Program-made: the position numbers and the translations under genes
Shown here: positions 1-50,246 of the stretch, piece after piece
Position numbering within the stretch: position 1 is the stretch's first letter
Layout: every line of letters starts with the position of its first letter
Assembly: GCA_041169145.1 (NCBI GenBank)
Contig: JBEEJO010000002.1
Coordinates: 1-50,246, forward strand
Reading direction: 5' to 3'
From: Candidatus Parcubacteria bacterium
GTDB taxonomy: Bacteria; Patescibacteriota; Minisyncoccia; UBA6257; 2-01-FULL-56-20
Length of the DNA: 50,246 bases
The notes under the pieces: generated by a model
Seen by the model: the letters and a program-made list of their open reading frames with translations, nothing else
The model's database searches: none
What the model was told of the DNA's origin: nothing

Positions 1-1436
1 TTCTTCGGTGTCCACTCATTGCGTAATTTGGCAGCTAGATCGGTGATCGGCAACTTACCAAATTCCTCGGCGGTGATTGGACCGCGAGGTCTTACGGTGC
101 CGCCGCGCATCCTACCTATACTGGGTTCAGGCTCGTAGTTCGGGTCGCATTTCCTCTCAAACGATTTTTCACACTCTGCGGCTTCTTCATTCGTTAGCTG
201 GTCGCAGATACTTGATAGAATCTGTAAGCCGTATGTTTTGTGCCATTTCTCATCTTCGGCGTCTGTGGCGCGTTTAGTGAAGTATTCAAACACTCGCCGT
301 ACATAATCCCGCTTATCCTTCTCGGATAACGCCGAGAAGCTCAATCGGAGCGCTTTTTGATATTCCGTACCAGAAATGTATTCGTGATACCGATCGGTTG
401 CGAATATCTTGAAAAACTCCTGCTTCAATTCGTCTCTGAAAAGGACCGGGCACAAACTCATCGTGAACATCCGAAGCCGCCACATGGAGCGACTATCCGG
501 GAGTTTCGCAAGGTATTTATCGAACAGTTGGCGAGCGTTCTTTGCATCATCACATTTTCCTCCGATGAGTTGCACCACCAACGTCTTTACGACTGCTGCG
601 AGCGAGCGAACATCGTCTCGATGGGAAAGATGTTCTTTTTCACCAAGTGTGAGCTCAAAGAAATCAACATCGTAGAGATGGAATGTTTCGGCAATTGTAA
701 AAACATCAGCAGCGTCTTCACGCTCACCAGTAATAGTGACACCACAAAGAGCCCGAATTGCAATCGCTAGCGCCCTCTCTTTATGTGATTCATCTACCCC
801 TACCAGTTGTCCAAACACTTTTGTTTCGCTTATGTCGTTGAAATAGAATGGATTGTCCGTTGAGTACCCCCGACTCACTTTCTTGAGCTCATCTTTTGTC
901 TGTACGGCAAGAACCGCTTCTGCAAGCACCAAAATGCCATCGTAGTCTTTCGCGCTAGATAGAGTTGCAAACATTTTTTCATACTCAAACCCCCACCGAT
1001 TGAATACCCCCATTAGAGGTATCCACCTTCCATCGCGAATCTTTATAACCATGCGAGAAAGCTGTTCTGCAGGTAGGTTGCTACAGATCCACAAAAATCT
1101 ATCCACGACTTCCGGATTAAAGTGGTCTGCTGAGATGGGAATTGCGAGTATGATATCAGCAACCTTTTTCGGTTCCTTCACCGCAACCTTCACAAGATAG
1201 TCCAACTCCGGCGTTCTGTATCCGTACTGCGTCGGATCAATGGATTTTTCTTTGATTACATCCAGGAATCCATTGTTCCAGAGCCACTCAAGCCAGCGCT
1301 CGTTAGCCTGGGTGAAAAAGTAGCGGTGCGTGTCAGGATTTGTAGAAATGATTTCTTGAATAACATTTCTGTCGACCACGGCACAGCCCGTTTCTATTAG
1401 CTCGTCTATACGCTTGTGAAGTTGGATCTGATTCAT
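1..1436 (-). CDS. Hypothetical protein of unknown function. The N-terminus is present and the C-terminus runs off the window start. It is the fourth gene of the res-mod-CHAT operon.
   Basis: It is absent from the ORF track because its stop lies beyond position 1. Hand translation of the minus strand from the ATG at 1434-1436 is open all the way to position 1 (MNQIQLHKRIDELIETGCAVVDRNVIQEIISTNPDTHRYFF ... GKLPITDLAAKLRNEWTPK, about 478 codons). I checked the frame codon by codon at 1-60 and 721-780. No competing ORF longer than 137 aa exists in 1-1440. The start is 5 nt after the CHAT stop. I recognise no catalytic motif, and the composition looks alpha-helical. Confidence 0.6.
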   Translation of the reverse strand, partial: MNQIQLHKRIDELIETGCAVVDRNVIQEIISTNPDTHRYFFTQANERWLEWLWNNGFLDVIKEKSIDPTQYGYRTPELDYLVKVAVKEPKKVADIILAIPISADHFNPEVVDRFLWICSNLPAEQLSRMVIKIRDGRWIPLMGVFNRWGFEYEKMFATLSSAKDYDGILVLAEAVLAVQTKDELKKVSRGYSTDNPFYFNDISETKVFGQLVGVDESHKERALAIAIRALCGVTITGEREDAADVFTIAETFHLYDVDFFELTLGEKEHLSHRDDVRSLAAVVKTLVVQLIGGKCDDAKNARQLFDKYLAKLPDSRSMWRLRMFTMSLCPVLFRDELKQEFFKIFATDRYHEYISGTEYQKALRLSFSALSEKDKRDYVRRVFEYFTKRATDAEDEKWHKTYGLQILSSICDQLTNEEAAECEKSFERKCDPNYEPEPSIGRMRGGTVRPRGPITAEEFGKLPITDLAAKLRNEWTPK

Positions 1437-1441
1437 TTGAG

Positions 1442-2485
1442 TTATGTTCTCGTATAGAACATCGGCACATAATCGGAATCCGGATTCTCTGATTTGTATT
1501 TTATCAGAGCGCTTTGAAAAGCAGATCGCGGGCTTTGCCCAACGGTTAGGAAGTTATAGAAGTATGAAGAAAACTTTTTCGCTGAAGGAGAGCCAGCGCC
1601 ACCGCTGTAGGCAATAACGTTATCGGAGACCCCGTCTTTTATGAGATCGAAGGCAAGGCTTGTTGATCCTGTGCCACCGCCAGAGAAACAAAAGGATAAA
1701 TAAACTACTAAAAAATATGGCTTCGGATCGATTTTGAGGAGATTGATAAAGTCATTCTTACCTATGTGCACAATTTTGTCATAAGAAGTTGCATCCTCAA
1801 GACAAAGACGCCCGTCTTCTTCCCCGTGGAGCGCTATATGAACGTATCCGAATCTGTTCCATCCTATCTCCTCTACAGCCGTTCTTGTTCCGTGTTTGAG
1901 AAAGTGAACCTCGCTAATCCGAAAGGAATCTTTATTATTTTCGGTTATCTTCTTCAAAATATCGATGATCTCTTCGTTCACATCATTCCCAATGTTCGTT
2001 TTATCAGGCATATGAGAGTGGGACATTATTACTAAACAGCGATATTGAGAACTAACACTCCCTTGTTTATTTGCTGGATGCATTATTTCTCTCAATACAC
2101 AGATTCCATTGGCGATTGATTCCCACGGTAATTCGAGAAATTCGGCGAGCTCAGACTGGATTATCAATTCGGTATCAGTATTATTGATCAGATTTTCTGT
2201 AGGTTGCACATCTAGTTTTGACATTAGCAACTCAAGAACGGGGTTTAGATTTGTTCCTGCCAATGGATTTTGAGGTGCGAGGTTCAATGATTCTGAATCT
2301 AATATCTCGATGTCTTGTATTGCCGGTTTCATCTCAGAAGAGCGTTCATATGCTTTTTTGTATTCATCAAAAGACAGACGCACTTGAGGTTTGTTGCTAG
2401 CTTCCAGTTGAAGATAGTGAGCTAGACTCACTATCCCTGCTGAATCTTTGGTTCTTTCGATTACTGAAAAACCCTTTATGAGCAT
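1442..2485 (-). CDS. CHAT-domain (caspase-like) cysteine protease, short stand-alone form
   Basis: The 347-aa ORF has the layout of the CHAT family. ELPWESI lies near the domain start. The His box is VHIALHGEEDGRLCLED. The Cys box is FLVVYLSFCFSGGGTG. The trailing segment is VIAYSGGAGSPSAKKFSSYFYNFL. It starts 7 nt after the mod stop. Confidence 0.75.
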   Translation of the reverse strand: MLIKGFSVIERTKDSAGIVSLAHYLQLEASNKPQVRLSFDEYKKAYERSSEMKPAIQDIEILDSESLNLAPQNPLAGTNLNPVLELLMSKLDVQPTENLINNTDTELIIQSELAEFLELPWESIANGICVLREIMHPANKQGSVSSQYRCLVIMSHSHMPDKTNIGNDVNEEIIDILKKITENNKDSFRISEVHFLKHGTRTAVEEIGWNRFGYVHIALHGEEDGRLCLEDATSYDKIVHIGKNDFINLLKIDPKPYFLVVYLSFCFSGGGTGSTSLAFDLIKDGVSDNVIAYSGGAGSPSAKKFSSYFYNFLTVGQSPRSAFQSALIKYKSENPDSDYVPMFYTRT

Positions 2486-2492
2486 ACCGCAA

Positions 2493-4955
2493 TCATAGCT
2501 GAACCACCCTCATCACTTCGTCGCCGTAGTGGTTAATGACTTTGACGGCGATTTTGCCGGTCTTTGGTTTAGGGAATGGACGCGAAACTGTTGAATAGAG
2601 CTCCTCCCAAGCATCTTCGTTAATATCAGCACGGAGAGCTTTTTTTAATTTTTCATAGGGTTTATCTGCGCCGAGGAAGTAGGCGTGCGTAACAAAGAAT
2701 GCTTCACCGCTATAGTTCGTATCCAGGAACCAGGCCGCGATCTCGTGCTCGGGGTCGCCGGAGCCACTTGAACGAATTTCACTTTTCACGGGATCGTATA
2801 CATCCACGCCAGCTACCTCAACCACTACTCCGTCCTTGCCCTCTTTCACCGTGACCTGTGGCTCGCCGAATGCCAAGAAAAGGTTTCCAGAACCAGTCTT
2901 CTTCAATAAATCGCCCATTGAGAGGTCGGGGTTGATTTTCACTCGCATTACTCGCAAACCATCAATTTCTGATGGGACTGAAAATGCCGATGCATCGAAT
3001 GAGGTCGCGGCAACAACGAGCAAATCAGCAAATCTTTTCGCAACCTTAGCTGCGTCGCGAATAAAATCATCATCTATACTACCAAATTCCGGACCGATAG
3101 ATATAGCTACTTTCTTGAGGCCACTTTCGGTCTTATATTCACCAGATGCTTGAATCTCCGGACCACCAGGCAAGATGTCTAGATTCACAAATTCTACACG
3201 CGCTCCTTTCTGTCCGGTTTGCACTCCGGCTTTGAGCAGATTGGAAATAACTGTCTCTGCGAATCGTTCAGATGACACCATTTCCTGCGCATCAGAAACA
3301 CGGTGTGGCGAGAGAGATTCTACCGTAAAAGGACCAGTGACGCGTACTACTTCTTTGTTCTCAAATGGTTGATCGTAGAGAATCTCTTGCTCTGGTGACT
3401 CACTATTCGCTAAAGATTTTAATGTTATATGCGGAACTGTCTTACACTCAATCCCGGCGCTAACGTTATCTTTTTCTTTGAGCTTGTAGTATGGAAACCT
3501 GGCTGTCATGAGTCGAGTTCGGGCAAGCGCTAACGCAACGCGGGAAGTGTCAATTGTAATCCAGCGGCGGCCCCATTGCTCAGCCACATATGCAGTCGTA
3601 CCCGAACCACAAGTTGGATCGAGAACGAGATCTCCAGGATCGGTTGTCATAAGAACGCATCGCTGGATAACGCTGTGTGCCGTCTGTACAACATACGTTC
3701 GCTGGACACCAATTTGCATTGATTCCCATCTATCAGTAATCGGTACCACAGGAAAATCATCAACGAAACGACGATATCTAATTGTCGAACCCATAACTTC
3801 AATTCTATTCAGCTCAGCTAAGCGCTTTAATCCCAAGACGGTTGTTTTCCAATGCGCATCACCTCTCGGAAAGTATTTCTTACCTTGGAAAACAAATTCT
3901 TGAGGTTCTGCGGATGCTCCATCTGAATATAGTGGGGCAAGTTGATAGCGTTTCCCTTCTTGTGCAATCCGCCCCGTGAACAACTCTTCTGGAGACAATC
4001 GTCGTGATCCTCCGTCTTTTAATAGATACATATCATATCTATCAAGTGTTGTATCACCAACTTCTCTCGGCCTATACAATCTGCGAAATTTTGTCATTCC
4101 TTTATCTTTTGAATACCAGATGAGGTAGTCAACGGTCGATGAAATTAAATTAGACTCAACGCCACCCGTTTTTTGGAATGAAATTTGAGTAACAAAATTA
4201 CTGGATCCAAACACTTCGTCCATTAGATTACGAATAAGATGTACATTCTCGTCGTTGATTTGCACGAAGCATGAGCCGCCATCATTTAACAGCTCACGCG
4301 CAGTCGTCAAACGATCGCGCAAGTACGCGAGGTAAGAATGAACACCAAGCTCCCACGTATCGCGGAATGCCTTTACCTGCTCTGGCTGACGAACAAAATC
4401 ATCAAGCTTGTTGTCTTTTACATCGCGCTTCCGTGTCGAAACCTGCCAGTTAGACCCGAACTTAATACCATATGGTGGATCAATGTAAATCGTCTGAACT
4501 TTGCCTCGCAGACCCTCTTTTTCCAATAGACTGTTCATCGCAAGAAGCGAGTCACCGAGAATCATACGATTCTGCCAATTCTCTTCGTGCTTGTAAAAAT
4601 CAACTGCCTTTGCCGCTTGCTGTTCCGCCGTTTCGCCAAAGAGAAGTGTTTGAGCCGATTCCTGTGCGCCGGTCTTGAGACGAGCAATAATCGCTTCGGG
4701 AGCGATTTTCTCTTGAACGTAGATTGGAACGGTCGCTACCTCAAACTCTGCACCTGCCTCCTTCTTTCCAGACCAGACAAGTTGCGGATCGAACGATGGA
4801 TCATACTCATATTTCTTCTTAATTGGTTGCTTGTCCCGAGCAGAAAGTTTCACCGATTCTTCCTGAGTCGGAATACGAACACGTTTCTCGCCGTGTTTGT
4901 ACGAAGCGACGGGTGCCGCTTTGGTTGGCTGTAACATCTTCTTTGTTCTGCGCAT
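2493..4955 (-). CDS. mod: Type III-like R-M methyltransferase subunit (N6-adenine/N4-cytosine amino-methyltransferase, beta-class)
   Basis: 820-aa ORF. The catalytic DPPY motif (IYIDPPYGIKFGSNW) precedes the SAM-binding motif (VLDPTCGSGTTAYVAEQWGRRWITID). The conserved N-terminus reads KKKYEYDPSFDPQLVWSGKKE. It sits 9 nt downstream of the Res gene. Confidence 0.9.
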   Translation of the reverse strand: MRRTKKMLQPTKAAPVASYKHGEKRVRIPTQEESVKLSARDKQPIKKKYEYDPSFDPQLVWSGKKEAGAEFEVATVPIYVQEKIAPEAIIARLKTGAQESAQTLLFGETAEQQAAKAVDFYKHEENWQNRMILGDSLLAMNSLLEKEGLRGKVQTIYIDPPYGIKFGSNWQVSTRKRDVKDNKLDDFVRQPEQVKAFRDTWELGVHSYLAYLRDRLTTARELLNDGGSCFVQINDENVHLIRNLMDEVFGSSNFVTQISFQKTGGVESNLISSTVDYLIWYSKDKGMTKFRRLYRPREVGDTTLDRYDMYLLKDGGSRRLSPEELFTGRIAQEGKRYQLAPLYSDGASAEPQEFVFQGKKYFPRGDAHWKTTVLGLKRLAELNRIEVMGSTIRYRRFVDDFPVVPITDRWESMQIGVQRTYVVQTAHSVIQRCVLMTTDPGDLVLDPTCGSGTTAYVAEQWGRRWITIDTSRVALALARTRLMTARFPYYKLKEKDNVSAGIECKTVPHITLKSLANSESPEQEILYDQPFENKEVVRVTGPFTVESLSPHRVSDAQEMVSSERFAETVISNLLKAGVQTGQKGARVEFVNLDILPGGPEIQASGEYKTESGLKKVAISIGPEFGSIDDDFIRDAAKVAKRFADLLVVAATSFDASAFSVPSEIDGLRVMRVKINPDLSMGDLLKKTGSGNLFLAFGEPQVTVKEGKDGVVVEVAGVDVYDPVKSEIRSSGSGDPEHEIAAWFLDTNYSGEAFFVTHAYFLGADKPYEKLKKALRADINEDAWEELYSTVSRPFPKPKTGKIAVKVINHYGDEVMRVVQL

Positions 4956-4964
4956 GATATGTGG

Positions 4965-7946
4965 TTATTTAACCTTAAATAACGAATTGAATCCTCCATT
5001 CATGCCCGCACGGATAAGCTGCTGGGTTTCGTGAATGTCTTGAATCTCAATAATAGCCCATACCCCGAATTTGCCAGTGTTATTCACTGCTGGAACCCAG
5101 AAATCCCGCGCCGTTTTCACTTTTGCTACCTTTTTGTCGTCCTTCTTACCAGTAACTTCAATTAGCAGGTTGATGGTCGATTTATCAGGTAATTCCACTT
5201 TCACGATAAAATCCGGAACGTAGTAATGCGCCACACCTTGATGTTCGTACGGGACCGCGAATCCAAGATTCTGATTTTTCACATACGCTAATACTTCGGG
5301 CATCTCTTCTAAACGCTTGGCTACTCCCTGTTCCCATTCTTGGGTGTCTGCTACGACATAGTTTATGTGGCTCTTCACCGTTTCCTGCACGGGCTTAGTG
5401 GTTAGAAAATCGACGTACCGCGTAGAGCCGAGCGTATCGTATGGGGCGAGGATTGGAAGGAGCTTGCGATCTGTTTGATTTGATATGTTCTCTGTTACGA
5501 TCGCCTGCTGTATCTTGCTCAATGCTCCTGAAAGGTATGCGCCGACGGAAAGGTAGCCGATGACCATTTTATCTTTCAAGACAACGTGACTTTTCACATA
5601 CTCTTCGACGATACGTTTCAGTTGTGGGTGGAGCCAGTATTTTTCTGAACCATCCGCATCCGTATAGTAGCGTTTAAGTAGTCCAACCGTGAGATATTCA
5701 ACAACCGTTCCTTCGCGTCGCTCTTTGATTTTATCTAAAGTCTCCTTTTCTTCCGCTCCGATGAATCCACCCAACGTCACCTCCGTTGGTTCATTTTCGA
5801 TAACGGTGTCCGATTCCTTGGTGAAATGTGCAGCTAATTTCACCTCATTCAACTCATAGCGATAACCTTCAACGCGCGGGAATGTTATTTCATACTGCTC
5901 GCGGTCCGATAGAGAATGAACACGGTGTATGACTTTCGGCAGCTGTGGTTCGGGGCCTCCCTTCACTTTCAAGAAGTTAAATGGCACACCATAGACTTCC
6001 GCATATTCCGGAGATAGGAGGCCATTTTCATCGGCACCATAATCCACGCGCCGAAGAGCGCGACCGACGACCTGCTCACATAAAAGCTGAGTTGAGAACG
6101 CGCGTATGCCTAAAATATGAGTGACCGTATTCACATCCCAACCCTCTGTGAGCATAGAGACGGAGACAACACATTTAATTCCTTCGCCTAACTTACCGGG
6201 TTTACCAACGGTATTCATCACCTCGCGCAGAAGTTCCTCGTCGGTCGGCTCGTCCCGTCCCGGGAAACGCTTCCGATAGTCCTTATGAAAATCGTCGATT
6301 TCTTTTACGAAGATGTTCTTGAATTCATCACTGATCTTTTCGCCGCTCTCGATTTGGGCACTATCAATAAGCAAGGTATTCGGGCGATCAAGAAACCGAA
6401 CTCCGTCTTCGTTCCGAAACACGTCTAAATGACCTTTCTCAAGTTTGATTTTCTTGCTTGCAGTTTCATATTCGTATCCTGCAATCCAGCGATAGACCAT
6501 CTCAGAAACAGTCGTGTTATTGCACACAACGATCATGACCGGTGGCATCACGGCTGGATTTACCCTCTTTTGCTTTTCGTATTCTCGATAGTACTTTTCG
6601 TAACTACCGTATAGTGACGCCAGTGCTTCTTCGAGCTTCGTCGGCAGGATTAAAACCGAGAGATCATATTTGCCAGTTTTCATTCCTTTCTTCGGGAGTT
6701 CATCCCGAACATGGAGCCACAGATTACGGAACTCGGGCTCGGCGTCCGCTCGAATGGTGTCTGATTCCACGGGCAATCGAGGAATTTTTACTACGCCGCA
6801 CTCGAGTGCATCGAGTAGAGAGAAATCATAAACCGTCCACGGGAACATGGTGCCCTCTGTATACCCCGAACCACTCAAGAAATAAGGTGTTGCAGAGAGA
6901 TCTACTATTGCATTTACCTGAATTTTCTTTGAGAGTGCCTCAAGTCCGCTAATCCACACACGAGCAGCCTTATTGTTTTCATCAGCTTCTTTCCGTTCTT
7001 CGCCCGATAATTTTTCCTCCGTAGGGCGCTCTCGGTAGCAGTGGTGCGCTTCATCATTAATAACCAAAACCCGAGGCTTGTTCAGAACACTTTTGAACGC
7101 CCGGTTAACCATTGCACTGGGCGTTTCTTTTATTGCATCTTCCTTGATAAGCCCCGCGGCTTTCATAACCGCACCGATTTGGAATCGTGGATTTTGCCGC
7201 TGTTCAAGCTGATGAAAATTCGTGATGAAAACAGTCGCCTGTTGAAGTGCCTCGAAGTCTTGGTATGAGACGATATTCCGTTGCAAATAATAGTTATGCG
7301 GATCGTTTGGTAGAAGAACATTCAAACGATCACGAATTGTTATCCCCGGAGTGACAATAACGAATGCATCTGTGAATCGCGTGTCTTGCGGGTAACGAAT
7401 CTTGTTCAGCGTATTGTAAGCTATGACCATTGCCATAACGACAGTCTTTCCGGAACCGGTCGCCATCTTAAACGCCAATCGGTATAGCCCAGGATTCGCT
7501 TCTGTATTCGCTTTTTTGATGCCGTTAATAATCCAACTCTCGCCGGTTTTTTCAGCAACCTCATTCACGTACATCAGAGTTTCCAGTGCTTCGATCTGGG
7601 AAAAGAACAGCTTATTCTCCCGAGATTCGTCACTCCAATATCCGAGAAGATCGCGAGATGTTTTTGTGAGTCCTGCATAACCGGACTGGCGCCATTCTTT
7701 CACTTTGGCGCGAACCTTATTGATAAACTCATTCTCCTTCTGGAGTTCGCTCCCATACGCCCCCTCAGCAAGATTAATATCTAACTGATCCTGTTTCGTT
7801 TTTGCCCGTGGAGCTGGTATATAAAAAGTGCTCGGTCGGCGCTCCTCCAGTACTTCGTTTGTTAGCCCACGCTCGTCGGATTTGAAGTGACGCGTCGGCT
7901 CAACGTAAGGGGAATTGAGGATCGGATTGTCGATTTGTTCCGGCAT
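4965..7946 (-). CDS. res: Type III-like restriction enzyme Res subunit (SF2 DEAH helicase with a C-terminal PD-(D/E)xK-like nuclease)
   Basis: 993-aa ORF. Walker A is MATGSGKT, DEAH box is VINDEAHHC, motif III is LSATPYF, and motif VI is TEGWDVN...QVVGRALRR. The C-terminal nuclease-like segment reads YVPDFIVKV...LLIEVTGKK. The N-terminus is NPILNSPYVEPTRHF. Confidence 0.9.
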   Translation of the reverse strand: MPEQIDNPILNSPYVEPTRHFKSDERGLTNEVLEERRPSTFYIPAPRAKTKQDQLDINLAEGAYGSELQKENEFINKVRAKVKEWRQSGYAGLTKTSRDLLGYWSDESRENKLFFSQIEALETLMYVNEVAEKTGESWIINGIKKANTEANPGLYRLAFKMATGSGKTVVMAMVIAYNTLNKIRYPQDTRFTDAFVIVTPGITIRDRLNVLLPNDPHNYYLQRNIVSYQDFEALQQATVFITNFHQLEQRQNPRFQIGAVMKAAGLIKEDAIKETPSAMVNRAFKSVLNKPRVLVINDEAHHCYRERPTEEKLSGEERKEADENNKAARVWISGLEALSKKIQVNAIVDLSATPYFLSGSGYTEGTMFPWTVYDFSLLDALECGVVKIPRLPVESDTIRADAEPEFRNLWLHVRDELPKKGMKTGKYDLSVLILPTKLEEALASLYGSYEKYYREYEKQKRVNPAVMPPVMIVVCNNTTVSEMVYRWIAGYEYETASKKIKLEKGHLDVFRNEDGVRFLDRPNTLLIDSAQIESGEKISDEFKNIFVKEIDDFHKDYRKRFPGRDEPTDEELLREVMNTVGKPGKLGEGIKCVVSVSMLTEGWDVNTVTHILGIRAFSTQLLCEQVVGRALRRVDYGADENGLLSPEYAEVYGVPFNFLKVKGGPEPQLPKVIHRVHSLSDREQYEITFPRVEGYRYELNEVKLAAHFTKESDTVIENEPTEVTLGGFIGAEEKETLDKIKERREGTVVEYLTVGLLKRYYTDADGSEKYWLHPQLKRIVEEYVKSHVVLKDKMVIGYLSVGAYLSGALSKIQQAIVTENISNQTDRKLLPILAPYDTLGSTRYVDFLTTKPVQETVKSHINYVVADTQEWEQGVAKRLEEMPEVLAYVKNQNLGFAVPYEHQGVAHYYVPDFIVKVELPDKSTINLLIEVTGKKDDKKVAKVKTARDFWVPAVNNTGKFGVWAIIEIQDIHETQQLIRAGMNGGFNSLFKVK

Positions 7947-8039
7947 AATAATTCAAACACATCATCCCTCAAAAAGGGTCGTTTGTCTAGGAATATCAAT
8001 GCTCCGCAGACTTGCTTTGATTTCAACTTCGCGTCATCA

Positions 8040-8230
8040 TTTGAATACAACTGAATAGGGCTCAGCCCAGGCCTAAACCAGGCGGTTCCACCGCCCGGCA
8101 TGGCTCCTGAAAACCTGTGATAGATACTGAACCCCGCGTTCAGCAAACTGTCACAGGTCATATCCCGAAAGGGGTATGGGGCGTAAGCCCTAGCTGATGC
8201 GGGGTTCTGTGCGTCAAGCCCCGCCATACT
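8040..8230 (+). ncRNA. Candidate structured RNA or 5' leader of unknown class; the strand is uncertain
   Basis: This is a GC-rich block inside an otherwise AT-rich 298-nt divergent intergenic region. The plus-strand hairpins are as follows. 8078-8085/8091-8098 has one A-C mismatch. 8113-8120/8151-8158 encloses 8127-8132/8138-8143. 8160-8166/8171-8177 is capped by a GAAA loop. 8178-8182/8187-8191 is capped by a GUAA loop. 8199-8204/8219-8224 is the last. An alternative 9-bp pairing exists between 8129-8137 (GAACCCCGC) and 8199-8207 (GCGGGGTTC). The two GNRA loops favour the plus strand. Confidence 0.35.
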
Positions 8231-8244
8231 CATCATAAAAATAT

Positions 8245-9351
8245 ATGGCCATAATCATCTCCAAGAACGGCAAGAATGCGAAGCGCGTGGACGAATCGAA
8301 GTTCGAATACGAAGATCACCTTCAGCAATACATCTACGACAACCCCGACAGCATTCCTCTCTATGACATCAAGGAGGATATCCGCCTCCTTATCCTCTCT
8401 CGCGAGTTCCAAACGGAGAGCGGTCCTATCGACGCGCTCGGTATAGATAAGGACGGTGAGATCTATCTCATCGAGACGAAACTGTATAAAAATCCAGACA
8501 AGCGACTCGTCGTCGCCCAGGTTTTGGATTACGGCGCGGCTATCTGGCTGAGCAAGCGTGGCTACGAAGAAATCGTCGCCTCTCTCGAAGAAGCGGTACG
8601 CAGAAATTTCAAAAAGGGCTTGCGCGAGAAAATATCCGAATTTTATGGAATCGGCGAAGTGGAGACCGATACGCTTTTGGAAAACTTCAAAAACAATCTG
8701 AATAAGGGGGTCTACAAATTCGTGGTCCTGATGGATAAGCTCCACGACCGGCTGAAAGACCTCATCCTTTTCATAAACGAAAACAGCAAGTTCGATATCT
8801 ACGCGGTGGAGCTCGAATTCTACAAGCACGAGGATTATGAGATAGTGATTCCCAAGATATTTGGAGCTGAAGTCAAAAAAGATCTGGGAGTGACAAAAAG
8901 CGCTGGGAAACGGTGGGATTGGGATTTGTTCAAACATCGCTTGCAGGAGTTCGGTGAAGAAGAGGTGCGAACGGCAGAGCAAATCATCGAATGGGCCGGA
9001 AAAAATGGCATTGAAATAGAATGGAGCAACAGCCAACGTGGCGGCTTCTTCCTGTGCTACTATCCCGAAGGCAAAAAGGGATTCTATCCCTTCGGCGTGA
9101 CGGGTGACGCCAGGGTCTCGTGGAACGTCCCTCATGCAGGGGGCAAAAGTCCCGCACCGTTCGACAAGCTTGAAAAACGAGCGGAGATATTGAAGCGCCT
9201 TCAATCGGTTAAGGGTGCAGCGATTGATTTAGGCAACGTAGACGGGTTCAACGGAATGAAGTTGCCCTTGCGTGAGCTTGCGGACGAAGGTGCCCGCCGC
9301 GAATTCTTCGCGGTCTGTCTGTGGATCAAAAAAGTGTTGGAGACCGAATAA
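8245..9351 (+). CDS. PD-(D/E)xK (NucS/RecB-like) nuclease-fold protein with a C-terminal domain of unknown function
   Basis: 368-aa ORF. The core GPIDALGIDKDGEIYLIETKLYKNPDKRLVVAQVLDYGAAIW shows the D...ExK...QxxxY arrangement typical of NucS/Cas4/RecB-type nucleases. The roughly 323-aa antisense ORF (8233-9204) is low-complexity and was rejected. Confidence 0.7.
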   Translation: MAIIISKNGKNAKRVDESKFEYEDHLQQYIYDNPDSIPLYDIKEDIRLLILSREFQTESGPIDALGIDKDGEIYLIETKLYKNPDKRLVVAQVLDYGAAIWLSKRGYEEIVASLEEAVRRNFKKGLREKISEFYGIGEVETDTLLENFKNNLNKGVYKFVVLMDKLHDRLKDLILFINENSKFDIYAVELEFYKHEDYEIVIPKIFGAEVKKDLGVTKSAGKRWDWDLFKHRLQEFGEEEVRTAEQIIEWAGKNGIEIEWSNSQRGGFFLCYYPEGKKGFYPFGVTGDARVSWNVPHAGGKSPAPFDKLEKRAEILKRLQSVKGAAIDLGNVDGFNGMKLPLRELADEGARREFFAVCLWIKKVLETE

Positions 9352-9355
9352 ATCA

Positions 9356-9655
9356 ATGACCGAAGACGAAACCAGGCTGAAGGAATTTATAGACGGCAAC
9401 ACCTGGATTTTTGCCAAGACATATGCGAAAACTGCCCCGCACGAGTACGTGGTGTACGATCGTCTAGATACGGAGGGTCGCAAGGAGTACGACTGGTTCA
9501 TGGGACAAATCGAGGAAAATGGAGTTGATGAGAAGTTCTACAACACAACGTTCAGGTACCTCTATTTCGGCGGCATGAAATATTGGGTTCACGACACGAA
9601 GGAAAGAGAAGGAGGCGTATTGAACAGGGATCTGGCGACGAGCAAATACGGATAG
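9356..9655 (+). CDS. Small conserved hypothetical protein (99 aa)
   Basis: The ATG at 9356 lies 4 nt after the nuclease stop. The sequence reads MTEDETRLKEFIDGNTWIFAKTYAKTAPHEYVVYDRLD...KYWVHD. From memory, the WIFAKT..PHEY motif recurs in small proteins of mobile elements, but I cannot name a family. The track start at 9272 would overlap the nuclease by 80 nt and is less likely. Confidence 0.5.
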   Translation: MTEDETRLKEFIDGNTWIFAKTYAKTAPHEYVVYDRLDTEGRKEYDWFMGQIEENGVDEKFYNTTFRYLYFGGMKYWVHDTKEREGGVLNRDLATSKYG

Positions 9656-9744
9656 CGCCCCTCTGCTTCTCGCGGCTACCAAGGCTTTTGGGAGCATTTA
9701 GGGCACTCTGGACGCCCCTCGGGGTTCGCGTCATCCATTGGGGT

Positions 9745-11079
9745 ATGACCAACCAAACTATGGGGTCCAATGGGGCTGGGACCCAACAAGCAAGCCAGCT
9801 CCCACCAAAGGTCAGATACCTTTTATACGCCCGGAAGAGCAGCGAGTCGGAGGAACGCCAAGTCCTTTCCATCGATTCGCAGGTGAAAGAGATGATGCAA
9901 CTCGCCGAGCGCGAGGGGCTTGAGATCGCGGAGGTCCGGAGGGAAAGCCACTCGGCCAAAGCCACCGGTCAGCGCCCCGTGTTCAATGAGATTCTGAACG
10001 ATGTCAGGTCGGGCAAGTTCAACGGTATTCTCACCTGGGCACCGGACCGCATCGCGAGGAACGCCGGGGACCTGGGAGCGGTGGTGGACTTGATGGACCA
10101 GAAACTGCTTCTGGAGATACGGACGTTCGGCCAACGCTTCACCGATTCGCCGAACGAGAAATTTCTCCTCATGATCTTGGGGTCGCAGGCGAAACTGGAG
10201 AACGACGCGAGGGGCGTGAATGTGAAACGCGGTCTGCGGACAAGGGTCGAGATGGGACTCTGGCCGGGCATGGCCCCGCTCGGCTACCTCAACCAAAAGA
10301 TGATGGACAAGAAGTGCCAGATCGCCGTGGATCCGGCGCGCGCGCCAATCGTGAAACAGATGTTCGAGAAAGTGGCGCATGAAAAATGGTCGGGTCGGAG
10401 GGTATACAACTGGCTGAGGTTCGAGCTGAACTTCCACACGCGAGGCAACAAGCCCCTCACGCTCTCGGGTATCTACCGAATGCTCACGATGCCGATTTAC
10501 TACGGGATGTTCGAGTTTCCGCGAAAGAGCGGCAACTGGTACCAAGGCAAACATAAGCCGCTCATCACCGAAGAACTTTTCCAGCAGGTGCAAGCACAGC
10601 TCAAACGGGATCAGATTGTGCGCGAGAGCAAGGAGTTTGCCTTCACAAAATTATTCACCTGCGGACTTTGCGGATCGGGCATATCAGCCGAGGAAAAATT
10701 CAAGGACCTCAAGGGCGGCGGCGTGAACCGCTATGTCTACTATGGATGTTCGAGGGCGAGAGACCGTAACTGCAAGAACAAATACATCCGCGAAGAAGAG
10801 CTGATCGATGAGTTGATCAAGATTCTCGACAAGGTGAACATCAACGAACTCGGCATGAAGATGAAGCTCGAAGACGAGATTCGACGATTCAACAAATTAC
10901 AGAAACTCATGAACCGGAATAACGGAAAGCAGGCGATCGAGGAAACCGATGTGAATATCAGGGAATACGCTAAATATCTCTTGCGGGAAGGGAGCGCCTC
11001 GGAAAAGCGCGAGTTGTTGGCGAATCTGCGAAGCAGGCTGATCTACCAGAACAAAACACTGCGCCTGGTCGAGGAGTAG
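9745..11079 (+). CDS. Large serine recombinase (resolvase/invertase catalytic domain, recombinase domain and zinc ribbon)
   Basis: The N-terminal catalytic region is VRYLLYARKSSESEERQVLSIDSQ...WAPDRIARN. A recombinase domain follows, then a Cys cluster (CGLCGSG...YYGCS...NC) and a coiled-coil tail. I prefer the start at ATG 9745 (MTNQTMGS) over the track start at 9583, whose first 54 residues are Arg-rich and look noncoding. Confidence 0.9.
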   Translation: MTNQTMGSNGAGTQQASQLPPKVRYLLYARKSSESEERQVLSIDSQVKEMMQLAEREGLEIAEVRRESHSAKATGQRPVFNEILNDVRSGKFNGILTWAPDRIARNAGDLGAVVDLMDQKLLLEIRTFGQRFTDSPNEKFLLMILGSQAKLENDARGVNVKRGLRTRVEMGLWPGMAPLGYLNQKMMDKKCQIAVDPARAPIVKQMFEKVAHEKWSGRRVYNWLRFELNFHTRGNKPLTLSGIYRMLTMPIYYGMFEFPRKSGNWYQGKHKPLITEELFQQVQAQLKRDQIVRESKEFAFTKLFTCGLCGSGISAEEKFKDLKGGGVNRYVYYGCSRARDRNCKNKYIREEELIDELIKILDKVNINELGMKMKLEDEIRRFNKLQKLMNRNNGKQAIEETDVNIREYAKYLLREGSASEKRELLANLRSRLIYQNKTLRLVEE

Positions 11080-11088
11080 ATAAAAAAT

Positions 11089-11119
11089 AAACAGAGCGAG
11101 AATCGCTCTGTTTATTTTT
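11089..11119 (+). terminator. Rho-independent terminator after the recombinase gene
   Basis: An 11-bp perfect stem, AAACAGAGCGA (11089-11099) paired with TCGCTCTGTTT (11103-11113), has a GAA loop and is followed by ATTTTT. An A-run upstream could make it bidirectional. Confidence 0.75.
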
Positions 11120-11194
11120 CACTTCTCTACCGAAGCACTCGGGTCACAGCTTGACCTCAATTACTCGGGTTTATCCGATAGAAAAATGTCACTG

Positions 11195-11281
11195 CGGAGA
11201 GGGAGGGATTCGAACCCTCGATACCATTTCTGGTATACAGTCTTTCCAGGACTGCCAATTCAACCACTCTTGCACCTCTCC
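11195..11281 (-). tRNA. tRNA-Ser, anticodon GGA
   Basis: Hand-folded cloverleaf. The acceptor stem is GGAGAGG/CCTCTCC with discriminator G. The D stem is 3 bp with a GG-containing loop. The anticodon stem is CAGTC/GACTG with loop CTGGAAA. The long variable arm is ATACC-AGAAA-GGTAT. The T arm is GAGGG-TTCGAAT-CCCTC. It is 87 nt long and CCA is not encoded. Confidence 0.9.
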
Positions 11282-11286
11282 CCTTG

Positions 11287-12024
11287 TTACCGCACTATCG
11301 TACCCTTGAACTCCTTGCCGTTCAAGAGCGCGTCCAGATTCTTCAGCTCGCGGCCGTCCACTACAATTGCGGCGAGCCCCTTCTCTTCGGCGAATTTCGC
11401 CGCGATGGGATCCATTGGCGCGTGGAGACCCGGGCTCCATTTCTTCGGGATCAGGTTGCGATACGCCTTCCACGAAAGTTCACGGAGGGGTTTTGCGTTC
11501 GTGTGCGTTGCGTGATCCTTATCGTACACATACGCGGGCTTCCCCGCCACGATGACCTCCTGCGCGCCGAAATCGTACGCCAGGACCGCCGCGATGTAGT
11601 CCGTTGACCAGCCCGGCCGCCAGCCCGCCGCGACCGTTACGGAGCGGCGCAGACGCTTCACTCTCCCGCGCTCGTCAATCACCACCGGATCGGCGATGTC
11701 CCGGAACATGGTACGCACAAGGTGCGCATTGAGACGCGTTGCGTGAATGCCGAGCCAGTCTTTGTCGTCGTTTGTGATGCCACGAATGCGCGCCGCGGCT
11801 TCCTGAAACCGCCGGGCGAGCTGTCCGCCGCCGACCACGAGCACAAATCGTTTCCCCTCGCGCACATGCCGGCGCAGGAACCGGTCAAACCGGCGAAGGA
11901 ACGCCGTGTCGATCTCTCCGGGACGTACGTGTTCATCTTTCCCGCGGATGAATGCCGGGTACACGATAGAACCGCCGAGCGTCACGATGATGGTTCGGTT
12001 GAAGCGATACCTCATATGATTCAT
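11287..12024 (-). CDS. pyrH: UMP kinase-like amino-acid-kinase family protein (archaeal-type PyrH)
   Basis: 245 aa. Diagnostic segments are IIVTLGGSIV, VLVVGGGQLARRF and TVAAGWRPGWSTDYIAAVLA, with a length typical of short UMP kinases. It overlaps the upstream gene by 4 nt (ATGA). Confidence 0.7.
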   Translation of the reverse strand: MNHMRYRFNRTIIVTLGGSIVYPAFIRGKDEHVRPGEIDTAFLRRFDRFLRRHVREGKRFVLVVGGGQLARRFQEAAARIRGITNDDKDWLGIHATRLNAHLVRTMFRDIADPVVIDERGRVKRLRRSVTVAAGWRPGWSTDYIAAVLAYDFGAQEVIVAGKPAYVYDKDHATHTNAKPLRELSWKAYRNLIPKKWSPGLHAPMDPIAAKFAEEKGLAAIVVDGRELKNLDALLNGKEFKGTIVR

Positions 12025-12896
12025 GCCGTGGAGGCGGGGTTGCCAATTGCCGGAGACGATTCATCCGGCGCCGGACGAATGTTCGCGATGAGCACCACGA
12101 TAAGGAGCAGGGTGGGGATGAATGGAGCATCCGATCCCGGAAGCCCCCCGGATATGACAAGGAGCAGGAGCGCTACCGGCGTCCACGCATGAAGCGCCAT
12201 CTGGTAGGCGGTCCGATACGACACCGGCATGCGCCGCATGCGGGCGATAAGCCACGCGAGCAGTCCTCCGAAGAGCAAGTAGGCGAGCGTGAACGTCCAC
12301 AACACAAGAAAGACGAACCATGTGCCGAAAACAACGAGCGGAGCGATCCACCGGCCGACGGCCTGCAGATCTTCGTTCAAGCCCCTCACGAACGATCGGT
12401 CTATCGTTACGTTCGGAAAATCGGAAAGCCATTCTATCTGTATACGGCCGCCCGGTTCTTTTCCGGTGATGATATTCTGTTTCGTAACAAGGATATACGT
12501 GTCATGCGCAGACCACGCTTCCACGGACGCCTGTGCCGCCGTATCAATGACGAGCAGATTTGCGAGCGCATGTCCGCCGTTCTTTTCCGTCTCCGTTTTG
12601 AGCTCATCCGGCAGAGGGAGAACATACGGCTCCGTGACGTTCGTGCTCGCCTCGCCGTTCTGTATCTTTATCGCAAGCTCTTCGGGAAAATGGGACACGA
12701 ACGCCTGCCCTGCCCGATCAATGAACTGCGTGATAAGCGGCAGCGCGCGAAACGAGGCGGTCGCGGAAAACACGATGGCAAGCGCCACGCCGAGCGAGTA
12801 AAAATACTTGAGCGAGAACGAGAACCGCTGCGTGGCGAGCGAGCGATAGAACGCCGGCGAGTAGATGCTTGCGCGAATGGTGTGCCAAAGGTTCAT
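12021..12896 (-). CDS. Integral membrane protein, DUF1189-like
   Basis: 291 aa. The N-terminus reads IYSPAFYRSL...FSLKYFYSLGVALAIVF. A soluble middle section is followed by several C-terminal transmembrane helices. The family assignment is from memory. Confidence 0.55.
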   Translation of the reverse strand: MNLWHTIRASIYSPAFYRSLATQRFSFSLKYFYSLGVALAIVFSATASFRALPLITQFIDRAGQAFVSHFPEELAIKIQNGEASTNVTEPYVLPLPDELKTETEKNGGHALANLLVIDTAAQASVEAWSAHDTYILVTKQNIITGKEPGGRIQIEWLSDFPNVTIDRSFVRGLNEDLQAVGRWIAPLVVFGTWFVFLVLWTFTLAYLLFGGLLAWLIARMRRMPVSYRTAYQMALHAWTPVALLLLVISGGLPGSDAPFIPTLLLIVVLIANIRPAPDESSPAIGNPASTA

Positions 12897-12928
12897 AGAC
12901 GTGACATTAGGATACCACGAAGCTCATT

Positions 12929-13840
12929 CTATGTTCTCATTCCCCGCAGCATGTTGATCCTATCTTCTATCGGCGGATGGGTCATGAATACCTTATGCCA
13001 CCAGGCCGTGCGCAGCTGGCCGGTAAACGGATCGTCTATCCAAAGATGCGCTGTGGTGTTCTTCGCGAACCGCATGGGGGTAATGTCCTTCGCGATCTTT
13101 TCGAGCGCGCTTGCGAGGCCTTCGGGGTAGCGCGTGATGAGCGCGCCAGACGTGTCCGCAAGATATTCGCGTTTCCGCGAAATGGCGAGTTGGAGAAGCG
13201 TCGCCGAAATGGGAGCGAGGATAGCAAGCGCGATGGCGATAAGCATAATGATGCCTCCGCCTCCCCGATCGTTGCGGCGGTTGCCGCCCCACCAGAGCGA
13301 ACGGAGGAACATGTCGGAAATGATGGAAATGAACCCGACGAGGATGACTGCGGCCGTTCCGATGAGCATGTCGCGGTTGCCGATGTGCGATATCTCGTGC
13401 GCCAGAACCCCCTCCAACTCGGGCTTCGTGAGATGCTGAAGCAACCCTTCCGTTACCGCTACCACGGCGTGTTTCGGGTCACGTCCCGTCGCAAAAGCAT
13501 TCATTTGCATTTCGGGGATGACATAGATCCTCGGCGTCGGAAGCCCAGCGGTAATGGCCAGATTTTCCACGATGCGGTAGAGCTCAGGGTTCGCCTGCAT
13601 ATCCACCGGACGCGCGTGCGCCATACTGAGCACGATCTTGTCCGAATACCAGTAGCCGGCGACATTCATCCCGATACTGAATAGCACGGCGAAATACAGG
13701 ATACCCGGATTGCCGTACGCCTGGCTGAATACCCACCCGACACCGATGACGAGTACCAAGAAACCCGTGAAGAGCGTCCACGTCTTCAGGATGTTCGATT
13801 CTTTATTCGCGTAGAGATTTGGAGCGGCACTCATTGACAC
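12929..13840 (-). CDS. htpX: Zinc metalloprotease HtpX (peptidase M48)
   Basis: 303 aa with the HEISHIGNRD (HExxH) motif, N-terminal and central transmembrane helices, and a typical HtpX C-terminus (THPPIEDRI). Confidence 0.9.
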   Translation of the reverse strand: MSMSAAPNLYANKESNILKTWTLFTGFLVLVIGVGWVFSQAYGNPGILYFAVLFSIGMNVAGYWYSDKIVLSMAHARPVDMQANPELYRIVENLAITAGLPTPRIYVIPEMQMNAFATGRDPKHAVVAVTEGLLQHLTKPELEGVLAHEISHIGNRDMLIGTAAVILVGFISIISDMFLRSLWWGGNRRNDRGGGGIIMLIAIALAILAPISATLLQLAISRKREYLADTSGALITRYPEGLASALEKIAKDITPMRFAKNTTAHLWIDDPFTGQLRTAWWHKVFMTHPPIEDRINMLRGMRT

Positions 13841-13890
13841 ATCATATTATTACTGATAAAACACTCCATAGCAAGGAGATACAATCGAAC

Positions 13891-14181
13891 ATGGAGAACA
13901 GAATATACGGTCCTCACGAGGGACCCGACCGGGACAATCCCGCGGCACCGGGAGCACCCGTAGCACTTGCGTTGTTCGCCATCGGAGGACTCATCGTCAC
14001 CGTCTGCTGGATCCTCTGGCGGCGCGAGATCCTCAACTGGCTTCCGAGCGGGGTACATGTGATCGCGTGGTGCCTTGGAGGCACCGCGGTGGTCATTCTC
14101 ATCGGTGGCGCCATCTACTTCTTCGTCAGCAAGCCGCTCGCCCGCGCCATCGGCCAGGACGAGGCGGAACAGAACCGATAA
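13891..14181 (+). CDS. Small membrane protein, hypothetical
   Basis: The ATG at 13891 is preceded by AAGGAG at 13873-13878. Two clear hydrophobic helices are present (VALALFAIGGLIVTVCWILW and VIAWCLGGTAVVILIGGAIYFF). Confidence 0.5.
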   Translation: MENRIYGPHEGPDRDNPAAPGAPVALALFAIGGLIVTVCWILWRREILNWLPSGVHVIAWCLGGTAVVILIGGAIYFFVSKPLARAIGQDEAEQNR

Positions 14182-14195
14182 CTCAGGGAGGTCAC

Positions 14196-14492
14196 ATGAC
14201 GAATGAACAGTGGGCATGGCTCGGGATTGTCCTTCTCGCTACCGATGTGACAGCGCTCTTCTGGAGCATTGTCGGGCTCCCCGGCAGGGCAATTGCCCTA
14301 TTCACGGCCGCCACGTTCGTCGGGGGCCTGGCGTGGTGTTTGTTTGTCGGCCTCTTGCCACCCGACGTCCTCTACATCGTCATCGTGCCCGTCAGCGCGG
14401 TTCTGCTGTACAAGATCGGCACGAGACTCGATTCGCTCTGGGAGGGCGCCCGGGCCTTCGTGGCCCGCATGACACATACCAGGAGAACGTGA
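14196..14492 (+). CDS. Small membrane protein, hypothetical
   Basis: The ATG at 14196 is preceded by GGGAGG at 14186-14191. Three predicted hydrophobic helices are present. Confidence 0.5.
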   Translation: MTNEQWAWLGIVLLATDVTALFWSIVGLPGRAIALFTAATFVGGLAWCLFVGLLPPDVLYIVIVPVSAVLLYKIGTRLDSLWEGARAFVARMTHTRRT

Positions 14493-14656
14493 TGGTCACC
14501 GAACACCGGGCGCTGTACTTCACTGCCGGAGCCGCGCTGCTCATCAGCATCGTCGCATTTCTCGGCATTTCTTTCTGGGTTGCGCATGCCGTGAATGTCG
14601 GCTTCACGACCCGCGTGACTCCGTCAGAAGCGCAGGATGGCCCGCCGCTCAAGTGA
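14492..14656 (+). CDS. Small membrane protein, hypothetical (54 aa)
   Basis: The ATG at 14492 overlaps the previous stop by 1 nt (TGATG). AGGAG lies at 14481-14485. One hydrophobic helix is present (ALYFTAGAALLISIVAFLGISFWVAHA). Confidence 0.4.
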   Translation: MVTEHRALYFTAGAALLISIVAFLGISFWVAHAVNVGFTTRVTPSEAQDGPPLK

Positions 14657-14694
14657 ACGCGTGGCCGGAATTCCAGAACTCCCCATTTCGCACA

Positions 14695-14727
14695 AGAGAC
14701 CCGTCGGGCACCGCCCGCGGGTCTCTC
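14695..14727. terminator. GC-rich hairpin between convergent genes; possible bidirectional terminator
   Basis: AGAGACCCG (14695-14703) pairs with CGGGTCTCT (14719-14727). An inner CGGGC/GCCCG helix is also present. There is no strong U-tail on either side. Confidence 0.35.
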
Positions 14728-14746
14728 GCACATTTATGAAACTCGT

Positions 14747-15289
14747 TTAGAACTTCACCGCGACCGGCTTCTCGGACTCCGGTTCGGCGTCAAAGAACTC
14801 GAACGCCTTGAACCCGAGCCAGTTCGCCACCATGTTCGCCGGGAAGTGTTCCAGTGACGTGTTGTAGTCGCGAACATTCGTATTGAAGAACCGGCGCGCT
14901 GCCTGGATCTTGTTCTCGGTATCCGTCAATTCCTGCTGGAGCGCGAGAAAATTCTGGTTCGCTTTGAGCTCCGGGTACGCCTCCGAAACCGCGAAGAGCG
15001 ACTTCAGCGTTCCCGAAAGCACGTTTTCTGCCGCAAGTTTCGCCCGCGGGTCCGTCGCGCCCATCGCCGCAGTGCGCGCTTCCGTCACCTGCGTAAAGAC
15101 CGCATCTTCATGTTTCGCATACCCCTTTACGGTTTCCACGATGTTCGGGATGAGGTCGTATCGGCGCTTTTGCTGGACCTCAATGTCCGACGACGCCTCT
15201 TTCACGCGATTCCGCCACGTGACAAGCCGGTTGTACGTGAGCATCAGCCACGCACCGGCGATGATTATGATGAGTAATATGATTTGCAT
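14747..15289 (-). CDS. lemA: LemA family protein
   Basis: 180 aa with an N-terminal transmembrane helix followed by the characteristic YNRLV...RRYDLIPN...YPELKAN...L...EN.I..AR..FN sequence. Confidence 0.9.
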   Translation of the reverse strand: MQIILLIIIIAGAWLMLTYNRLVTWRNRVKEASSDIEVQQKRRYDLIPNIVETVKGYAKHEDAVFTQVTEARTAAMGATDPRAKLAAENVLSGTLKSLFAVSEAYPELKANQNFLALQQELTDTENKIQAARRFFNTNVRDYNTSLEHFPANMVANWLGFKAFEFFDAEPESEKPVAVKF

Positions 15290-15310
15290 GGTGGCTTCAG
15301 TATACCGTTT

Positions 15311-16993
15311 CTAACTGCGTTTCTGCAACTTCTCCACGATCTCTTTTTCTTTCGCCGCTATCTTCTCCTCCGTCCCCCGCCGGGCGATGGCATAGTCGGC
15401 CATATCGACGAGCATAAAGCTCGCGATAAGCGGGAATTTCTCCTTCACGAGCCGATATTTCTCCTGCTCTATAGTGCGGTAATCGGGATGCCCTTGCGAG
15501 ATGGTGCGAAGCTCCGCTTCCCAGAACATCTGACGGAAGTTCTGCCATTCATAGAACCGAACGCGATACGCGAGCGGAACGGCGTACTGTGCAAGCTCAC
15601 GGTCGTGCTGTTCCAACTGCATGAACAATTTTTCGGCGCGATCCAGCGCGACGCGGTAGGCGCCGTCCAGCTTCGCTTCCTTGAGTTCCGCCGGCACGCC
15701 ATAGCCATGGTGGCATGAGAAAAGCTGGCGCTCCTGCGTCATCATCCGGTGGCGGTGCAGGTCGCGGTAAGCACCCAAGTCCATCGTTATCTCAAAACGC
15801 ATATACGAATTTTCGAACGCGCGGCCAACCTTGTGCCAACGCGCCGTGCGACCGGAGAGATACGCTCCGAAAAGCCCTTTCTTCTCGGCGAGCGTGAGCG
15901 ATTCTGCCAGGTCGTATGCCGTCTTCCAGTCCGCGTGCGTTTCCTTGAATATGATACCGGCAAGGATCTTCGTTTCCCCGTCGGGATCGTATTCGACCAG
16001 TTTCACTTCCGGTTTCGTTCCGCGGACGAGCAGTTTTTCCTTCCATTCCGGCTCCGTCTTCACGATAGCCGCCTGCGCCAAGCGATAGCGTTCGGAAAGA
16101 TAGCTCTGATATTTTTGCGCCGGCTCATCGTTCAGGCGCAGAAGGAGCGACGGGATCTCTTTGTCGAGTTCCTGTTTCAGCGCGCCGGAGAGCCATCGCA
16201 ATTCGCCGAGCGGATGTTTTGCCGTTCGGTTCATGAGATACTCGAACGCCTGGGCATTCCCGCGGAATGCCACTTGGCCCAATGTCGCCGCCGGCAGGAG
16301 ACCGCGAAGCGTATCAAAAGCTTTCTTTTCCAGAACGGACGGCTTATCGTCAAAATTCTTTCCGAGCCATTCTTTCAGCGGCTCAAGAAGCGACGTGTAC
16401 GTATCGAACAGATAATCCAGCGTGTCGCGATACTCTTTGAGCAGTCCCGCTTTCTCCAAGTCCGGTTTCGGAATGTAGTAGAGGTATCGGCCGCCTACCT
16501 TGTTCCCAAAATTCACGTAGCGCGTTGATTTCTCGATGGGCTCAAGACCGATGCGTTGGTCCTCGATGAATTTCATCGCGACCTGCGACACGCCCCACAG
16601 GAGAATGTGCGAACCCGTCATCTGCGCGATGGAATCGTCGCCGTATTGCGAGAGCCATTTTGCGTAGAACTGCTGTGCACGCTGGTTGTTCAAAATCTTC
16701 GCGAACCCATGCTCGCGGACGAGTTTTATGGCCTGTTCCAGCTCTCCGGCAAGCTCTTTGTCCTCGCCGTCCGCGATGGGATAGATATATTCCCTCAATA
16801 GAACTTCGGTGAGCGAACCGTTTGCGCGGCTTGCGCGCGAGCAAAGCGCGCCGGCGAGTTCCGGCGGCAAGTTCCGCAGCGCCGTCACGAGTCCATCGGG
16901 GTTCGTGACGAACGGTTCAAGGTAATATCGATCGCGTTCCGTCCACGCGTTCGGCGCGAAGTCGGGTTTGTAGGGATCCGTACTTTCAAGCAT
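15311..16993 (-). CDS. thyX: FAD-dependent thymidylate synthase ThyX, long (about 560 aa) form
   Basis: The ThyX signature region is YRDLHRHRMMTQERQ. The length and architecture resemble the long-form ThyX proteins (e.g. in Chlamydia), from memory. Confidence 0.8.
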   Translation of the reverse strand: MLESTDPYKPDFAPNAWTERDRYYLEPFVTNPDGLVTALRNLPPELAGALCSRASRANGSLTEVLLREYIYPIADGEDKELAGELEQAIKLVREHGFAKILNNQRAQQFYAKWLSQYGDDSIAQMTGSHILLWGVSQVAMKFIEDQRIGLEPIEKSTRYVNFGNKVGGRYLYYIPKPDLEKAGLLKEYRDTLDYLFDTYTSLLEPLKEWLGKNFDDKPSVLEKKAFDTLRGLLPAATLGQVAFRGNAQAFEYLMNRTAKHPLGELRWLSGALKQELDKEIPSLLLRLNDEPAQKYQSYLSERYRLAQAAIVKTEPEWKEKLLVRGTKPEVKLVEYDPDGETKILAGIIFKETHADWKTAYDLAESLTLAEKKGLFGAYLSGRTARWHKVGRAFENSYMRFEITMDLGAYRDLHRHRMMTQERQLFSCHHGYGVPAELKEAKLDGAYRVALDRAEKLFMQLEQHDRELAQYAVPLAYRVRFYEWQNFRQMFWEAELRTISQGHPDYRTIEQEKYRLVKEKFPLIASFMLVDMADYAIARRGTEEKIAAKEKEIVEKLQKRS

Positions 16994-17027
16994 CGGCGGT
17001 AGTATAGCAAAGCTGCCGTATGTGAAC
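16950..17027 (-). repeat. Copy A of a duplicated promoter plus 5' coding module (the native thyX 5' end)
   Basis: It shares identical blocks with 18887-18964: GCGAAGTCGGG, CATCG, CGGTAGTATAGCA, AAGCT and GTGAAC, as read on the plus strand. Confidence 0.6.
17001..17006 (-). promoter_or_regulatory. -10 box (TGcTATACT, extended -10) 7 nt upstream of the thyX ATG
   Basis: The minus strand reads TTTGCTATACTACCGCCGATG. No Shine-Dalgarno sequence is present, which is consistent with a leaderless transcript. Confidence 0.4.
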
Positions 17028-17128
17028 CTTCGTATCCTCGGTATGTTGTGGATAACTAGAAATTGTCCGGGCCCCTGCTTGCGGCAGAGGCCCTTGTCGA
17101 AGATGTAGCAGTTGAATCGCGGAATGAC

Positions 17129-18688
17129 TCACTTCCGGTCTGATCGGAACGATGCCTTGATCTTCTCGTGTCCCGACAGACCTTCCGTGGAGACCACGAA
17201 CTCCTCGGAACACCCGTTCGCGGGAGCGTCGTATCGAGCGAGGATCTCGGGGCCTTCCTGCAATGCGCGCTTGCGGTCGATCGCGATGAGGTTTTCGTCT
17301 TGGGTCTTCAGAACGACGACCCCGTCGGACTTGGATCTGATCATCCCCACGAGATCGGAGAGGTTCTCGACCTTCTTGCCATCGGCCTCCACGATAAGGT
17401 CTGCCTCGTTGTTCTCGTAGCCCCTGTTGATCTCGGCCCGCAAGACGTTGCACAAAGCGACTGGCTCTTGTCCGTCGGAGCTCGCCGGGTGGTCGAGCAG
17501 ATTCATCAGATGACGCGGTACTTTGCTCGGCCAATCGTCGCCCCATGTCGTCAGGTAGTTCACGGTGAGGGGGCAGAACGTGAGACCGCCGAACGTATAG
17601 TATCGTGGCCGCATTCCGTACAAAGGCCCGCGGACGAGCACGCCCCAGCCGAGCGGGCGGTCCAGGAGAAGCGTTACGCCAAGGGGCTTACCTTCCCGCC
17701 AGACATCGAGCTCAACGCTCTCTCCGACCTGTTTCGTTTGGAGATCGTAGTAGAAGGCGGTCCGTTCGTGAGACCGAAACTCGATCCTGCCGTCGGTTCC
17801 GATCGCATCGCCGCTGATCTTCAGAATGACGTCGCCGGGTCGAAGAACGCGCGCCGCAGCCGTTCCGGTTTTGATACTGCGAACGAGGATACCGCCCGAC
17901 TCGCTCGCCGGAAGACCATACATGCGACGCAGCTCGGCCGCCTCGAAGCGTTGCCATGTGAAAGCGGCTTGAGGTACACCATCCAAACGTCCGTCCTGAA
18001 CATCGGCCAGAAACTGCTTGATCACTTGAACCGGAACCATCTCGCCGGTCTTGCGGAGGCCCCCGGTGACCTGCATCGCCACGCCGGCCACTTTTCCATT
18101 GGCGATCACCGGACCACCGCTGTTCCCGAGGTCGATCGTGCTACCGATCTGTCCGATCAGAAGGAAAGTGTTCGCGTGCTGATACCGTTCGTGTTCGAGC
18201 CGCGATAGGACACCTCGCGTAATGCTCAGCGCCTCGCCTCCTGTCGGATAGCCGAGCACAGCAACCTCATCTTGAAGTTCAGGGACATCGCCGATCACCA
18301 GCGGTTCCACCGAATCGAAAAACCCGGGCTCATCCACGGTGAGAAGTGCAAGGTCCGTCTCGTTGGAAACGAACAGCGTCCTGGCCTGAACACGCTCTGA
18401 GGATCCGTACTTTTGCGCCAGGATGTACGTGGCGTTGGCCACCATGTGGGCGCTCGTTAGGATCCGGTTTCCGGATATGACGAACGCCGAGCCACTACCC
18501 GCGCTCCTGTTACCCGACCCCCAAGGCGTGTTGTAATCCGAAAGGAGCTCGGCCATGTGGATCTTGACGATCGCCTCTCGGGGATCCGCCACGTTCACCG
18601 TCTTGGACTTGTCCTGTGCGACGCTCACCGAGGGCGCGAGGCCTGCGGCAAGAACTGCGTTCACAACGAGAATCAGGTGCAGGCGCAT
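17129..18688 (-). CDS. Secreted trypsin-like serine protease of the HtrA/DegP (S1C) type with a PDZ-like region
   Basis: 519 aa. The signal peptide is MRLHLILVVNAVLAAGLAPSVSVA. The catalytic triad contexts are TSAHMV (His), TDLALL (Asp) and GNSGGPV (Ser). A PDZ-like segment reads GILVRSIKTGTAAARVLRPGDVILKISG. Confidence 0.85.
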   Translation of the reverse strand: MRLHLILVVNAVLAAGLAPSVSVAQDKSKTVNVADPREAIVKIHMAELLSDYNTPWGSGNRSAGSGSAFVISGNRILTSAHMVANATYILAQKYGSSERVQARTLFVSNETDLALLTVDEPGFFDSVEPLVIGDVPELQDEVAVLGYPTGGEALSITRGVLSRLEHERYQHANTFLLIGQIGSTIDLGNSGGPVIANGKVAGVAMQVTGGLRKTGEMVPVQVIKQFLADVQDGRLDGVPQAAFTWQRFEAAELRRMYGLPASESGGILVRSIKTGTAAARVLRPGDVILKISGDAIGTDGRIEFRSHERTAFYYDLQTKQVGESVELDVWREGKPLGVTLLLDRPLGWGVLVRGPLYGMRPRYYTFGGLTFCPLTVNYLTTWGDDWPSKVPRHLMNLLDHPASSDGQEPVALCNVLRAEINRGYENNEADLIVEADGKKVENLSDLVGMIRSKSDGVVVLKTQDENLIAIDRKRALQEGPEILARYDAPANGCSEEFVVSTEGLSGHEKIKASFRSDRK

Positions 18689-18703
18689 GGCGCCCCCTTC
18701 TGG

Positions 18704-18928
18704 TTAATCGCAGAAAACTTCTGCTACTTTTTTTGGTTGAAAGGCTCGTTGAACAACGGCTCCCTGCGGTTCCAAGTGAAACGGCTTACTACTTCTTGTT
18801 GTACTGCCGTTCGTGAAAGCCGTCAACCGACGAGATAAGATCTCCGACAGAGAATCCTCACCATACCGGTCGTGACCGGTCGGTTTGTGCGGTGCGAAGT
18901 CGGGGCGGTAATCTTCATGGTTTTCCAT
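18704..18928 (-). CDS. Small ORF (74 aa) whose 5' end is a diverged copy of the thyX 5' end; possibly a gene fragment or upstream ORF of the protease gene
   Basis: The product MENHEDYRPDFAPHKPTGHDRY aligns with the ThyX N-terminus MLESTDPYKPDFAPNAWTERDRY. The same TGCTATACT box lies 7 nt upstream of its ATG. The rest of the ORF has no recognisable features. Confidence 0.3.
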   Translation of the reverse strand: MENHEDYRPDFAPHKPTGHDRYGEDSLSEILSRRLTAFTNGSTTRSSKPFHLEPQGAVVQRAFQPKKVAEVFCD

Positions 18929-18964
18929 CGCCGGTAGTATAGCAGAAAGCTTGACGGAGTGAAC
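18887..18964 (-). repeat. Copy B of the duplicated thyX promoter plus 5' coding module
   Basis: See copy A (16950-17027). The -10 box is at 18936-18941 and the ATG is at 18926-18928. Confidence 0.6.
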
Positions 18965-19022
18965 ACGGTTCGGATAGGATGCTCGGCAGCGCGGCCGAAC
19001 GGCCGCTTTGAGGAGGATTTCT

Positions 19023-19514
19023 ATGAACATTGATGTCGCCATCGGCTGGTTCAACTTCGGCGTGTTCCTGGTGTACGCGTTCATCCTCGATGCTGTCGTC
19101 GTAGGGATCCTGGCGCTCTTCTCGAAGGGGTGGAGTTACCGGAACGCGGTCCTGAACTGCTGGCTCATCACATTGGGCGGCGGGCTGGCCGTGACGCTCT
19201 CCATCCTGACGTTCAAGTGGTGGAGTCGCGTTTCGACGTGGTTGCCGTCCTGGCTGAACGCCTCAGGCATCCCCCTCACGAAGCTCGCTTCGCTTGCCTG
19301 CTTCATCGCCCTCGTAGGGCTACTGGTCTGGCTCGTGAGGGGGCTCGAGGAGACGTATGTGAGCGAGGGGTTCGCTCCCGTCGCTGTGTCAGGAGCTCTG
19401 TTCCTGGGAACCCTGTGGGCTTACGGCTTTACGTACGAGAAGCTCGGAATCGCCGTCCCGCTCATGACCCGTCAGATCTTCGCCTGGTTCTCCTGGCTCT
19501 TCACGAACTCCTAA
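19023..19514 (+). CDS. Integral membrane protein, hypothetical
   Basis: The ATG at 19023 is preceded by GAGGAGG at 19010-19016. There are 4-5 hydrophobic helices. A plausible promoter is TTGACG (18950-18955), then 18 nt, then TAGGAT (18974-18979). The track start at 19008 is a TTG inside the ribosome-binding site. Confidence 0.6.
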   Translation: MNIDVAIGWFNFGVFLVYAFILDAVVVGILALFSKGWSYRNAVLNCWLITLGGGLAVTLSILTFKWWSRVSTWLPSWLNASGIPLTKLASLACFIALVGLLVWLVRGLEETYVSEGFAPVAVSGALFLGTLWAYGFTYEKLGIAVPLMTRQIFAWFSWLFTNS

Positions 19515-19540
19515 GCCAGAAACGGGCGGCAAGTGACCCG

Positions 19541-19577
19541 GGCCTCACGCGACATCCGCGTGGGGCCTTTCGTATTT
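19541..19577 (+). terminator. Rho-independent terminator of the membrane-protein gene
   Basis: An 11-bp stem, GGCCTCACGCG paired with CGCGTGGGGCC (one G-U pair), has loop ACATC and is followed by TTTCGTATTT. Confidence 0.65.
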
Positions 19578-19591
19578 CTGAAGAACACAAT

Positions 19592-19614
19592 AACCCAGCT
19601 TGCGCTGGGTTTTG
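19592..19614 (-). terminator. Hairpin terminator downstream of groEL; may act in both directions
   Basis: AACCCAGC pairs with GCTGGGTT around a 4-nt loop (GCAA when read on the minus strand). T-rich sequence follows on both strands. Confidence 0.5.
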
Positions 19615-19649
19615 TGGATGGCGCGATTTGCCCTTTGCGCTTTGCTGAT

Positions 19650-21607
<1,958 letters not shown>

Positions 21608-21623
21608 ACTATAAATCGTTGAA

Positions 21624-21650
21624 TTAGCAACCTCGACTGAAGATTGCCAA
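21624..21650 (-). promoter_or_regulatory. CIRCE-like inverted repeat (putative HrcA operator) upstream of groES
   Basis: The minus strand reads TTGGCAATC-N9-GGTTGCTAA, against the CIRCE consensus TTAGCACTC-N9-GAGTGCTAA (7/9 matches in each arm). It sits immediately downstream of the candidate promoter. Confidence 0.5.
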
Positions 21651-21653
21651 TAC

Positions 21654-21683
21654 AATGTACGGCAAGATGCGCCTATGCGTCAA
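21654..21683 (-). promoter_or_regulatory. Candidate sigma-70-type promoter of groESL
   Basis: On the minus strand, TTGACG (21678-21683) is followed by 18 nt and then TACATT (21654-21659). Confidence 0.45.
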
Positions 21684-21810
21684 GGTGCTTCAGGATCCAT
21701 CTCTGGAAAACCGATGTCCGGTTCGCTCCAACAGCAAGCATCTCCCCAGCTGAATCCGACAGCTTCTCCAAAGACGAATTCTTTTACGGATCTTTCCGAG
21801 AAACAAAAAC

Positions 21811-22734
21811 CTACGCCTGGGATTTGTTCAGCTCGTCGTAAATATTCAATACCGCTTTCACCGCGTCTCCCGCCGAGATGTTGTTCTGTTTGTAGAGCAC
21901 ATCCGACACGTCGCCAACCGCCCAAATGCGCGGGTGCGAGGTCTTCTGGGTCTTGTGGTCCACCATGATATCGCCGAGCTTGTCCGTCGTTACCTTATCT
22001 TTCACGAACTCCGAGTTTGGGATGGCGCCAATTTCTACGAAAATGCCCTGGAGGTCCATTCGTTTCGTTTCGTTCGTCCTCCGGTCCAGATATTCCATTC
22101 CGGACACGAACTGTTCACCGAAGATCTTTTGAGGCTCGGCCATTGTGAGCAGTTCGAATTTCGGACTTGCCGTGAGCTTCGCGAGGGTCACTGCATCCCC
22201 TCTCGGCACCTCGCCTCGTTCCAGAAGATATATCTTTGCGGCATAGGGCAAGAGATCGATGCCCGCCTCAAATCCCGCATTCCCGCCGCCAATGACCGCC
22301 ACTACTTTACCTTTGAAGAGCGGTGCGTCGCACGTTGAGCAATAGACGACCCCTTTTCCATCCAGCTCCTTCTCGCCCGGGATGTCGAGCTTCCTGCGCC
22401 GGCTTCCGGACGCGACGAGCAGGTACTTCGTCTGTAATGTTCTTCCGTTTTTCGTCGCGATACCCAATGCGTCCTGAACGTCCTGTACGCCGGTCACCAG
22501 ATCATCGTCAATGATCTCAATGCCCTCCTGCGTTCGAAGATGTTCTTCAAGCATCTTTGCCAGATCGAGCCCTGATACAGATTTTGTACCGATCCAGTTC
22601 TGTATGTCGGTGGAGACCAGCGACTGCCCGCCGAACGAATCAGTGATGAGCAATGTCTGTATCTTTTTCCGCGCGGCATAGATACCAGCAGCAACTCCGC
22701 CAGGACCGCCGCCGATGATGATGAGGTCGTACAT
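21811..22734 (-). CDS. trxB: Thioredoxin-disulfide reductase
   Basis: 307 aa. The FAD site is IIGGGPGGVAAGIYAARKK, the redox-active CxxC is CSTCDAPLF, and the NADPH site is VIGGGNAGFEAG. Confidence 0.9.
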   Translation of the reverse strand: MYDLIIIGGGPGGVAAGIYAARKKIQTLLITDSFGGQSLVSTDIQNWIGTKSVSGLDLAKMLEEHLRTQEGIEIIDDDLVTGVQDVQDALGIATKNGRTLQTKYLLVASGSRRRKLDIPGEKELDGKGVVYCSTCDAPLFKGKVVAVIGGGNAGFEAGIDLLPYAAKIYLLERGEVPRGDAVTLAKLTASPKFELLTMAEPQKIFGEQFVSGMEYLDRRTNETKRMDLQGIFVEIGAIPNSEFVKDKVTTDKLGDIMVDHKTQKTSHPRIWAVGDVSDVLYKQNNISAGDAVKAVLNIYDELNKSQA

Positions 22735-22822
22735 GTTCGTTTTTTTTAGCGTAGGAGCCTAGGGACGAACCGCGATCCAACGACGTCTTGTCTCGCTCAA
22801 ACTTTCTCCTCAAGCTCCGGTC

Positions 22823-23062
22823 CTATTTACCAAGCTTCAGCGCATGCATGATACCCGGCTTATCAAAACCGATAAAAATCTCGCCATCTACATCGATCAC
22901 GGGAACGCCCAGCTGATGCGATTTCTGGATCATCTCTTCGCGCGCCGTTTCATCCTCTATGACGTTCAGCTCCTGATACGCGATATTGTTCTTCGTGAAA
23001 AACTCTTTCGCTATTTTGCAGTAGACGCACGTTGGCGTGGTGTAAATTTTTATGTTTGCCAT
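22823..23062 (-). CDS. Glutaredoxin-like (NrdH/YruB-type) small redox protein
   Basis: 79 aa starting at ATG 23062. It reads MANIKIYTTPTCVYCKIAKEFF...GVPVIDVDGEIFIGFD, with a CxxC motif and a thioredoxin-fold pattern. Confidence 0.8.
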   Translation of the reverse strand: MANIKIYTTPTCVYCKIAKEFFTKNNIAYQELNVIEDETAREEMIQKSHQLGVPVIDVDGEIFIGFDKPGIMHALKLGK

Positions 23063-23098
23063 AGGTGATGATCGATCGAACAATGAATGATCCGACTT

Positions 23099-23263
23099 TT
23101 ATTTTTGTTCACGGCCAAATATCTCCCAGATGCCGAGCAGCGCGATCGCAAGCCCTACAACCACATTACTCCAGAAAAGCACGGTGTGCATACCGCTGCC
23201 GAACATCCATGGCGAGAGAATGACGCACGCGCCAAGACCTACTTGTACCCATTCGATCTTCAT
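23099..23263 (-). CDS. Small membrane protein (54 aa), SPW-repeat-like
   Basis: It is below the 60-aa cutoff of the ORF track. My hand translation is MKIEWVQVGLGACVILSPWMFGSGMHTVLFWSNVVVGLAIALLGIWEIFGREQK, which contains the SPW motif and two hydrophobic helices. Confidence 0.45.
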   Translation of the reverse strand: MKIEWVQVGLGACVILSPWMFGSGMHTVLFWSNVVVGLAIALLGIWEIFGREQK

Positions 23264-23347
23264 GGGGCACATCCGATTCTATCCTGGTGGAGCCTGAAAC
23301 GCAAAATCCCCAATGGGGGATTTTGCTCCTTGAGACGATCTCGGTCT

Positions 23348-23611
23348 CTACCGGCCGAAGCTTGCCGACCGCTGGCGGTGGCAATCCCGGCACAAAAGCT
23401 GCCCAACGCGGCTCGGATCGGGCGCGAACGGCAAGCGATCGATGACCGCATTGCATTTCGAGCACTTCCATCCGCCCTGGCAGCCGTCTGCATCGCCGGC
23501 CTGGTGCCAGACGCGCTCGGGCCGCTGCTGATTTTGATAGTCCATTGCGTAGTAGTACGATTCGCCCTTTATGTCGTCGCGTACTCCGTCGGGCGAAGCG
23601 TATGTGCTCAA
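23348..23611 (-). CDS. Zinc-ribbon protein related to the CxxC-x17-CxxC family; start uncertain
   Basis: The C-terminal half reads WKCSKCNAVIDRLPFAPDPSRVGQLLCRDCH, that is CxxC, about 20 aa, then CxxC, with the PF.P....V.C..C pattern. The track start is a TTG codon and an internal ATG start is possible. Confidence 0.5.
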   Translation of the reverse strand: MSTYASPDGVRDDIKGESYYYAMDYQNQQRPERVWHQAGDADGCQGGWKCSKCNAVIDRLPFAPDPSRVGQLLCRDCHRQRSASFGR

Positions 23612-23643
23612 AACCCCGATACGTACGGAACCCTGGTAGCCTA

Positions 23644-24405
23644 TTATTTTGCGAGTGCGGCGTCAATGGCCGTCTTGAACGTATCGATTGGCTGAGCGCC
23701 CTGGATCAGTTGGCCATCCACCAGTGATGACGGCGTCGCGGTCACTCCGCCGCCTTGAGCCGCCTTTACCACGGCTTGTACCACATCGGCATACTTGTTC
23801 GCATCGTAGCATTCGCCGAGTTTCGTGGCATCCATGCCGACCTGGCCGGCAAGCTTCACAAAAAGATCGCGGTTCAGGTTTCCATTATGCTCTTGCCCAT
23901 CTTTCGACTCCGCGGCATAGAGCGCGTCATGGAAGACCCAGTACTTGCCTTGGTCCTTTGCGCATTCCGCCGCCTCCGCAGCCTCAACCGACTCCGGACC
24001 GAGGAAAGCCAGATCGCGAAAGATGAACTTCGCTTTCCCGGTCTTTACGTACTGCTCCACGATCTGCGGCTCTGTTTGCTCGAAGAACCGCACACAGAAC
24101 GGACACTGATAGTCGCCGTATTCAATAACAGTGACCGGCGCTTTCGGATCGCCGAGGATAACATCCCGTTCCTGGATCGCCATGAGGGCGTCATTACTCA
24201 CGGGCGCCGGCTGACCCCCTACTGGAGGGTTCCCTCCGCTCGGCACTTCCGCTTGCTTTGCGAAACCTCCGCGATTCATCGCATAGAGGATCGACCCCGA
24301 GATCATAACGCCGGCGATGAGAATGCTCACCGGCAAAAAATTCGCGTTGCCCATGTTGCTCTCCGACCCTCCGTTCGTATGATGCTCTTTGTGTTCGTGT
24401 TCCAT
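23644..24405 (-). CDS. DsbA-family thiol:disulfide oxidoreductase, membrane-anchored
   Basis: 253 aa starting at ATG 24405. It has a transmembrane anchor (FLPVSILIAGVMISGSILYAM) and a thioredoxin fold with YGDYQCPFCVRFF. A -10-like TAGAAT box lies 7 nt upstream of the ATG. Confidence 0.8.
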   Translation of the reverse strand: MEHEHKEHHTNGGSESNMGNANFLPVSILIAGVMISGSILYAMNRGGFAKQAEVPSGGNPPVGGQPAPVSNDALMAIQERDVILGDPKAPVTVIEYGDYQCPFCVRFFEQTEPQIVEQYVKTGKAKFIFRDLAFLGPESVEAAEAAECAKDQGKYWVFHDALYAAESKDGQEHNGNLNRDLFVKLAGQVGMDATKLGECYDANKYADVVQAVVKAAQGGGVTATPSSLVDGQLIQGAQPIDTFKTAIDAALAK

Positions 24406-24412
24406 GCTGGCA

Positions 24413-24418
24413 ATTCTA
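24413..24418 (-). promoter_or_regulatory. -10 box (TGgTAGAAT) 7 nt upstream of the DsbA-like ATG
   Basis: The minus strand reads TGGTAGAATTGCCAGCATG, with no Shine-Dalgarno sequence. Confidence 0.35.
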
Positions 24419-24508
24419 CCATCCCACCTGCCGCCAGTGTCAATACAGCGCAATCCACATGCTTCGTTCAGGTCCGAGAAACGTTTCGCGCAACGCGTAC
24501 AAGTGCGA

Positions 24509-24514
24509 TACAAT
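24509..24514 (+). promoter_or_regulatory. -10 box (TACAAT) 8 nt upstream of the DedA ATG
   Basis: The plus strand reads GATACAATATACAAACATG, with no Shine-Dalgarno sequence. Confidence 0.35.
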
Positions 24515-24522
24515 ATACAAAC

Positions 24523-25116
24523 ATGATCTCCGAGACGATCTTTTCGTGGATCTCTGCGTACCGGTACGCGATCCTTTTCCCCTTAGCGCTTGTGGAAGGT
24601 CCCGTCATTATGACCGTTTCGGGGGTGCTCTTGAAGCTCGGATATTTCACGTTCTGGCCGCTCTACTGCATCCTCATGGCCGGCGACCTTGCCGCCGATA
24701 TCCTTTGGTACGCCGTCGGCTATTATGGCGGGCAACCGCTCGTGCGCCGGTATGGCAAATTTTTCAGCCTGTCCGACGACCTACTCGCCAAGACGGAAAC
24801 GGCATTTCATCGTCACCAGAACAAGATCCTCATCATTTCCAAGATCACGATGGGGCTCGGCTTCGCCTTGGTCATTCTTATTACCGCCGGCATCATGCGT
24901 ATCCCGTTCAAAAAATATGTTGCCTTCAACGCGCTCGGCCAGACCGTCTGGACGGCGCTTCTTATCAGTGTCGGCTATTTTTTCGGCTCGGTCGTTATTC
25001 TGGTGAACGAAGGATTGCGGCTTGCAACGGGTGCCGCATTCGCCGTTCTTGTTGCGGCGCTCCTGTACGGTATAAATCGTTATCTGCGCACGCGCGACCT
25101 GCAAAACCGGCTTTAA
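24523..25116 (+). CDS. DedA family membrane protein
   Basis: 197 aa. It reads YAILFPLALVEGPVIMTVSGVLLKLGY...GDLAADILWYAVGYYGG..LVRRYGKFF, which is typical of the DedA/SNARE-associated family. Only the C-terminal part of track ORF 23755-25116 is real. Confidence 0.85.
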   Translation: MISETIFSWISAYRYAILFPLALVEGPVIMTVSGVLLKLGYFTFWPLYCILMAGDLAADILWYAVGYYGGQPLVRRYGKFFSLSDDLLAKTETAFHRHQNKILIISKITMGLGFALVILITAGIMRIPFKKYVAFNALGQTVWTALLISVGYFFGSVVILVNEGLRLATGAAFAVLVAALLYGINRYLRTRDLQNRL

Positions 25117-25121
25117 CACCC

Positions 25122-25844
25122 ATGCTTTCCATCATCATTCCGACTCGGAACGAGGAGAAGATCATCGGAGATATCCTCCGAAAGCTTCGCGATGGCATTA
25201 CGGAGCATGACTACGAGATCATCGTGTCGGATGGCGGTTCTACGGACCGGACCGTGGAGATCGCGAAACAGTTCGCTACGGTACTGGAATATCACGGAAC
25301 CGAACGGAGGACTATCGCCTGGGGAAAGAACGAAGGCGCGCGCCACGCGAACGGCGACATGCTTCTTTTCATTGACGCCGACGTCGAGATGCCGCATGCG
25401 AACGACGTATTGCGGAGGGCGTTCGCCCTTTTTACGGCGGATCCGATGCTTGTGGGCCTCACCGCGAACCTGCGCGTACTTCCTCAGCTGGAGACCTTCG
25501 CCGACCGGTTCTTTTTCGGCATGGTGAACGTTGACCACTGGCTGAACAATAACGTCATGCATTCCGGCAGCGCGTCCGGCGAATTTCAGATGATACCGAA
25601 AAAAGCGTTCGAGCAGGCCCACGGATACAAGGCCTATCTCGCGGTTGCCGAAGATAATGATATGTTCCGCCGACTTGCGAAGATCGGCCACACCCGCATC
25701 GCACGCTCCATCACCGTTTACCATACCGGCCGCCGGGCACATGAGGTCGGCTGGCCGCGGCTCCTCAGGGAGTGGCTCGTGAATTATATAAGCGTCCGGT
25801 TCTTTGACCGCTCGCATCATCAGGAGTGGTACGAAGTCCGATAA
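25122..25844 (+). CDS. Glycosyltransferase family 2
   Basis: 240 aa. It contains MLSIIIPTRNEE...YEIIVSDGGSTDRT...LLFIDADV (GT-A fold, DxD). This is the in-frame C-terminal portion of track ORF 24459-25844. Confidence 0.85.
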   Translation: MLSIIIPTRNEEKIIGDILRKLRDGITEHDYEIIVSDGGSTDRTVEIAKQFATVLEYHGTERRTIAWGKNEGARHANGDMLLFIDADVEMPHANDVLRRAFALFTADPMLVGLTANLRVLPQLETFADRFFFGMVNVDHWLNNNVMHSGSASGEFQMIPKKAFEQAHGYKAYLAVAEDNDMFRRLAKIGHTRIARSITVYHTGRRAHEVGWPRLLREWLVNYISVRFFDRSHHQEWYEVR

Positions 25845-25852
25845 TCGCCGCC

Positions 25853-26605
25853 ATGAAACTCTCCTTCGTCATCCCCGCGCATAACGAAGAGTTCACGCTG
25901 GGCACATGCCTGGATTCCATCATGCGGGAGCTTGCATCTGCCGCTCATCACTACGACGTAGAGATTATCGTGGTGAATAACGCCTCCGGAGACCGCACTC
26001 GAGCTGTTGCCCTACGGTACCCGGGCGTAAAGGTTGTGGATGAACCGCAAAAGGGCATTGTCAAAGCGCGCGCACGGGGATTTCAAGAAGCAACAGGTGA
26101 TATTGTGGCGAATATCGACGCCGACACCTTCCTTCCTCCCGGCTGGCTCGCGCGCGTCTTCGGAGAATTCGAGCGCGATGCGAATCTCGTATGCCTTACC
26201 GGACCGCTTACGTACTATGACCTCTCCCCGCTTCAACAATCCCTCGTGCGGATGTTCTGCTGGTTCGGTTTTTTCTTTCACGTCATCTTCCGCTTCCTCC
26301 GTATCGGCGCATGGGTGCAGGGCGGAAATTTCGTCTTGCGCCGAGACGCGTGGATCCGCGCCGGCGGGTTCGATACCAGTATTGATTTTTATGGCGAGGA
26401 CACCGATGTTGCTCGGCGCATCGTGCGGCAGGGCAAGGTAAAGTTCATGTTCCGTTTTCCCATCTATTCTTCGGGCCGGCGCCTCGCGCACGAAGGGGTG
26501 CTTGCCATCGGATGGCGATATACCATAAATTACTTCTGGGTGCTCCTCTTCGGGAAGCCCCACACGACGGTCTCGCGGGATGTCCGGAGATCGCCAGGAA
26601 TCTGA
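25853..26605 (+). CDS. Glycosyltransferase family 2
   Basis: It contains MKLSFVIPAHNEE...VEIIVVNNASGDRT...VANIDADT. I chose the start at ATG 25853. Confidence 0.85.
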   Translation: MKLSFVIPAHNEEFTLGTCLDSIMRELASAAHHYDVEIIVVNNASGDRTRAVALRYPGVKVVDEPQKGIVKARARGFQEATGDIVANIDADTFLPPGWLARVFGEFERDANLVCLTGPLTYYDLSPLQQSLVRMFCWFGFFFHVIFRFLRIGAWVQGGNFVLRRDAWIRAGGFDTSIDFYGEDTDVARRIVRQGKVKFMFRFPIYSSGRRLAHEGVLAIGWRYTINYFWVLLFGKPHTTVSRDVRRSPGI

Positions 26606-26612
26606 GAAAGCC

Positions 26613-27956
26613 ATGCGTTTACCAAACCCCATAAAGATCGGCTTGCTCCTTGCGGGCGATATCATCGCGCTCTATGCCGCATTGATCGTAGCGCTTTTCA
26701 TCCGCTATGGATGGAATTTCAATGAGCAGTTCATGGATCTCCATGCGGTCCCCTTCACCGCCATCTTTCCGCTCTGGCTTCTGGTCTTCTATATCGCCGG
26801 GTTATACGACCTGCCGCGCCTGCGGAACAATCTGGAGTTCCTTCAGACGCTTACGCTCACGCTCTTCGTGAATGCATTACTCACAGTGAGCGCCTTCTAC
26901 TTGATACCGGCGCTCGGTATCACGCCGAAAACGAACTTGTTCCTCTTTTTGGTCGCGTTCGCGCTCTTTGAATCCCTGTGGCGGCGAACGTTCAATATCC
27001 GCGCGAGCTTCCGCGAGGGGCTGAACCGGGTTCTCCTCCTGGATAAGAGCCCGCTCGCGCAAGAACTCTCCCGGACGCTCAAAGAGAACCCGCAGGTCGG
27101 CTACGCGATCAAGGCATGGGTGGACGCATCGGAGAGGCCCCAGCATTTGAACTCGCTCATCCGCGAACAGCGCATTACGCTGGTCGTTGTCCCCGCGCAC
27201 TTGCGGCACGATCCCGAAAGCGCACGCATGCTCTATGAGCTCCTCGCAAGCGGCATAGAAGTCCAGGACATGCCGACGTTCTATGAAGCGGTCTCCCGGA
27301 AAGTCCCGCTCGGTTCCATAGACGAATCGTGGTTCATCGAGCACAGTATCGGTGCGCGGCGATTTTATGATGACCTGAAGCGCGGTTTGGAAATCGCTAC
27401 TGCCGTTATCCTTGGTATCGCGCTCTTGCCGCTCGAACTTTGCATCGCACTGCTTGTCGCGCTGACCTCGCGGGGGCCCGTCATTTACAGCCAGGTCCGC
27501 ACCGGAAAGCACGGACAGCCGTTCACGCTCCATAAGTTCCGGACCATGCGAGCTCTCTCTGCGGACGGTTCTGCCGAAATCCACGGCGCCCAATGGTCGG
27601 GAAAGCATGATGCGCGCGTGACGGCTTTGGGGCGCCTCCTCCGCGCGACACATCTTGATGAACTCCCGCAGCTCTGGAATGTCGTGCGCGGGGAGCTTTC
27701 CTTCGTCGGACCGCGGCCCGAACGGCCGGAGATCATCCAGCGCCTTGTTGCCCAGATCCCCTATTATGAGATCCGCCTTATCGTAAAACCCGGCATCACC
27801 GGGTGGGCGCAGATCAACTACGGAAAAGACGAAACGCCAGCGGACGTTATGGAGAAACTTTCGTATGACGTATACTATCTCAAGAACCGTTCGCTCATTT
27901 TTGACCTTGCCATCATCATAAAAACGGTCAAATCTTTCTTTATTAATCACGCGTAA
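26613..27956 (+). CDS. Polyprenyl-phosphate sugar phosphotransferase (WbaP/EpsB-type priming bacterial sugar transferase)
   Basis: N-terminal transmembrane helices precede the conserved C-terminal domain: PVIYSQVRTGKHGQPFTLHKFRTM...DELPQLWNVVRGELSFVGPRPERPE...KPGITGWAQINY...DVYYLKNRSLIFDLAIIIKT. Confidence 0.9.
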   Translation: MRLPNPIKIGLLLAGDIIALYAALIVALFIRYGWNFNEQFMDLHAVPFTAIFPLWLLVFYIAGLYDLPRLRNNLEFLQTLTLTLFVNALLTVSAFYLIPALGITPKTNLFLFLVAFALFESLWRRTFNIRASFREGLNRVLLLDKSPLAQELSRTLKENPQVGYAIKAWVDASERPQHLNSLIREQRITLVVVPAHLRHDPESARMLYELLASGIEVQDMPTFYEAVSRKVPLGSIDESWFIEHSIGARRFYDDLKRGLEIATAVILGIALLPLELCIALLVALTSRGPVIYSQVRTGKHGQPFTLHKFRTMRALSADGSAEIHGAQWSGKHDARVTALGRLLRATHLDELPQLWNVVRGELSFVGPRPERPEIIQRLVAQIPYYEIRLIVKPGITGWAQINYGKDETPADVMEKLSYDVYYLKNRSLIFDLAIIIKTVKSFFINHA

Positions 27957-27957
27957 T

Positions 27958-28890
27958 ATGAAAATCATCGTCACCGGCGCCGCAGGATTCATCGCAAGCC
28001 ATGTCGCCGATGCGTATATCGCAGCGGGGCATCGCGTCGTCATTATTGATAACCTAGCGACCGGATTCCGTCGGAACGTAAATCCGAAAGCGAAGTTCTA
28101 TAAAGCGGATATCCGCGACCTCGCGCTCATGGAGCGTATCTTCAAACAAGAACGCCCCGAAGTCGTGAATCATCACGCCGCCATCGCCGAGGTCGTGAGG
28201 TCCGTTGCAAATCCCCTGCCAACGTACGAAGTGAACGTGCTCGGTACCGCGAATGTCCTTGTCGCCTTCGGCAAATATGGGCGCGGGAAAAACCGCCGAT
28301 TCCTTTTCTCGTCAACGGGAGGCGCTATTTACGGCGAACCCAAAAAGATACCGGCCGATGAGCGGACACCGCGGACGCCGCTTTCGCCGTACGGGCTCTC
28401 TAAAGCGCTGGGCGAAGACATCATTCATTTCTACGCGAAACAGTACGGCTTCACGCCGGTCATTTTCCGCTACCCGAACGTCTACGGTCCGCGCCAGAAC
28501 CCGAAAGGCGAAGCGGGCGTTATCGCGATCTTCGGCGGACTTCTCAAATCCGGAAAGCGGCCGACTATTTTCGGCGACGGCACAAAGGCCCGCGACTATA
28601 CCTATGTGGGCGATCTCGTCCGAGCAAACCTTGCAGCGCTGAAGCATGGCGATGGACATGTCCTGAATCTCGGCTGGGGCGTCGTCGTTACCGACCGGAT
28701 GATCTTTGACGAAGTCGCCCGCGCGACCGGTTTTCGGGGCAAGCCCGTCTACGCGCCTTACCGAAAAGGCGAGGTATACCGTATCGCGCTTGATGCGCGG
28801 AAAGCGAAACGCGTGCTCGGCTGGACGCCGCGCGTGAAACTTCGAGCCGGCATCCGCCAAGCCATCGCCGGCATCCGGCCTGAACGATGA
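27958..28890 (+). CDS. NAD-dependent nucleotide-sugar epimerase/dehydratase (GalE-like SDR)
   Basis: The Rossmann motif is IIVTGAAGFIASH and the catalytic YxxxK is YGLSKALGE. Length is 310 aa. Confidence 0.9.
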   Translation: MKIIVTGAAGFIASHVADAYIAAGHRVVIIDNLATGFRRNVNPKAKFYKADIRDLALMERIFKQERPEVVNHHAAIAEVVRSVANPLPTYEVNVLGTANVLVAFGKYGRGKNRRFLFSSTGGAIYGEPKKIPADERTPRTPLSPYGLSKALGEDIIHFYAKQYGFTPVIFRYPNVYGPRQNPKGEAGVIAIFGGLLKSGKRPTIFGDGTKARDYTYVGDLVRANLAALKHGDGHVLNLGWGVVVTDRMIFDEVARATGFRGKPVYAPYRKGEVYRIALDARKAKRVLGWTPRVKLRAGIRQAIAGIRPER

Positions 28891-28907
28891 GATAGAGCGA
28901 CGAAGAA

Positions 28908-28936
28908 CAAAAAAGCCCCGGTTGGGGCTTTTTTGT
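28908..28936. terminator. Bidirectional rho-independent terminator between convergent genes
   Basis: AAAAGCCCC (28911-28919) pairs with GGGGCTTTT (28924-28932) around loop GGTT. An A-run lies upstream and a T-run downstream. Confidence 0.75.
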
Positions 28937-28939
28937 TCA

Positions 28940-29476
28940 TTATTTCTTTATCTTTGAACTCGTTTTCTTGTGCCCGTTCCCGTTCGTCACCGCTTCAACG
29001 TAATTCTTCAACAGCCATGAGCTGGATTGCATCTTGCCTCCGTCGCCGATGTTGTAGACCATTTGAGCCCCGATCTCCTCGCACACTTCAACTTCGGGTA
29101 CCGGGTCCATATCCGGACGGCGATCGCCGCCGTTCGCAAAAATGTGCGGGCGAACGACGCGGAGCGTTTCGCACACGCTCATATCTTGCGGATTGGGCCC
29201 GTGGCTTGTAAGTACCACTTCATCAACAACCCCTATCGCATTGATGACCTCTTTCCGCTCATGGTCCGGCATGAAAATATGCATCTTCTTCTTGCGCAGC
29301 CAATGATCGTTGTTCAATATGACGACCAGCTTATCACCAAGCTTTTTCGCTTCCTCGAACATCCGGATGTGCCCGACATGGATCGGGTCGAAGCCGCCGG
29401 AGACCGCAACCACGACCGGCTCGCGCTTCTCCTCCCTTTTTTGTTCCGCACGTTGTGGTGATATCTTCTTGGCCAT
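28940..29476 (-). CDS. Cytidylyl/adenylyltransferase-family protein (RfaE domain II / TagD-like)
   Basis: 178 aa. VVVAVSGGFDPIHVGHIRMFEEAKKLGDKLVVILNND carries the HxGH nucleotidyltransferase motif. Confidence 0.8.
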   Translation of the reverse strand: MAKKISPQRAEQKREEKREPVVVAVSGGFDPIHVGHIRMFEEAKKLGDKLVVILNNDHWLRKKKMHIFMPDHERKEVINAIGVVDEVVLTSHGPNPQDMSVCETLRVVRPHIFANGGDRRPDMDPVPEVEVCEEIGAQMVYNIGDGGKMQSSSWLLKNYVEAVTNGNGHKKTSSKIKK

Positions 29477-29579
29477 TGGTTTTTCCTATTATTTTTTAAT
29501 ACCCATTATCGTAGCAAATCCGCCAAAATCGTGATAGCGTGATACCTGATGCGCATTGTTTTCGCGTATTTCGTAGGGT

Positions 29580-29585
29580 CATAAT
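29580..29585 (+). promoter_or_regulatory. -10 box (CATAAT) 7 nt upstream of the flippase ATG
   Basis: The plus strand reads GGGTCATAATACCCAATATG, with no Shine-Dalgarno sequence. Confidence 0.35.
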
Positions 29586-29592
29586 ACCCAAT

Positions 29593-31095
29593 ATGTTACA
29601 AAAAGTCAAGCACTTCCTCTTCGAGAACCGAACGGTTCGCCAGACCATTGCCAAAAATACGTTCTGGCTTGCCGTGTCCAACTTCGGCGGACGATTCATC
29701 CGTGCCGCCGTCATCATCTATGCCGCCCGCGTGCTCGGCCCTGCCGAATGGGGCGTATTTAACTACGTTGTCACCATCGTCGCATTTCTCACGCTCTTCG
29801 TAGATTCTGGCTTTAATCAGGTTATGATCCGCGATCGGGCGCAGGCTGCCGATCCGAATGCAAAACACTCCATTACTGCCACGACGCTGTGGCTCAAGGT
29901 TGCGTTCATGTGTATAGGTGCTGTGCTCATCCTTGTGCTTGCTCCCCTCCTGCCGACCGCGGATGCTTTCACCGCGGAAAAGGCTGCCGTGCTCTTTCCT
30001 ATCGTCGTATTCATTATGATCTTCGACAACATCCGGGAGTTCTACCATGCGATCTTCCGCTCAGAGGAACGAATGGAATGGGAAGCAGTAAGCTATGGCA
30101 TTACGAACGTGTTCATTGTTGTATTTGGATTCCTCCTCCTTTTCACCCATCCTACCGTCCGAGGGTTTGCTTTTGGATATGCGCTTGGCGCAGGTGCGGG
30201 CACTTTGATTGCGACTATCCTCGTCCGAAAATACCTCCACAGGATCTGGACTGGTTTTTCCTGGTCGAACGCATGGCGGCTTCTCCGCGCTATTTGGCCA
30301 TACACCATATCCGGCGCTCTCGGCATGCTCATGATCAATACGGATATCGTCATGCTTGGCTGGTTCCGCTCTTCGCAAGAAGTCGGATGGTATGCCGGAC
30401 CACAACGCATCATTCAACTTATCTATCTTGTCCCGGCCGTTATGTCCGTAAGCGTCCTTCCGGCTTTCTCGCGCCTCGCGGTCCAGTCCAAGGAGAAAAT
30501 GACACAGGCGATAGAACAAAGCATCAGCGCCATCTACATGGCTGCGCTCCCCATCGCTGCAGGAGGTATCATCGTTGCGCTCCCGCTCATACAGTTCCTC
30601 TTCGGCAGTGAATTCCTCCCGGGCGCCGTGCCGCTGCAAATTCTGCTCCTGACACTCCTGGCGGACTTCTCGGCCGTACTCCTTGGCAATGTCCTTCTCG
30701 CCTACGATCACCAAAAGAATCTGGTCGCTTATTCCGCCATCGGCGGATTCATGAACGTCGCCCTGAATCTCTTGCTTATTCCGCATTTCGGCGTCATCGG
30801 GTGCGCCACCGCAACGCTCGGCGCGCAGCTCGCAAGCAATGCATATCTGCAATACACCGTCCGGCAAATCCATTCTTTCCACATCGCACCGCACCTTTCG
30901 AACGCACTCCTCGCGACGGCAGCCATGATCGCCGGCGCGCTCGTACTCCAGGCTCTCGGGACACATGTGCTTCTCACTGTTGTCGCCGGAGGGCTTATCT
31001 ACGGCGGGGTTCTTTACCTGCGCCGCGAGCCGTTGCTTCGCGACCTACGGAACATCGTTCTCCGCCCCGCTTCTGCGGCGAATATCACGAAATAA
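29593..31095 (+). CDS. Polysaccharide flippase (Wzx-like, MOP superfamily)
   Basis: About 500 aa with 12 or more hydrophobic helices. The N-terminus reads TIAKNTFWLAVSNFGGRFIRAAVIIYAARVLGPAEWGVF, typical of polysaccharide biosynthesis (PST) proteins. Confidence 0.8.
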   Translation: MLQKVKHFLFENRTVRQTIAKNTFWLAVSNFGGRFIRAAVIIYAARVLGPAEWGVFNYVVTIVAFLTLFVDSGFNQVMIRDRAQAADPNAKHSITATTLWLKVAFMCIGAVLILVLAPLLPTADAFTAEKAAVLFPIVVFIMIFDNIREFYHAIFRSEERMEWEAVSYGITNVFIVVFGFLLLFTHPTVRGFAFGYALGAGAGTLIATILVRKYLHRIWTGFSWSNAWRLLRAIWPYTISGALGMLMINTDIVMLGWFRSSQEVGWYAGPQRIIQLIYLVPAVMSVSVLPAFSRLAVQSKEKMTQAIEQSISAIYMAALPIAAGGIIVALPLIQFLFGSEFLPGAVPLQILLLTLLADFSAVLLGNVLLAYDHQKNLVAYSAIGGFMNVALNLLLIPHFGVIGCATATLGAQLASNAYLQYTVRQIHSFHIAPHLSNALLATAAMIAGALVLQALGTHVLLTVVAGGLIYGGVLYLRREPLLRDLRNIVLRPASAANITK

Positions 31096-31849
31096 ACCGA
31101 AAACGTCCATCGTTGAGATACTCCTCCACTGCGTTGTATCGCTCCGGGGTGCCGATATCCAGAATATAGTCGTCGGAGAGGTAGCCGGAAAATCGCTCTC
31201 CTTTCATGAGGATGTCGGGCAGGATTTGATGGTCTATCTCGTAGTACCGTTTCGGCGGGATATATCGCATGATGCGCTCATTGAAGATATAGGTGGCAAG
31301 AAACGACATTCGCGTGTCCGGCAGATTCCTTGCGTGCGGCTTCAGGTAGAGCTTTTTGAAATTCAGCGCATCGTCTACCTCTACCAGGTCGGAATCCTGC
31401 GGATGATCGGTTTCGCCAATGAGCATCATCCCGATATGTCCAGGCCGCTCCGCGAACTCTGCCGCCATTCTGCCGTAATCCAACCGGCTGAACATATCGC
31501 CGTAGATCACAAAAAAATCTCCATGGACCATCCCGTCGAAATTCTTTACGCCGCCAGCCGTGCCGCGGATTTCCGGTTCTTCCTTCACATAGGTTATCTT
31601 CACGTTCCATTTCGACCCATCGCCGAAATAGTCGGTTATTTTTTCGGGAAGATAGAAGAGATTGATGAACAATTCGTTCACCCCGAATTTTTTGAACTGC
31701 TCGATGTGGTGCTCCAAAAGCGGCTTTCCGCCGAGCGGCACCATTACTTTCGGCACGGCATCACCAGTTACGGAACGAAGCCGTGTGCCGAGACCGGCCG
31801 AGAGAATGATAGCCTGAGTGATAGGATTCTTGTTGGCTTTTTCGTCCAT
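31085..31849 (-). CDS. Sugar-1-phosphate nucleotidyltransferase (HddC/GMP-like)
   Basis: 254 aa. AIILSAGLGTRLRSVTGDAVPKVMVPLGGKPLLEH carries the GxGTRL NTP-transferase motif. The antisense 297-aa ORF was rejected. Confidence 0.85.
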   Translation of the reverse strand: MDEKANKNPITQAIILSAGLGTRLRSVTGDAVPKVMVPLGGKPLLEHHIEQFKKFGVNELFINLFYLPEKITDYFGDGSKWNVKITYVKEEPEIRGTAGGVKNFDGMVHGDFFVIYGDMFSRLDYGRMAAEFAERPGHIGMMLIGETDHPQDSDLVEVDDALNFKKLYLKPHARNLPDTRMSFLATYIFNERIMRYIPPKRYYEIDHQILPDILMKGERFSGYLSDDYILDIGTPERYNAVEEYLNDGRFRFIS

Positions 31850-31872
31850 GCAACGTAGAATATGGGTATTCT

Positions 31873-32658
31873 ATGGCCTCTCTACAAGATATACAACCGG
31901 TGGTTCACCTCATGAAGGATGTTGGCGAACAGATACTCCGCTGGCGGTCGGAAGCCGACCTTACGCAATACGACTACAAGAAAGGAAAGGAGGTTGTTTC
32001 CGAACTTGATAAACAGGCGGAGCGGCTGATTCGCGCGGAAGTTCGGAAGCTTTTTCCGACCCACAAGCTCTGGGGCGAAGAACTCGGTAAAGACAGCGGC
32101 GACCTTGATAAGGAGCGCTTCCTTGTTGTTGACCCGATTGACGGCACAAAAAACTATCTTTCCGGAAATCCCCTCTTTGCTTCCCAGATCGCTTGTTTAG
32201 AGAACGGGCGTATCCGCTGGGGCATCATCAATCTTCCGGCGCTCAATGAACTGTATATGGCGATGGATGGCCAGGGCGCGTTGTGCAACGATAAACCTAT
32301 TCATCCCTCTCGCCAGGACAACCTTGGTCTTGCTCTCCAGTGTTTCGGCATTGGACATGATGCCGAAAATTTCCTTCGATTGCCGCAGCTCATCAAGAAT
32401 CACCTTGCCGAACCGCGGCACTATGGCTGCGCCGGCGTTCATTTTTCGTTCCTTGCCTGCGGCAGGACCGATATCTACATCGCTGCGGAAGCCGCATTCT
32501 ACGATGCCGCGGCGGGATACATACTATGCAAAGAAGCGGGGCTGGAATTCGCAACGCTTGAAGGACACGAGTTCCCCTGGAAAACCCGTGGCCTGAATGT
32601 GGTCATTGCGAACCCCGCACTGATGAAGGAATACAAGAAGGCGATCGCTTCAGCCTAA
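31873..32658 (+). CDS. Inositol monophosphatase-family sugar phosphatase
   Basis: 261 aa with the motifs WGEELG, VVDPIDGTKNY and YDAAAGYILCKEAG. Confidence 0.85.
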   Translation: MASLQDIQPVVHLMKDVGEQILRWRSEADLTQYDYKKGKEVVSELDKQAERLIRAEVRKLFPTHKLWGEELGKDSGDLDKERFLVVDPIDGTKNYLSGNPLFASQIACLENGRIRWGIINLPALNELYMAMDGQGALCNDKPIHPSRQDNLGLALQCFGIGHDAENFLRLPQLIKNHLAEPRHYGCAGVHFSFLACGRTDIYIAAEAAFYDAAAGYILCKEAGLEFATLEGHEFPWKTRGLNVVIANPALMKEYKKAIASA

Positions 32659-33629
32659 CGGAGATCTGCAACGACCTCGCTTCCCTTTTCCGTGAATCTC
32701 ACGGGGAATTCGCCATATCGAGCGAGCGCTTTCCGAACTGCAGTATGGCGCGAACGAGGCGCAAGCACGTACAAGAACCCGCCGCCGCCCGCGCCGCTCA
32801 CCCGGCCGCCCCACGCGCCCGCGCGAATCGCGGCTGCATGCATGCGCAAAAGCTCCGGCGTTGCGATACCGGCGGACAGATTTCGCTTTATCATCCATTC
32901 CTCGGTCAGATATCCAGCGAACCGCTCCACATCGCCACGCATAAGCGCTGCCGCCGCGGGCTCCGCTAAAGCGGCCATCTGTTTCAGATACGGAAAATTT
33001 TCCTTGTCTCGTTTTGCTTGCGCGCCGAGGATGGCGGATGCTGAGTGGCCGGCGCCAGTGTGAAACACGAGGATATGTTCCTGTAGCGCCCGCTGGTTCC
33101 GCGCCGTGAGACGCACGCGCTTCACGTCCACAAATCCGTTCCGCCGATAGATCGTATGGTTCAACCCTCCGAATGCCGACGCATACTGGTCCTGTTTGCC
33201 GATGGGTTCCTTGAGTGCTTCTATCTCAATATGCGCGGCGAGTTCCGCGATCGCGCGCGGCGTCGCCCGTTCTCGGAACAGAATGGCTATCGCATGAATG
33301 AGCGCGACGACGAAACTGGAGGATGAACCCAGACCAGAGCCGCCATACGGTACATCCGAGAGCGATACGATCTCCAAACCGTCCGTGACGCCGAAATGCC
33401 GCAGAACCGCTTTCGCGCGGGCGTGTTCAAGTTGGTCCCGGTGCGATACCCGTTCGGTCTTTTCATGCAGGAACATGATGCCACGGCCCGGCGCGGGCTT
33501 CACGACAACATAGATATATTTGTCTATTGTGGAGTTCAGAATATGCCCCGGCGAGCGGCGGTAGAACGAAGCGATATCCGTTGATCCGCCGAGGAACTCA
33601 AGCCGTAATGGTGCGCGAACGACGATCAT
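32655..33629 (-). CDS. GHMP-family sugar kinase (HddA-like), copy 1
   Basis: 324 aa. The N-terminus is RAPLRLEFLGGSTD and the GHMP motif II is PYGGSGLGSSSSFVVALI. It overlaps the SIS gene by 4 nt. Confidence 0.85.
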   Translation of the reverse strand: MIVVRAPLRLEFLGGSTDIASFYRRSPGHILNSTIDKYIYVVVKPAPGRGIMFLHEKTERVSHRDQLEHARAKAVLRHFGVTDGLEIVSLSDVPYGGSGLGSSSSFVVALIHAIAILFRERATPRAIAELAAHIEIEALKEPIGKQDQYASAFGGLNHTIYRRNGFVDVKRVRLTARNQRALQEHILVFHTGAGHSASAILGAQAKRDKENFPYLKQMAALAEPAAAALMRGDVERFAGYLTEEWMIKRNLSAGIATPELLRMHAAAIRAGAWGGRVSGAGGGGFLYVLAPRSRHTAVRKALARYGEFPVRFTEKGSEVVADLR

Positions 33630-34225
33630 TTCTCCCGTTCCGCAAGGTGATCAAAATAATCCTTAAAATAGCGGATGATGAGATGGAGAATGACGCCATG
33701 CACGCCTTCTACAATGAAGTAATCCCCTTTTTCGGTCGGCACATGGATCTTTGCATCCGCAAGTTCGCGAAGCCTGCCGCCGCTGAATCCCGAGAGTCCG
33801 ATGATGGGCACGTGGTGCTCTTTCGCAAGCTCCACGGCTTTTACCACGTTCGGCGAGTCGCCGGAGCTGGAGATGGCGATAACAACGTCCGAATCCTGGA
33901 TATAGTTCTTGAGCGGACCGGCGAATATCATGTCAAAACCGATGTCGTTCGCCCATGCCGTTATCTCGGACTCGGTTGAGGGTAGCCGAACGGCCTGGAA
34001 TCGCCTCGCGCGTTCGTTCAGGTGTTTCCCAAAGATGGTCTTGTTGAAGTCGGCGACCCAATGCGTCGCCATCGCCAGCGAACCGCCATTCCCGAAAACA
34101 TAGATGCGTCCGTCGCGTTCATAACACGCCTGAAGAATATTAATGGCCTTCGCGATCTCTTCTGAAGAAACCTTATCCAGAGTATCCTTTGCCCGTCCGA
34201 CGAAATTTTTAATGTACTCTTCCAT
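33626..34225 (-). CDS. SIS-domain sugar-phosphate isomerase (GmhA-like phosphoheptose isomerase)
   Basis: 199 aa containing IYVFGNGGSLAMATHWVADF and VVIAISSSGDSPNVVKAV. Confidence 0.85.
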   Translation of the reverse strand: MEEYIKNFVGRAKDTLDKVSSEEIAKAINILQACYERDGRIYVFGNGGSLAMATHWVADFNKTIFGKHLNERARRFQAVRLPSTESEITAWANDIGFDMIFAGPLKNYIQDSDVVIAISSSGDSPNVVKAVELAKEHHVPIIGLSGFSGGRLRELADAKIHVPTEKGDYFIVEGVHGVILHLIIRYFKDYFDHLAEREK

Positions 34226-34233
34226 GGTCTGTG

Positions 34234-35259
34234 TTACGCGAATCGCGTTTCGTAGAAGTGATCGCCGTTCCAGAGCACCTCGGCGCCCGACTGCACGAAC
34301 TTCACCGGTATCTCGCGAGCTTCGGACAGGTTATTCTGCTTCGCGATCGCGGTAAGCGCTTTCATGATCGCCGGATGTCGTTCGGCTGGCGCAAGGAACA
34401 TCATACACCCGCTTCCGCTCACGCCAAGCACCTTTCCACCCCATGCGCCGTTCTTTATTCCCGCTTTGTAGTATTCGTCAATAAGCGCCCGTGATACGGA
34501 TGACGCAGAATCCTGTTTCAACGACCAACCGCGATGTAATAATTCACCCATACCTTTCACATCGCCTTTCATCAGCCGGGCTTCAAATTCGGGGACCAGA
34601 TCCGCCGTTGCTTTGAGCGCTTGCATACGCTGCGTACTATTCGCCTGCTGCCCTTTGAGCGTGCTCGCCGTGTCCTGTGCAAGTCCCATAAAGAACACGA
34701 GCATATCCTCTTCAAGCGCGGACCGCACTTTGTAGTCGATGAGCACCGGTTTTGCATCAACAGTCCCGTCGGCGTTGAATTGGAACACATTGAACCCTCC
34801 GAATGCAGCGGCATACTGGTCTTGTTTTCCAATGGGCTCTCCCACTAGTTCTATTTCCAGCCGACTTGCCGCTTCCGCAGCATCTTCCTTGCTGATCTTC
34901 TTCCCCTGATAGGCATGCAACGCTTTTACGAGCGCAACCGAAAAACTGGACGACGAACCGAGGCCGGTTTTCGCCGGCAACGGCGCGAAGGATGCCACTT
35001 CGATATTGCGCTCAATGCCCATATCCAACAGCGCCGCCTTGATGCGCGTGTGCTGAAGTTCGCTCGCATGATTCACGGTCTCCGAAATGGAATATCGAGC
35101 CGATACTTTATCCACCAAGGACGTCCGATTCAAGACGATATATACATACTTATCGATGGCCGCGGAGATGACGCGCCCGGGCGAGTGGCGATAAAAATCG
35201 GGGAGGTCCGTTCCCCCACCGACAAAACTGATGCGCATAGGCGCGCGAGCAACGATCAT
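34234..35259 (-). CDS. GHMP-family sugar kinase (HddA-like), copy 2
   Basis: 341 aa containing RAPMRISFVGGGTD and PAKTGLGSSSSFSVALVKAL. It is a paralogue of 32655-33629. Confidence 0.85.
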   Translation of the reverse strand: MIVARAPMRISFVGGGTDLPDFYRHSPGRVISAAIDKYVYIVLNRTSLVDKVSARYSISETVNHASELQHTRIKAALLDMGIERNIEVASFAPLPAKTGLGSSSSFSVALVKALHAYQGKKISKEDAAEAASRLEIELVGEPIGKQDQYAAAFGGFNVFQFNADGTVDAKPVLIDYKVRSALEEDMLVFFMGLAQDTASTLKGQQANSTQRMQALKATADLVPEFEARLMKGDVKGMGELLHRGWSLKQDSASSVSRALIDEYYKAGIKNGAWGGKVLGVSGSGCMMFLAPAERHPAIMKALTAIAKQNNLSEAREIPVKFVQSGAEVLWNGDHFYETRFA

Positions 35260-35294
35260 GACACCACTAATCTAACGGAAAAACAGCCGCTTGG

Positions 35295-36164
35295 TCAAGT
35301 ATCGTGCTTGACCTTGCCGGACAAAAACTTCTTCACCGGCCATAGGAGCGCATGCACACGCTTGCGGATGCCGAACGGAATGACCGCATAACACAGCTGG
35401 AGCACATGGATAAAAAAACCATGCCAGAATCCCGGATACTTCCCGCGGTAGCGCCACAGGACCCGGAACGCTTTCATTGTGTGCGGCAGCATGTCTTTCG
35501 CCGAACGATTTTTCCCCGTTGAGGTGTAATACGAGAAATATGCCGGGAAATTATAGAGCTTCCCCGCAAGGCCCATTTTGAGGGAAAAATCCCAATCCTC
35601 ATTGAAGTTCAGCTCGCGGTCAAACCCGCCGACGCGGCGCAAGACATCTGCACGGTAGATGCCGGTCGAGGACGCGATGGGATTCGTGACAAGCGCCGTA
35701 CGATGAATGGATCCGTCCGTTTCTTCCTTGAAATAGCGGTAGAGCTCTTTGCCGTCCGGGTCAACAACGATCATTCCCCCGCCCGCGCCGACGTAATCCG
35801 GATGCTCTTCAAGGAACGCAACTTGTTTCGCAAGCTTGTCGTTGCCGATCCACGCATCGTCCGAATCAACGCGGGCGATGTATTTCCCCCGTGCGGCCTC
35901 TACGCCGCGATTGAACGTGTACGGAATGCCGCTATTCTTGTCGTTCTCCAGATACACGATGCGCGGATCTCGTTTCGCATACTCCGCAACGACAGTGCGC
36001 GTATCGTCCGTCGAACCGTCGTTCACCACGATAAGCTCGAGTTCGCGAAGTGTTTGACCGAGAACGCTCTCAATGGACTTGCCGACAAATCGCGCCTGAT
36101 TCCACGTCGGCATGATAACCGATACGACAGGTGTCGCAGAGTTGTTCTTTGGCGCGGTATTCAT
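35295..36164 (-). CDS. Glycosyltransferase family 2
   Basis: It contains VSVIMPTWNQARFVGKSIESVLGQT...LIVVNDGSTDDT...RVDSDD. Confidence 0.85.
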   Translation of the reverse strand: MNTAPKNNSATPVVSVIMPTWNQARFVGKSIESVLGQTLRELELIVVNDGSTDDTRTVVAEYAKRDPRIVYLENDKNSGIPYTFNRGVEAARGKYIARVDSDDAWIGNDKLAKQVAFLEEHPDYVGAGGGMIVVDPDGKELYRYFKEETDGSIHRTALVTNPIASSTGIYRADVLRRVGGFDRELNFNEDWDFSLKMGLAGKLYNFPAYFSYYTSTGKNRSAKDMLPHTMKAFRVLWRYRGKYPGFWHGFFIHVLQLCYAVIPFGIRKRVHALLWPVKKFLSGKVKHDT

Positions 36165-37138
36165 TCGTCCAGTTCAGAAAGCCGGAGTGCCCGGCGGCGA
36201 TAGTATATGTTCGCAAGTGTCTTTTGCACGAACCCTGCCGGCAGAATAGCGAACGGCAGCCATACAAACCAGCCCAATAACGCACCGAGTGGATATTCTG
36301 CGAACGCCCCCAGGATATGCGGCTTCGCCTCCGCCGTGCGCGCGTTCATGAGATACGCAAGCCCGAGGTTCAGCCGATAGCGCCTCCGGTTTTCGCGCAT
36401 ATGAACGCGGACGCGTTCCGCCGGGGCCATGTTCGTATTCAACCGTTCCAGAACTTCCAGCATCGTCTCTTTCACTTTCGGCTGGCTTTCCAATCCCTGC
36501 AGGTTCGCCGTCTTCCGCATGCGGAGCTTTGCCAGGCGCTTCGGCAAAAATTCGAACCGGGCACCGCCGTGCGCAAGACGCAGCCAGAATTCCAGATCCT
36601 CGGACCGTTTGAGGTTCTCATCGAACATCCCGAACCGCTCAATGGTCGAACGCCGGAGCACAACCGAGAGCGGCGCGATGAAATTCATGCGCAGGAGATG
36701 CGGGAGCACATCGTCGCCGGAATAATATTCATAATTCAGCCGCAAAAGCGTCGATTCGCCGTCCCAGAAGTGGAACAGATTGCAGTACGAAACGTCGCAG
36801 GCAGGATGCTCGGTGAGGTACGCGACTTGCTCGGCGACCTTCTCCGGCAGAAATATATCATCCGAATCCAACAGCGCGATGAGCTCGCCGCGGCTTGCTG
36901 TGATGCCGGTATTCCGCGCACCCGAAAGTCCTTTGTTCGCCTGATAAATGTACGCGATCTTTTTTGCACGGACATACGGCTCGAGAACTGCTTTGGTGTC
37001 ATCCGTCGAGCCATCGTCAACGACGATGACCTCGCAGTTCGGATACGTCTGTGCGAGCGCCGAATCCACCGCCTCACACACGTACGATGCGGTGTTCCAG
37101 GACGGAATGATAATGGAAACAAGCGGTGGTTTTCCCAT
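36161..37138 (-). CDS. Glycosyltransferase family 2
   Basis: It contains VSIIIPSWNTASYVCEAVDSALAQTYPNCEVIVVDDGSTDDT...LLDSDD. Confidence 0.85.
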   Translation of the reverse strand: MGKPPLVSIIIPSWNTASYVCEAVDSALAQTYPNCEVIVVDDGSTDDTKAVLEPYVRAKKIAYIYQANKGLSGARNTGITASRGELIALLDSDDIFLPEKVAEQVAYLTEHPACDVSYCNLFHFWDGESTLLRLNYEYYSGDDVLPHLLRMNFIAPLSVVLRRSTIERFGMFDENLKRSEDLEFWLRLAHGGARFEFLPKRLAKLRMRKTANLQGLESQPKVKETMLEVLERLNTNMAPAERVRVHMRENRRRYRLNLGLAYLMNARTAEAKPHILGAFAEYPLGALLGWFVWLPFAILPAGFVQKTLANIYYRRRALRLSELDE

Positions 37139-37145
37139 GGTCGAG

Positions 37146-38195
37146 TTATCGGGCGCTCAGATCGTTCAGAATATCTCGGAAGCGCTGTTCATAGGTGTGC
37201 TCGCGGATCGTTCGTCCGTAGGCCGCCGCGGCAATGCGCTTCCGCTCATCCGGCTGGTCAAGATACATACGCACCTTGTCCACGAGCTCCGCATTCGTCC
37301 GATAGAACACCATTTCGCGGTCCGGTTCGTAATACCGTTCCACGCCTTCGGTATAACCGGAAATCACGCACGCCCGGCACGCGGCAAGTTCAAAAATGCG
37401 CGCGTGGATATGCGGCTCGGCGAAATGCCACCACGCCTCCATGTTTCGCATCAGATGAAGGTCAGGCACGATCCGATTCCGGGATTTCATGAAGAAAAGC
37501 CGCCCCAAAACCCAAGGATTGAACCGCGACGGCCGGTCGTTTATATTCAGCGTCATTTTACTGCGGCCCACGATATTTATCATTTCCTCCCGAGAAACGC
37601 GCCCGGCAGGCCATCCAAGGCCAAATGCTTCCACGCGGATCCCAGCACTCAAGAGTGTTTGTATCACTTTCTCGCGCGGAGGTTTCCATTGTCCGATGAA
37701 ACTCACGTCAATGTCGGGATCCCTTCCGATCTCCACCGGCCAGTAGGCGTTCGGGTTTGCCGCCCATTGCGACAAGAATACATTCGTTATTCCGGCTCTT
37801 CGATACCAATCGACGGCTTGCGGCGCCGTCGTCACCGCAAGCGTGAAATGCGGCGCGTACAATCGCGAATAGTTCCAAAATCGCCAGTAATCATCCGCGA
37901 ACCAAGCAACGGTTTTCGTACCGGTCTCGTTGCGGATCCGGTCCAGGACCGCCGGGTCGCACTCATCGGTATACATAAACACAAAGAGCGCGTCCGGCCG
38001 CTCCCGTCGTGCGATATGGAGCAGTTCTTCATTCCACATCCGCCGGCCCATTGTAAGAATACGGTCAAAGGGATGCTCAACGACCGAAACGTCCGGCATA
38101 CGCTGCAATGCCCCAAGAAAATTCACCCGCTCGAAGCTTGGTGACCGTTTCGGGTCATAATTTTCCGCTTCAATACCGGCATAGAGAATCTTCAT
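37146..38195 (-). CDS. CgeB-like glycosyltransferase (GT1-related)
   Basis: 349 aa. The C-terminal segment reads RIFELAACRACVISGYTEGVERYYEPDREMVFYRTNAELVDKVRMYL..PDERKRIAAAAYGRTIREHTYEQR. The resemblance to the CgeB/DUF3880-type family is from memory. Confidence 0.6.
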   Translation of the reverse strand: MKILYAGIEAENYDPKRSPSFERVNFLGALQRMPDVSVVEHPFDRILTMGRRMWNEELLHIARRERPDALFVFMYTDECDPAVLDRIRNETGTKTVAWFADDYWRFWNYSRLYAPHFTLAVTTAPQAVDWYRRAGITNVFLSQWAANPNAYWPVEIGRDPDIDVSFIGQWKPPREKVIQTLLSAGIRVEAFGLGWPAGRVSREEMINIVGRSKMTLNINDRPSRFNPWVLGRLFFMKSRNRIVPDLHLMRNMEAWWHFAEPHIHARIFELAACRACVISGYTEGVERYYEPDREMVFYRTNAELVDKVRMYLDQPDERKRIAAAAYGRTIREHTYEQRFRDILNDLSAR

Positions 38196-39394
38196 GTCCG
38201 GATTTTTGGTTTAGAATCAATAACTACTTGAGCATACCGCGTCCAGCTCAGATGATCTTTGACGTATCGTTGACCGTTTTTGGCAAGCGTCATGCTCAAC
38301 GAATCGTCCGCCAACAACATCTCGATCTTCTCGGCTATATTGCTTGGACTTTCCGGATCAACGAACAGTGCGTTTTCGCCGTCACGCAAGAACTCCACAA
38401 CGCTTGTAATCCGAGAAACAATAACGGGTAGTCCCGCAGCCATTGCTTCAAAAACTGTCATGCCCCAGATCTTGATATTGCTGGGGAACACAAAAATACT
38501 GCTGTTCTTCATAAGCTGTATGAATTCGCGTTCGCCTGCTCCGTCAAAATAGACCTCAACATACGGTTCCATTCCTATATCTCGCAGAAACCCATTGAAC
38601 TGACCGCGATAGTTTTCATCGTTCCAATAATCCTTGCAGATGATCCGTGCTCGCGCATCGTATCCTTTCTTTCTTACTATAGCCACCGCAGCAGCCACAT
38701 CCTCAAAACGGCGCGTGCGGCTCAGCCCTCCGGCGCTCAAGAGCATAATGGGTTTGCCTTTGTCGTTAAGGCTTTTGACCGGTGCGTAAAAACCATCGAA
38801 ATCCACCGGAATAGCCATCAGAATGACCGGGATATTAAGCTCTTCCGCATCGTGCGCTTTTTCCTTGTCATACGTTACCACGACATCTATCGCCTTTGAA
38901 TATTTTTTGGCGACATGATGTTCCCACCATGCCCAAATCGTACTGGCCGCATTGAACACAATATTTGTCTTGTGCGAATGGTAAAAAGGGGGGTTATGCA
39001 TGACCCAGATAATCTTCGCGGACGGATGTTTCTTCTTATAGTGAAGCCCGAGCTTGTACGAGTCGTCGTTCTGACAATGCAGCATGTCGACATCGGCAGG
39101 TAGCGCTCGTGCGATTTCTTTCACGATATTGCCGTAGAGGATTGCCTTTCTTATCCGTTTATAAACCGCCGAAAAAAGACTCTTCCCGCCAATCACCGAA
39201 TCAAGATCCGCCCGCGGATCGATGACTCTAATATCAAGACCGCTGTTCAACTCCGGAAAGCATTGTTTGTCGAACTTCGCAGTGTAAATGATCACATCGT
39301 GCCCCAAGGCTTTGTATGCTTTCGCCAACGACAAAGCCATGCGAGGATCGCCGCTTTCGAGCGCAAGCTTGAGATGAACGACTGCTATTTTCAT
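38192..39394 (-). CDS. Glycosyltransferase family 4 (GT-B)
   Basis: 400 aa. It begins MKIAVVHL, and the C-terminal motif FVFPSNIKIWGMTVFEAMAAGLPVIVSRITS is EX7E-like. Confidence 0.8.
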   Translation of the reverse strand: MKIAVVHLKLALESGDPRMALSLAKAYKALGHDVIIYTAKFDKQCFPELNSGLDIRVIDPRADLDSVIGGKSLFSAVYKRIRKAILYGNIVKEIARALPADVDMLHCQNDDSYKLGLHYKKKHPSAKIIWVMHNPPFYHSHKTNIVFNAASTIWAWWEHHVAKKYSKAIDVVVTYDKEKAHDAEELNIPVILMAIPVDFDGFYAPVKSLNDKGKPIMLLSAGGLSRTRRFEDVAAAVAIVRKKGYDARARIICKDYWNDENYRGQFNGFLRDIGMEPYVEVYFDGAGEREFIQLMKNSSIFVFPSNIKIWGMTVFEAMAAGLPVIVSRITSVVEFLRDGENALFVDPESPSNIAEKIEMLLADDSLSMTLAKNGQRYVKDHLSWTRYAQVVIDSKPKIRT

Positions 39395-39449
39395 TGTGTA
39401 AAAGATATATCAAGAATTCACTCTGCTCGTACGTGCTCTTTGGTTTTCA

Positions 39450-40412
39450 TCAATCCATCGGCGTTATGAGCGTCGTGGCCGAAGACATCCGCGAGCCCGC
39501 AGAAAAGTATCCCTTCGTTTTCTTATACGCGGTCCAGAGGCTCCACACAATGGGGTACAGGTGATATTTCTTTGCGAAAGGCACATCCATCAGCTTTCGA
39601 TATTTTTCCTTCTTCCAGGGAGTTTTGTTCGCATACCGCACGTATTCCGACTGATAAGGAAGCGCTGAAAGAAGATACCATGGCTTCCCTCCGCCCACAA
39701 AATGAACAATGAGCGGATCTTTCTCATTCTGTTCATGGGCGAATTCAGCCAATAGATTATATGTTGCGGCAAGTATCGTACGATCGCCCAACAGTACGAT
39801 ATTCAGCGCATCTTGGTCAGCTGCCCAAAGTTCAGGATGCCTGCAAATAAACGCGAACAGTTTCTCTTCTATCTCACGCTCCCTCCAGCGTTCCATGTCG
39901 ATGAGCAACACACCGGAGTTGAAATACGTAAGTTTTTCCGGTATCTCAAGCAAAGCGATACTCCTACACAGTTTTTCCAAATGCCTTTTTCGGACATCTT
40001 GGAGACAATCCGCAACGGCACCCACCGTCTTTCCCGCCAGATCGGCAGTGAAAAGCTCTATGATATCTTTCCTTACTATTACGTCGCAATCCAAATAGAC
40101 GGCTCTGCGGTAAGTAGATGGAATCATACGTCCGATAGCGATCCGATAGTACGCTTCCAACGGCAAGTGCACGACCGGAATCGATGCGAATAGACGCTTG
40201 TCGGGAATGACGTATGTTATGGCGAAGTTGTATCGCTTTTTTAATATCCCCAATCGTTCTTTATTCTTTGCCGATATTCCTCCATCTATTACGAATACAT
40301 GAATGGGATAGTCGCCCTTCTTGTTCTCAAATAATGAACACAAAGCGACCCCAAGAAGCATGGCGTACGTGTCATCTGACGAAAACACGACTGCTACCGT
40401 TTCCGTGGCCAT
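39450..40412 (-). CDS. Glycosyltransferase family 8
   Basis: It contains VVFSSDDTYAMLLGVALCSLFENK, YLDCDVIV (DxD), YFNSGVLLIDMERWRE and DQDALNIVL. I chose the start at ATG 40412. Confidence 0.8.
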   Translation of the reverse strand: MATETVAVVFSSDDTYAMLLGVALCSLFENKKGDYPIHVFVIDGGISAKNKERLGILKKRYNFAITYVIPDKRLFASIPVVHLPLEAYYRIAIGRMIPSTYRRAVYLDCDVIVRKDIIELFTADLAGKTVGAVADCLQDVRKRHLEKLCRSIALLEIPEKLTYFNSGVLLIDMERWREREIEEKLFAFICRHPELWAADQDALNIVLLGDRTILAATYNLLAEFAHEQNEKDPLIVHFVGGGKPWYLLSALPYQSEYVRYANKTPWKKEKYRKLMDVPFAKKYHLYPIVWSLWTAYKKTKGYFSAGSRMSSATTLITPMD

Positions 40413-40434
40413 TGTCCCATCATTATACCAGCCA

Positions 40435-41249
40435 TCAGCCCCAAAGAGTTTGGTTTGTCGCACGCATACACCAAGCTAAACATAGCCCCTCAGAAATCGC
40501 GGCGGGATGCATATATATACCCATACCCCCTCCTTCTACGCGCATATGGAACCCATGTCGTTTCAGGATCGTCTCTATAAGCGGCAAATTTTTATGGTAT
40601 TCCATTGCGATATAGCCTATCTTTCGCACCGTTGCTTCTGTTGCATGTTCCAGGATAGCCAGCTCGTCCCCCTCACAATCCATTTTTAAGAAATCGCAAC
40701 GGCCGATCTGTTCCACAACATAATCAAGCGTTGTTGTTGCCACTCGGCATAATGACATCTTTCCGATACTTGGTATCAAGCTATTTCCTTCATCGCCGCC
40801 AGTTCCAAACACAACTCTGCATGTCCTTTTTTATCGGCAACCGCAACATTATAAGCCACAACGGTGCAGCCCCGCGTATTTTTTATAAGTAACCCAAACG
40901 ATCTGGGTGTCGGGTCATAGGCATATACCTGTGCGCCGCGTTTCGCCGCAAGCACCGAAAATGCACCGATGGATGCCCCAATATCAACCACGATATCGCC
41001 AGGATGGAGTTCTCGCCGGAATAGTTCCGTCGTTCCTCGTTCAAATCCCCCGGTTACATCTATCTCCTCGCGGACGTCCATCTGGAACGTGCATCCGTTC
41101 ACTTCAACAATGGACGGGCGAGCTTTGCCGGCAAGGAGTTCTTGCATCCGCGCGACTATGGGAAATTTTTTCTTCAAGTGCAACCCGCCAAAGATCGTCC
41201 GTCCCATGGCGTACAATCCTGCGGCTATGAATTGTATGATGCGGCGCAT
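40435..41249 (-). pseudogene. FkbM-family SAM-dependent methyltransferase interrupted by a frameshift
   Basis: The N-terminal part is track ORF 40776-41249 (...IVVDIGASIGAFSVLAAKRGAQVYAYDPTPRSF...VAVADKKGHAEL). The C-terminal part is track ORF 40435-40812 in a different frame (FGTGGDEGNSLIPS...TTTLDYVVEQIGRCDFLKMDCEGDELAILE). The two join cleanly if one extra T is present in the minus-strand run TGTTTGGA (plus-strand AAA at 40807-40809). Confidence 0.65.
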
Positions 41250-41261
41250 GCAAGGATTTCT

Positions 41262-42164
41262 CTACATCTTCCGACAAAAGAACAGTCGCGCCATAACAAA
41301 TACATTCCACAGTAGCAGTTTTATCTTTTCTCCGAACGACAATTCCCGGGTGTTCACAATGCATCGCGCGACATAATAGAAATAGGGTGAGGCGAATATC
41401 TTACGGATTCGATGCACAAATGTGACGGCAAGCCTCGGTAATAATGGACGCGGTTTACGGTCGTCCTCAAGTACTCGTGAACGCCGAAAGAAGTCTGACC
41501 TCGATGTGATCCCGAGTGGACCTTTGGCCAAATTCTGAAAAACAAAATAGTTATCGAAGCCCCAGTAGTCTGGCGGTTTGCCATTTGTTACATTCAGCCC
41601 AAAAAGATGATCATTAAGAATGGTCTCCCTATTCCATAACCCAAGGATAAGTTGGACCTTCCCATCTTGGGAATAAAACAACGTATATGCCTTGAGTCTC
41701 TCGTATGCGCTATCACTCAATGGGAGATATTTTGCAGGATCTGGACGCCGAAGTATATTGCCATCCTTATCGATATCAATCATATTTGCAAAAACCATCA
41801 CGAGTCCTGGATTCATGTAATGAACTCCCAGGCATTCCTCAAGAAATCGCGTATCCCGAAGATCGTCATCGGCAGACCAAACAAAATATTTTCCCCGTGC
41901 TTGATACAATACAAACTTTTGGTTGCGCAATATTCCGAGATTTCCCTTCTGTTTAAAATATCTAATTCTTTTGTCTTTTCTTGCGTATTCCCGACAAATA
42001 TAATCGGTTCTCTCATCGGGTGAGGCGTCGTTTGAAATAATCAGTTCGAAATTTCGATATGTTTGAGCGAGCCACGAATCGATCACACCGGAAAGATATT
42101 CGGGACGATTGTATGTTATAAGTCCAATACTCACTAGCAAATTATCTCTATCTTTTTCGTTCAT
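41262..42164 (-). CDS. Glycosyltransferase family 2
   Basis: It contains VSIGLITYNRPEYLSGVIDSWLAQTYRNFELIISNDASPDERT. Confidence 0.8.
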   Translation of the reverse strand: MNEKDRDNLLVSIGLITYNRPEYLSGVIDSWLAQTYRNFELIISNDASPDERTDYICREYARKDKRIRYFKQKGNLGILRNQKFVLYQARGKYFVWSADDDLRDTRFLEECLGVHYMNPGLVMVFANMIDIDKDGNILRRPDPAKYLPLSDSAYERLKAYTLFYSQDGKVQLILGLWNRETILNDHLFGLNVTNGKPPDYWGFDNYFVFQNLAKGPLGITSRSDFFRRSRVLEDDRKPRPLLPRLAVTFVHRIRKIFASPYFYYVARCIVNTRELSFGEKIKLLLWNVFVMARLFFCRKM

Positions 42165-42318
42165 ATCCTATCTTGATTTAAAGCATCATAATGAAACACG
42201 CCTTTTCGGAGACTGTCAATCGCAACGACAACGAGTATCGATGGTGCACTTGCCAAGAATTGTGACAGGTATCAAGATAATCGGGACCGGACAATAAAAT
42301 TGGATCCACACTGAAAGC

Positions 42319-43899
42319 ATGATCAAAGGAGTTATTCTCGCGGGCGGCCAAGGCACTCGGCTAAGGCCGTTCACGCATCTTATCAATAAGCATCTTTTGC
42401 CCGTTTACGACAAACCGCTGATCTATTATCCCCTGTTGATTATGCGGGGCGCGGGCATAACCGATATTCTCCTCACATCCGACAAAGCGGCTTTGCCGAG
42501 CTTTCGCACATTACTGAACGACGGATCTGAGCTCGGACTCCGGATCACCTACGCCGCGCAGGATAACCCGAAGGGTATCGCGGATGCTCTTGGTCTTGCG
42601 GAACGATTCGCCGAAAATTCCAAGATCGCCGTCATGCTCGGAGACAATATCTTCACCGACCACGAACAGATCGCAAAATGTGTTACGGAATTCGGGCAAG
42701 GCTCCGGAGCGCGGCTCTTTTTGAAAGAAGTTCCAGACCCTGAACGATTCGGTGTTGCCCAGGTCAGCGGGTCGAAGATCGTTTCTATTGTCGAGAAACC
42801 CGAGGATCCCCGCTCAAATCTTGCGGTCACGGGATTGTATCTCTACGACCCTGATGTTTTTGCGGTCATCAAATCGCTCAAACCGTCGAAGCGCGGCGAA
42901 CTTGAGATCACTGATGTCAATAATTATTACATCGACAAAGGCCTTGCCAAGCATGAGATCGTCCGCGGTGAGTGGATTGATGCGGGAACGTTCGATTCGC
43001 TCGCCCACGCATCGAATCTGATGTTCACCATGTCCGCCGAGAGGGAAAAGAGGAGGAAAATAGGGGGGCGTGGCTTCAGAAAACTGACCGCATCATCCTT
43101 TCGGGCAGGTTCGCAGCTCCTTCGGGGGAGCGCCCTTTCTCGCTTGCCGCTCGTACGATCGATAAAGAAGGGATTGCTACAATATCTTAAACGTCGCGTT
43201 CCTCCCTTTACCATCGTTGATGGACACATTCTTTTCCTTGACGAGCGGGATCGTCTTGAACTTTCTACGAGAGGCTCGTTCGAATCTTACAAGGCAACCA
43301 TGATGAAGAAACTGGTCCACCCGGGAGACACGGTATTGGACATCGGTGCGCATATCGGATACCACGCGCTTGCCCTGGCGCGTCTTGTTGGCGACAACGG
43401 CAAAGTTATTGCGCTTGAGCCTGATCCGGTGAATTTTTCGCTGCTCGAAAAGAATATCCGGGTGAATCAATATTCGAACGTCACAGCGTTCAGAACCAAG
43501 ATCTCCGGACGAACCAGCGATGCCGCGAATGGTTCGGATGGCGGATCGATATCGACAGGTGCGATCACTGTGGATGACTTCGTGCACGATCGTTTGAATG
43601 ACACAGTTGACCTCATACAGTTCGACGTCGACGGCCGGGAATGCTTTGCGCCACAAGGCATGCCATCCACGCTGAAGAAAGATGCTTTGATACTCTTGGC
43701 GGAGCATGATCCTGCGGAGGTAAGGATTATGGGCTACGATCCCGAACGAGACTTCGCATTCTTGCGATCCAACGGATTCGAGATTTACAGCTTGCATGAT
43801 CGCTCGAACGGGATAGCGAAGGTCACCGATGTGCGCCAGATGGCCGGCAAAAACCTGATCTGCATAAAAGGAAGGCGGAAAACATTACTCGAGCGGTAA
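42319..43899 (+). CDS. Bifunctional fusion: sugar-1-phosphate nucleotidyltransferase (RfbA-like) N-terminal domain plus FkbM-family methyltransferase C-terminal domain
   Basis: The N-terminal domain reads MIKGVILAGGQGTRLRPFTHLINKHLLPVYDKPLIYYPL...EITDVNNYY...WIDAGTFDSL. The C-terminal domain reads VLDIGAHIGYHALALARLVGDNGKVIALEPDPVNFSLLEKNI...ITVDDFV...VDLIQFDVDGRE. It is a single 526-aa ORF. Confidence 0.8.
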   Translation: MIKGVILAGGQGTRLRPFTHLINKHLLPVYDKPLIYYPLLIMRGAGITDILLTSDKAALPSFRTLLNDGSELGLRITYAAQDNPKGIADALGLAERFAENSKIAVMLGDNIFTDHEQIAKCVTEFGQGSGARLFLKEVPDPERFGVAQVSGSKIVSIVEKPEDPRSNLAVTGLYLYDPDVFAVIKSLKPSKRGELEITDVNNYYIDKGLAKHEIVRGEWIDAGTFDSLAHASNLMFTMSAEREKRRKIGGRGFRKLTASSFRAGSQLLRGSALSRLPLVRSIKKGLLQYLKRRVPPFTIVDGHILFLDERDRLELSTRGSFESYKATMMKKLVHPGDTVLDIGAHIGYHALALARLVGDNGKVIALEPDPVNFSLLEKNIRVNQYSNVTAFRTKISGRTSDAANGSDGGSISTGAITVDDFVHDRLNDTVDLIQFDVDGRECFAPQGMPSTLKKDALILLAEHDPAEVRIMGYDPERDFAFLRSNGFEIYSLHDRSNGIAKVTDVRQMAGKNLICIKGRRKTLLER

Positions 43900-44010
43900 A
43901 GCGCTATAAACGTACCGTTTGAACGGACACGGAACGGCGAACGGCTTGCGGCTCCTTATTGAAGACGGATGTCGAGCTGTGGTATGGTCTAATCGCGGAA
44001 ATTCAATACG

Positions 44011-45453
44011 ATGCACTACAGCATGACCAGAACGCGACAAAGAACCAAGAAAATATATGAGCTGAGCGCTGCGAAAGCGTCTATTTGCATCAAAAAGAAA
44101 CGGGTTTCCGTGGGAGTCGTTGGATTCGGTTATATCGGGAGCGTTATCGGTACCGTGCTTGCTTCGCGGGGCTTTCGCACGATCGGAGTGGACACGAACA
44201 AGGAGCTGGTGGCGAGCATCAACAGCGGGAATCCCATCATTCACGAACCCGGCCTTCAGGCACTCATCAGAGCATCCCGGAATTCCGGAATGCTAACGGC
44301 TACTACAGATTACGGCGTACTGAAGGATGTTGACATCATTATTGTCACGGTTGGGACACCGCTCGGAAAACGGTACGCAGCCGATCTATCGCATATCACC
44401 GCAGCCGCAAAATCCGTGGCCTCACAACTGCGTCGGGGACATCTTATTATCATGAAAAGCACCATGTTGCCCGGAACGACCGAGGGGCTGGCGAGGGATA
44501 TCCTTGAGCGATCGGGGCTGCGAGCGGGAAGGGACTTCGGTCTTGCGGCGAGCCCTGAACGATTGTCTGAGGGCACAGCGATCGCCGAATTCACTTCCCT
44601 GCCCATTGTTGTAGGCGGCTATGACCAAAAGAGCTCGGTGCTCGTCGCCCGGTTTTGGGAGCTTGCGCTTGGCGTACGAACGATCATCGTAGCTGACCCG
44701 AAAGCAGCGGAGATGAGCAAGCTTGCGGACAACGTCTGGATCGACCTGAATATCTCGCTCGCCAACGAACTCGCGAAGCTCTGCGATGCGCTTAATATCG
44801 ACACATTGGATGTCATACGAGCCGCCAACACGCTTCCAAAAACAGGCTCGCATATCAGTATGCCCGGAGCTCATGTCAATATCCTTATGCCAAGCATGGG
44901 GGTCGGCGGATACTGTCTGACAAAAGATCCGTGGTTCGTGCGACACCTTGGTCTGCGGCACGGATTGAACCTGCGCATTCCCGCTACCTCGCGACGCATT
45001 AACGACGGGATGCCCGCCTACATGTTCTCCGTGATCGAACGATCGCTCGAATCGCAAGGAAAAAAGCTGAAAACATCGAACGTTGCCGTGCTGGGACTTG
45101 CGTTCAAGAGCAATACCGGCGATTGCAGGTTCACGCCGACCAAACGCGCCATCGAATTGTTGGAAAAGAGCGGTTGCGCACTATCGATATACGATCCGCT
45201 CGTGAGCACTGCGGATGCAAAGACCGTCACTAACATTCCTCTGTCCCGTTCGCTTGAGGCAGCGGTTCGAGGCGCGGATTGTATTGCGTTTTTCACGGGG
45301 CATCATGTGTTCAAGACGTTCTCCCTGAAAAAACTGAGAAATCTCGCGAACAAGACCTGCTCGATCGTTGACGGAAGGAATATGTTCCAGAAAGATGATA
45401 TTCAGAAGATCAAAAAAGTCGGATTCCTCTATCGGGGCATTGGCAGAACATGA
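44011..45453 (+). CDS. Nucleotide-sugar dehydrogenase (UDP-glucose/GDP-mannose dehydrogenase family, WecC/WbpA-like)
   Basis: The Rossmann motif is VGVVGFGYIGSVIGTVLA. The catalytic Cys context is GVGGYCLTKDP. The start could be the ATG at 44011 or the one at 44023. Confidence 0.85.
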   Translation: MHYSMTRTRQRTKKIYELSAAKASICIKKKRVSVGVVGFGYIGSVIGTVLASRGFRTIGVDTNKELVASINSGNPIIHEPGLQALIRASRNSGMLTATTDYGVLKDVDIIIVTVGTPLGKRYAADLSHITAAAKSVASQLRRGHLIIMKSTMLPGTTEGLARDILERSGLRAGRDFGLAASPERLSEGTAIAEFTSLPIVVGGYDQKSSVLVARFWELALGVRTIIVADPKAAEMSKLADNVWIDLNISLANELAKLCDALNIDTLDVIRAANTLPKTGSHISMPGAHVNILMPSMGVGGYCLTKDPWFVRHLGLRHGLNLRIPATSRRINDGMPAYMFSVIERSLESQGKKLKTSNVAVLGLAFKSNTGDCRFTPTKRAIELLEKSGCALSIYDPLVSTADAKTVTNIPLSRSLEAAVRGADCIAFFTGHHVFKTFSLKKLRNLANKTCSIVDGRNMFQKDDIQKIKKVGFLYRGIGRT

Positions 45454-46457
45454 AAAGAGACCGCGTAAAAAAATATCTCGTCACGGGCGGCAGCGGGTTC
45501 ATTGGCAGCCGCTTCGTCAAGCGGCTGCTTGAAGAGGGGCATCAAGTTATCGTATACGACAACTTGAGCAGCGGGCAGGCGAAGAACCTGCAGGCATATA
45601 AGAACAATTCGCGTTTTCGCTTTGTGCGCGGTGATGTAACCGACAAAGCGTCGTTAAAGAAGGTAATGACGAAGGATGTGGATACCGTATTTCATCTTTC
45701 AGCCGTCGTCGGCATCAAGAACTACATCGCCGACCCCCTGAAGGTCGTCGATGTGAACGTCCTCGGCACTAGGAACGTTCTGGAATTCGCCGCGCAGAAC
45801 GGTACAAAAGTACTCTTCACGAGCACGAGCGAAGTGTTCGGAAAGAATCCGAAGGTCCCGTGGGCGGAAGACGACGATCGAGTCGTCGGCAGCACCGCCA
45901 TTGACCGCTGGAGTTACAGCACGAGTAAGGCGATGTGCGAACACATGATCTTCGCCATGCACAAGGCAAAGGGCTTGCGCGCGGTCATCGTCCGATTTTT
46001 CAATATCTATGGTCCGGGTCAGCCGCCATACTTCGTGGTTTCACAAAGCGTACAGAAAGTCCTGCAAGGAAAGCAACCATTGCTTTACGACTCCGGAAAA
46101 CAAACACGCTGCTTCACGTTTGTGGATGATGCCATTGAGGGTACGCTCCGCGCGGCGCGAAGCGAAAAAGCAGTTGGCCAAGCGTTCAATATTGGACGGA
46201 GCAAGGAATCTACCATGCAAGAAGTTGTGGAGCTTATCATTGAGCTCGCCGGTAAGAAAGGCGAACTGCGATGGAAAAGACTAGATACATCCGCGCATTA
46301 CGGCAAGGCATATGAAGATATTCCCCGGCGTATCCCGGACGTACGGAAAGCCAAGCGCATCCTGAATTGGGAAGCGAAAACAAGTTTGCGAGAGGGACTT
46401 AAAAAGACCATCGACTGGTCGCGGAAGAACGCGTGGTGGATGAAGCTTAAGAACTGA
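45450..46457 (+). CDS. NAD-dependent nucleotide-sugar epimerase/dehydratase or decarboxylase (extended SDR)
   Basis: The Rossmann motif is YLVTGGSGFIGSRF and the catalytic YxxxK is YSTSKAMCE. It overlaps the upstream gene by 4 nt (ATGA). Confidence 0.85.
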   Translation: MKRDRVKKYLVTGGSGFIGSRFVKRLLEEGHQVIVYDNLSSGQAKNLQAYKNNSRFRFVRGDVTDKASLKKVMTKDVDTVFHLSAVVGIKNYIADPLKVVDVNVLGTRNVLEFAAQNGTKVLFTSTSEVFGKNPKVPWAEDDDRVVGSTAIDRWSYSTSKAMCEHMIFAMHKAKGLRAVIVRFFNIYGPGQPPYFVVSQSVQKVLQGKQPLLYDSGKQTRCFTFVDDAIEGTLRAARSEKAVGQAFNIGRSKESTMQEVVELIIELAGKKGELRWKRLDTSAHYGKAYEDIPRRIPDVRKAKRILNWEAKTSLREGLKKTIDWSRKNAWWMKLKN

Positions 46458-47559
46458 GTGCGAATCCCAGAGATTCAATAACGTACTGCTGTTCTTCTGG
46501 TGCAATGGTCTCGTGCATTGGGAGCGACAGAATGGAATGGGCGGTTACCGTTGCAACAGGACACGCATCCCGGGGCAGGTCTTTCGGATAGAACGGCTGG
46601 TCCATAACGAGCATCGGATAGTAAATTCCGGTGTCTATCTCCCTTTTCGCCAGTCGTTCGCGAACGCGGTCACGATCTCCTTGCAACAGCTTTATCGTGT
46701 ATAAATGGTAGACGTGCGTGGCATCCGCATGACGATGCATGTATTGGACTGGAAGTTTTGCTTCATCAATAAGCTTATCGTAGCGTCCTGCGGCGGTCTG
46801 GCGAATCTTGCTTGCACCATCAAGATTCGGGAGTTTGAGCGACAGTACGATCGCCTGAACGGGATCCAGCCGCATGTTATAGCCGAGACGCTCGTGGTCG
46901 TTCTTTGATGCCTGGCCAAGATTGCGGAGCATGCGAACTTCTTCGGCGACTCGGGCATCCGATGTCGTCACGGCTCCGGCATCACCAAAGGCGCCGAGAT
47001 TCTTCGTCGGGTAAAAACTCCATGCGGCCGCGTCGCCCCACGACCCGACTTTCTTACCTTCCCACGCGGCGCCATGCGCCTGCGCACAATCTTCAATAAC
47101 AACGAGTTTGTGTTTCTTTGCGATGGCCATAATGGCGGTCATATCGGACGCTTGGCCGTACAGATGCACCGGCATGATAGCGCGGGTTTTCGGCGTGATG
47201 AGGGTTTCGATTTTTGCGGCATCGATCAGAAACGTCTTCGGGTCAATATCCGCAAAGCGCGGCGTAGCTCCAGCGCGAAGAATAGAGGTGACGCTCGCGT
47301 TGTAGGCATTCCCCTGCGTGACGACTTCGTCGCCCGGCCCGATATCGAACGCTTTGAGCGCAAGCCATAAGGCATCGCTGCCATTTGAAACACCGACGGC
47401 GTGTTCCGTACCGATGAACTTCGCCCATGCTTCCTCGAATTCTTTTACCTCGTCGGTGAGAATAAAATTCGCTTTGTCGAGAAATAGTCCCAGACGTTCA
47501 AGAAACTCCTTCCTGATACGCTGCGTCGGGCCCGTAAGATCGGTGAATCGTACTTTCAT
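46447..47559 (-). CDS. DegT/DnrJ/EryC1/StrS-family PLP-dependent sugar aminotransferase
   Basis: I chose the start at ATG 47559 (MKVRFTDL). The PLP-lysine context is SFYPTKNLGAFGDAGAV. Confidence 0.85.
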   Translation of the reverse strand: MKVRFTDLTGPTQRIRKEFLERLGLFLDKANFILTDEVKEFEEAWAKFIGTEHAVGVSNGSDALWLALKAFDIGPGDEVVTQGNAYNASVTSILRAGATPRFADIDPKTFLIDAAKIETLITPKTRAIMPVHLYGQASDMTAIMAIAKKHKLVVIEDCAQAHGAAWEGKKVGSWGDAAAWSFYPTKNLGAFGDAGAVTTSDARVAEEVRMLRNLGQASKNDHERLGYNMRLDPVQAIVLSLKLPNLDGASKIRQTAAGRYDKLIDEAKLPVQYMHRHADATHVYHLYTIKLLQGDRDRVRERLAKREIDTGIYYPMLVMDQPFYPKDLPRDACPVATVTAHSILSLPMHETIAPEEQQYVIESLGFALSS

Positions 47560-47575
47560 ATAATGAAGCGTGGCG

Positions 47576-48721
47576 CTATCGGTGCACAGTGCGGCTGCGT
47601 AGAATTTCTTTGATTGCCTGGACGTAGTGTTCAATCTGTTCGTTGGTTAATTCAAAGGATGCGGGAAGTGTGATACCACGTGAAGAAATGGCATAGGCAA
47701 CCGGATTTAACTTCCGACTCCCAGTCTTGTAGTGCGCATAGGCCGGAAGAGTAGAGAGTGGATAGAAAAACGGTCGTGATGGTAGCCCCCTTTTCTTCAG
47801 TTCTTCCATCACTTCTTGTTTTGTAATGTGGTATGACGTACCTATAACAAGAGAAATCGCAAATGGCCCATTTCGGACGATTCGAGATTCTTCATTGAAC
47901 TGAAGATCGGGCATATCAGCAAAATATTTTTTGTATGTAAAGAATATTTCCCGTTTACGCGCGATTAGCTCTTCCAGTCGCTCGAACTGCGCATGGCCGA
48001 TTGCCGCCTGGATGTTGAACGGCGTGTATTTCGGCGTCGCCTCGACAGTCCAATACGGGATCGTTGCATGACGCCCGTGGTCACGCAAAAACATCGCACG
48101 CTCGTACATTAGTTTATCATCGAGCAACAGCATGCCGCCCTCGCCCGTGGTGAGCGTCTTCGTGCGATGGAAGCTGAAAACTGATGCCGCACCGAAACTG
48201 CCAGCGCGCTTCCCACGATACATTGAACCCAGCGCTTCAGCTGCGTCTTCAATCAAAAATAGATTATGCTTCTTTGCAATTGCCTCGAGTGCATTCATGT
48301 TCGGCATATTGCCATAGAGATCCACGGCAATGATTGCTTTTGTGTGAGAGCTGATTCGTTGCTCGACGCTTTTCGGATCGAGACACCAGTTCTTTTTCTC
48401 AATATCGCAGAAAACCGGCGCGGCCCGGACATAGGTTATCGGCGCAACGCTCCCCGTCCACGTACATTCGGGAGCAATAACCTCGTCGCCATCTTTTACC
48501 CCTAGAGAAAGAAGTAGGAGATGGATCGCCGATGTGCAGTTTTGCGTCATTATGCCGTACTTCCGGCCATGGTATGCAGCAAACTCGGACTGGAATTTTT
48601 CGACGTACTCGTAACTCCTCCAACCGGTCCGCATAGCTTCTGTGACTGCTGCGATCTCATGCTCCGTTATCCATGGATCAGCCATCCGAATCTCATTAAT
48701 GAAAGTGCGCGCTTTCTTCAT
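47576..48721 (-). CDS. DegT/DnrJ/EryC1/StrS-family PLP-dependent sugar aminotransferase (second copy)
   Basis: 381 aa. The PLP-lysine context is SFHRTKTLTTGEGGML. Confidence 0.85.
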   Translation of the reverse strand: MKKARTFINEIRMADPWITEHEIAAVTEAMRTGWRSYEYVEKFQSEFAAYHGRKYGIMTQNCTSAIHLLLLSLGVKDGDEVIAPECTWTGSVAPITYVRAAPVFCDIEKKNWCLDPKSVEQRISSHTKAIIAVDLYGNMPNMNALEAIAKKHNLFLIEDAAEALGSMYRGKRAGSFGAASVFSFHRTKTLTTGEGGMLLLDDKLMYERAMFLRDHGRHATIPYWTVEATPKYTPFNIQAAIGHAQFERLEELIARKREIFFTYKKYFADMPDLQFNEESRIVRNGPFAISLVIGTSYHITKQEVMEELKKRGLPSRPFFYPLSTLPAYAHYKTGSRKLNPVAYAISSRGITLPASFELTNEQIEHYVQAIKEILRSRTVHR

Positions 48722-48729
48722 GGCTACTT

Positions 48730-49395
48730 TTATACCGATATAGTATCGATCGATTTCAAGTGGCGTGCGGGCACGCCGGCGACCACCGTGCGGGCTGGGA
48801 CATTTTTAGTCACGACCGCGCCAGCGCCCACAATCGCGTCAGCGCCAACTCGCAACCGAGGAAGTACGATGGCCCCAGAGGCAATCCAGCCTCCCGTCTC
48901 AATATGCACCGAGCCTGCAAGCACCGCACCCGGAGCTATTTCCACGCCATCCTCAAGAATACATTCATGATCAACGCTTGCGCCCGTATTAATGATGCAC
49001 TCTCGCCCTAACACAACTTCCGGTTGGATAATCGCTCCGGCAAGGATTTGGGCGCCATCCCCAATCTTCGCATTGTCCGCAATGATAGCGCTTGAATGAA
49101 TAACGTTAATTGACGTCAATCCTTCCTTAACGAGCAGATCGTGTAGACGTAGACGCGCCCGGCCATGTGGGTTTCCAATCGCGATGCAAAACCCAATCGC
49201 ATGACGATTCCTTTCTTGCGTGATCCACTTTTGAAATCCTCGAAGTCCGTGATATATTGGAACGTCGGAAAAAGGCGAGGTGAGACCTGGAGTGTCATCA
49301 ACAATAGCGACAACCCTCGATCTCTGCTGTTCAATAATCGGCCGTACCACCTTTGCCTGTCCCGTCCCTCCCCATAGCACAATTCTCGGGAGCAT
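48730..49395 (-). CDS. NeuD/PglD-family sugar N/O-acetyltransferase (left-handed beta-helix)
   Basis: It starts at ATG 49395 (MLPRIVLWGGTGQAKVV). C-terminal hexapeptide repeats are present (IGDGAQILAGAIIQPEVVLGRECIINTGASVDHECILEDGVEIAPGAVLAG). Confidence 0.8.
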   Translation of the reverse strand: MLPRIVLWGGTGQAKVVRPIIEQQRSRVVAIVDDTPGLTSPFSDVPIYHGLRGFQKWITQERNRHAIGFCIAIGNPHGRARLRLHDLLVKEGLTSINVIHSSAIIADNAKIGDGAQILAGAIIQPEVVLGRECIINTGASVDHECILEDGVEIAPGAVLAGSVHIETGGWIASGAIVLPRLRVGADAIVGAGAVVTKNVPARTVVAGVPARHLKSIDTISV

Positions 49396-49566
49396 GATAT
49401 TCGTTTTCTGCCACGAGTGTTTCATGTGAACAATAATATTTATTCGCTTATTTCCCGAGTGGCTACCTGGACAATTAATCAATAAGACCGCGAGGAAAAG
49501 TGGTGGGCATGCTCACATCGATGGGCGACGGTTGTGGAAATACCCGTCGTCCGCTTTGTTTATTAT

Positions 49567-49977
49567 TTATACAATAGCCTCGCACACATCCCCGTTGTTA
49601 ATACCCAGCTGCGCCGCAGTTTTGTCATCGAAGTGTACGCGTGGATTAAAAGCGTGTGGCTCTACTTTCACTTTAGCTTTTAGCTTATGTCCATTTATTT
49701 CTATAGTGACATACTGGGGTATGTGAATATGAGGCTCCTGCTCTACCTCGTAGAGTTCTCTCTGCCGAGGTGGCATCACGATAGCGTAACTTATTCCATC
49801 CTTCTCTATTCTTTCGTGAGCTACCCAATGAGGAGGCACGGACAAATCCCTCTTTTTCGTAACTTTCTTAGCGAAACTGGGACCAGGATGGTAATGCGGC
49901 CTGGACACCTCGCATATCACTTTCATGTCCCCCATAGTATCGGAGAAGAACTGGAAATGCAACGATGATAGCATCAC
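49567..49977 (-). CDS. Hypothetical protein
   Basis: The 136-aa ORF overlaps the upstream GNAT gene by 4 nt. An alternative start is at MGDMKV. I recognise no motif. Confidence 0.4.
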   Translation of the reverse strand: MMLSSLHFQFFSDTMGDMKVICEVSRPHYHPGPSFAKKVTKKRDLSVPPHWVAHERIEKDGISYAIVMPPRQRELYEVEQEPHIHIPQYVTIEINGHKLKAKVKVEPHAFNPRVHFDDKTAAQLGINNGDVCEAIV

Positions 49978-50246
49978 GACACCTTATACAAATAATGGTT
50001 GGTTGGATGCAATTGGAAACCTTCTGATTTATACAGTTCGTTTGCCGCTATCCGTGCGGGATTCGTTGTAAGCTCGACCATGTCCATCTTGTTCTCTTTC
50101 GCCCACACGAGCAAATCTTTTAAAATTTCCCTACCAAGACCCCTCCCACGATAGGCACTGTCAATAATCATGTCTTCAACAACAGCTTGCCTCCGCACCA
50201 TAGTCTGCCGAGGGAATATCCACCCGAGACCAATTAATATATCGCC
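49974..50246 (-). CDS. GNAT-family N-acetyltransferase; the N-terminus lies outside the window
   Basis: The acetyl-CoA-binding motif is VVEDMIIDSAYRGRGLGREILKDLLVWAKE. The reading frame stays open upstream of the listed Met up to the window end. Confidence 0.7.
   Translation of the reverse strand, partial: GDILIGLGWIFPRQTMVRRQAVVEDMIIDSAYRGRGLGREILKDLLVWAKENKMDMVELTTNPARIAANELYKSEGFQLHPTNHYLYKVS

Follow-up and report, generated by a model that had tools for sequence, protein, structure and literature searches.

The characterized relative closest to the proteins analyzed here is DSR1, a single polypeptide in which an N-terminal SIR2 NADase depletes NAD+ (Gao et al. 2020; Garb et al., bioRxiv 10.1101/2021.12.14.472415) and which functions as a single gene without restriction-modification (R-M) genes (bioRxiv 10.1101/2021.12.14.472415). 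Restriction-linked suicide or "guardian" systems, a concept found in Makarova et al. (2012, Biol Direct 7:40), are exemplified by PrrC-EcoprrI, PARIS, EcoR22I and Ronin (PMC12707154; bioRxiv 10.1101/2023.04.06.535777). In SAVED-CHAT of type III CRISPR, in the TPR-CHAT Craspase of type III-E, in Borvo and in protease-gasdermin operons, a protease is the output of an immune sensor. Here we describe a bacterial locus that shares features with each of these groups.

The window, that is, the whole stretch of DNA analyzed, comprises positions 1-50,246 of contig JBEEJO010000002.1 (GCA_041169145.1) from a Candidatus Parcubacteria bacterium. Its minus strand carries four co-oriented open reading frames, namely res (4965-7946), mod (2493-4955), the gene of a CHAT/caspase-like cysteine protease (1442-2485) and an open reading frame for an alpha-solenoid protein (1-1436), separated by gaps of 9, 7 and 5 nt, respectively. 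The original prediction of four genes at these positions in an operon-like arrangement was correct, as were the identities that it gave to res, mod and the CHAT gene, according to profile searches, structure and catalytic residues. The sole intergenic space in the block is the 298 nt situated 5' of res. Within the four-gene block, neither terminator-like sites (7 versus 8.0 expected from shuffling) nor promoter-like sites (9 versus 11.3 expected) were in excess. Just 5' of res, positions 7945-7989 of the minus strand contain hexamer pairs with two 9/12 sigma-70-like matches, a possible operon promoter in a region where the total of such sites is not above chance. The last two genes are probably co-transcribed with the R-M genes.

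The first gene of the operon, res, encodes a protein of 993 amino acids composed of an SF2 helicase with GSGKT and DEAH motifs (Pfam ResIII, E 1.2e-11) and a C-terminal PD-(D/E)XK-like nuclease, a region with weak matches to Pfam Tn7_TnsA-like_N and RE_endonuc. It scored 1096 bits against NCBIfam NF046055, the "BPTD_3080 family restriction endonuclease" (cut-off 800). A canonical type III Res was ruled out based on a score of 12.5 bits for PRK15483, for which the cut-off is 564, and matches to PADLOC REase_III were local only. The mod product, of 820 amino acids, is a beta-class N6/N4 DNA methyltransferase in which DPPY precedes DPTCGSGTT (Pfam N6_N4_Mtase, E 4e-29), and it matches PADLOC MTase_III PDLC03632 with an E-value of 2.6e-210, as expected of a type III Mod. 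The pairing of a beta-class Mod methyltransferase with an SF2 helicase-nuclease Res thus resembles EcoP15I-like type III R-M systems. By contrast to these, the gene order in the window is reversed, with res preceding mod, and Res is a member of BPTD_3080, a separate family.

The 347-amino acid product of the third gene had been predicted to be a CHAT protease. This identity is upheld by structure and conserved catalytic residues, but its Pfam match to CHAT PF12770 (17.4 bits, E 0.003) lies below the gathering cut-off of 24; precomputed PF12770 matches are present in the homologues P0002, P0009 and P0010. Residues H216, H220-G221 and C266 are invariant across 11 homologues. An AlphaFold model (pLDDT 78, pTM 0.80) has a caspase-haemoglobinase fold and positions the His and Cys at the ends of the consecutive core strands 214-221 and 258-266. 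In Foldseek, the best match was SAVED-CHAT 8tl0 (E 2.6e-9), and further top matches were the CHAT domain of DdvA, which is an anti-sigma factor, separase (1e-4) and caspases (5e-4). Based on fold and conserved residues, the protein is a clan CD cysteine protease with an intact His-Cys dyad and is predicted to be proteolytic. The fold and the dyad are shared with SAVED-CHAT, Craspase, Borvo and the proteases of gasdermin operons, and a role as the output of an immune sensor is proposed here as well. Unlike SAVED-CHAT, Craspase and the gasdermin operons, the two genes lack any SAVED, TPR, CRISPR, cyclic-nucleotide or gasdermin component: TPR and SAVED domains are absent from the CHAT protein, and there are no CRISPR genes nearby. 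No PADLOC model, including that of Borvo, matched the CHAT protein. Unlike in Craspase/Csx30 and protease/gasdermin systems, no conserved substrate gene was found beside the two genes in the neighbourhoods of related loci. Compared with these effectors, the window protein is minimal, and nearly all members of its family (65 clusters at E<=1e-30) are likewise standalone proteins of about 350 amino acids.

The product of the fourth gene had been called unrecognizable, a description overturned by PADLOC profiles and a structure model, which identify it as a DSR1-like alpha-solenoid. The window contains the N-terminal 478 amino acids of a protein of about 1000 amino acids that runs off the window start, and this fragment is 47% identical over its entire length to the 999-amino acid partner at locus L003. 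Residues 7-88 match positions 294-385 of the PADLOC Dsr1 profile PDLC04166 (E 5.6e-4), and full-length homologues match positions 734-1197 of the Dsr1 profile with their C-terminal half (E 1e-19 to 6e-11). Dsr1 is the only PADLOC family to match the solenoid, and the match is collinear, with profile positions 1-293, the SIR2 part, unmatched. Profile searches detected SIR2 neither in the solenoid and CHAT proteins nor in fused forms of about 1200 amino acids. We conclude from these comparisons, which rest on one HMM and involve helical-repeat proteins whose scores may be inflated, that the solenoid is probably homologous to the non-SIR2 body of DSR1 and is a candidate sensor or regulator. The model of homologue P0011 (pLDDT 88.8) is all helical, with no enzyme-like domain, and its Foldseek matches were CAND1, FANCD2/I, karyopherins and Avs4; the Avs4 match is to the sensor bound to a phage portal, and the others are likewise protein-binding scaffolds.

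The locus and DSR1 thus have in common a large helical body, homologous and collinear, an effector on its N-terminal side and a defence setting. They differ in that DSR1 is a single-gene NADase, whereas the window has two genes, no SIR2 and a separate CHAT protease as the putative effector, replaced elsewhere by a nuclease-like or membrane module. The solenoid family, unlike DSR1, is centred on candidate-phyla bacteria, which account for most of its more than 340 proteins, and is frequently appended to R-M operons. DSR2 and the Avs (STAND) proteins also employ long alpha-solenoid or repeat sensors, which recognize conserved structural proteins of phages and activate an effector at the N terminus. 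In contrast to these, the solenoid lacks an NTPase domain, and no sequence similarity to them is detectable; only the general repeat fold is alike.

Across related loci, for which gene calls were made with a simple longest-ORF caller, the solenoid gene is the next gene after CHAT in all 17 CHAT-type loci with downstream sequence, and the junction is usually overlapping or no longer than 8 nt. The conserved unit is hence the obligate pair of CHAT and solenoid, not the set of four genes that the original prediction had treated as one system: adjacent R-M genes are lacking from about 60% of loci (34 of 55 at the species level) and from five of the 12 informative CHAT loci. The position upstream of the solenoid, or fused to it, is variably occupied. 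In 41 cases the first component is a domain of about 180 amino acids with an invariant Arg and His and weak matches to Pfam pP_pnuc_1, a predicted nuclease that is either separate or fused to the solenoid N terminus. Six first components are CHAT proteins, and another six are small single-pass membrane proteins carrying an N-terminal transmembrane helix. On the solenoid tree, these types are intermingled, as in L005 (A) and L007 (CHAT), in L001 and L066 (CHAT) and L025 (A), and in L024 (C) and L039 (A). As the same position is filled by a nuclease-like domain, a membrane protein, CHAT or, in DSR1, SIR2, the module may be understood as a "one sensor, swappable effector" system. Since the first component is interchangeable and CHAT is just one of its several forms, the best-fitting role of CHAT would be that of an effector controlled by the solenoid.

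Linkage of both genes to R-M genes, on which the original prediction had been made to depend, is conserved: in many lineages that are not related to one another, homologues directly follow R-M genes of the same orientation. Co-oriented R-M genes were present within three genes upstream of the module in 21 of 55 informative species-level loci and in seven of 12 informative CHAT loci, mostly at a distance of 15 nt or less. Among neighbouring genes, R-M genes accounted for 27 of 104 upstream and one of 114 downstream (Fisher p 3e-7 for Pfam counts and 7e-9 for local HMMs, the latter seeded from upstream genes and the Pfam scan serving as an unbiased control). The Pfam families detected in the 104 proteins of the two upstream genes included N6_Mtase and Eco57I (11 each), N6_N4_Mtase, ResIII and MmeI_Mtase (7 each), TaqI_C (6) and Type_ISP_C (2). 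In the 114 proteins of the two downstream genes, there was no DNA methyltransferase among the 25 most frequent of 77 Pfam families. The R-M genes upstream are of type I (L001, L073/74, L076), type III (L002, L068, L011, L024, L031, L050, L079, L080, L083), type IIG (L005, L020, L016, L040, L043, L084), ISP (L023, L065) or, in the window, BPTD_3080. Because the partner varies in this way, the mechanism specific to Res/Mod and CHAT that had been envisaged is unlikely. The R-M link is a preference, not a requirement.

This linkage bears on whether the four genes form one integrated system following the logic of PrrC and PARIS, in which the solenoid would monitor the co-encoded restriction enzyme, or sense anti-restriction proteins or cofactor loss, and the protease would fire only once restriction is disabled. 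As in the suicide systems PrrC-EcoprrI, PARIS, EcoR22I and Ronin, a candidate suicide-type effector gene is joined to an R-M operon in what may be layered immunity. CHAT begins 7 nt from mod, the same arrangement is found behind five R-M classes, and in about 38% of loci the module follows, and never precedes, co-oriented R-M genes at a near-zero gap. The linked enzymes are all large and combine an adenine-methyltransferase-type modification with a nuclease, and several translocate on DNA. It is enzymes of these classes (I, IIG, ISP, III and BPTD_3080) that phage anti-restriction proteins usually target, another point in favour of such monitoring. The likeness to PrrC and PARIS is one of gene arrangement, and sensing of restriction failure would be a hypothetical property of the module. 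The proteins of those systems (ABC-ATPase/anticodon nuclease, AriAB and others) have no relationship to the ones described here. PrrC belongs to a single type Ic system, whereas the module is found behind five R-M classes and in many loci behind no R-M gene at all. Solenoids that are close relatives can have R-M genes of unrelated types, or none, ahead of them, which argues against physical contact with a particular R-M protein. We consider this reading rather unlikely, given also that about 60% of loci lack adjacent R-M genes and that DSR1 acts alone (bioRxiv 10.1101/2021.12.14.472415).

The operon had been predicted to lie in an AT-rich island beside a recombinase and a tRNA, and so it does. 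GC content is 0.44-0.47 over positions 1-8000 versus 0.53-0.61 over 9-38 kb; a large serine recombinase (Pfam Resolvase, Recombinase, Zn_ribbon_recom) is encoded at 9583-11079 on the plus strand, and ARAGORN detected tRNA-Ser(GGA) at 11194-11281 on the minus strand. A gene for the small RNA LOOT (Rfam RF03000, 77.4 bits, gathering cut-off 46.4, E 1.5e-13) flanks the operon on the opposite, plus strand at 8070-8190 and possibly marks an island or cassette boundary. LOOT RNA genes flank the module at other loci too. In L002 and L077, too, the module has a serine recombinase next to it, and its neighbours at other loci include GmrSD, DruA, TIR, AbiEii and a Schlafen-like helicase.

Such surroundings could mean that module and R-M genes are independent, the 3' ends of R-M operons in mobile islands being permissive landing sites that offer a ready promoter and where nothing is disrupted. 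The high diversity of both R-M and effector types, the many loci without R-M genes and the presence of other defence genes nearby are consistent with this, and the serine recombinases, tRNA genes and LOOT RNA genes that flank the cassettes suggest frequent cassette movement. Loose clustering, however, predicts R-M genes on both sides and strands, contrary to the upstream bias described above and to gaps that are typically 15 nt or less, and capture behind five R-M classes, repeatedly and independently, points to selection favouring co-expression. Co-location without functional coupling thus appears quite improbable to us. Alternatively, the module might have no defence role, as an addiction or toxin-type module stabilizing the island or a housekeeping or regulatory pair of protease and scaffold. 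The family's defence role is deduced from homology and context, and the Foldseek match DdvA is an anti-sigma factor. Yet the CHAT protein has neither a transmembrane segment nor a sigma factor, the spread of the solenoid family across phyla is patchy, the window island is of low GC content, R-M and other defence genes abound in the neighbourhoods, and nuclease-like, membrane and (in DSR1) SIR2 modules can take the place of the first component. A function outside defence would therefore be very surprising.

In conclusion, we think it fairly probable that the last two genes are an autonomous defence module of abortive type with two components, a DSR1-like sensor and a swappable effector, and that it is preferentially co-transcribed with restriction enzymes. 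The cue of infection that the solenoid would recognize is probably a phage protein, and the solenoid would control the protein encoded directly upstream of its gene. Once released, the CHAT protease would halt the infection by cutting proteins of the host or the phage, and the cell might be lost in the process. In the window, unmodified DNA would first be attacked by the BPTD_3080-type Res/Mod, leaving phages that escape restriction to the protease module as a second layer; we infer that a second, abortive-type layer, as originally suggested, is the best reading. The module is inserted preferentially at the 3' end of R-M operons of many types, and it looks like an undescribed second-line defence that recurs behind many restriction systems.

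The module of interest, a first component such as a CHAT protease followed by an alpha-solenoid protein, lies in the window behind a pair of restriction-modification (R-M) genes. Four consecutive ORFs occupy positions 1-7946 on the minus strand exactly where the original prediction had placed them: res (4965-7946), mod (2493-4955), the CHAT protease gene (1442-2485), and a fourth ORF (1-1436), with spacings of 9, 7, and 5 nt. The fourth ORF leaves the window at its start, and this copy of the solenoid gene is incomplete. Terminator- and promoter-like matches within the block showed no excess over shuffled expectation. Res (993 aa) scored 1096 bits (cutoff 800) against the NCBIfam equivalog "BPTD_3080 family restriction endonuclease"; it combines a Pfam ResIII helicase core with a weak C-terminal nuclease of the TnsA/RE_endonuc type and fell short of the canonical type III Res model. 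Mod (820 aa) is an N6_N4 methyltransferase that matches the PADLOC type III methyltransferase model (E = 2.6e-210). The description of the pair as type III-like is fair, with the gene order reversed and the Res family distinct.

The proposed AT-rich island next to a recombinase and a tRNA was likewise observed. GC content is 44-47% in the operon block versus 53-61% in the adjoining 30 kb, and next to the block lie 298 nt of intergenic sequence, a large serine recombinase gene (9583-11079), and a tRNA-Ser gene. A 368-aa ORF on the plus strand (8245-9351), divergent from res, gave a weak NucS_C-like (PD-(D/E)XK) match (E = 0.0014) and could be another nuclease-type defense or mobility gene of the island. 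The ORFs at 7862-8236, overlapping the res start, and at 8233-9204 had no family match and were taken as non-genes. Farther away, in a region (35300-49500) where GC content drops a second time (0.46-0.49 at 38-43 kb), translations were read by eye. They resemble glycosyltransferases, a nucleotidyl-transferase, a UDP-sugar dehydrogenase, an epimerase, and aminotransferases, and the region looks like an ordinary cluster for surface polysaccharide.

Between res and the 368-aa ORF, we identified a full-length LOOT small RNA (Rfam RF03000, 77 bits) at 8070-8190 on the plus strand, 124 nt upstream of res and on the opposite strand. LOOT is present in two other CHAT-type loci (L070:1658-1779, minus strand; L067:12537-12678, plus strand), and a covariance model from these three copies detected it in 15 of 84 sources, with 12 further loci that include L031:13013-13143, L026:13125-13245, L048:8654-8776, L022:8694-8818, and L016:129-254. 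In 6 of 10 GTDB hits, LOOT is situated within about 100 nt of an edge of the closely spaced, co-oriented run of genes containing the module, on either side of the run, at 57-97 nt in five hits and overlapping the edge in L025. A role as the leader of a single gene family was ruled out because the ORFs adjoining LOOT are unrelated to one another. LOOT may indicate a hotspot of integration or the boundary of a cassette.

The 347-aa protein encoded at 1442-2485 scored below the Pfam CHAT threshold, and its exact sequence had no recorded entry. Residues H216, H220-G221, and C266 are invariant across eleven homologues, and in a model based on the alignment of these homologues (pLDDT 78), the His and the Cys each sit at the end of a core strand, the two strands being adjacent. 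In structure comparison, the model most resembles the SAVED-CHAT protease from type III CRISPR (E = 2.6e-9), the DdvA CHAT domain, separase, and caspases. Predicted fold and invariant residues thus agree with the earlier assignment as a CHAT protease despite the subthreshold score. A single-sequence search of the PDB returned nothing, and the family profile gave only a marginal match, to 8tl0. An exhaustive profile search at E<=1e-30 put the family at about 65 sequence clusters, almost all of which are standalone proteins 340-390 aa long.

The fourth ORF, previously considered unrecognizable, can be described as a DSR1-like alpha-solenoid by its match to the Dsr1 profile and by the all-helical model of a full-length homologue. 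DSR1 is a phage-defense protein with an N-terminal SIR2 domain and a helical body. Over its whole length, the window ORF shares 47% identity with the first half of a protein of 999 aa. Full-length and fused members of the solenoid family have zero Pfam matches, and PADLOC matched a single model, Dsr1, in collinear fashion: residues 7-88 of the window protein fall on profile positions 294-385, and full-length solenoids match positions 734-1197 with their C-terminal halves, at E values down to 1e-19. Only the SIR2 part of the profile is left without a match; the homology to DSR1 derives from this single profile. The full-length model (pLDDT 88.8) resembles CAND1, FANCD2/I, karyopherins, and the phage-portal-binding Avs4 sensor. 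Searches of the PDB with the window fragment as a single sequence and with the family profile returned nothing. The family has more than 340 proteins and is present in 62 species-representative genomes, mostly of Patescibacteria/candidate-phyla lineages, together with Caldilineaceae, Nitrospirales, Omnitrophota, and some Gammaproteobacteria. With the solenoid as query, tblastn gave no match in plasmid records. Only four loci are on viral contigs, so the module cannot be called a typical phage gene.

Wherever a CHAT-type locus had downstream sequence (17 of 17), the solenoid gene is the next gene, usually overlapping or a few bases away. The solenoid family far exceeds the CHAT family in size, and the component preceding the solenoid is an effector-A domain in 41 loci, a CHAT protein in six, and a transmembrane protein in six. 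Effector-A, the commonest partner, is an all-helical domain of ~180 aa with an invariant Arg and His (motifs AHSLRE and AHH) and weak similarity to Pfam pP_pnuc_1 ("pPIWI-associating nuclease", E = 7e-4); it had no match in PADLOC, nor did its family profile in the PDB. Among loci L004-L065, it is either a separate gene (for example, L044:9435-9956) or fused to the solenoid N terminus (L004:9389-10009), giving proteins of ~1170-1210 aa, and it looks like an uncharacterized effector family. The third type (~205-280 aa; L009:9390-10004, L011:9387-10004, L018:3110-3769, L024:9285-10004, L029:9382-10023, L048:9153-10004, L082:7276-8004) combines a transmembrane helix at the N terminus with a low-complexity linker and a helical domain at the C terminus, and it has no family match. 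None of the three matches any model in PADLOC-DB dated 2023. On a rough, unbootstrapped neighbor-joining tree, effector types are interleaved among close solenoid relatives, which implies repeated exchange. With SIR2 holding the same N-terminal position in DSR1, the arrangement fits a familiar pattern, that of a constant sensor with interchangeable effectors.

Other genes adjoin the module in these loci, which were annotated with a simple ORF caller. At L037:8933-10057, an FRG domain is fused to an effector-A domain (374 aa), and at L040:5678-8887, a 1069-aa FRG and TPR-repeat protein is encoded between a type IIG enzyme and the module. In about 25 loci, a small gene (about 100-250 aa) follows the solenoid at a distance of 10 nt or less (for example, L066:4281-4829, L067:11898-12443, L020:13056-13712, L001:6745-7314). 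These small genes, of which the one in L020 encodes a PD-(D/E)XK nuclease, are not one family, with only pairs related, and may be variable accessory components. A conserved downstream third gene, for example, a protease substrate, was rejected after BLAST and phmmer clustering of downstream neighbors yielded only pairs and triplets. At L002:11218-12578, 3 kb downstream of the module and past a serine recombinase, a ThsB-like TIR gene and then a Peptidase_C14 (caspase) gene constitute a candidate further protease-containing defense pair of the same island.

The adjacency to R-M genes is not unique to this contig, and in this respect the original prediction holds. R-M genes were found in 7 of 12 CHAT-type loci with readable upstream sequence, namely HsdM-HsdS in L001, L073/74, and L076, type III Mod-Res in L002 and L068, a type IIG Eco57I/TaqI_C enzyme in L020, and the BPTD_3080 pair in the window; in the remaining five, the upstream sequence holds an AbiEii fragment, a Schlafen-like helicase, or a small nuclease-like ORF, or the genes there are divergent. 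A search with the window solenoid fragment recovered mostly fragmented gene calls, and two of these, on long contigs, again sit behind R-M genes. Across the whole solenoid family, a co-oriented R-M gene lies no more than three genes upstream in 21 of 55 informative species-level loci. The linkage is seen for all three effector types and includes type ISP enzymes and pairs of a PLD-SNF2 helicase with an Eco57I-like methyltransferase. As an unbiased count, a Pfam scan of two genes per side gave N6_Mtase 11, Eco57I 11, N6_N4_Mtase 7, ResIII 7, MmeI_Mtase 7, TaqI_C 6, and Type_ISP_C 2 upstream (104 proteins), and no DNA methyltransferase family among the 25 families listed of 77 downstream (114 proteins). 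By local HMMs, R-M genes occupy position -1 in 18/55 loci and -2 in 9/49, compared with 0/58 at +1 and 1/56 at +2 (Fisher p 3e-7 with the Pfam counts and 7e-9 with the local HMMs). The gap from the last R-M gene to the module is mostly 15 nt or less. Pure co-location of module and R-M genes is quite improbable, since loose clustering in defense islands would not yield this one-sided, same-strand pattern. These arrangements would be explained most simply if the module had been captured repeatedly at the 3' end of R-M operons and were co-transcribed with them. Equally, R-M genes are missing from about 60% of loci, and closely related solenoids come after different classes of R-M, so the module is independent of any particular restriction enzyme. 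The feature described in the original prediction is real and more general than envisaged there, but it is less a single four-gene machine. The loci make up a DSR1-like family of putative sensors whose candidate effectors are proteases, nuclease-like domains, or membrane proteins, with a preference for the tail of restriction operons.

We consider it reasonably probable that the solenoid is a sensor and CHAT its effector, as a second layer behind Res/Mod. Res/Mod would form the first, DNA-level barrier, and co-transcription would keep both layers together. By analogy with DSR2 and Avs, the solenoid would bind an infection-specific ligand, most likely a phage protein. The CHAT protease is proposed to dock on the highly conserved N-terminal part (~150 aa) of the solenoid, the site of effector fusion in sister proteins; ligand binding would free it from inhibition, and it would then cut cellular or viral targets and stop phage production. 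Alternatively, the trigger might be failure or inhibition of restriction itself, with precedents in PrrC, PARIS, EcoR22I, and Ronin (bioRxiv 10.1101/2023.04.06.535777; PMC12707154), but the association with R-M is not obligate, and we regard this trigger as unlikely. It is similarly doubtful that the solenoid is a general "restriction guardian" sensing something that failures of type I, IIG, ISP, and III-like restriction have in common, for example, a DNA mimic with anti-restriction activity or the destruction of a cofactor, with proteolysis as the response here and nuclease or membrane effectors in sister modules. On that reading, the flanking LOOT RNA could take part in regulating or mobilizing the cassette. 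A role outside defense seems highly improbable.

The module is similar to DSR1, DSR2, and Avs in combining a sensor scaffold with an N-terminal effector, and it would work like other systems with CHAT output. It falls outside DSR1 sensu stricto because it lacks SIR2 and consists of two genes; DSR1 itself has been described only as one SIR2 protein causing transient NAD+ depletion (bioRxiv 10.1101/2021.12.14.472415). With neither a profile match nor partner domains, the module does not belong to Borvo, Craspase, or SAVED-CHAT, nor is it a PrrC-type guardian given its nonobligate R-M association. In the open-access literature, we found no report tying a CHAT domain to R-M in phage defense, and nothing tying CHAT to DSR1 beyond one review table. 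The idea of immunity coupled to suicide modules beside R-M genes is credited, where PMC12707154 cites it, to Makarova et al. 2012.

In conclusion, if confirmed, these loci would represent a branch of the DSR1 sensor family that is so far undescribed, with a caspase-like protease, a small nuclease-like domain, or a membrane protein in place of the NADase, a natural experiment on one sensor scaffold driving different killing devices. A minimal standalone CHAT protease would be added to the few proteases that serve as outputs of bacterial immunity. The attachment of a suicide-type module to five restriction enzyme classes would be strongly directional and repeatedly evolved, making the long-discussed coupling of immunity to suicide testable in a compact operon. 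Were the guardian reading true, the PrrC principle would extend to a large, effector-swapping family dominant in candidate-phyla bacteria. To our knowledge, CRISPR is largely absent from these bacteria. If confirmed, the module would be a major accessory defense in organisms whose immune repertoire is poorly known.

Follow-up and report, generated by a model that had tools for sequence, protein, structure and literature searches.

A LOOT RNA ahead of a NucS-like nuclease gene carries a covarying 3′ tail and may act as a two-state leader of cargo genes in integrative elements

The window, a 50,246-nt stretch of DNA from Candidatus Parcubacteria bacterium, contains an intergenic region between an R-M/CHAT operon on the minus strand and a plus-strand gene for a 368-aa protein with a NucS-like (PD-(D/E)xK-type) N-terminal region, hereafter the cargo gene. 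The sole solid match of this protein was to PADLOC PDC-S11 (5e-18); matches to Pfam NucS_C (0.0014, 19 bits, cut-off 24) and to NCBIfam NucS (23.5 bits, cut-off 216) stayed below the cut-offs, and its 1912 homologues are all unnamed. The intergenic region had been described previously as a GC-rich core with AT-rich flanks, and this contrast was seen, to a modest degree (0.52–0.57 vs. 0.39–0.40 at 7900–8049). The features that we assign to the region, most of which belong to the LOOT RNA, are as follows.

7862–8236, minus strand: mechanical ORF of 124 aa, overlapping the start of res as well as all of LOOT
8012–8040, plus strand: putative promoter, with −35 TTGCTT (8012–8017), a 17-nt spacer and −10 CATCAT (8035–8040), placed by alignment with other LOOT loci
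8047–8058, plus strand: conserved 5′ box ACAACUGAAUAG, likely transcript start region
8058–8068, plus strand: GGGC-UCA-GCCC, a small additional hairpin lying between the 5′ box and P1, read from the sequence, an insertion present in few loci
8070–8190, plus strand: LOOT core (RF03000), from cmscan and model R1
8070–8073/8102–8105, plus strand: P1 of the core
8072–8103, plus strand: receptor-like motif, CCUAAAC (8072–8078) and GCAUGG (8098–8103) flanking P2, upper-case (highly conserved) in the Rfam consensus
8078–8084/8092–8098, plus strand: P2 of the core
8114–8124/8147–8157, plus strand: base of P3
8125–8132/8138–8145, plus strand: apex of P3, loop 8133–8137 (CCCGC)
8125–8139, plus strand: 5′ strand (X) of the long-range helix, made up of the 5′ strand of the P3 apex, its loop and the next 2 nt (alignment A1, columns 84–101)
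8159–8166/8171–8178, plus strand: P4, 8 bp, GAAA loop 8167–8170
8179–8182/8187–8190, plus strand: P5, GUAA loop 8183–8186, with a possible G8178–U8191 pair
8191–8217, plus strand: 3′ tail with U-rich end UUCUGUGC, outside the Rfam model; 8197–8211 is the 3′ strand (X'') of the long-range helix
8199–8224, plus strand: local hairpin GCGGGG/CCCCGC, −14.7 kcal/mol with its extension, competing with the long-range helix for the tail
8245–9351, plus strand: cargo gene, a candidate defence family

A cmscan search against Rfam, which the preliminary description had proposed, revealed that positions 8070–8190 of the plus strand match the LOOT RNA (RF03000), a family that the description had missed, at 77.4 bits (gathering score: 46.4; E = 6.1e-13). 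The match is untruncated, spanning model positions 1–121 of 121, and in the cmscan alignment all six LOOT helices (P1–P5 and the P3 apex) are formed in the window copy, with GAAA on P4 and GUAA on P5; P2, P3, and P4 were also recovered by an independent MFE fold. Consensus letters of the family are found at 8072–8078 (CCUAAaC), 8098–8103 (GCAUGG), and 8167–8170 (GAAA). The hairpins and complementarities noted earlier from the letters are all present, no more than 1 nt away from where they had been placed, and four of them turned out to be LOOT helices: 8078–8098 is P2, 8113–8158 is P3, and the hairpins capped by GAAA and GUAA are P4 and P5. The last of the noted hairpins, 8199–8204/8219–8224, exists as well. 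Going by its match to the model, the element is a new copy of a known family, and nothing excludes its membership. The LOOT motif is a product of the screen of Weinberg et al. (2017; PMC5737381). The family has been in Rfam since release 14, has only metagenomic members, and carries no assigned function; in the literature, we found LOOT RNA named only in the CaCoFold paper and the Rfam release notes.

That the region is protein-coding on the minus strand, or that its hairpins are chance products of a GC-rich remnant, has in our view a negligible probability. A 124-aa ORF is present at 7862–8236, but it overlaps the res start codon region, and the fold of 8040–8244 reached −88.1 kcal/mol in comparison to −60.2 ± 4.7 kcal/mol for dinucleotide shuffles (n = 200; z = −5.9; 0/200 as good). 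The Rfam E-value (6e-13) and helix-wise covariation in more than 100 loci, presented below, stand against this explanation too. The ORF is most likely spurious and not a gene, and its annotation should go. The shuffle test and the Rfam match also bear out the earlier proposal of a structured plus-strand RNA with GNRA tetraloops.

For comparison, we gathered some 115 LOOT loci in other genomes, most of them of Patescibacteria/CPR, with a DNA pattern in which CCTAAAC, GCATGG, and CCGAAAGG were fixed; because the pattern fixes them, conservation of these three strings in the alignment is by construction. Pattern matches L001–L004, L016, L018, L080, L084, and L119 were left out, by eye, as chance. 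Our extended covariance model R1 found no LOOT in L001–L004, L016, L018, and L080, and gave only 18.8 bits in L084; it scored 105.7 bits over window positions 8068–8217 and found no second LOOT copy in the window. Two copies in one locus were seen only in L098 among 100 loci. The Rfam threshold was passed by 18/18 sampled comparison loci.

Alignment of the 115 loci, made with MAFFT from sequence only, revealed a 15-bp long-range helix between the tip of P3 and the tail. Columns 84–101 pair with columns 194–208, and 89.4% of the cells are paired; in a check for covariation among homologous loci, likewise proposed in the preliminary description, all 15 pairs had changed on both sides. Eight core pairs are 96–100% paired with 3–6 pair types each, and overall pairing falls to 37–52% when the partner strand is slid as a control. 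This is the best-supported helix in our alignment. The complementarity of the two strands was stronger within their own locus than between loci (−29.1 vs. −19.3 kcal/mol; p = 6e-45). The result was replicated on LOOTs that had been found via the nuclease protein and not via the DNA pattern (n = 13), where 90.8% of the cells were paired (slid controls: 45–56%) and both-side changes occurred in 12 of the 15 pairs. In the window, the P3 tip at 8125–8139 pairs with the tail at 8197–8211 through 14/15 canonical pairs (duplex: −26.5 kcal/mol). Part of this helix had already been recognized as a 9-bp alternative pairing: GCGGGGTTC (8199–8207) is perfectly complementary to GAACCCCGC (8129–8137). As read from the alignment, and with novelty judged against the Rfam model, LOOT has a 3′ tail of ~27 nt that the Rfam model lacks.

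Could the conserved structure act as DNA, for instance as an attachment site for a recombinase, as an origin of replication, or as a single-stranded-DNA promoter? In many loci the gene of a large serine recombinase adjoins the element, and the element contains long imperfect inverted repeats, as such a role would have it. In opposition, the plus strand carries many G-U pairs (95:197 UG 47; 86:206 GU 41; 101:194 UG 67), and since these are A-C mismatches on the other strand, the structure is strand-specific. The covariance models score the window element on the plus strand only, the GNRA loops and the receptor-like motif are RNA features, and a promoter-like site precedes the element. We regard a role as DNA as very improbable.

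The apical hairpin of P3 and the apex-tail helix share the 5′ strand of the P3 apex, and full formation of both is impossible. On the MAFFT alignment the apex stem was just 51.9% paired; because we put this down to poor alignment of a variable region, we compared pairing energies in own and other loci. The 5′ and 3′ strands of the apex pair at −6.6 kcal/mol in their own locus and at −3.5 kcal/mol with strands of other loci (p = 2e-31), and the apex and tail pair at −14.2 and −8.2 kcal/mol, respectively (p = 2e-43). By this measure both alternative pairings are evolutionarily maintained, and the disruptive, mutually exclusive pairing that had been suggested for the window copy holds across the family. 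A counterpoint to a switch is that the long-range helix may belong to one native fold, in which the apical hairpin is a folding intermediate.

Downstream of the tail helix, the family displays a U-run (mean of 6.0 U in 9 nt; at least 5 U in 105/115 loci), and the GC core of this terminator-like helix averages −14.9 kcal/mol. It would be an atypical terminator, with strands ~60 nt apart and three helices enclosed. The U-run of the window, UUCUGUGCG, is weak, with 3 U in 9 nt in comparison to the family mean. Pairing of the tail with downstream sequence, comparable to the 8199–8224 hairpin, exceeded a 5% cross-locus threshold in 20/113 loci.

Upstream of LOOT, a TATAAT-like box ends 5–8 nt before a conserved ACAAY box in other loci, and a promoter-like match of at least 9/12 positions was found in 70/117 loci. 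ACAAY lies no more than 32 nt upstream of CCUAAAC in 76/116 loci vs. 6/116 in a control window. The putative promoter of the window is weak (7/12 consensus positions), and a consensus scan of the window returned no plus-strand promoter; a 13-mer of its 5′ box, TACAACTGAATAG, is identical in L006. Searches for transcript runs for the window, L057, L134, and L005 gave only DNA runs, three tiny SOLiD metatranscriptomes with none of the query words in them, or no runs at all. Together with its weak U-run and the lack of a start-region repeat (see below), the 7/12 promoter makes the window copy a weak example of its family.

Quantification of the genes that follow LOOT revealed an ORF of at least 70 aa on the same strand within 400 nt in 97/106 loci, on the opposite strand in 2, and none in 7. 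The first in-frame start codon comes a median of 35 nt after the U-run (IQR: 19–44), and in the window the ATG at 8245 lies 28 nt past the tail end at 8217. A gap of ~35 nt leaves no room for a second promoter, and the cargo gene would have to rely on that of LOOT. Of the three roles considered at the outset, that of a regulatory leader ahead of the nuclease gene is the best fit, given the same-strand gene and the promoter-like site upstream; a long leader of the R-M/CHAT operon is unsupported, as the genes of this operon lie on the opposite strand and point away from the element.

It is unlikely, in our estimate, that LOOT is a stand-alone trans-acting sRNA with its own promoter and an end at the U-run, the downstream genes being mere hot-spot neighbours reached by leaky read-through. 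Rfam does type the family as 'Gene; sRNA', a promoter-like site of its own precedes it, the GC-rich helix and U-run would define a 3′ end, the downstream genes are mutually unrelated, and no ORF of the above size follows in 7/106 loci. The genomic arrangement looks instead like that of a 5′ leader, given the extreme orientation bias (97 same-strand vs. 2 opposite) and the gap of only ~35 nt. Moreover, a simple terminator would need no maintained competing apical hairpin, and in 27% of the loci, as described below, the 3′ strand of P3 matches the start region of the following gene, which ties LOOT to that gene. The sRNA and leader readings are compatible in that attenuation would also free a short RNA.

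LOOT loci are in integrative, prophage-like elements, often with a large serine recombinase, which is the commonest neighbour (47/~117 loci). Among the neighbours of ~117 loci there was no conserved protein partner. Most copies precede unrelated genes, and what follows LOOT is a wide assortment of accessory or defence genes; because these share no function, they do not point to any ligand. A specific partnership of the element with the nuclease is unsupported, and we rejected LOOT as an obligate RNA partner of the nuclease: the nuclease is present in only 6/~117 LOOT loci, and LOOT in only 13/44 nuclease loci (homologues with enough upstream sequence). For the tRNA-Ser gene of the window, no att repeat of at least 12 nt was found elsewhere in the window.

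We lean towards the reading that LOOT is a cis-acting leader working as a two-state switch that gates the expression of a cargo gene, here the NucS-like nuclease. A promoter ~20 nt upstream of the LOOT core would drive transcription with a start near 8047, and the transcript would run through a folded RNA of ~165 nt (about 8047–8217) into the nuclease gene at 8245. The core is compact and consists of P1–P5, the invariant GAAA loop of P4, and the receptor-like CCUAAAC/GCAUGG. In State A, the P3 tip would pair with its own 3′ strand as the apical hairpin of the Rfam fold, presumably allowing read-through. In State B, the P3 tip would pair with the tail as the 15-bp helix, followed by the U-run in most members, and this intrinsic-terminator-like structure may cause premature termination; in some loci State B may also mask the start region. 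Such a leader would resemble riboswitches and attenuators in having a conserved folded domain in a 5′ leader and two exclusive helices that share a strand, one of them with a U-run. It would differ in that the terminator-like helix is long-range and not a local hairpin, and in that the downstream genes share no pathway. The 5′ box, the promoter-like site, and the covarying tail of ~27 nt are our additions and lie outside the Rfam model.

Another explanation, which we consider quite unlikely, is that LOOT is a fixed structural module without a switch, for instance a binding platform for RNA polymerase or a protein encoded by the element, in the manner of processive antitermination by the HK022 put RNAs, or a 5′ stabiliser or insulator that frees cargo expression from the influence of whichever gene is inserted behind it, with the long-range helix in a single native fold. 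The put RNAs of phage HK022 are cis-acting, promoter-proximal antiterminator RNAs made of two simple stem-loops. LOOT is similarly a structured RNA just downstream of a promoter-like site that heads operons in prophage-like elements, its cargo is interchangeable, and its architecture appears compact and rich in tertiary contacts, with the invariant GAAA loop and the receptor-like motif. The 11-nt receptor of a GAAA tetraloop has the sequence CCUAAG/UAUGG (PMC11381326); in LOOT, CCUAA and AUGG likewise flank a helix with the invariant loop elsewhere in the RNA, whereas CCUAAAC/GCAUGG puts A opposite C at the G-U position of the receptor. This motif presumably has the GAAA loop of P4 as its partner, and docking of the two would rest on that resemblance. 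LOOTs found via the nuclease protein vary in the motif (CCUAACC, GUAUGG) and always keep GAAA on P4. An accessibility test with a negative outcome, given below, also suits a fixed module. However, the competing apical hairpin is itself kept by compensatory change and is part of the Rfam consensus, the two helices cannot fully coexist, and the neighbouring genes include no conserved protein partner, the serine recombinase being present in 47/~117 loci.

In 31/113 loci (~27%), the 5′ strand of P3 recurs near the next gene, in a copy that is complementary to the P3 3′ strand and ends 0–8 nt before the AUG. The repeat in the start region is exact over at least 9 nt in 28 loci, and in L088 and L111 the start-region copy pairs perfectly where P3 has a wobble or mismatch. 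The window is absent from both the 28 exact-repeat loci and the 31 duplex-threshold loci. Across the family the stretch before the start codon varies, holding a local hairpin, a start-region repeat, or nothing. Five loci, in which the tail is followed by CCCNNCCAGC, GGAGGG, and ATG, suggested a general anti-Shine-Dalgarno platform, a candidate unsupported across 81 loci. In-silico blocking of the tail left the accessibility of the start region unchanged (0.57 vs. 0.59; p = 0.85; n = 81 loci; window: 0.646 vs. 0.656), and a general translational platform is therefore unsupported. The riboswitch or attenuator logic that had been ascribed to the window copy is in this way upheld in part, by the leader position and the conserved exclusive helices, and not for translation, where the in-silico test was negative.

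A c4 antisense RNA acts at target sites through complementarity to the region where translation of the following gene begins. It is known from phages P1 and P7, where the immI operon comprises c4, icd, and ant (PMC8198154). The ~27% of LOOT loci with a start-region copy are alike in having a variable stretch complementary to the translation start region of the gene that comes next in their transcription unit and a second copy of the target sequence inside the RNA region, and both RNAs belong to temperate or integrative elements. In contrast to c4, the complementary stretch in LOOT is a stem strand and not a loop, and the window copy is without this feature. The Rfam c4 models had no match in the window, even at E-values up to 10 in 7800–8400.

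A more specific version of the leader reading, which we offer tentatively as a possibility, is that LOOT is an orphan 'on'-type riboswitch-like leader of integrative elements in CPR and other small-genome organisms. Some signal, be it a small molecule, an ion, or a factor encoded by the element, would keep the Rfam fold stable against invasion by the tail and so license the cargo, and in a quarter of the copies the variable P3 stem would additionally lock the start codon of that cargo gene as a programmable antisense element.

These observations place LOOT in a concrete setting, namely integrative elements of Patescibacteria and similar organisms, where it heads transcription units of cargo or defence genes, and turn an orphan motif into a two-state leader hypothesis that is open to experiment. 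Should the switch prove real, many mobile elements would have this regulatory device in common, in a region of the tree of life that experiments can barely reach, and genes like the PDC-S11-like nuclease would stand out as regulated cargo. For the annotation of the window, 8047–8217 becomes a LOOT leader and not a gene fragment. The small extra hairpin of the window copy has counterparts in L108 and L113, where a GCCC-GAAA-GGGC hairpin lies at the equivalent place between the 5′ box and P1.

A cmscan search of the whole window against Rfam 15 produced a single match: plus-strand positions 8070-8190 scored 77.4 bits (E = 6e-13) with RF03000, LOOT RNA, whose gathering score is 46.4, and the match spans model positions 1-121 of 121. 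The window element is a new member of this known family, whose name stands for 'lots of tetraloops'. The preliminary description had listed a series of hairpins in a GC-rich core and a 9-nt complementarity between 8129-8137 and 8199-8207. All of the hairpins are present in 7700-8500, with coordinates exact or at most 1 nt off, and they correspond to LOOT helices P2, P3 (base and apex), P4 (GAAA loop) and P5 (GUAA loop); the complementarity is perfect over the 9 nt. The core is indeed GC-rich (0.52-0.57), but its contrast to the res side (about 0.39-0.40) is modest. The fold of 8040-8244 reached -88.1 kcal/mol, compared to -60.2 ± 4.7 kcal/mol in dinucleotide shuffles (z = -5.9). LOOT originates from the screen of Weinberg et al., 2017 (PMC5737381), also appears in the Rfam 14 and Rfam 15 papers, and is described in the CaCoFold paper with about 43 base pairs, six helices and 28 'cross-covariations'. 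No function is given in the searchable literature, a scope outside which the supplement of the 2017 screen lies. The tail helix, promoter and 5' box, leader arrangement and mobile-element context described below are absent from the Rfam model and were not found in that literature; the 2017 supplement may mention some of them.

For comparison, we scanned genomes, one per species, with the pattern CCTAAAC-N(10-26)-GCATGG-N(40-70)-CCGAAAGG, which yielded at least 120 loci, and viral contigs with a slightly stricter pattern (GCCTAAAC...GGCATGG), which yielded 5 more. Patescibacteria/CPR MAGs make up the majority of the listed loci, and the remainder are labelled Gammaproteobacteria, Bdellovibrionales, TM6 or DPANN archaea, though MAG labels can be wrong. 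Five genome and four viral loci were set aside by eye as chance matches; among these, L119 excepted, our own covariance model of LOOT with its 3' tail detected no LOOT (L084 reached only 18.8 bits), and 18/18 sampled loci passed the Rfam threshold. Since three motifs are fixed by the search pattern, their invariance in our alignment carries no meaning, and their conservation rests on the Rfam consensus and a second, independent set, namely 13 LOOTs upstream of homologues of the window 368-aa protein on metagenome contigs. In this set, the receptor-like letters show slight variation (CCUAACC, GUAUGG), but every member has the P4 GAAA loop.

Among loci listed with 90 nt downstream, a conserved tail follows the Rfam model, with a consensus of roughly GCUGGCGGGGAGCUUUUUGU. 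We aligned 115 loci with MAFFT on sequence alone; in this alignment (A1), columns 84-101 form 15 pairs with columns 194-208 (89.4% of cells paired), and for 15/15 pairs some sequences differ on both sides. Pairing reaches 96-100% in eight core pairs, each with 3-6 pair types; pair 95:197, for example, occurs as UG (47), CG (33), AU (14), GC (12), UA (8) and GU (1), and is never unpaired. Sliding the partner by 1-3 columns reduced whole-structure pairing from 81.7% to 37-52%, and the apex-tail duplex was more stable within its own locus (-29.1 kcal/mol) than between loci (-19.3 kcal/mol; p = 6e-45). The independent set behaved similarly (90.8% paired; slid controls: 45-56%), with 12/15 pairs changed on both sides. 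In the window, 8125-8139 pairs with 8197-8211 (-26.5 kcal/mol; 14/15 pairs canonical, the exception being U8128/U8208), and the 9-bp pairing noticed earlier is the core of this long-range helix. After the helix comes a U-run, with 6.0 U per 9 nt on average and 5 U or more in 105/115 loci. The many G-U pairs on the plus strand indicate that the structure is strand-specific, which conflicts with a role of the conserved structure at the DNA level. Statistics (fold z = -5.9, Rfam E = 6e-13, covariation) exclude that the region is protein-coding or that its hairpins arose by chance.

As the 5' strand of the long-range helix is the P3 apical 5' strand plus loop, the two pairings are mutually exclusive. 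The apical stem is only 51.9% paired on the MAFFT alignment because this variable region aligns badly. An alignment-free comparison of duplex energies revealed that the apex strands pair at -6.6 kcal/mol within their own locus vs. -3.5 kcal/mol between loci (p = 2e-31), and apex with tail at -14.2 vs. -8.2 kcal/mol (p = 2e-43), showing that the apical hairpin is maintained and that both of the exclusive pairings suspected at first reading are kept. By eye, the stem is compensated across subfamilies (CUGAAC/GUUCAG, CCAAAC/GUUUGG, GCUC/GAGC, CGGUC/GACCG). If LOOT were a fixed structural or protein-binding module, this competing hairpin would be left unexplained. In the window, the apical hairpin (-6.2 kcal/mol) together with a local tail hairpin at 8199-8204/8219-8224 (-14.7 kcal/mol) is in rough balance with the long-range helix (-26.5 kcal/mol); a comparable tail/downstream hairpin is above chance in 20/113 loci.

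Upstream of LOOT and outside the Rfam model lies a conserved ACAAY(U)KAAU box, about 12-15 nt before CCUAAAC and preceded by a TATAAT-like box at 5-8 nt; ACAAY occurs in 76/116 loci vs. 6/116 in a control window. The ACAA might pair with the tail UUGU, and the box is too invariant for a covariation test. On the downstream side, we looked for same-strand ORFs of at least 70 aa starting within 400 nt (106 evaluable loci). The next ORF was on the same strand in 97/106 loci, on the opposite strand in 2 and missing in 7, and the upstream neighbor was divergent in 70/106. The median distance from U-run to first in-frame start codon was 35 nt (IQR 19-44), too short for a separate promoter. The encoded proteins are nearly all mutually unrelated and include DNA methyltransferases, SNase, DUF2726, T5orf172, HSDR_N_2 and NOV_C nucleases, bPH-domain and zinc-ribbon proteins, an Ltp-type lipoprotein and the PADLOC candidate families PDC-S11 and PDC-S18. 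Within a few kb we found large serine recombinases (47 loci), ParB-methyltransferase fusions (21), tyrosine integrases (11), a small DUF5659-like protein (18), terminase subunits and primase-helicases, and tRNA genes are often close. Orientation, gap, cargo and neighbors together indicate that LOOT stands at the head of a unit of accessory genes, within integrative elements that are partly prophage-like. The small conserved protein (about 81-99 aa), which we take to resemble DUF5659, lies 0.3-2.8 kb upstream of LOOT, usually as the second gene and encoded divergently on the opposite strand; it may regulate the element.

Features of the window around LOOT:
within 1442-7946, minus strand: 347-aa protein after mod/res, diverging from LOOT; its CHAT-domain match is weak (E 0.003) and under the Pfam cut-off
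2493-4955, minus strand: type III mod, diverging from LOOT
4965-7946, minus strand: type III res, diverging from LOOT
8047-8058, plus strand: conserved 5' box, predicted transcript start, matching the ACAAY(U)KAAU(A) of LOOT loci
9583-11079: large serine recombinase, mechanical ORF with TTG start, Resolvase domain from residue 81
11083-11119: perfect 16-bp inverted repeat, AAAAATAAACAGAGCG / CGCTCTGTTTATTTTT, flanked by A and T runs
11194-11281: tRNA-Ser(GGA) gene

The window order (CHAT, type III mod and res on the minus strand, LOOT, nuclease, large serine recombinase, terminator, tRNA-Ser) fits a LOOT at the head of an accessory unit. About 55 N-terminal residues of the recombinase ORF, before MTNQTMG..., look non-homologous, and its true start is probably further downstream than the TTG. 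The inverted repeat, between the recombinase stop and tRNA-Ser(GGA), looks like a bidirectional terminator. A repeat of the tRNA-Ser end of at least 12 nt was not found elsewhere in the window, leaving the other end of the island undefined. The 368-aa nuclease has 1912 unnamed homologues; its N-terminal region resembles NucS with a score under the Pfam cut-off, and the protein matches PDC-S11 (5e-18). LOOT was directly upstream in 13/44 homologue loci with at least 200 nt of upstream sequence, and the nuclease stands behind three different LOOT subtypes, indicating that RNA and nuclease gene are separable modules.

Family membership, the covarying tail helix, the maintained competing hairpin, the U-run after the helix and the leader-like position are demonstrated by these comparisons; a mechanism that accommodates them can be proposed. 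Transcription would start at the ACAAY box, attenuation would come from the long-range helix with its U-run, and the read-through state would be the one with the apical hairpin, as in the Rfam fold. LOOT CCUAAAC/GCAUGG resembles the 11-nt receptor, CCUAAG/UAUGG (PMC11381326), and the P4 GAAA loop may dock on it, helping to set the balance between states. Part of the data also fits a stand-alone sRNA that ends at the U-run; such an RNA would, in addition, be a by-product of attenuation. With regard to attenuation, both the U-run (3 U in 9 nt) and the promoter match (TTGCTT-17-CATCAT) of the window copy are weak; termination may not be efficient there, and the main contribution of this copy may be a structured leader.

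In a subset of loci, part of the P3 5' basal strand recurs downstream as an exact copy of 9 nt or more (28/117 loci; controls: 1-5 loci), and by duplex energy 31/113 loci score above the 5% cross-locus threshold. Between the end of the copy and the AUG of the gene that follows LOOT there are 0-8 nt, and its pairing with the P3 3' strand often equals or surpasses that of P3's own 5' strand; the copy is absent near the start codon in the window. It is 9-18 nt long, matches within a locus and varies between loci, as does the P3 5' strand itself, and often stands in place of any recognizable Shine-Dalgarno (SD) sequence (L005, L020, L022, L024, L036, L041, L042, L049, L056, L057, L064, L067, L083, L088, L111 and others carry a copy). 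At positions where P3 of L088 and L111 contains a wobble or mismatch, the copy pairs perfectly, and this speaks for selection acting on the RNA. Separately, five nuclease loci suggested a chain from tail to anti-SD-like arm to SD. We rejected it as a general feature, as forcing the tail unpaired in silico left predicted start-region accessibility unchanged in 81 loci (0.57 vs. 0.59; p = 0.85), and likewise in the window.

Among the comparison loci, L034 (labelled Nanoarchaeia) and L075 (labelled Uhrbacteria) share an identical LOOT and 90-nt downstream flank, with adjacent ORFs equal in length and spacing; the same element in an archaeal and a bacterial MAG implies mis-binning or very recent transfer. 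Four IMG/VR contigs (L001-L004; L001 at 9264-9352) share a short element, upstream of a 690-760-aa ORF, in which receptor-like CCUAAAC...GGCAUGG is combined with a GGAGCC-GAAA-GGCUCC hairpin and a U-run after it. The long P3 hairpin is missing, our LOOT model does not detect the element, and it could be a minimal relative or unrelated. A Saccharibacteria contig (L012) carries a group I intron (RF00028, 2065-2299, 100.4 bits) about 5.5 kb from LOOT. L098 was the sole two-copy case among 100 loci, with same-strand LOOTs 2.5 kb apart at 4059-4200 and 6699-6832 (98.4 and 47.7 bits).
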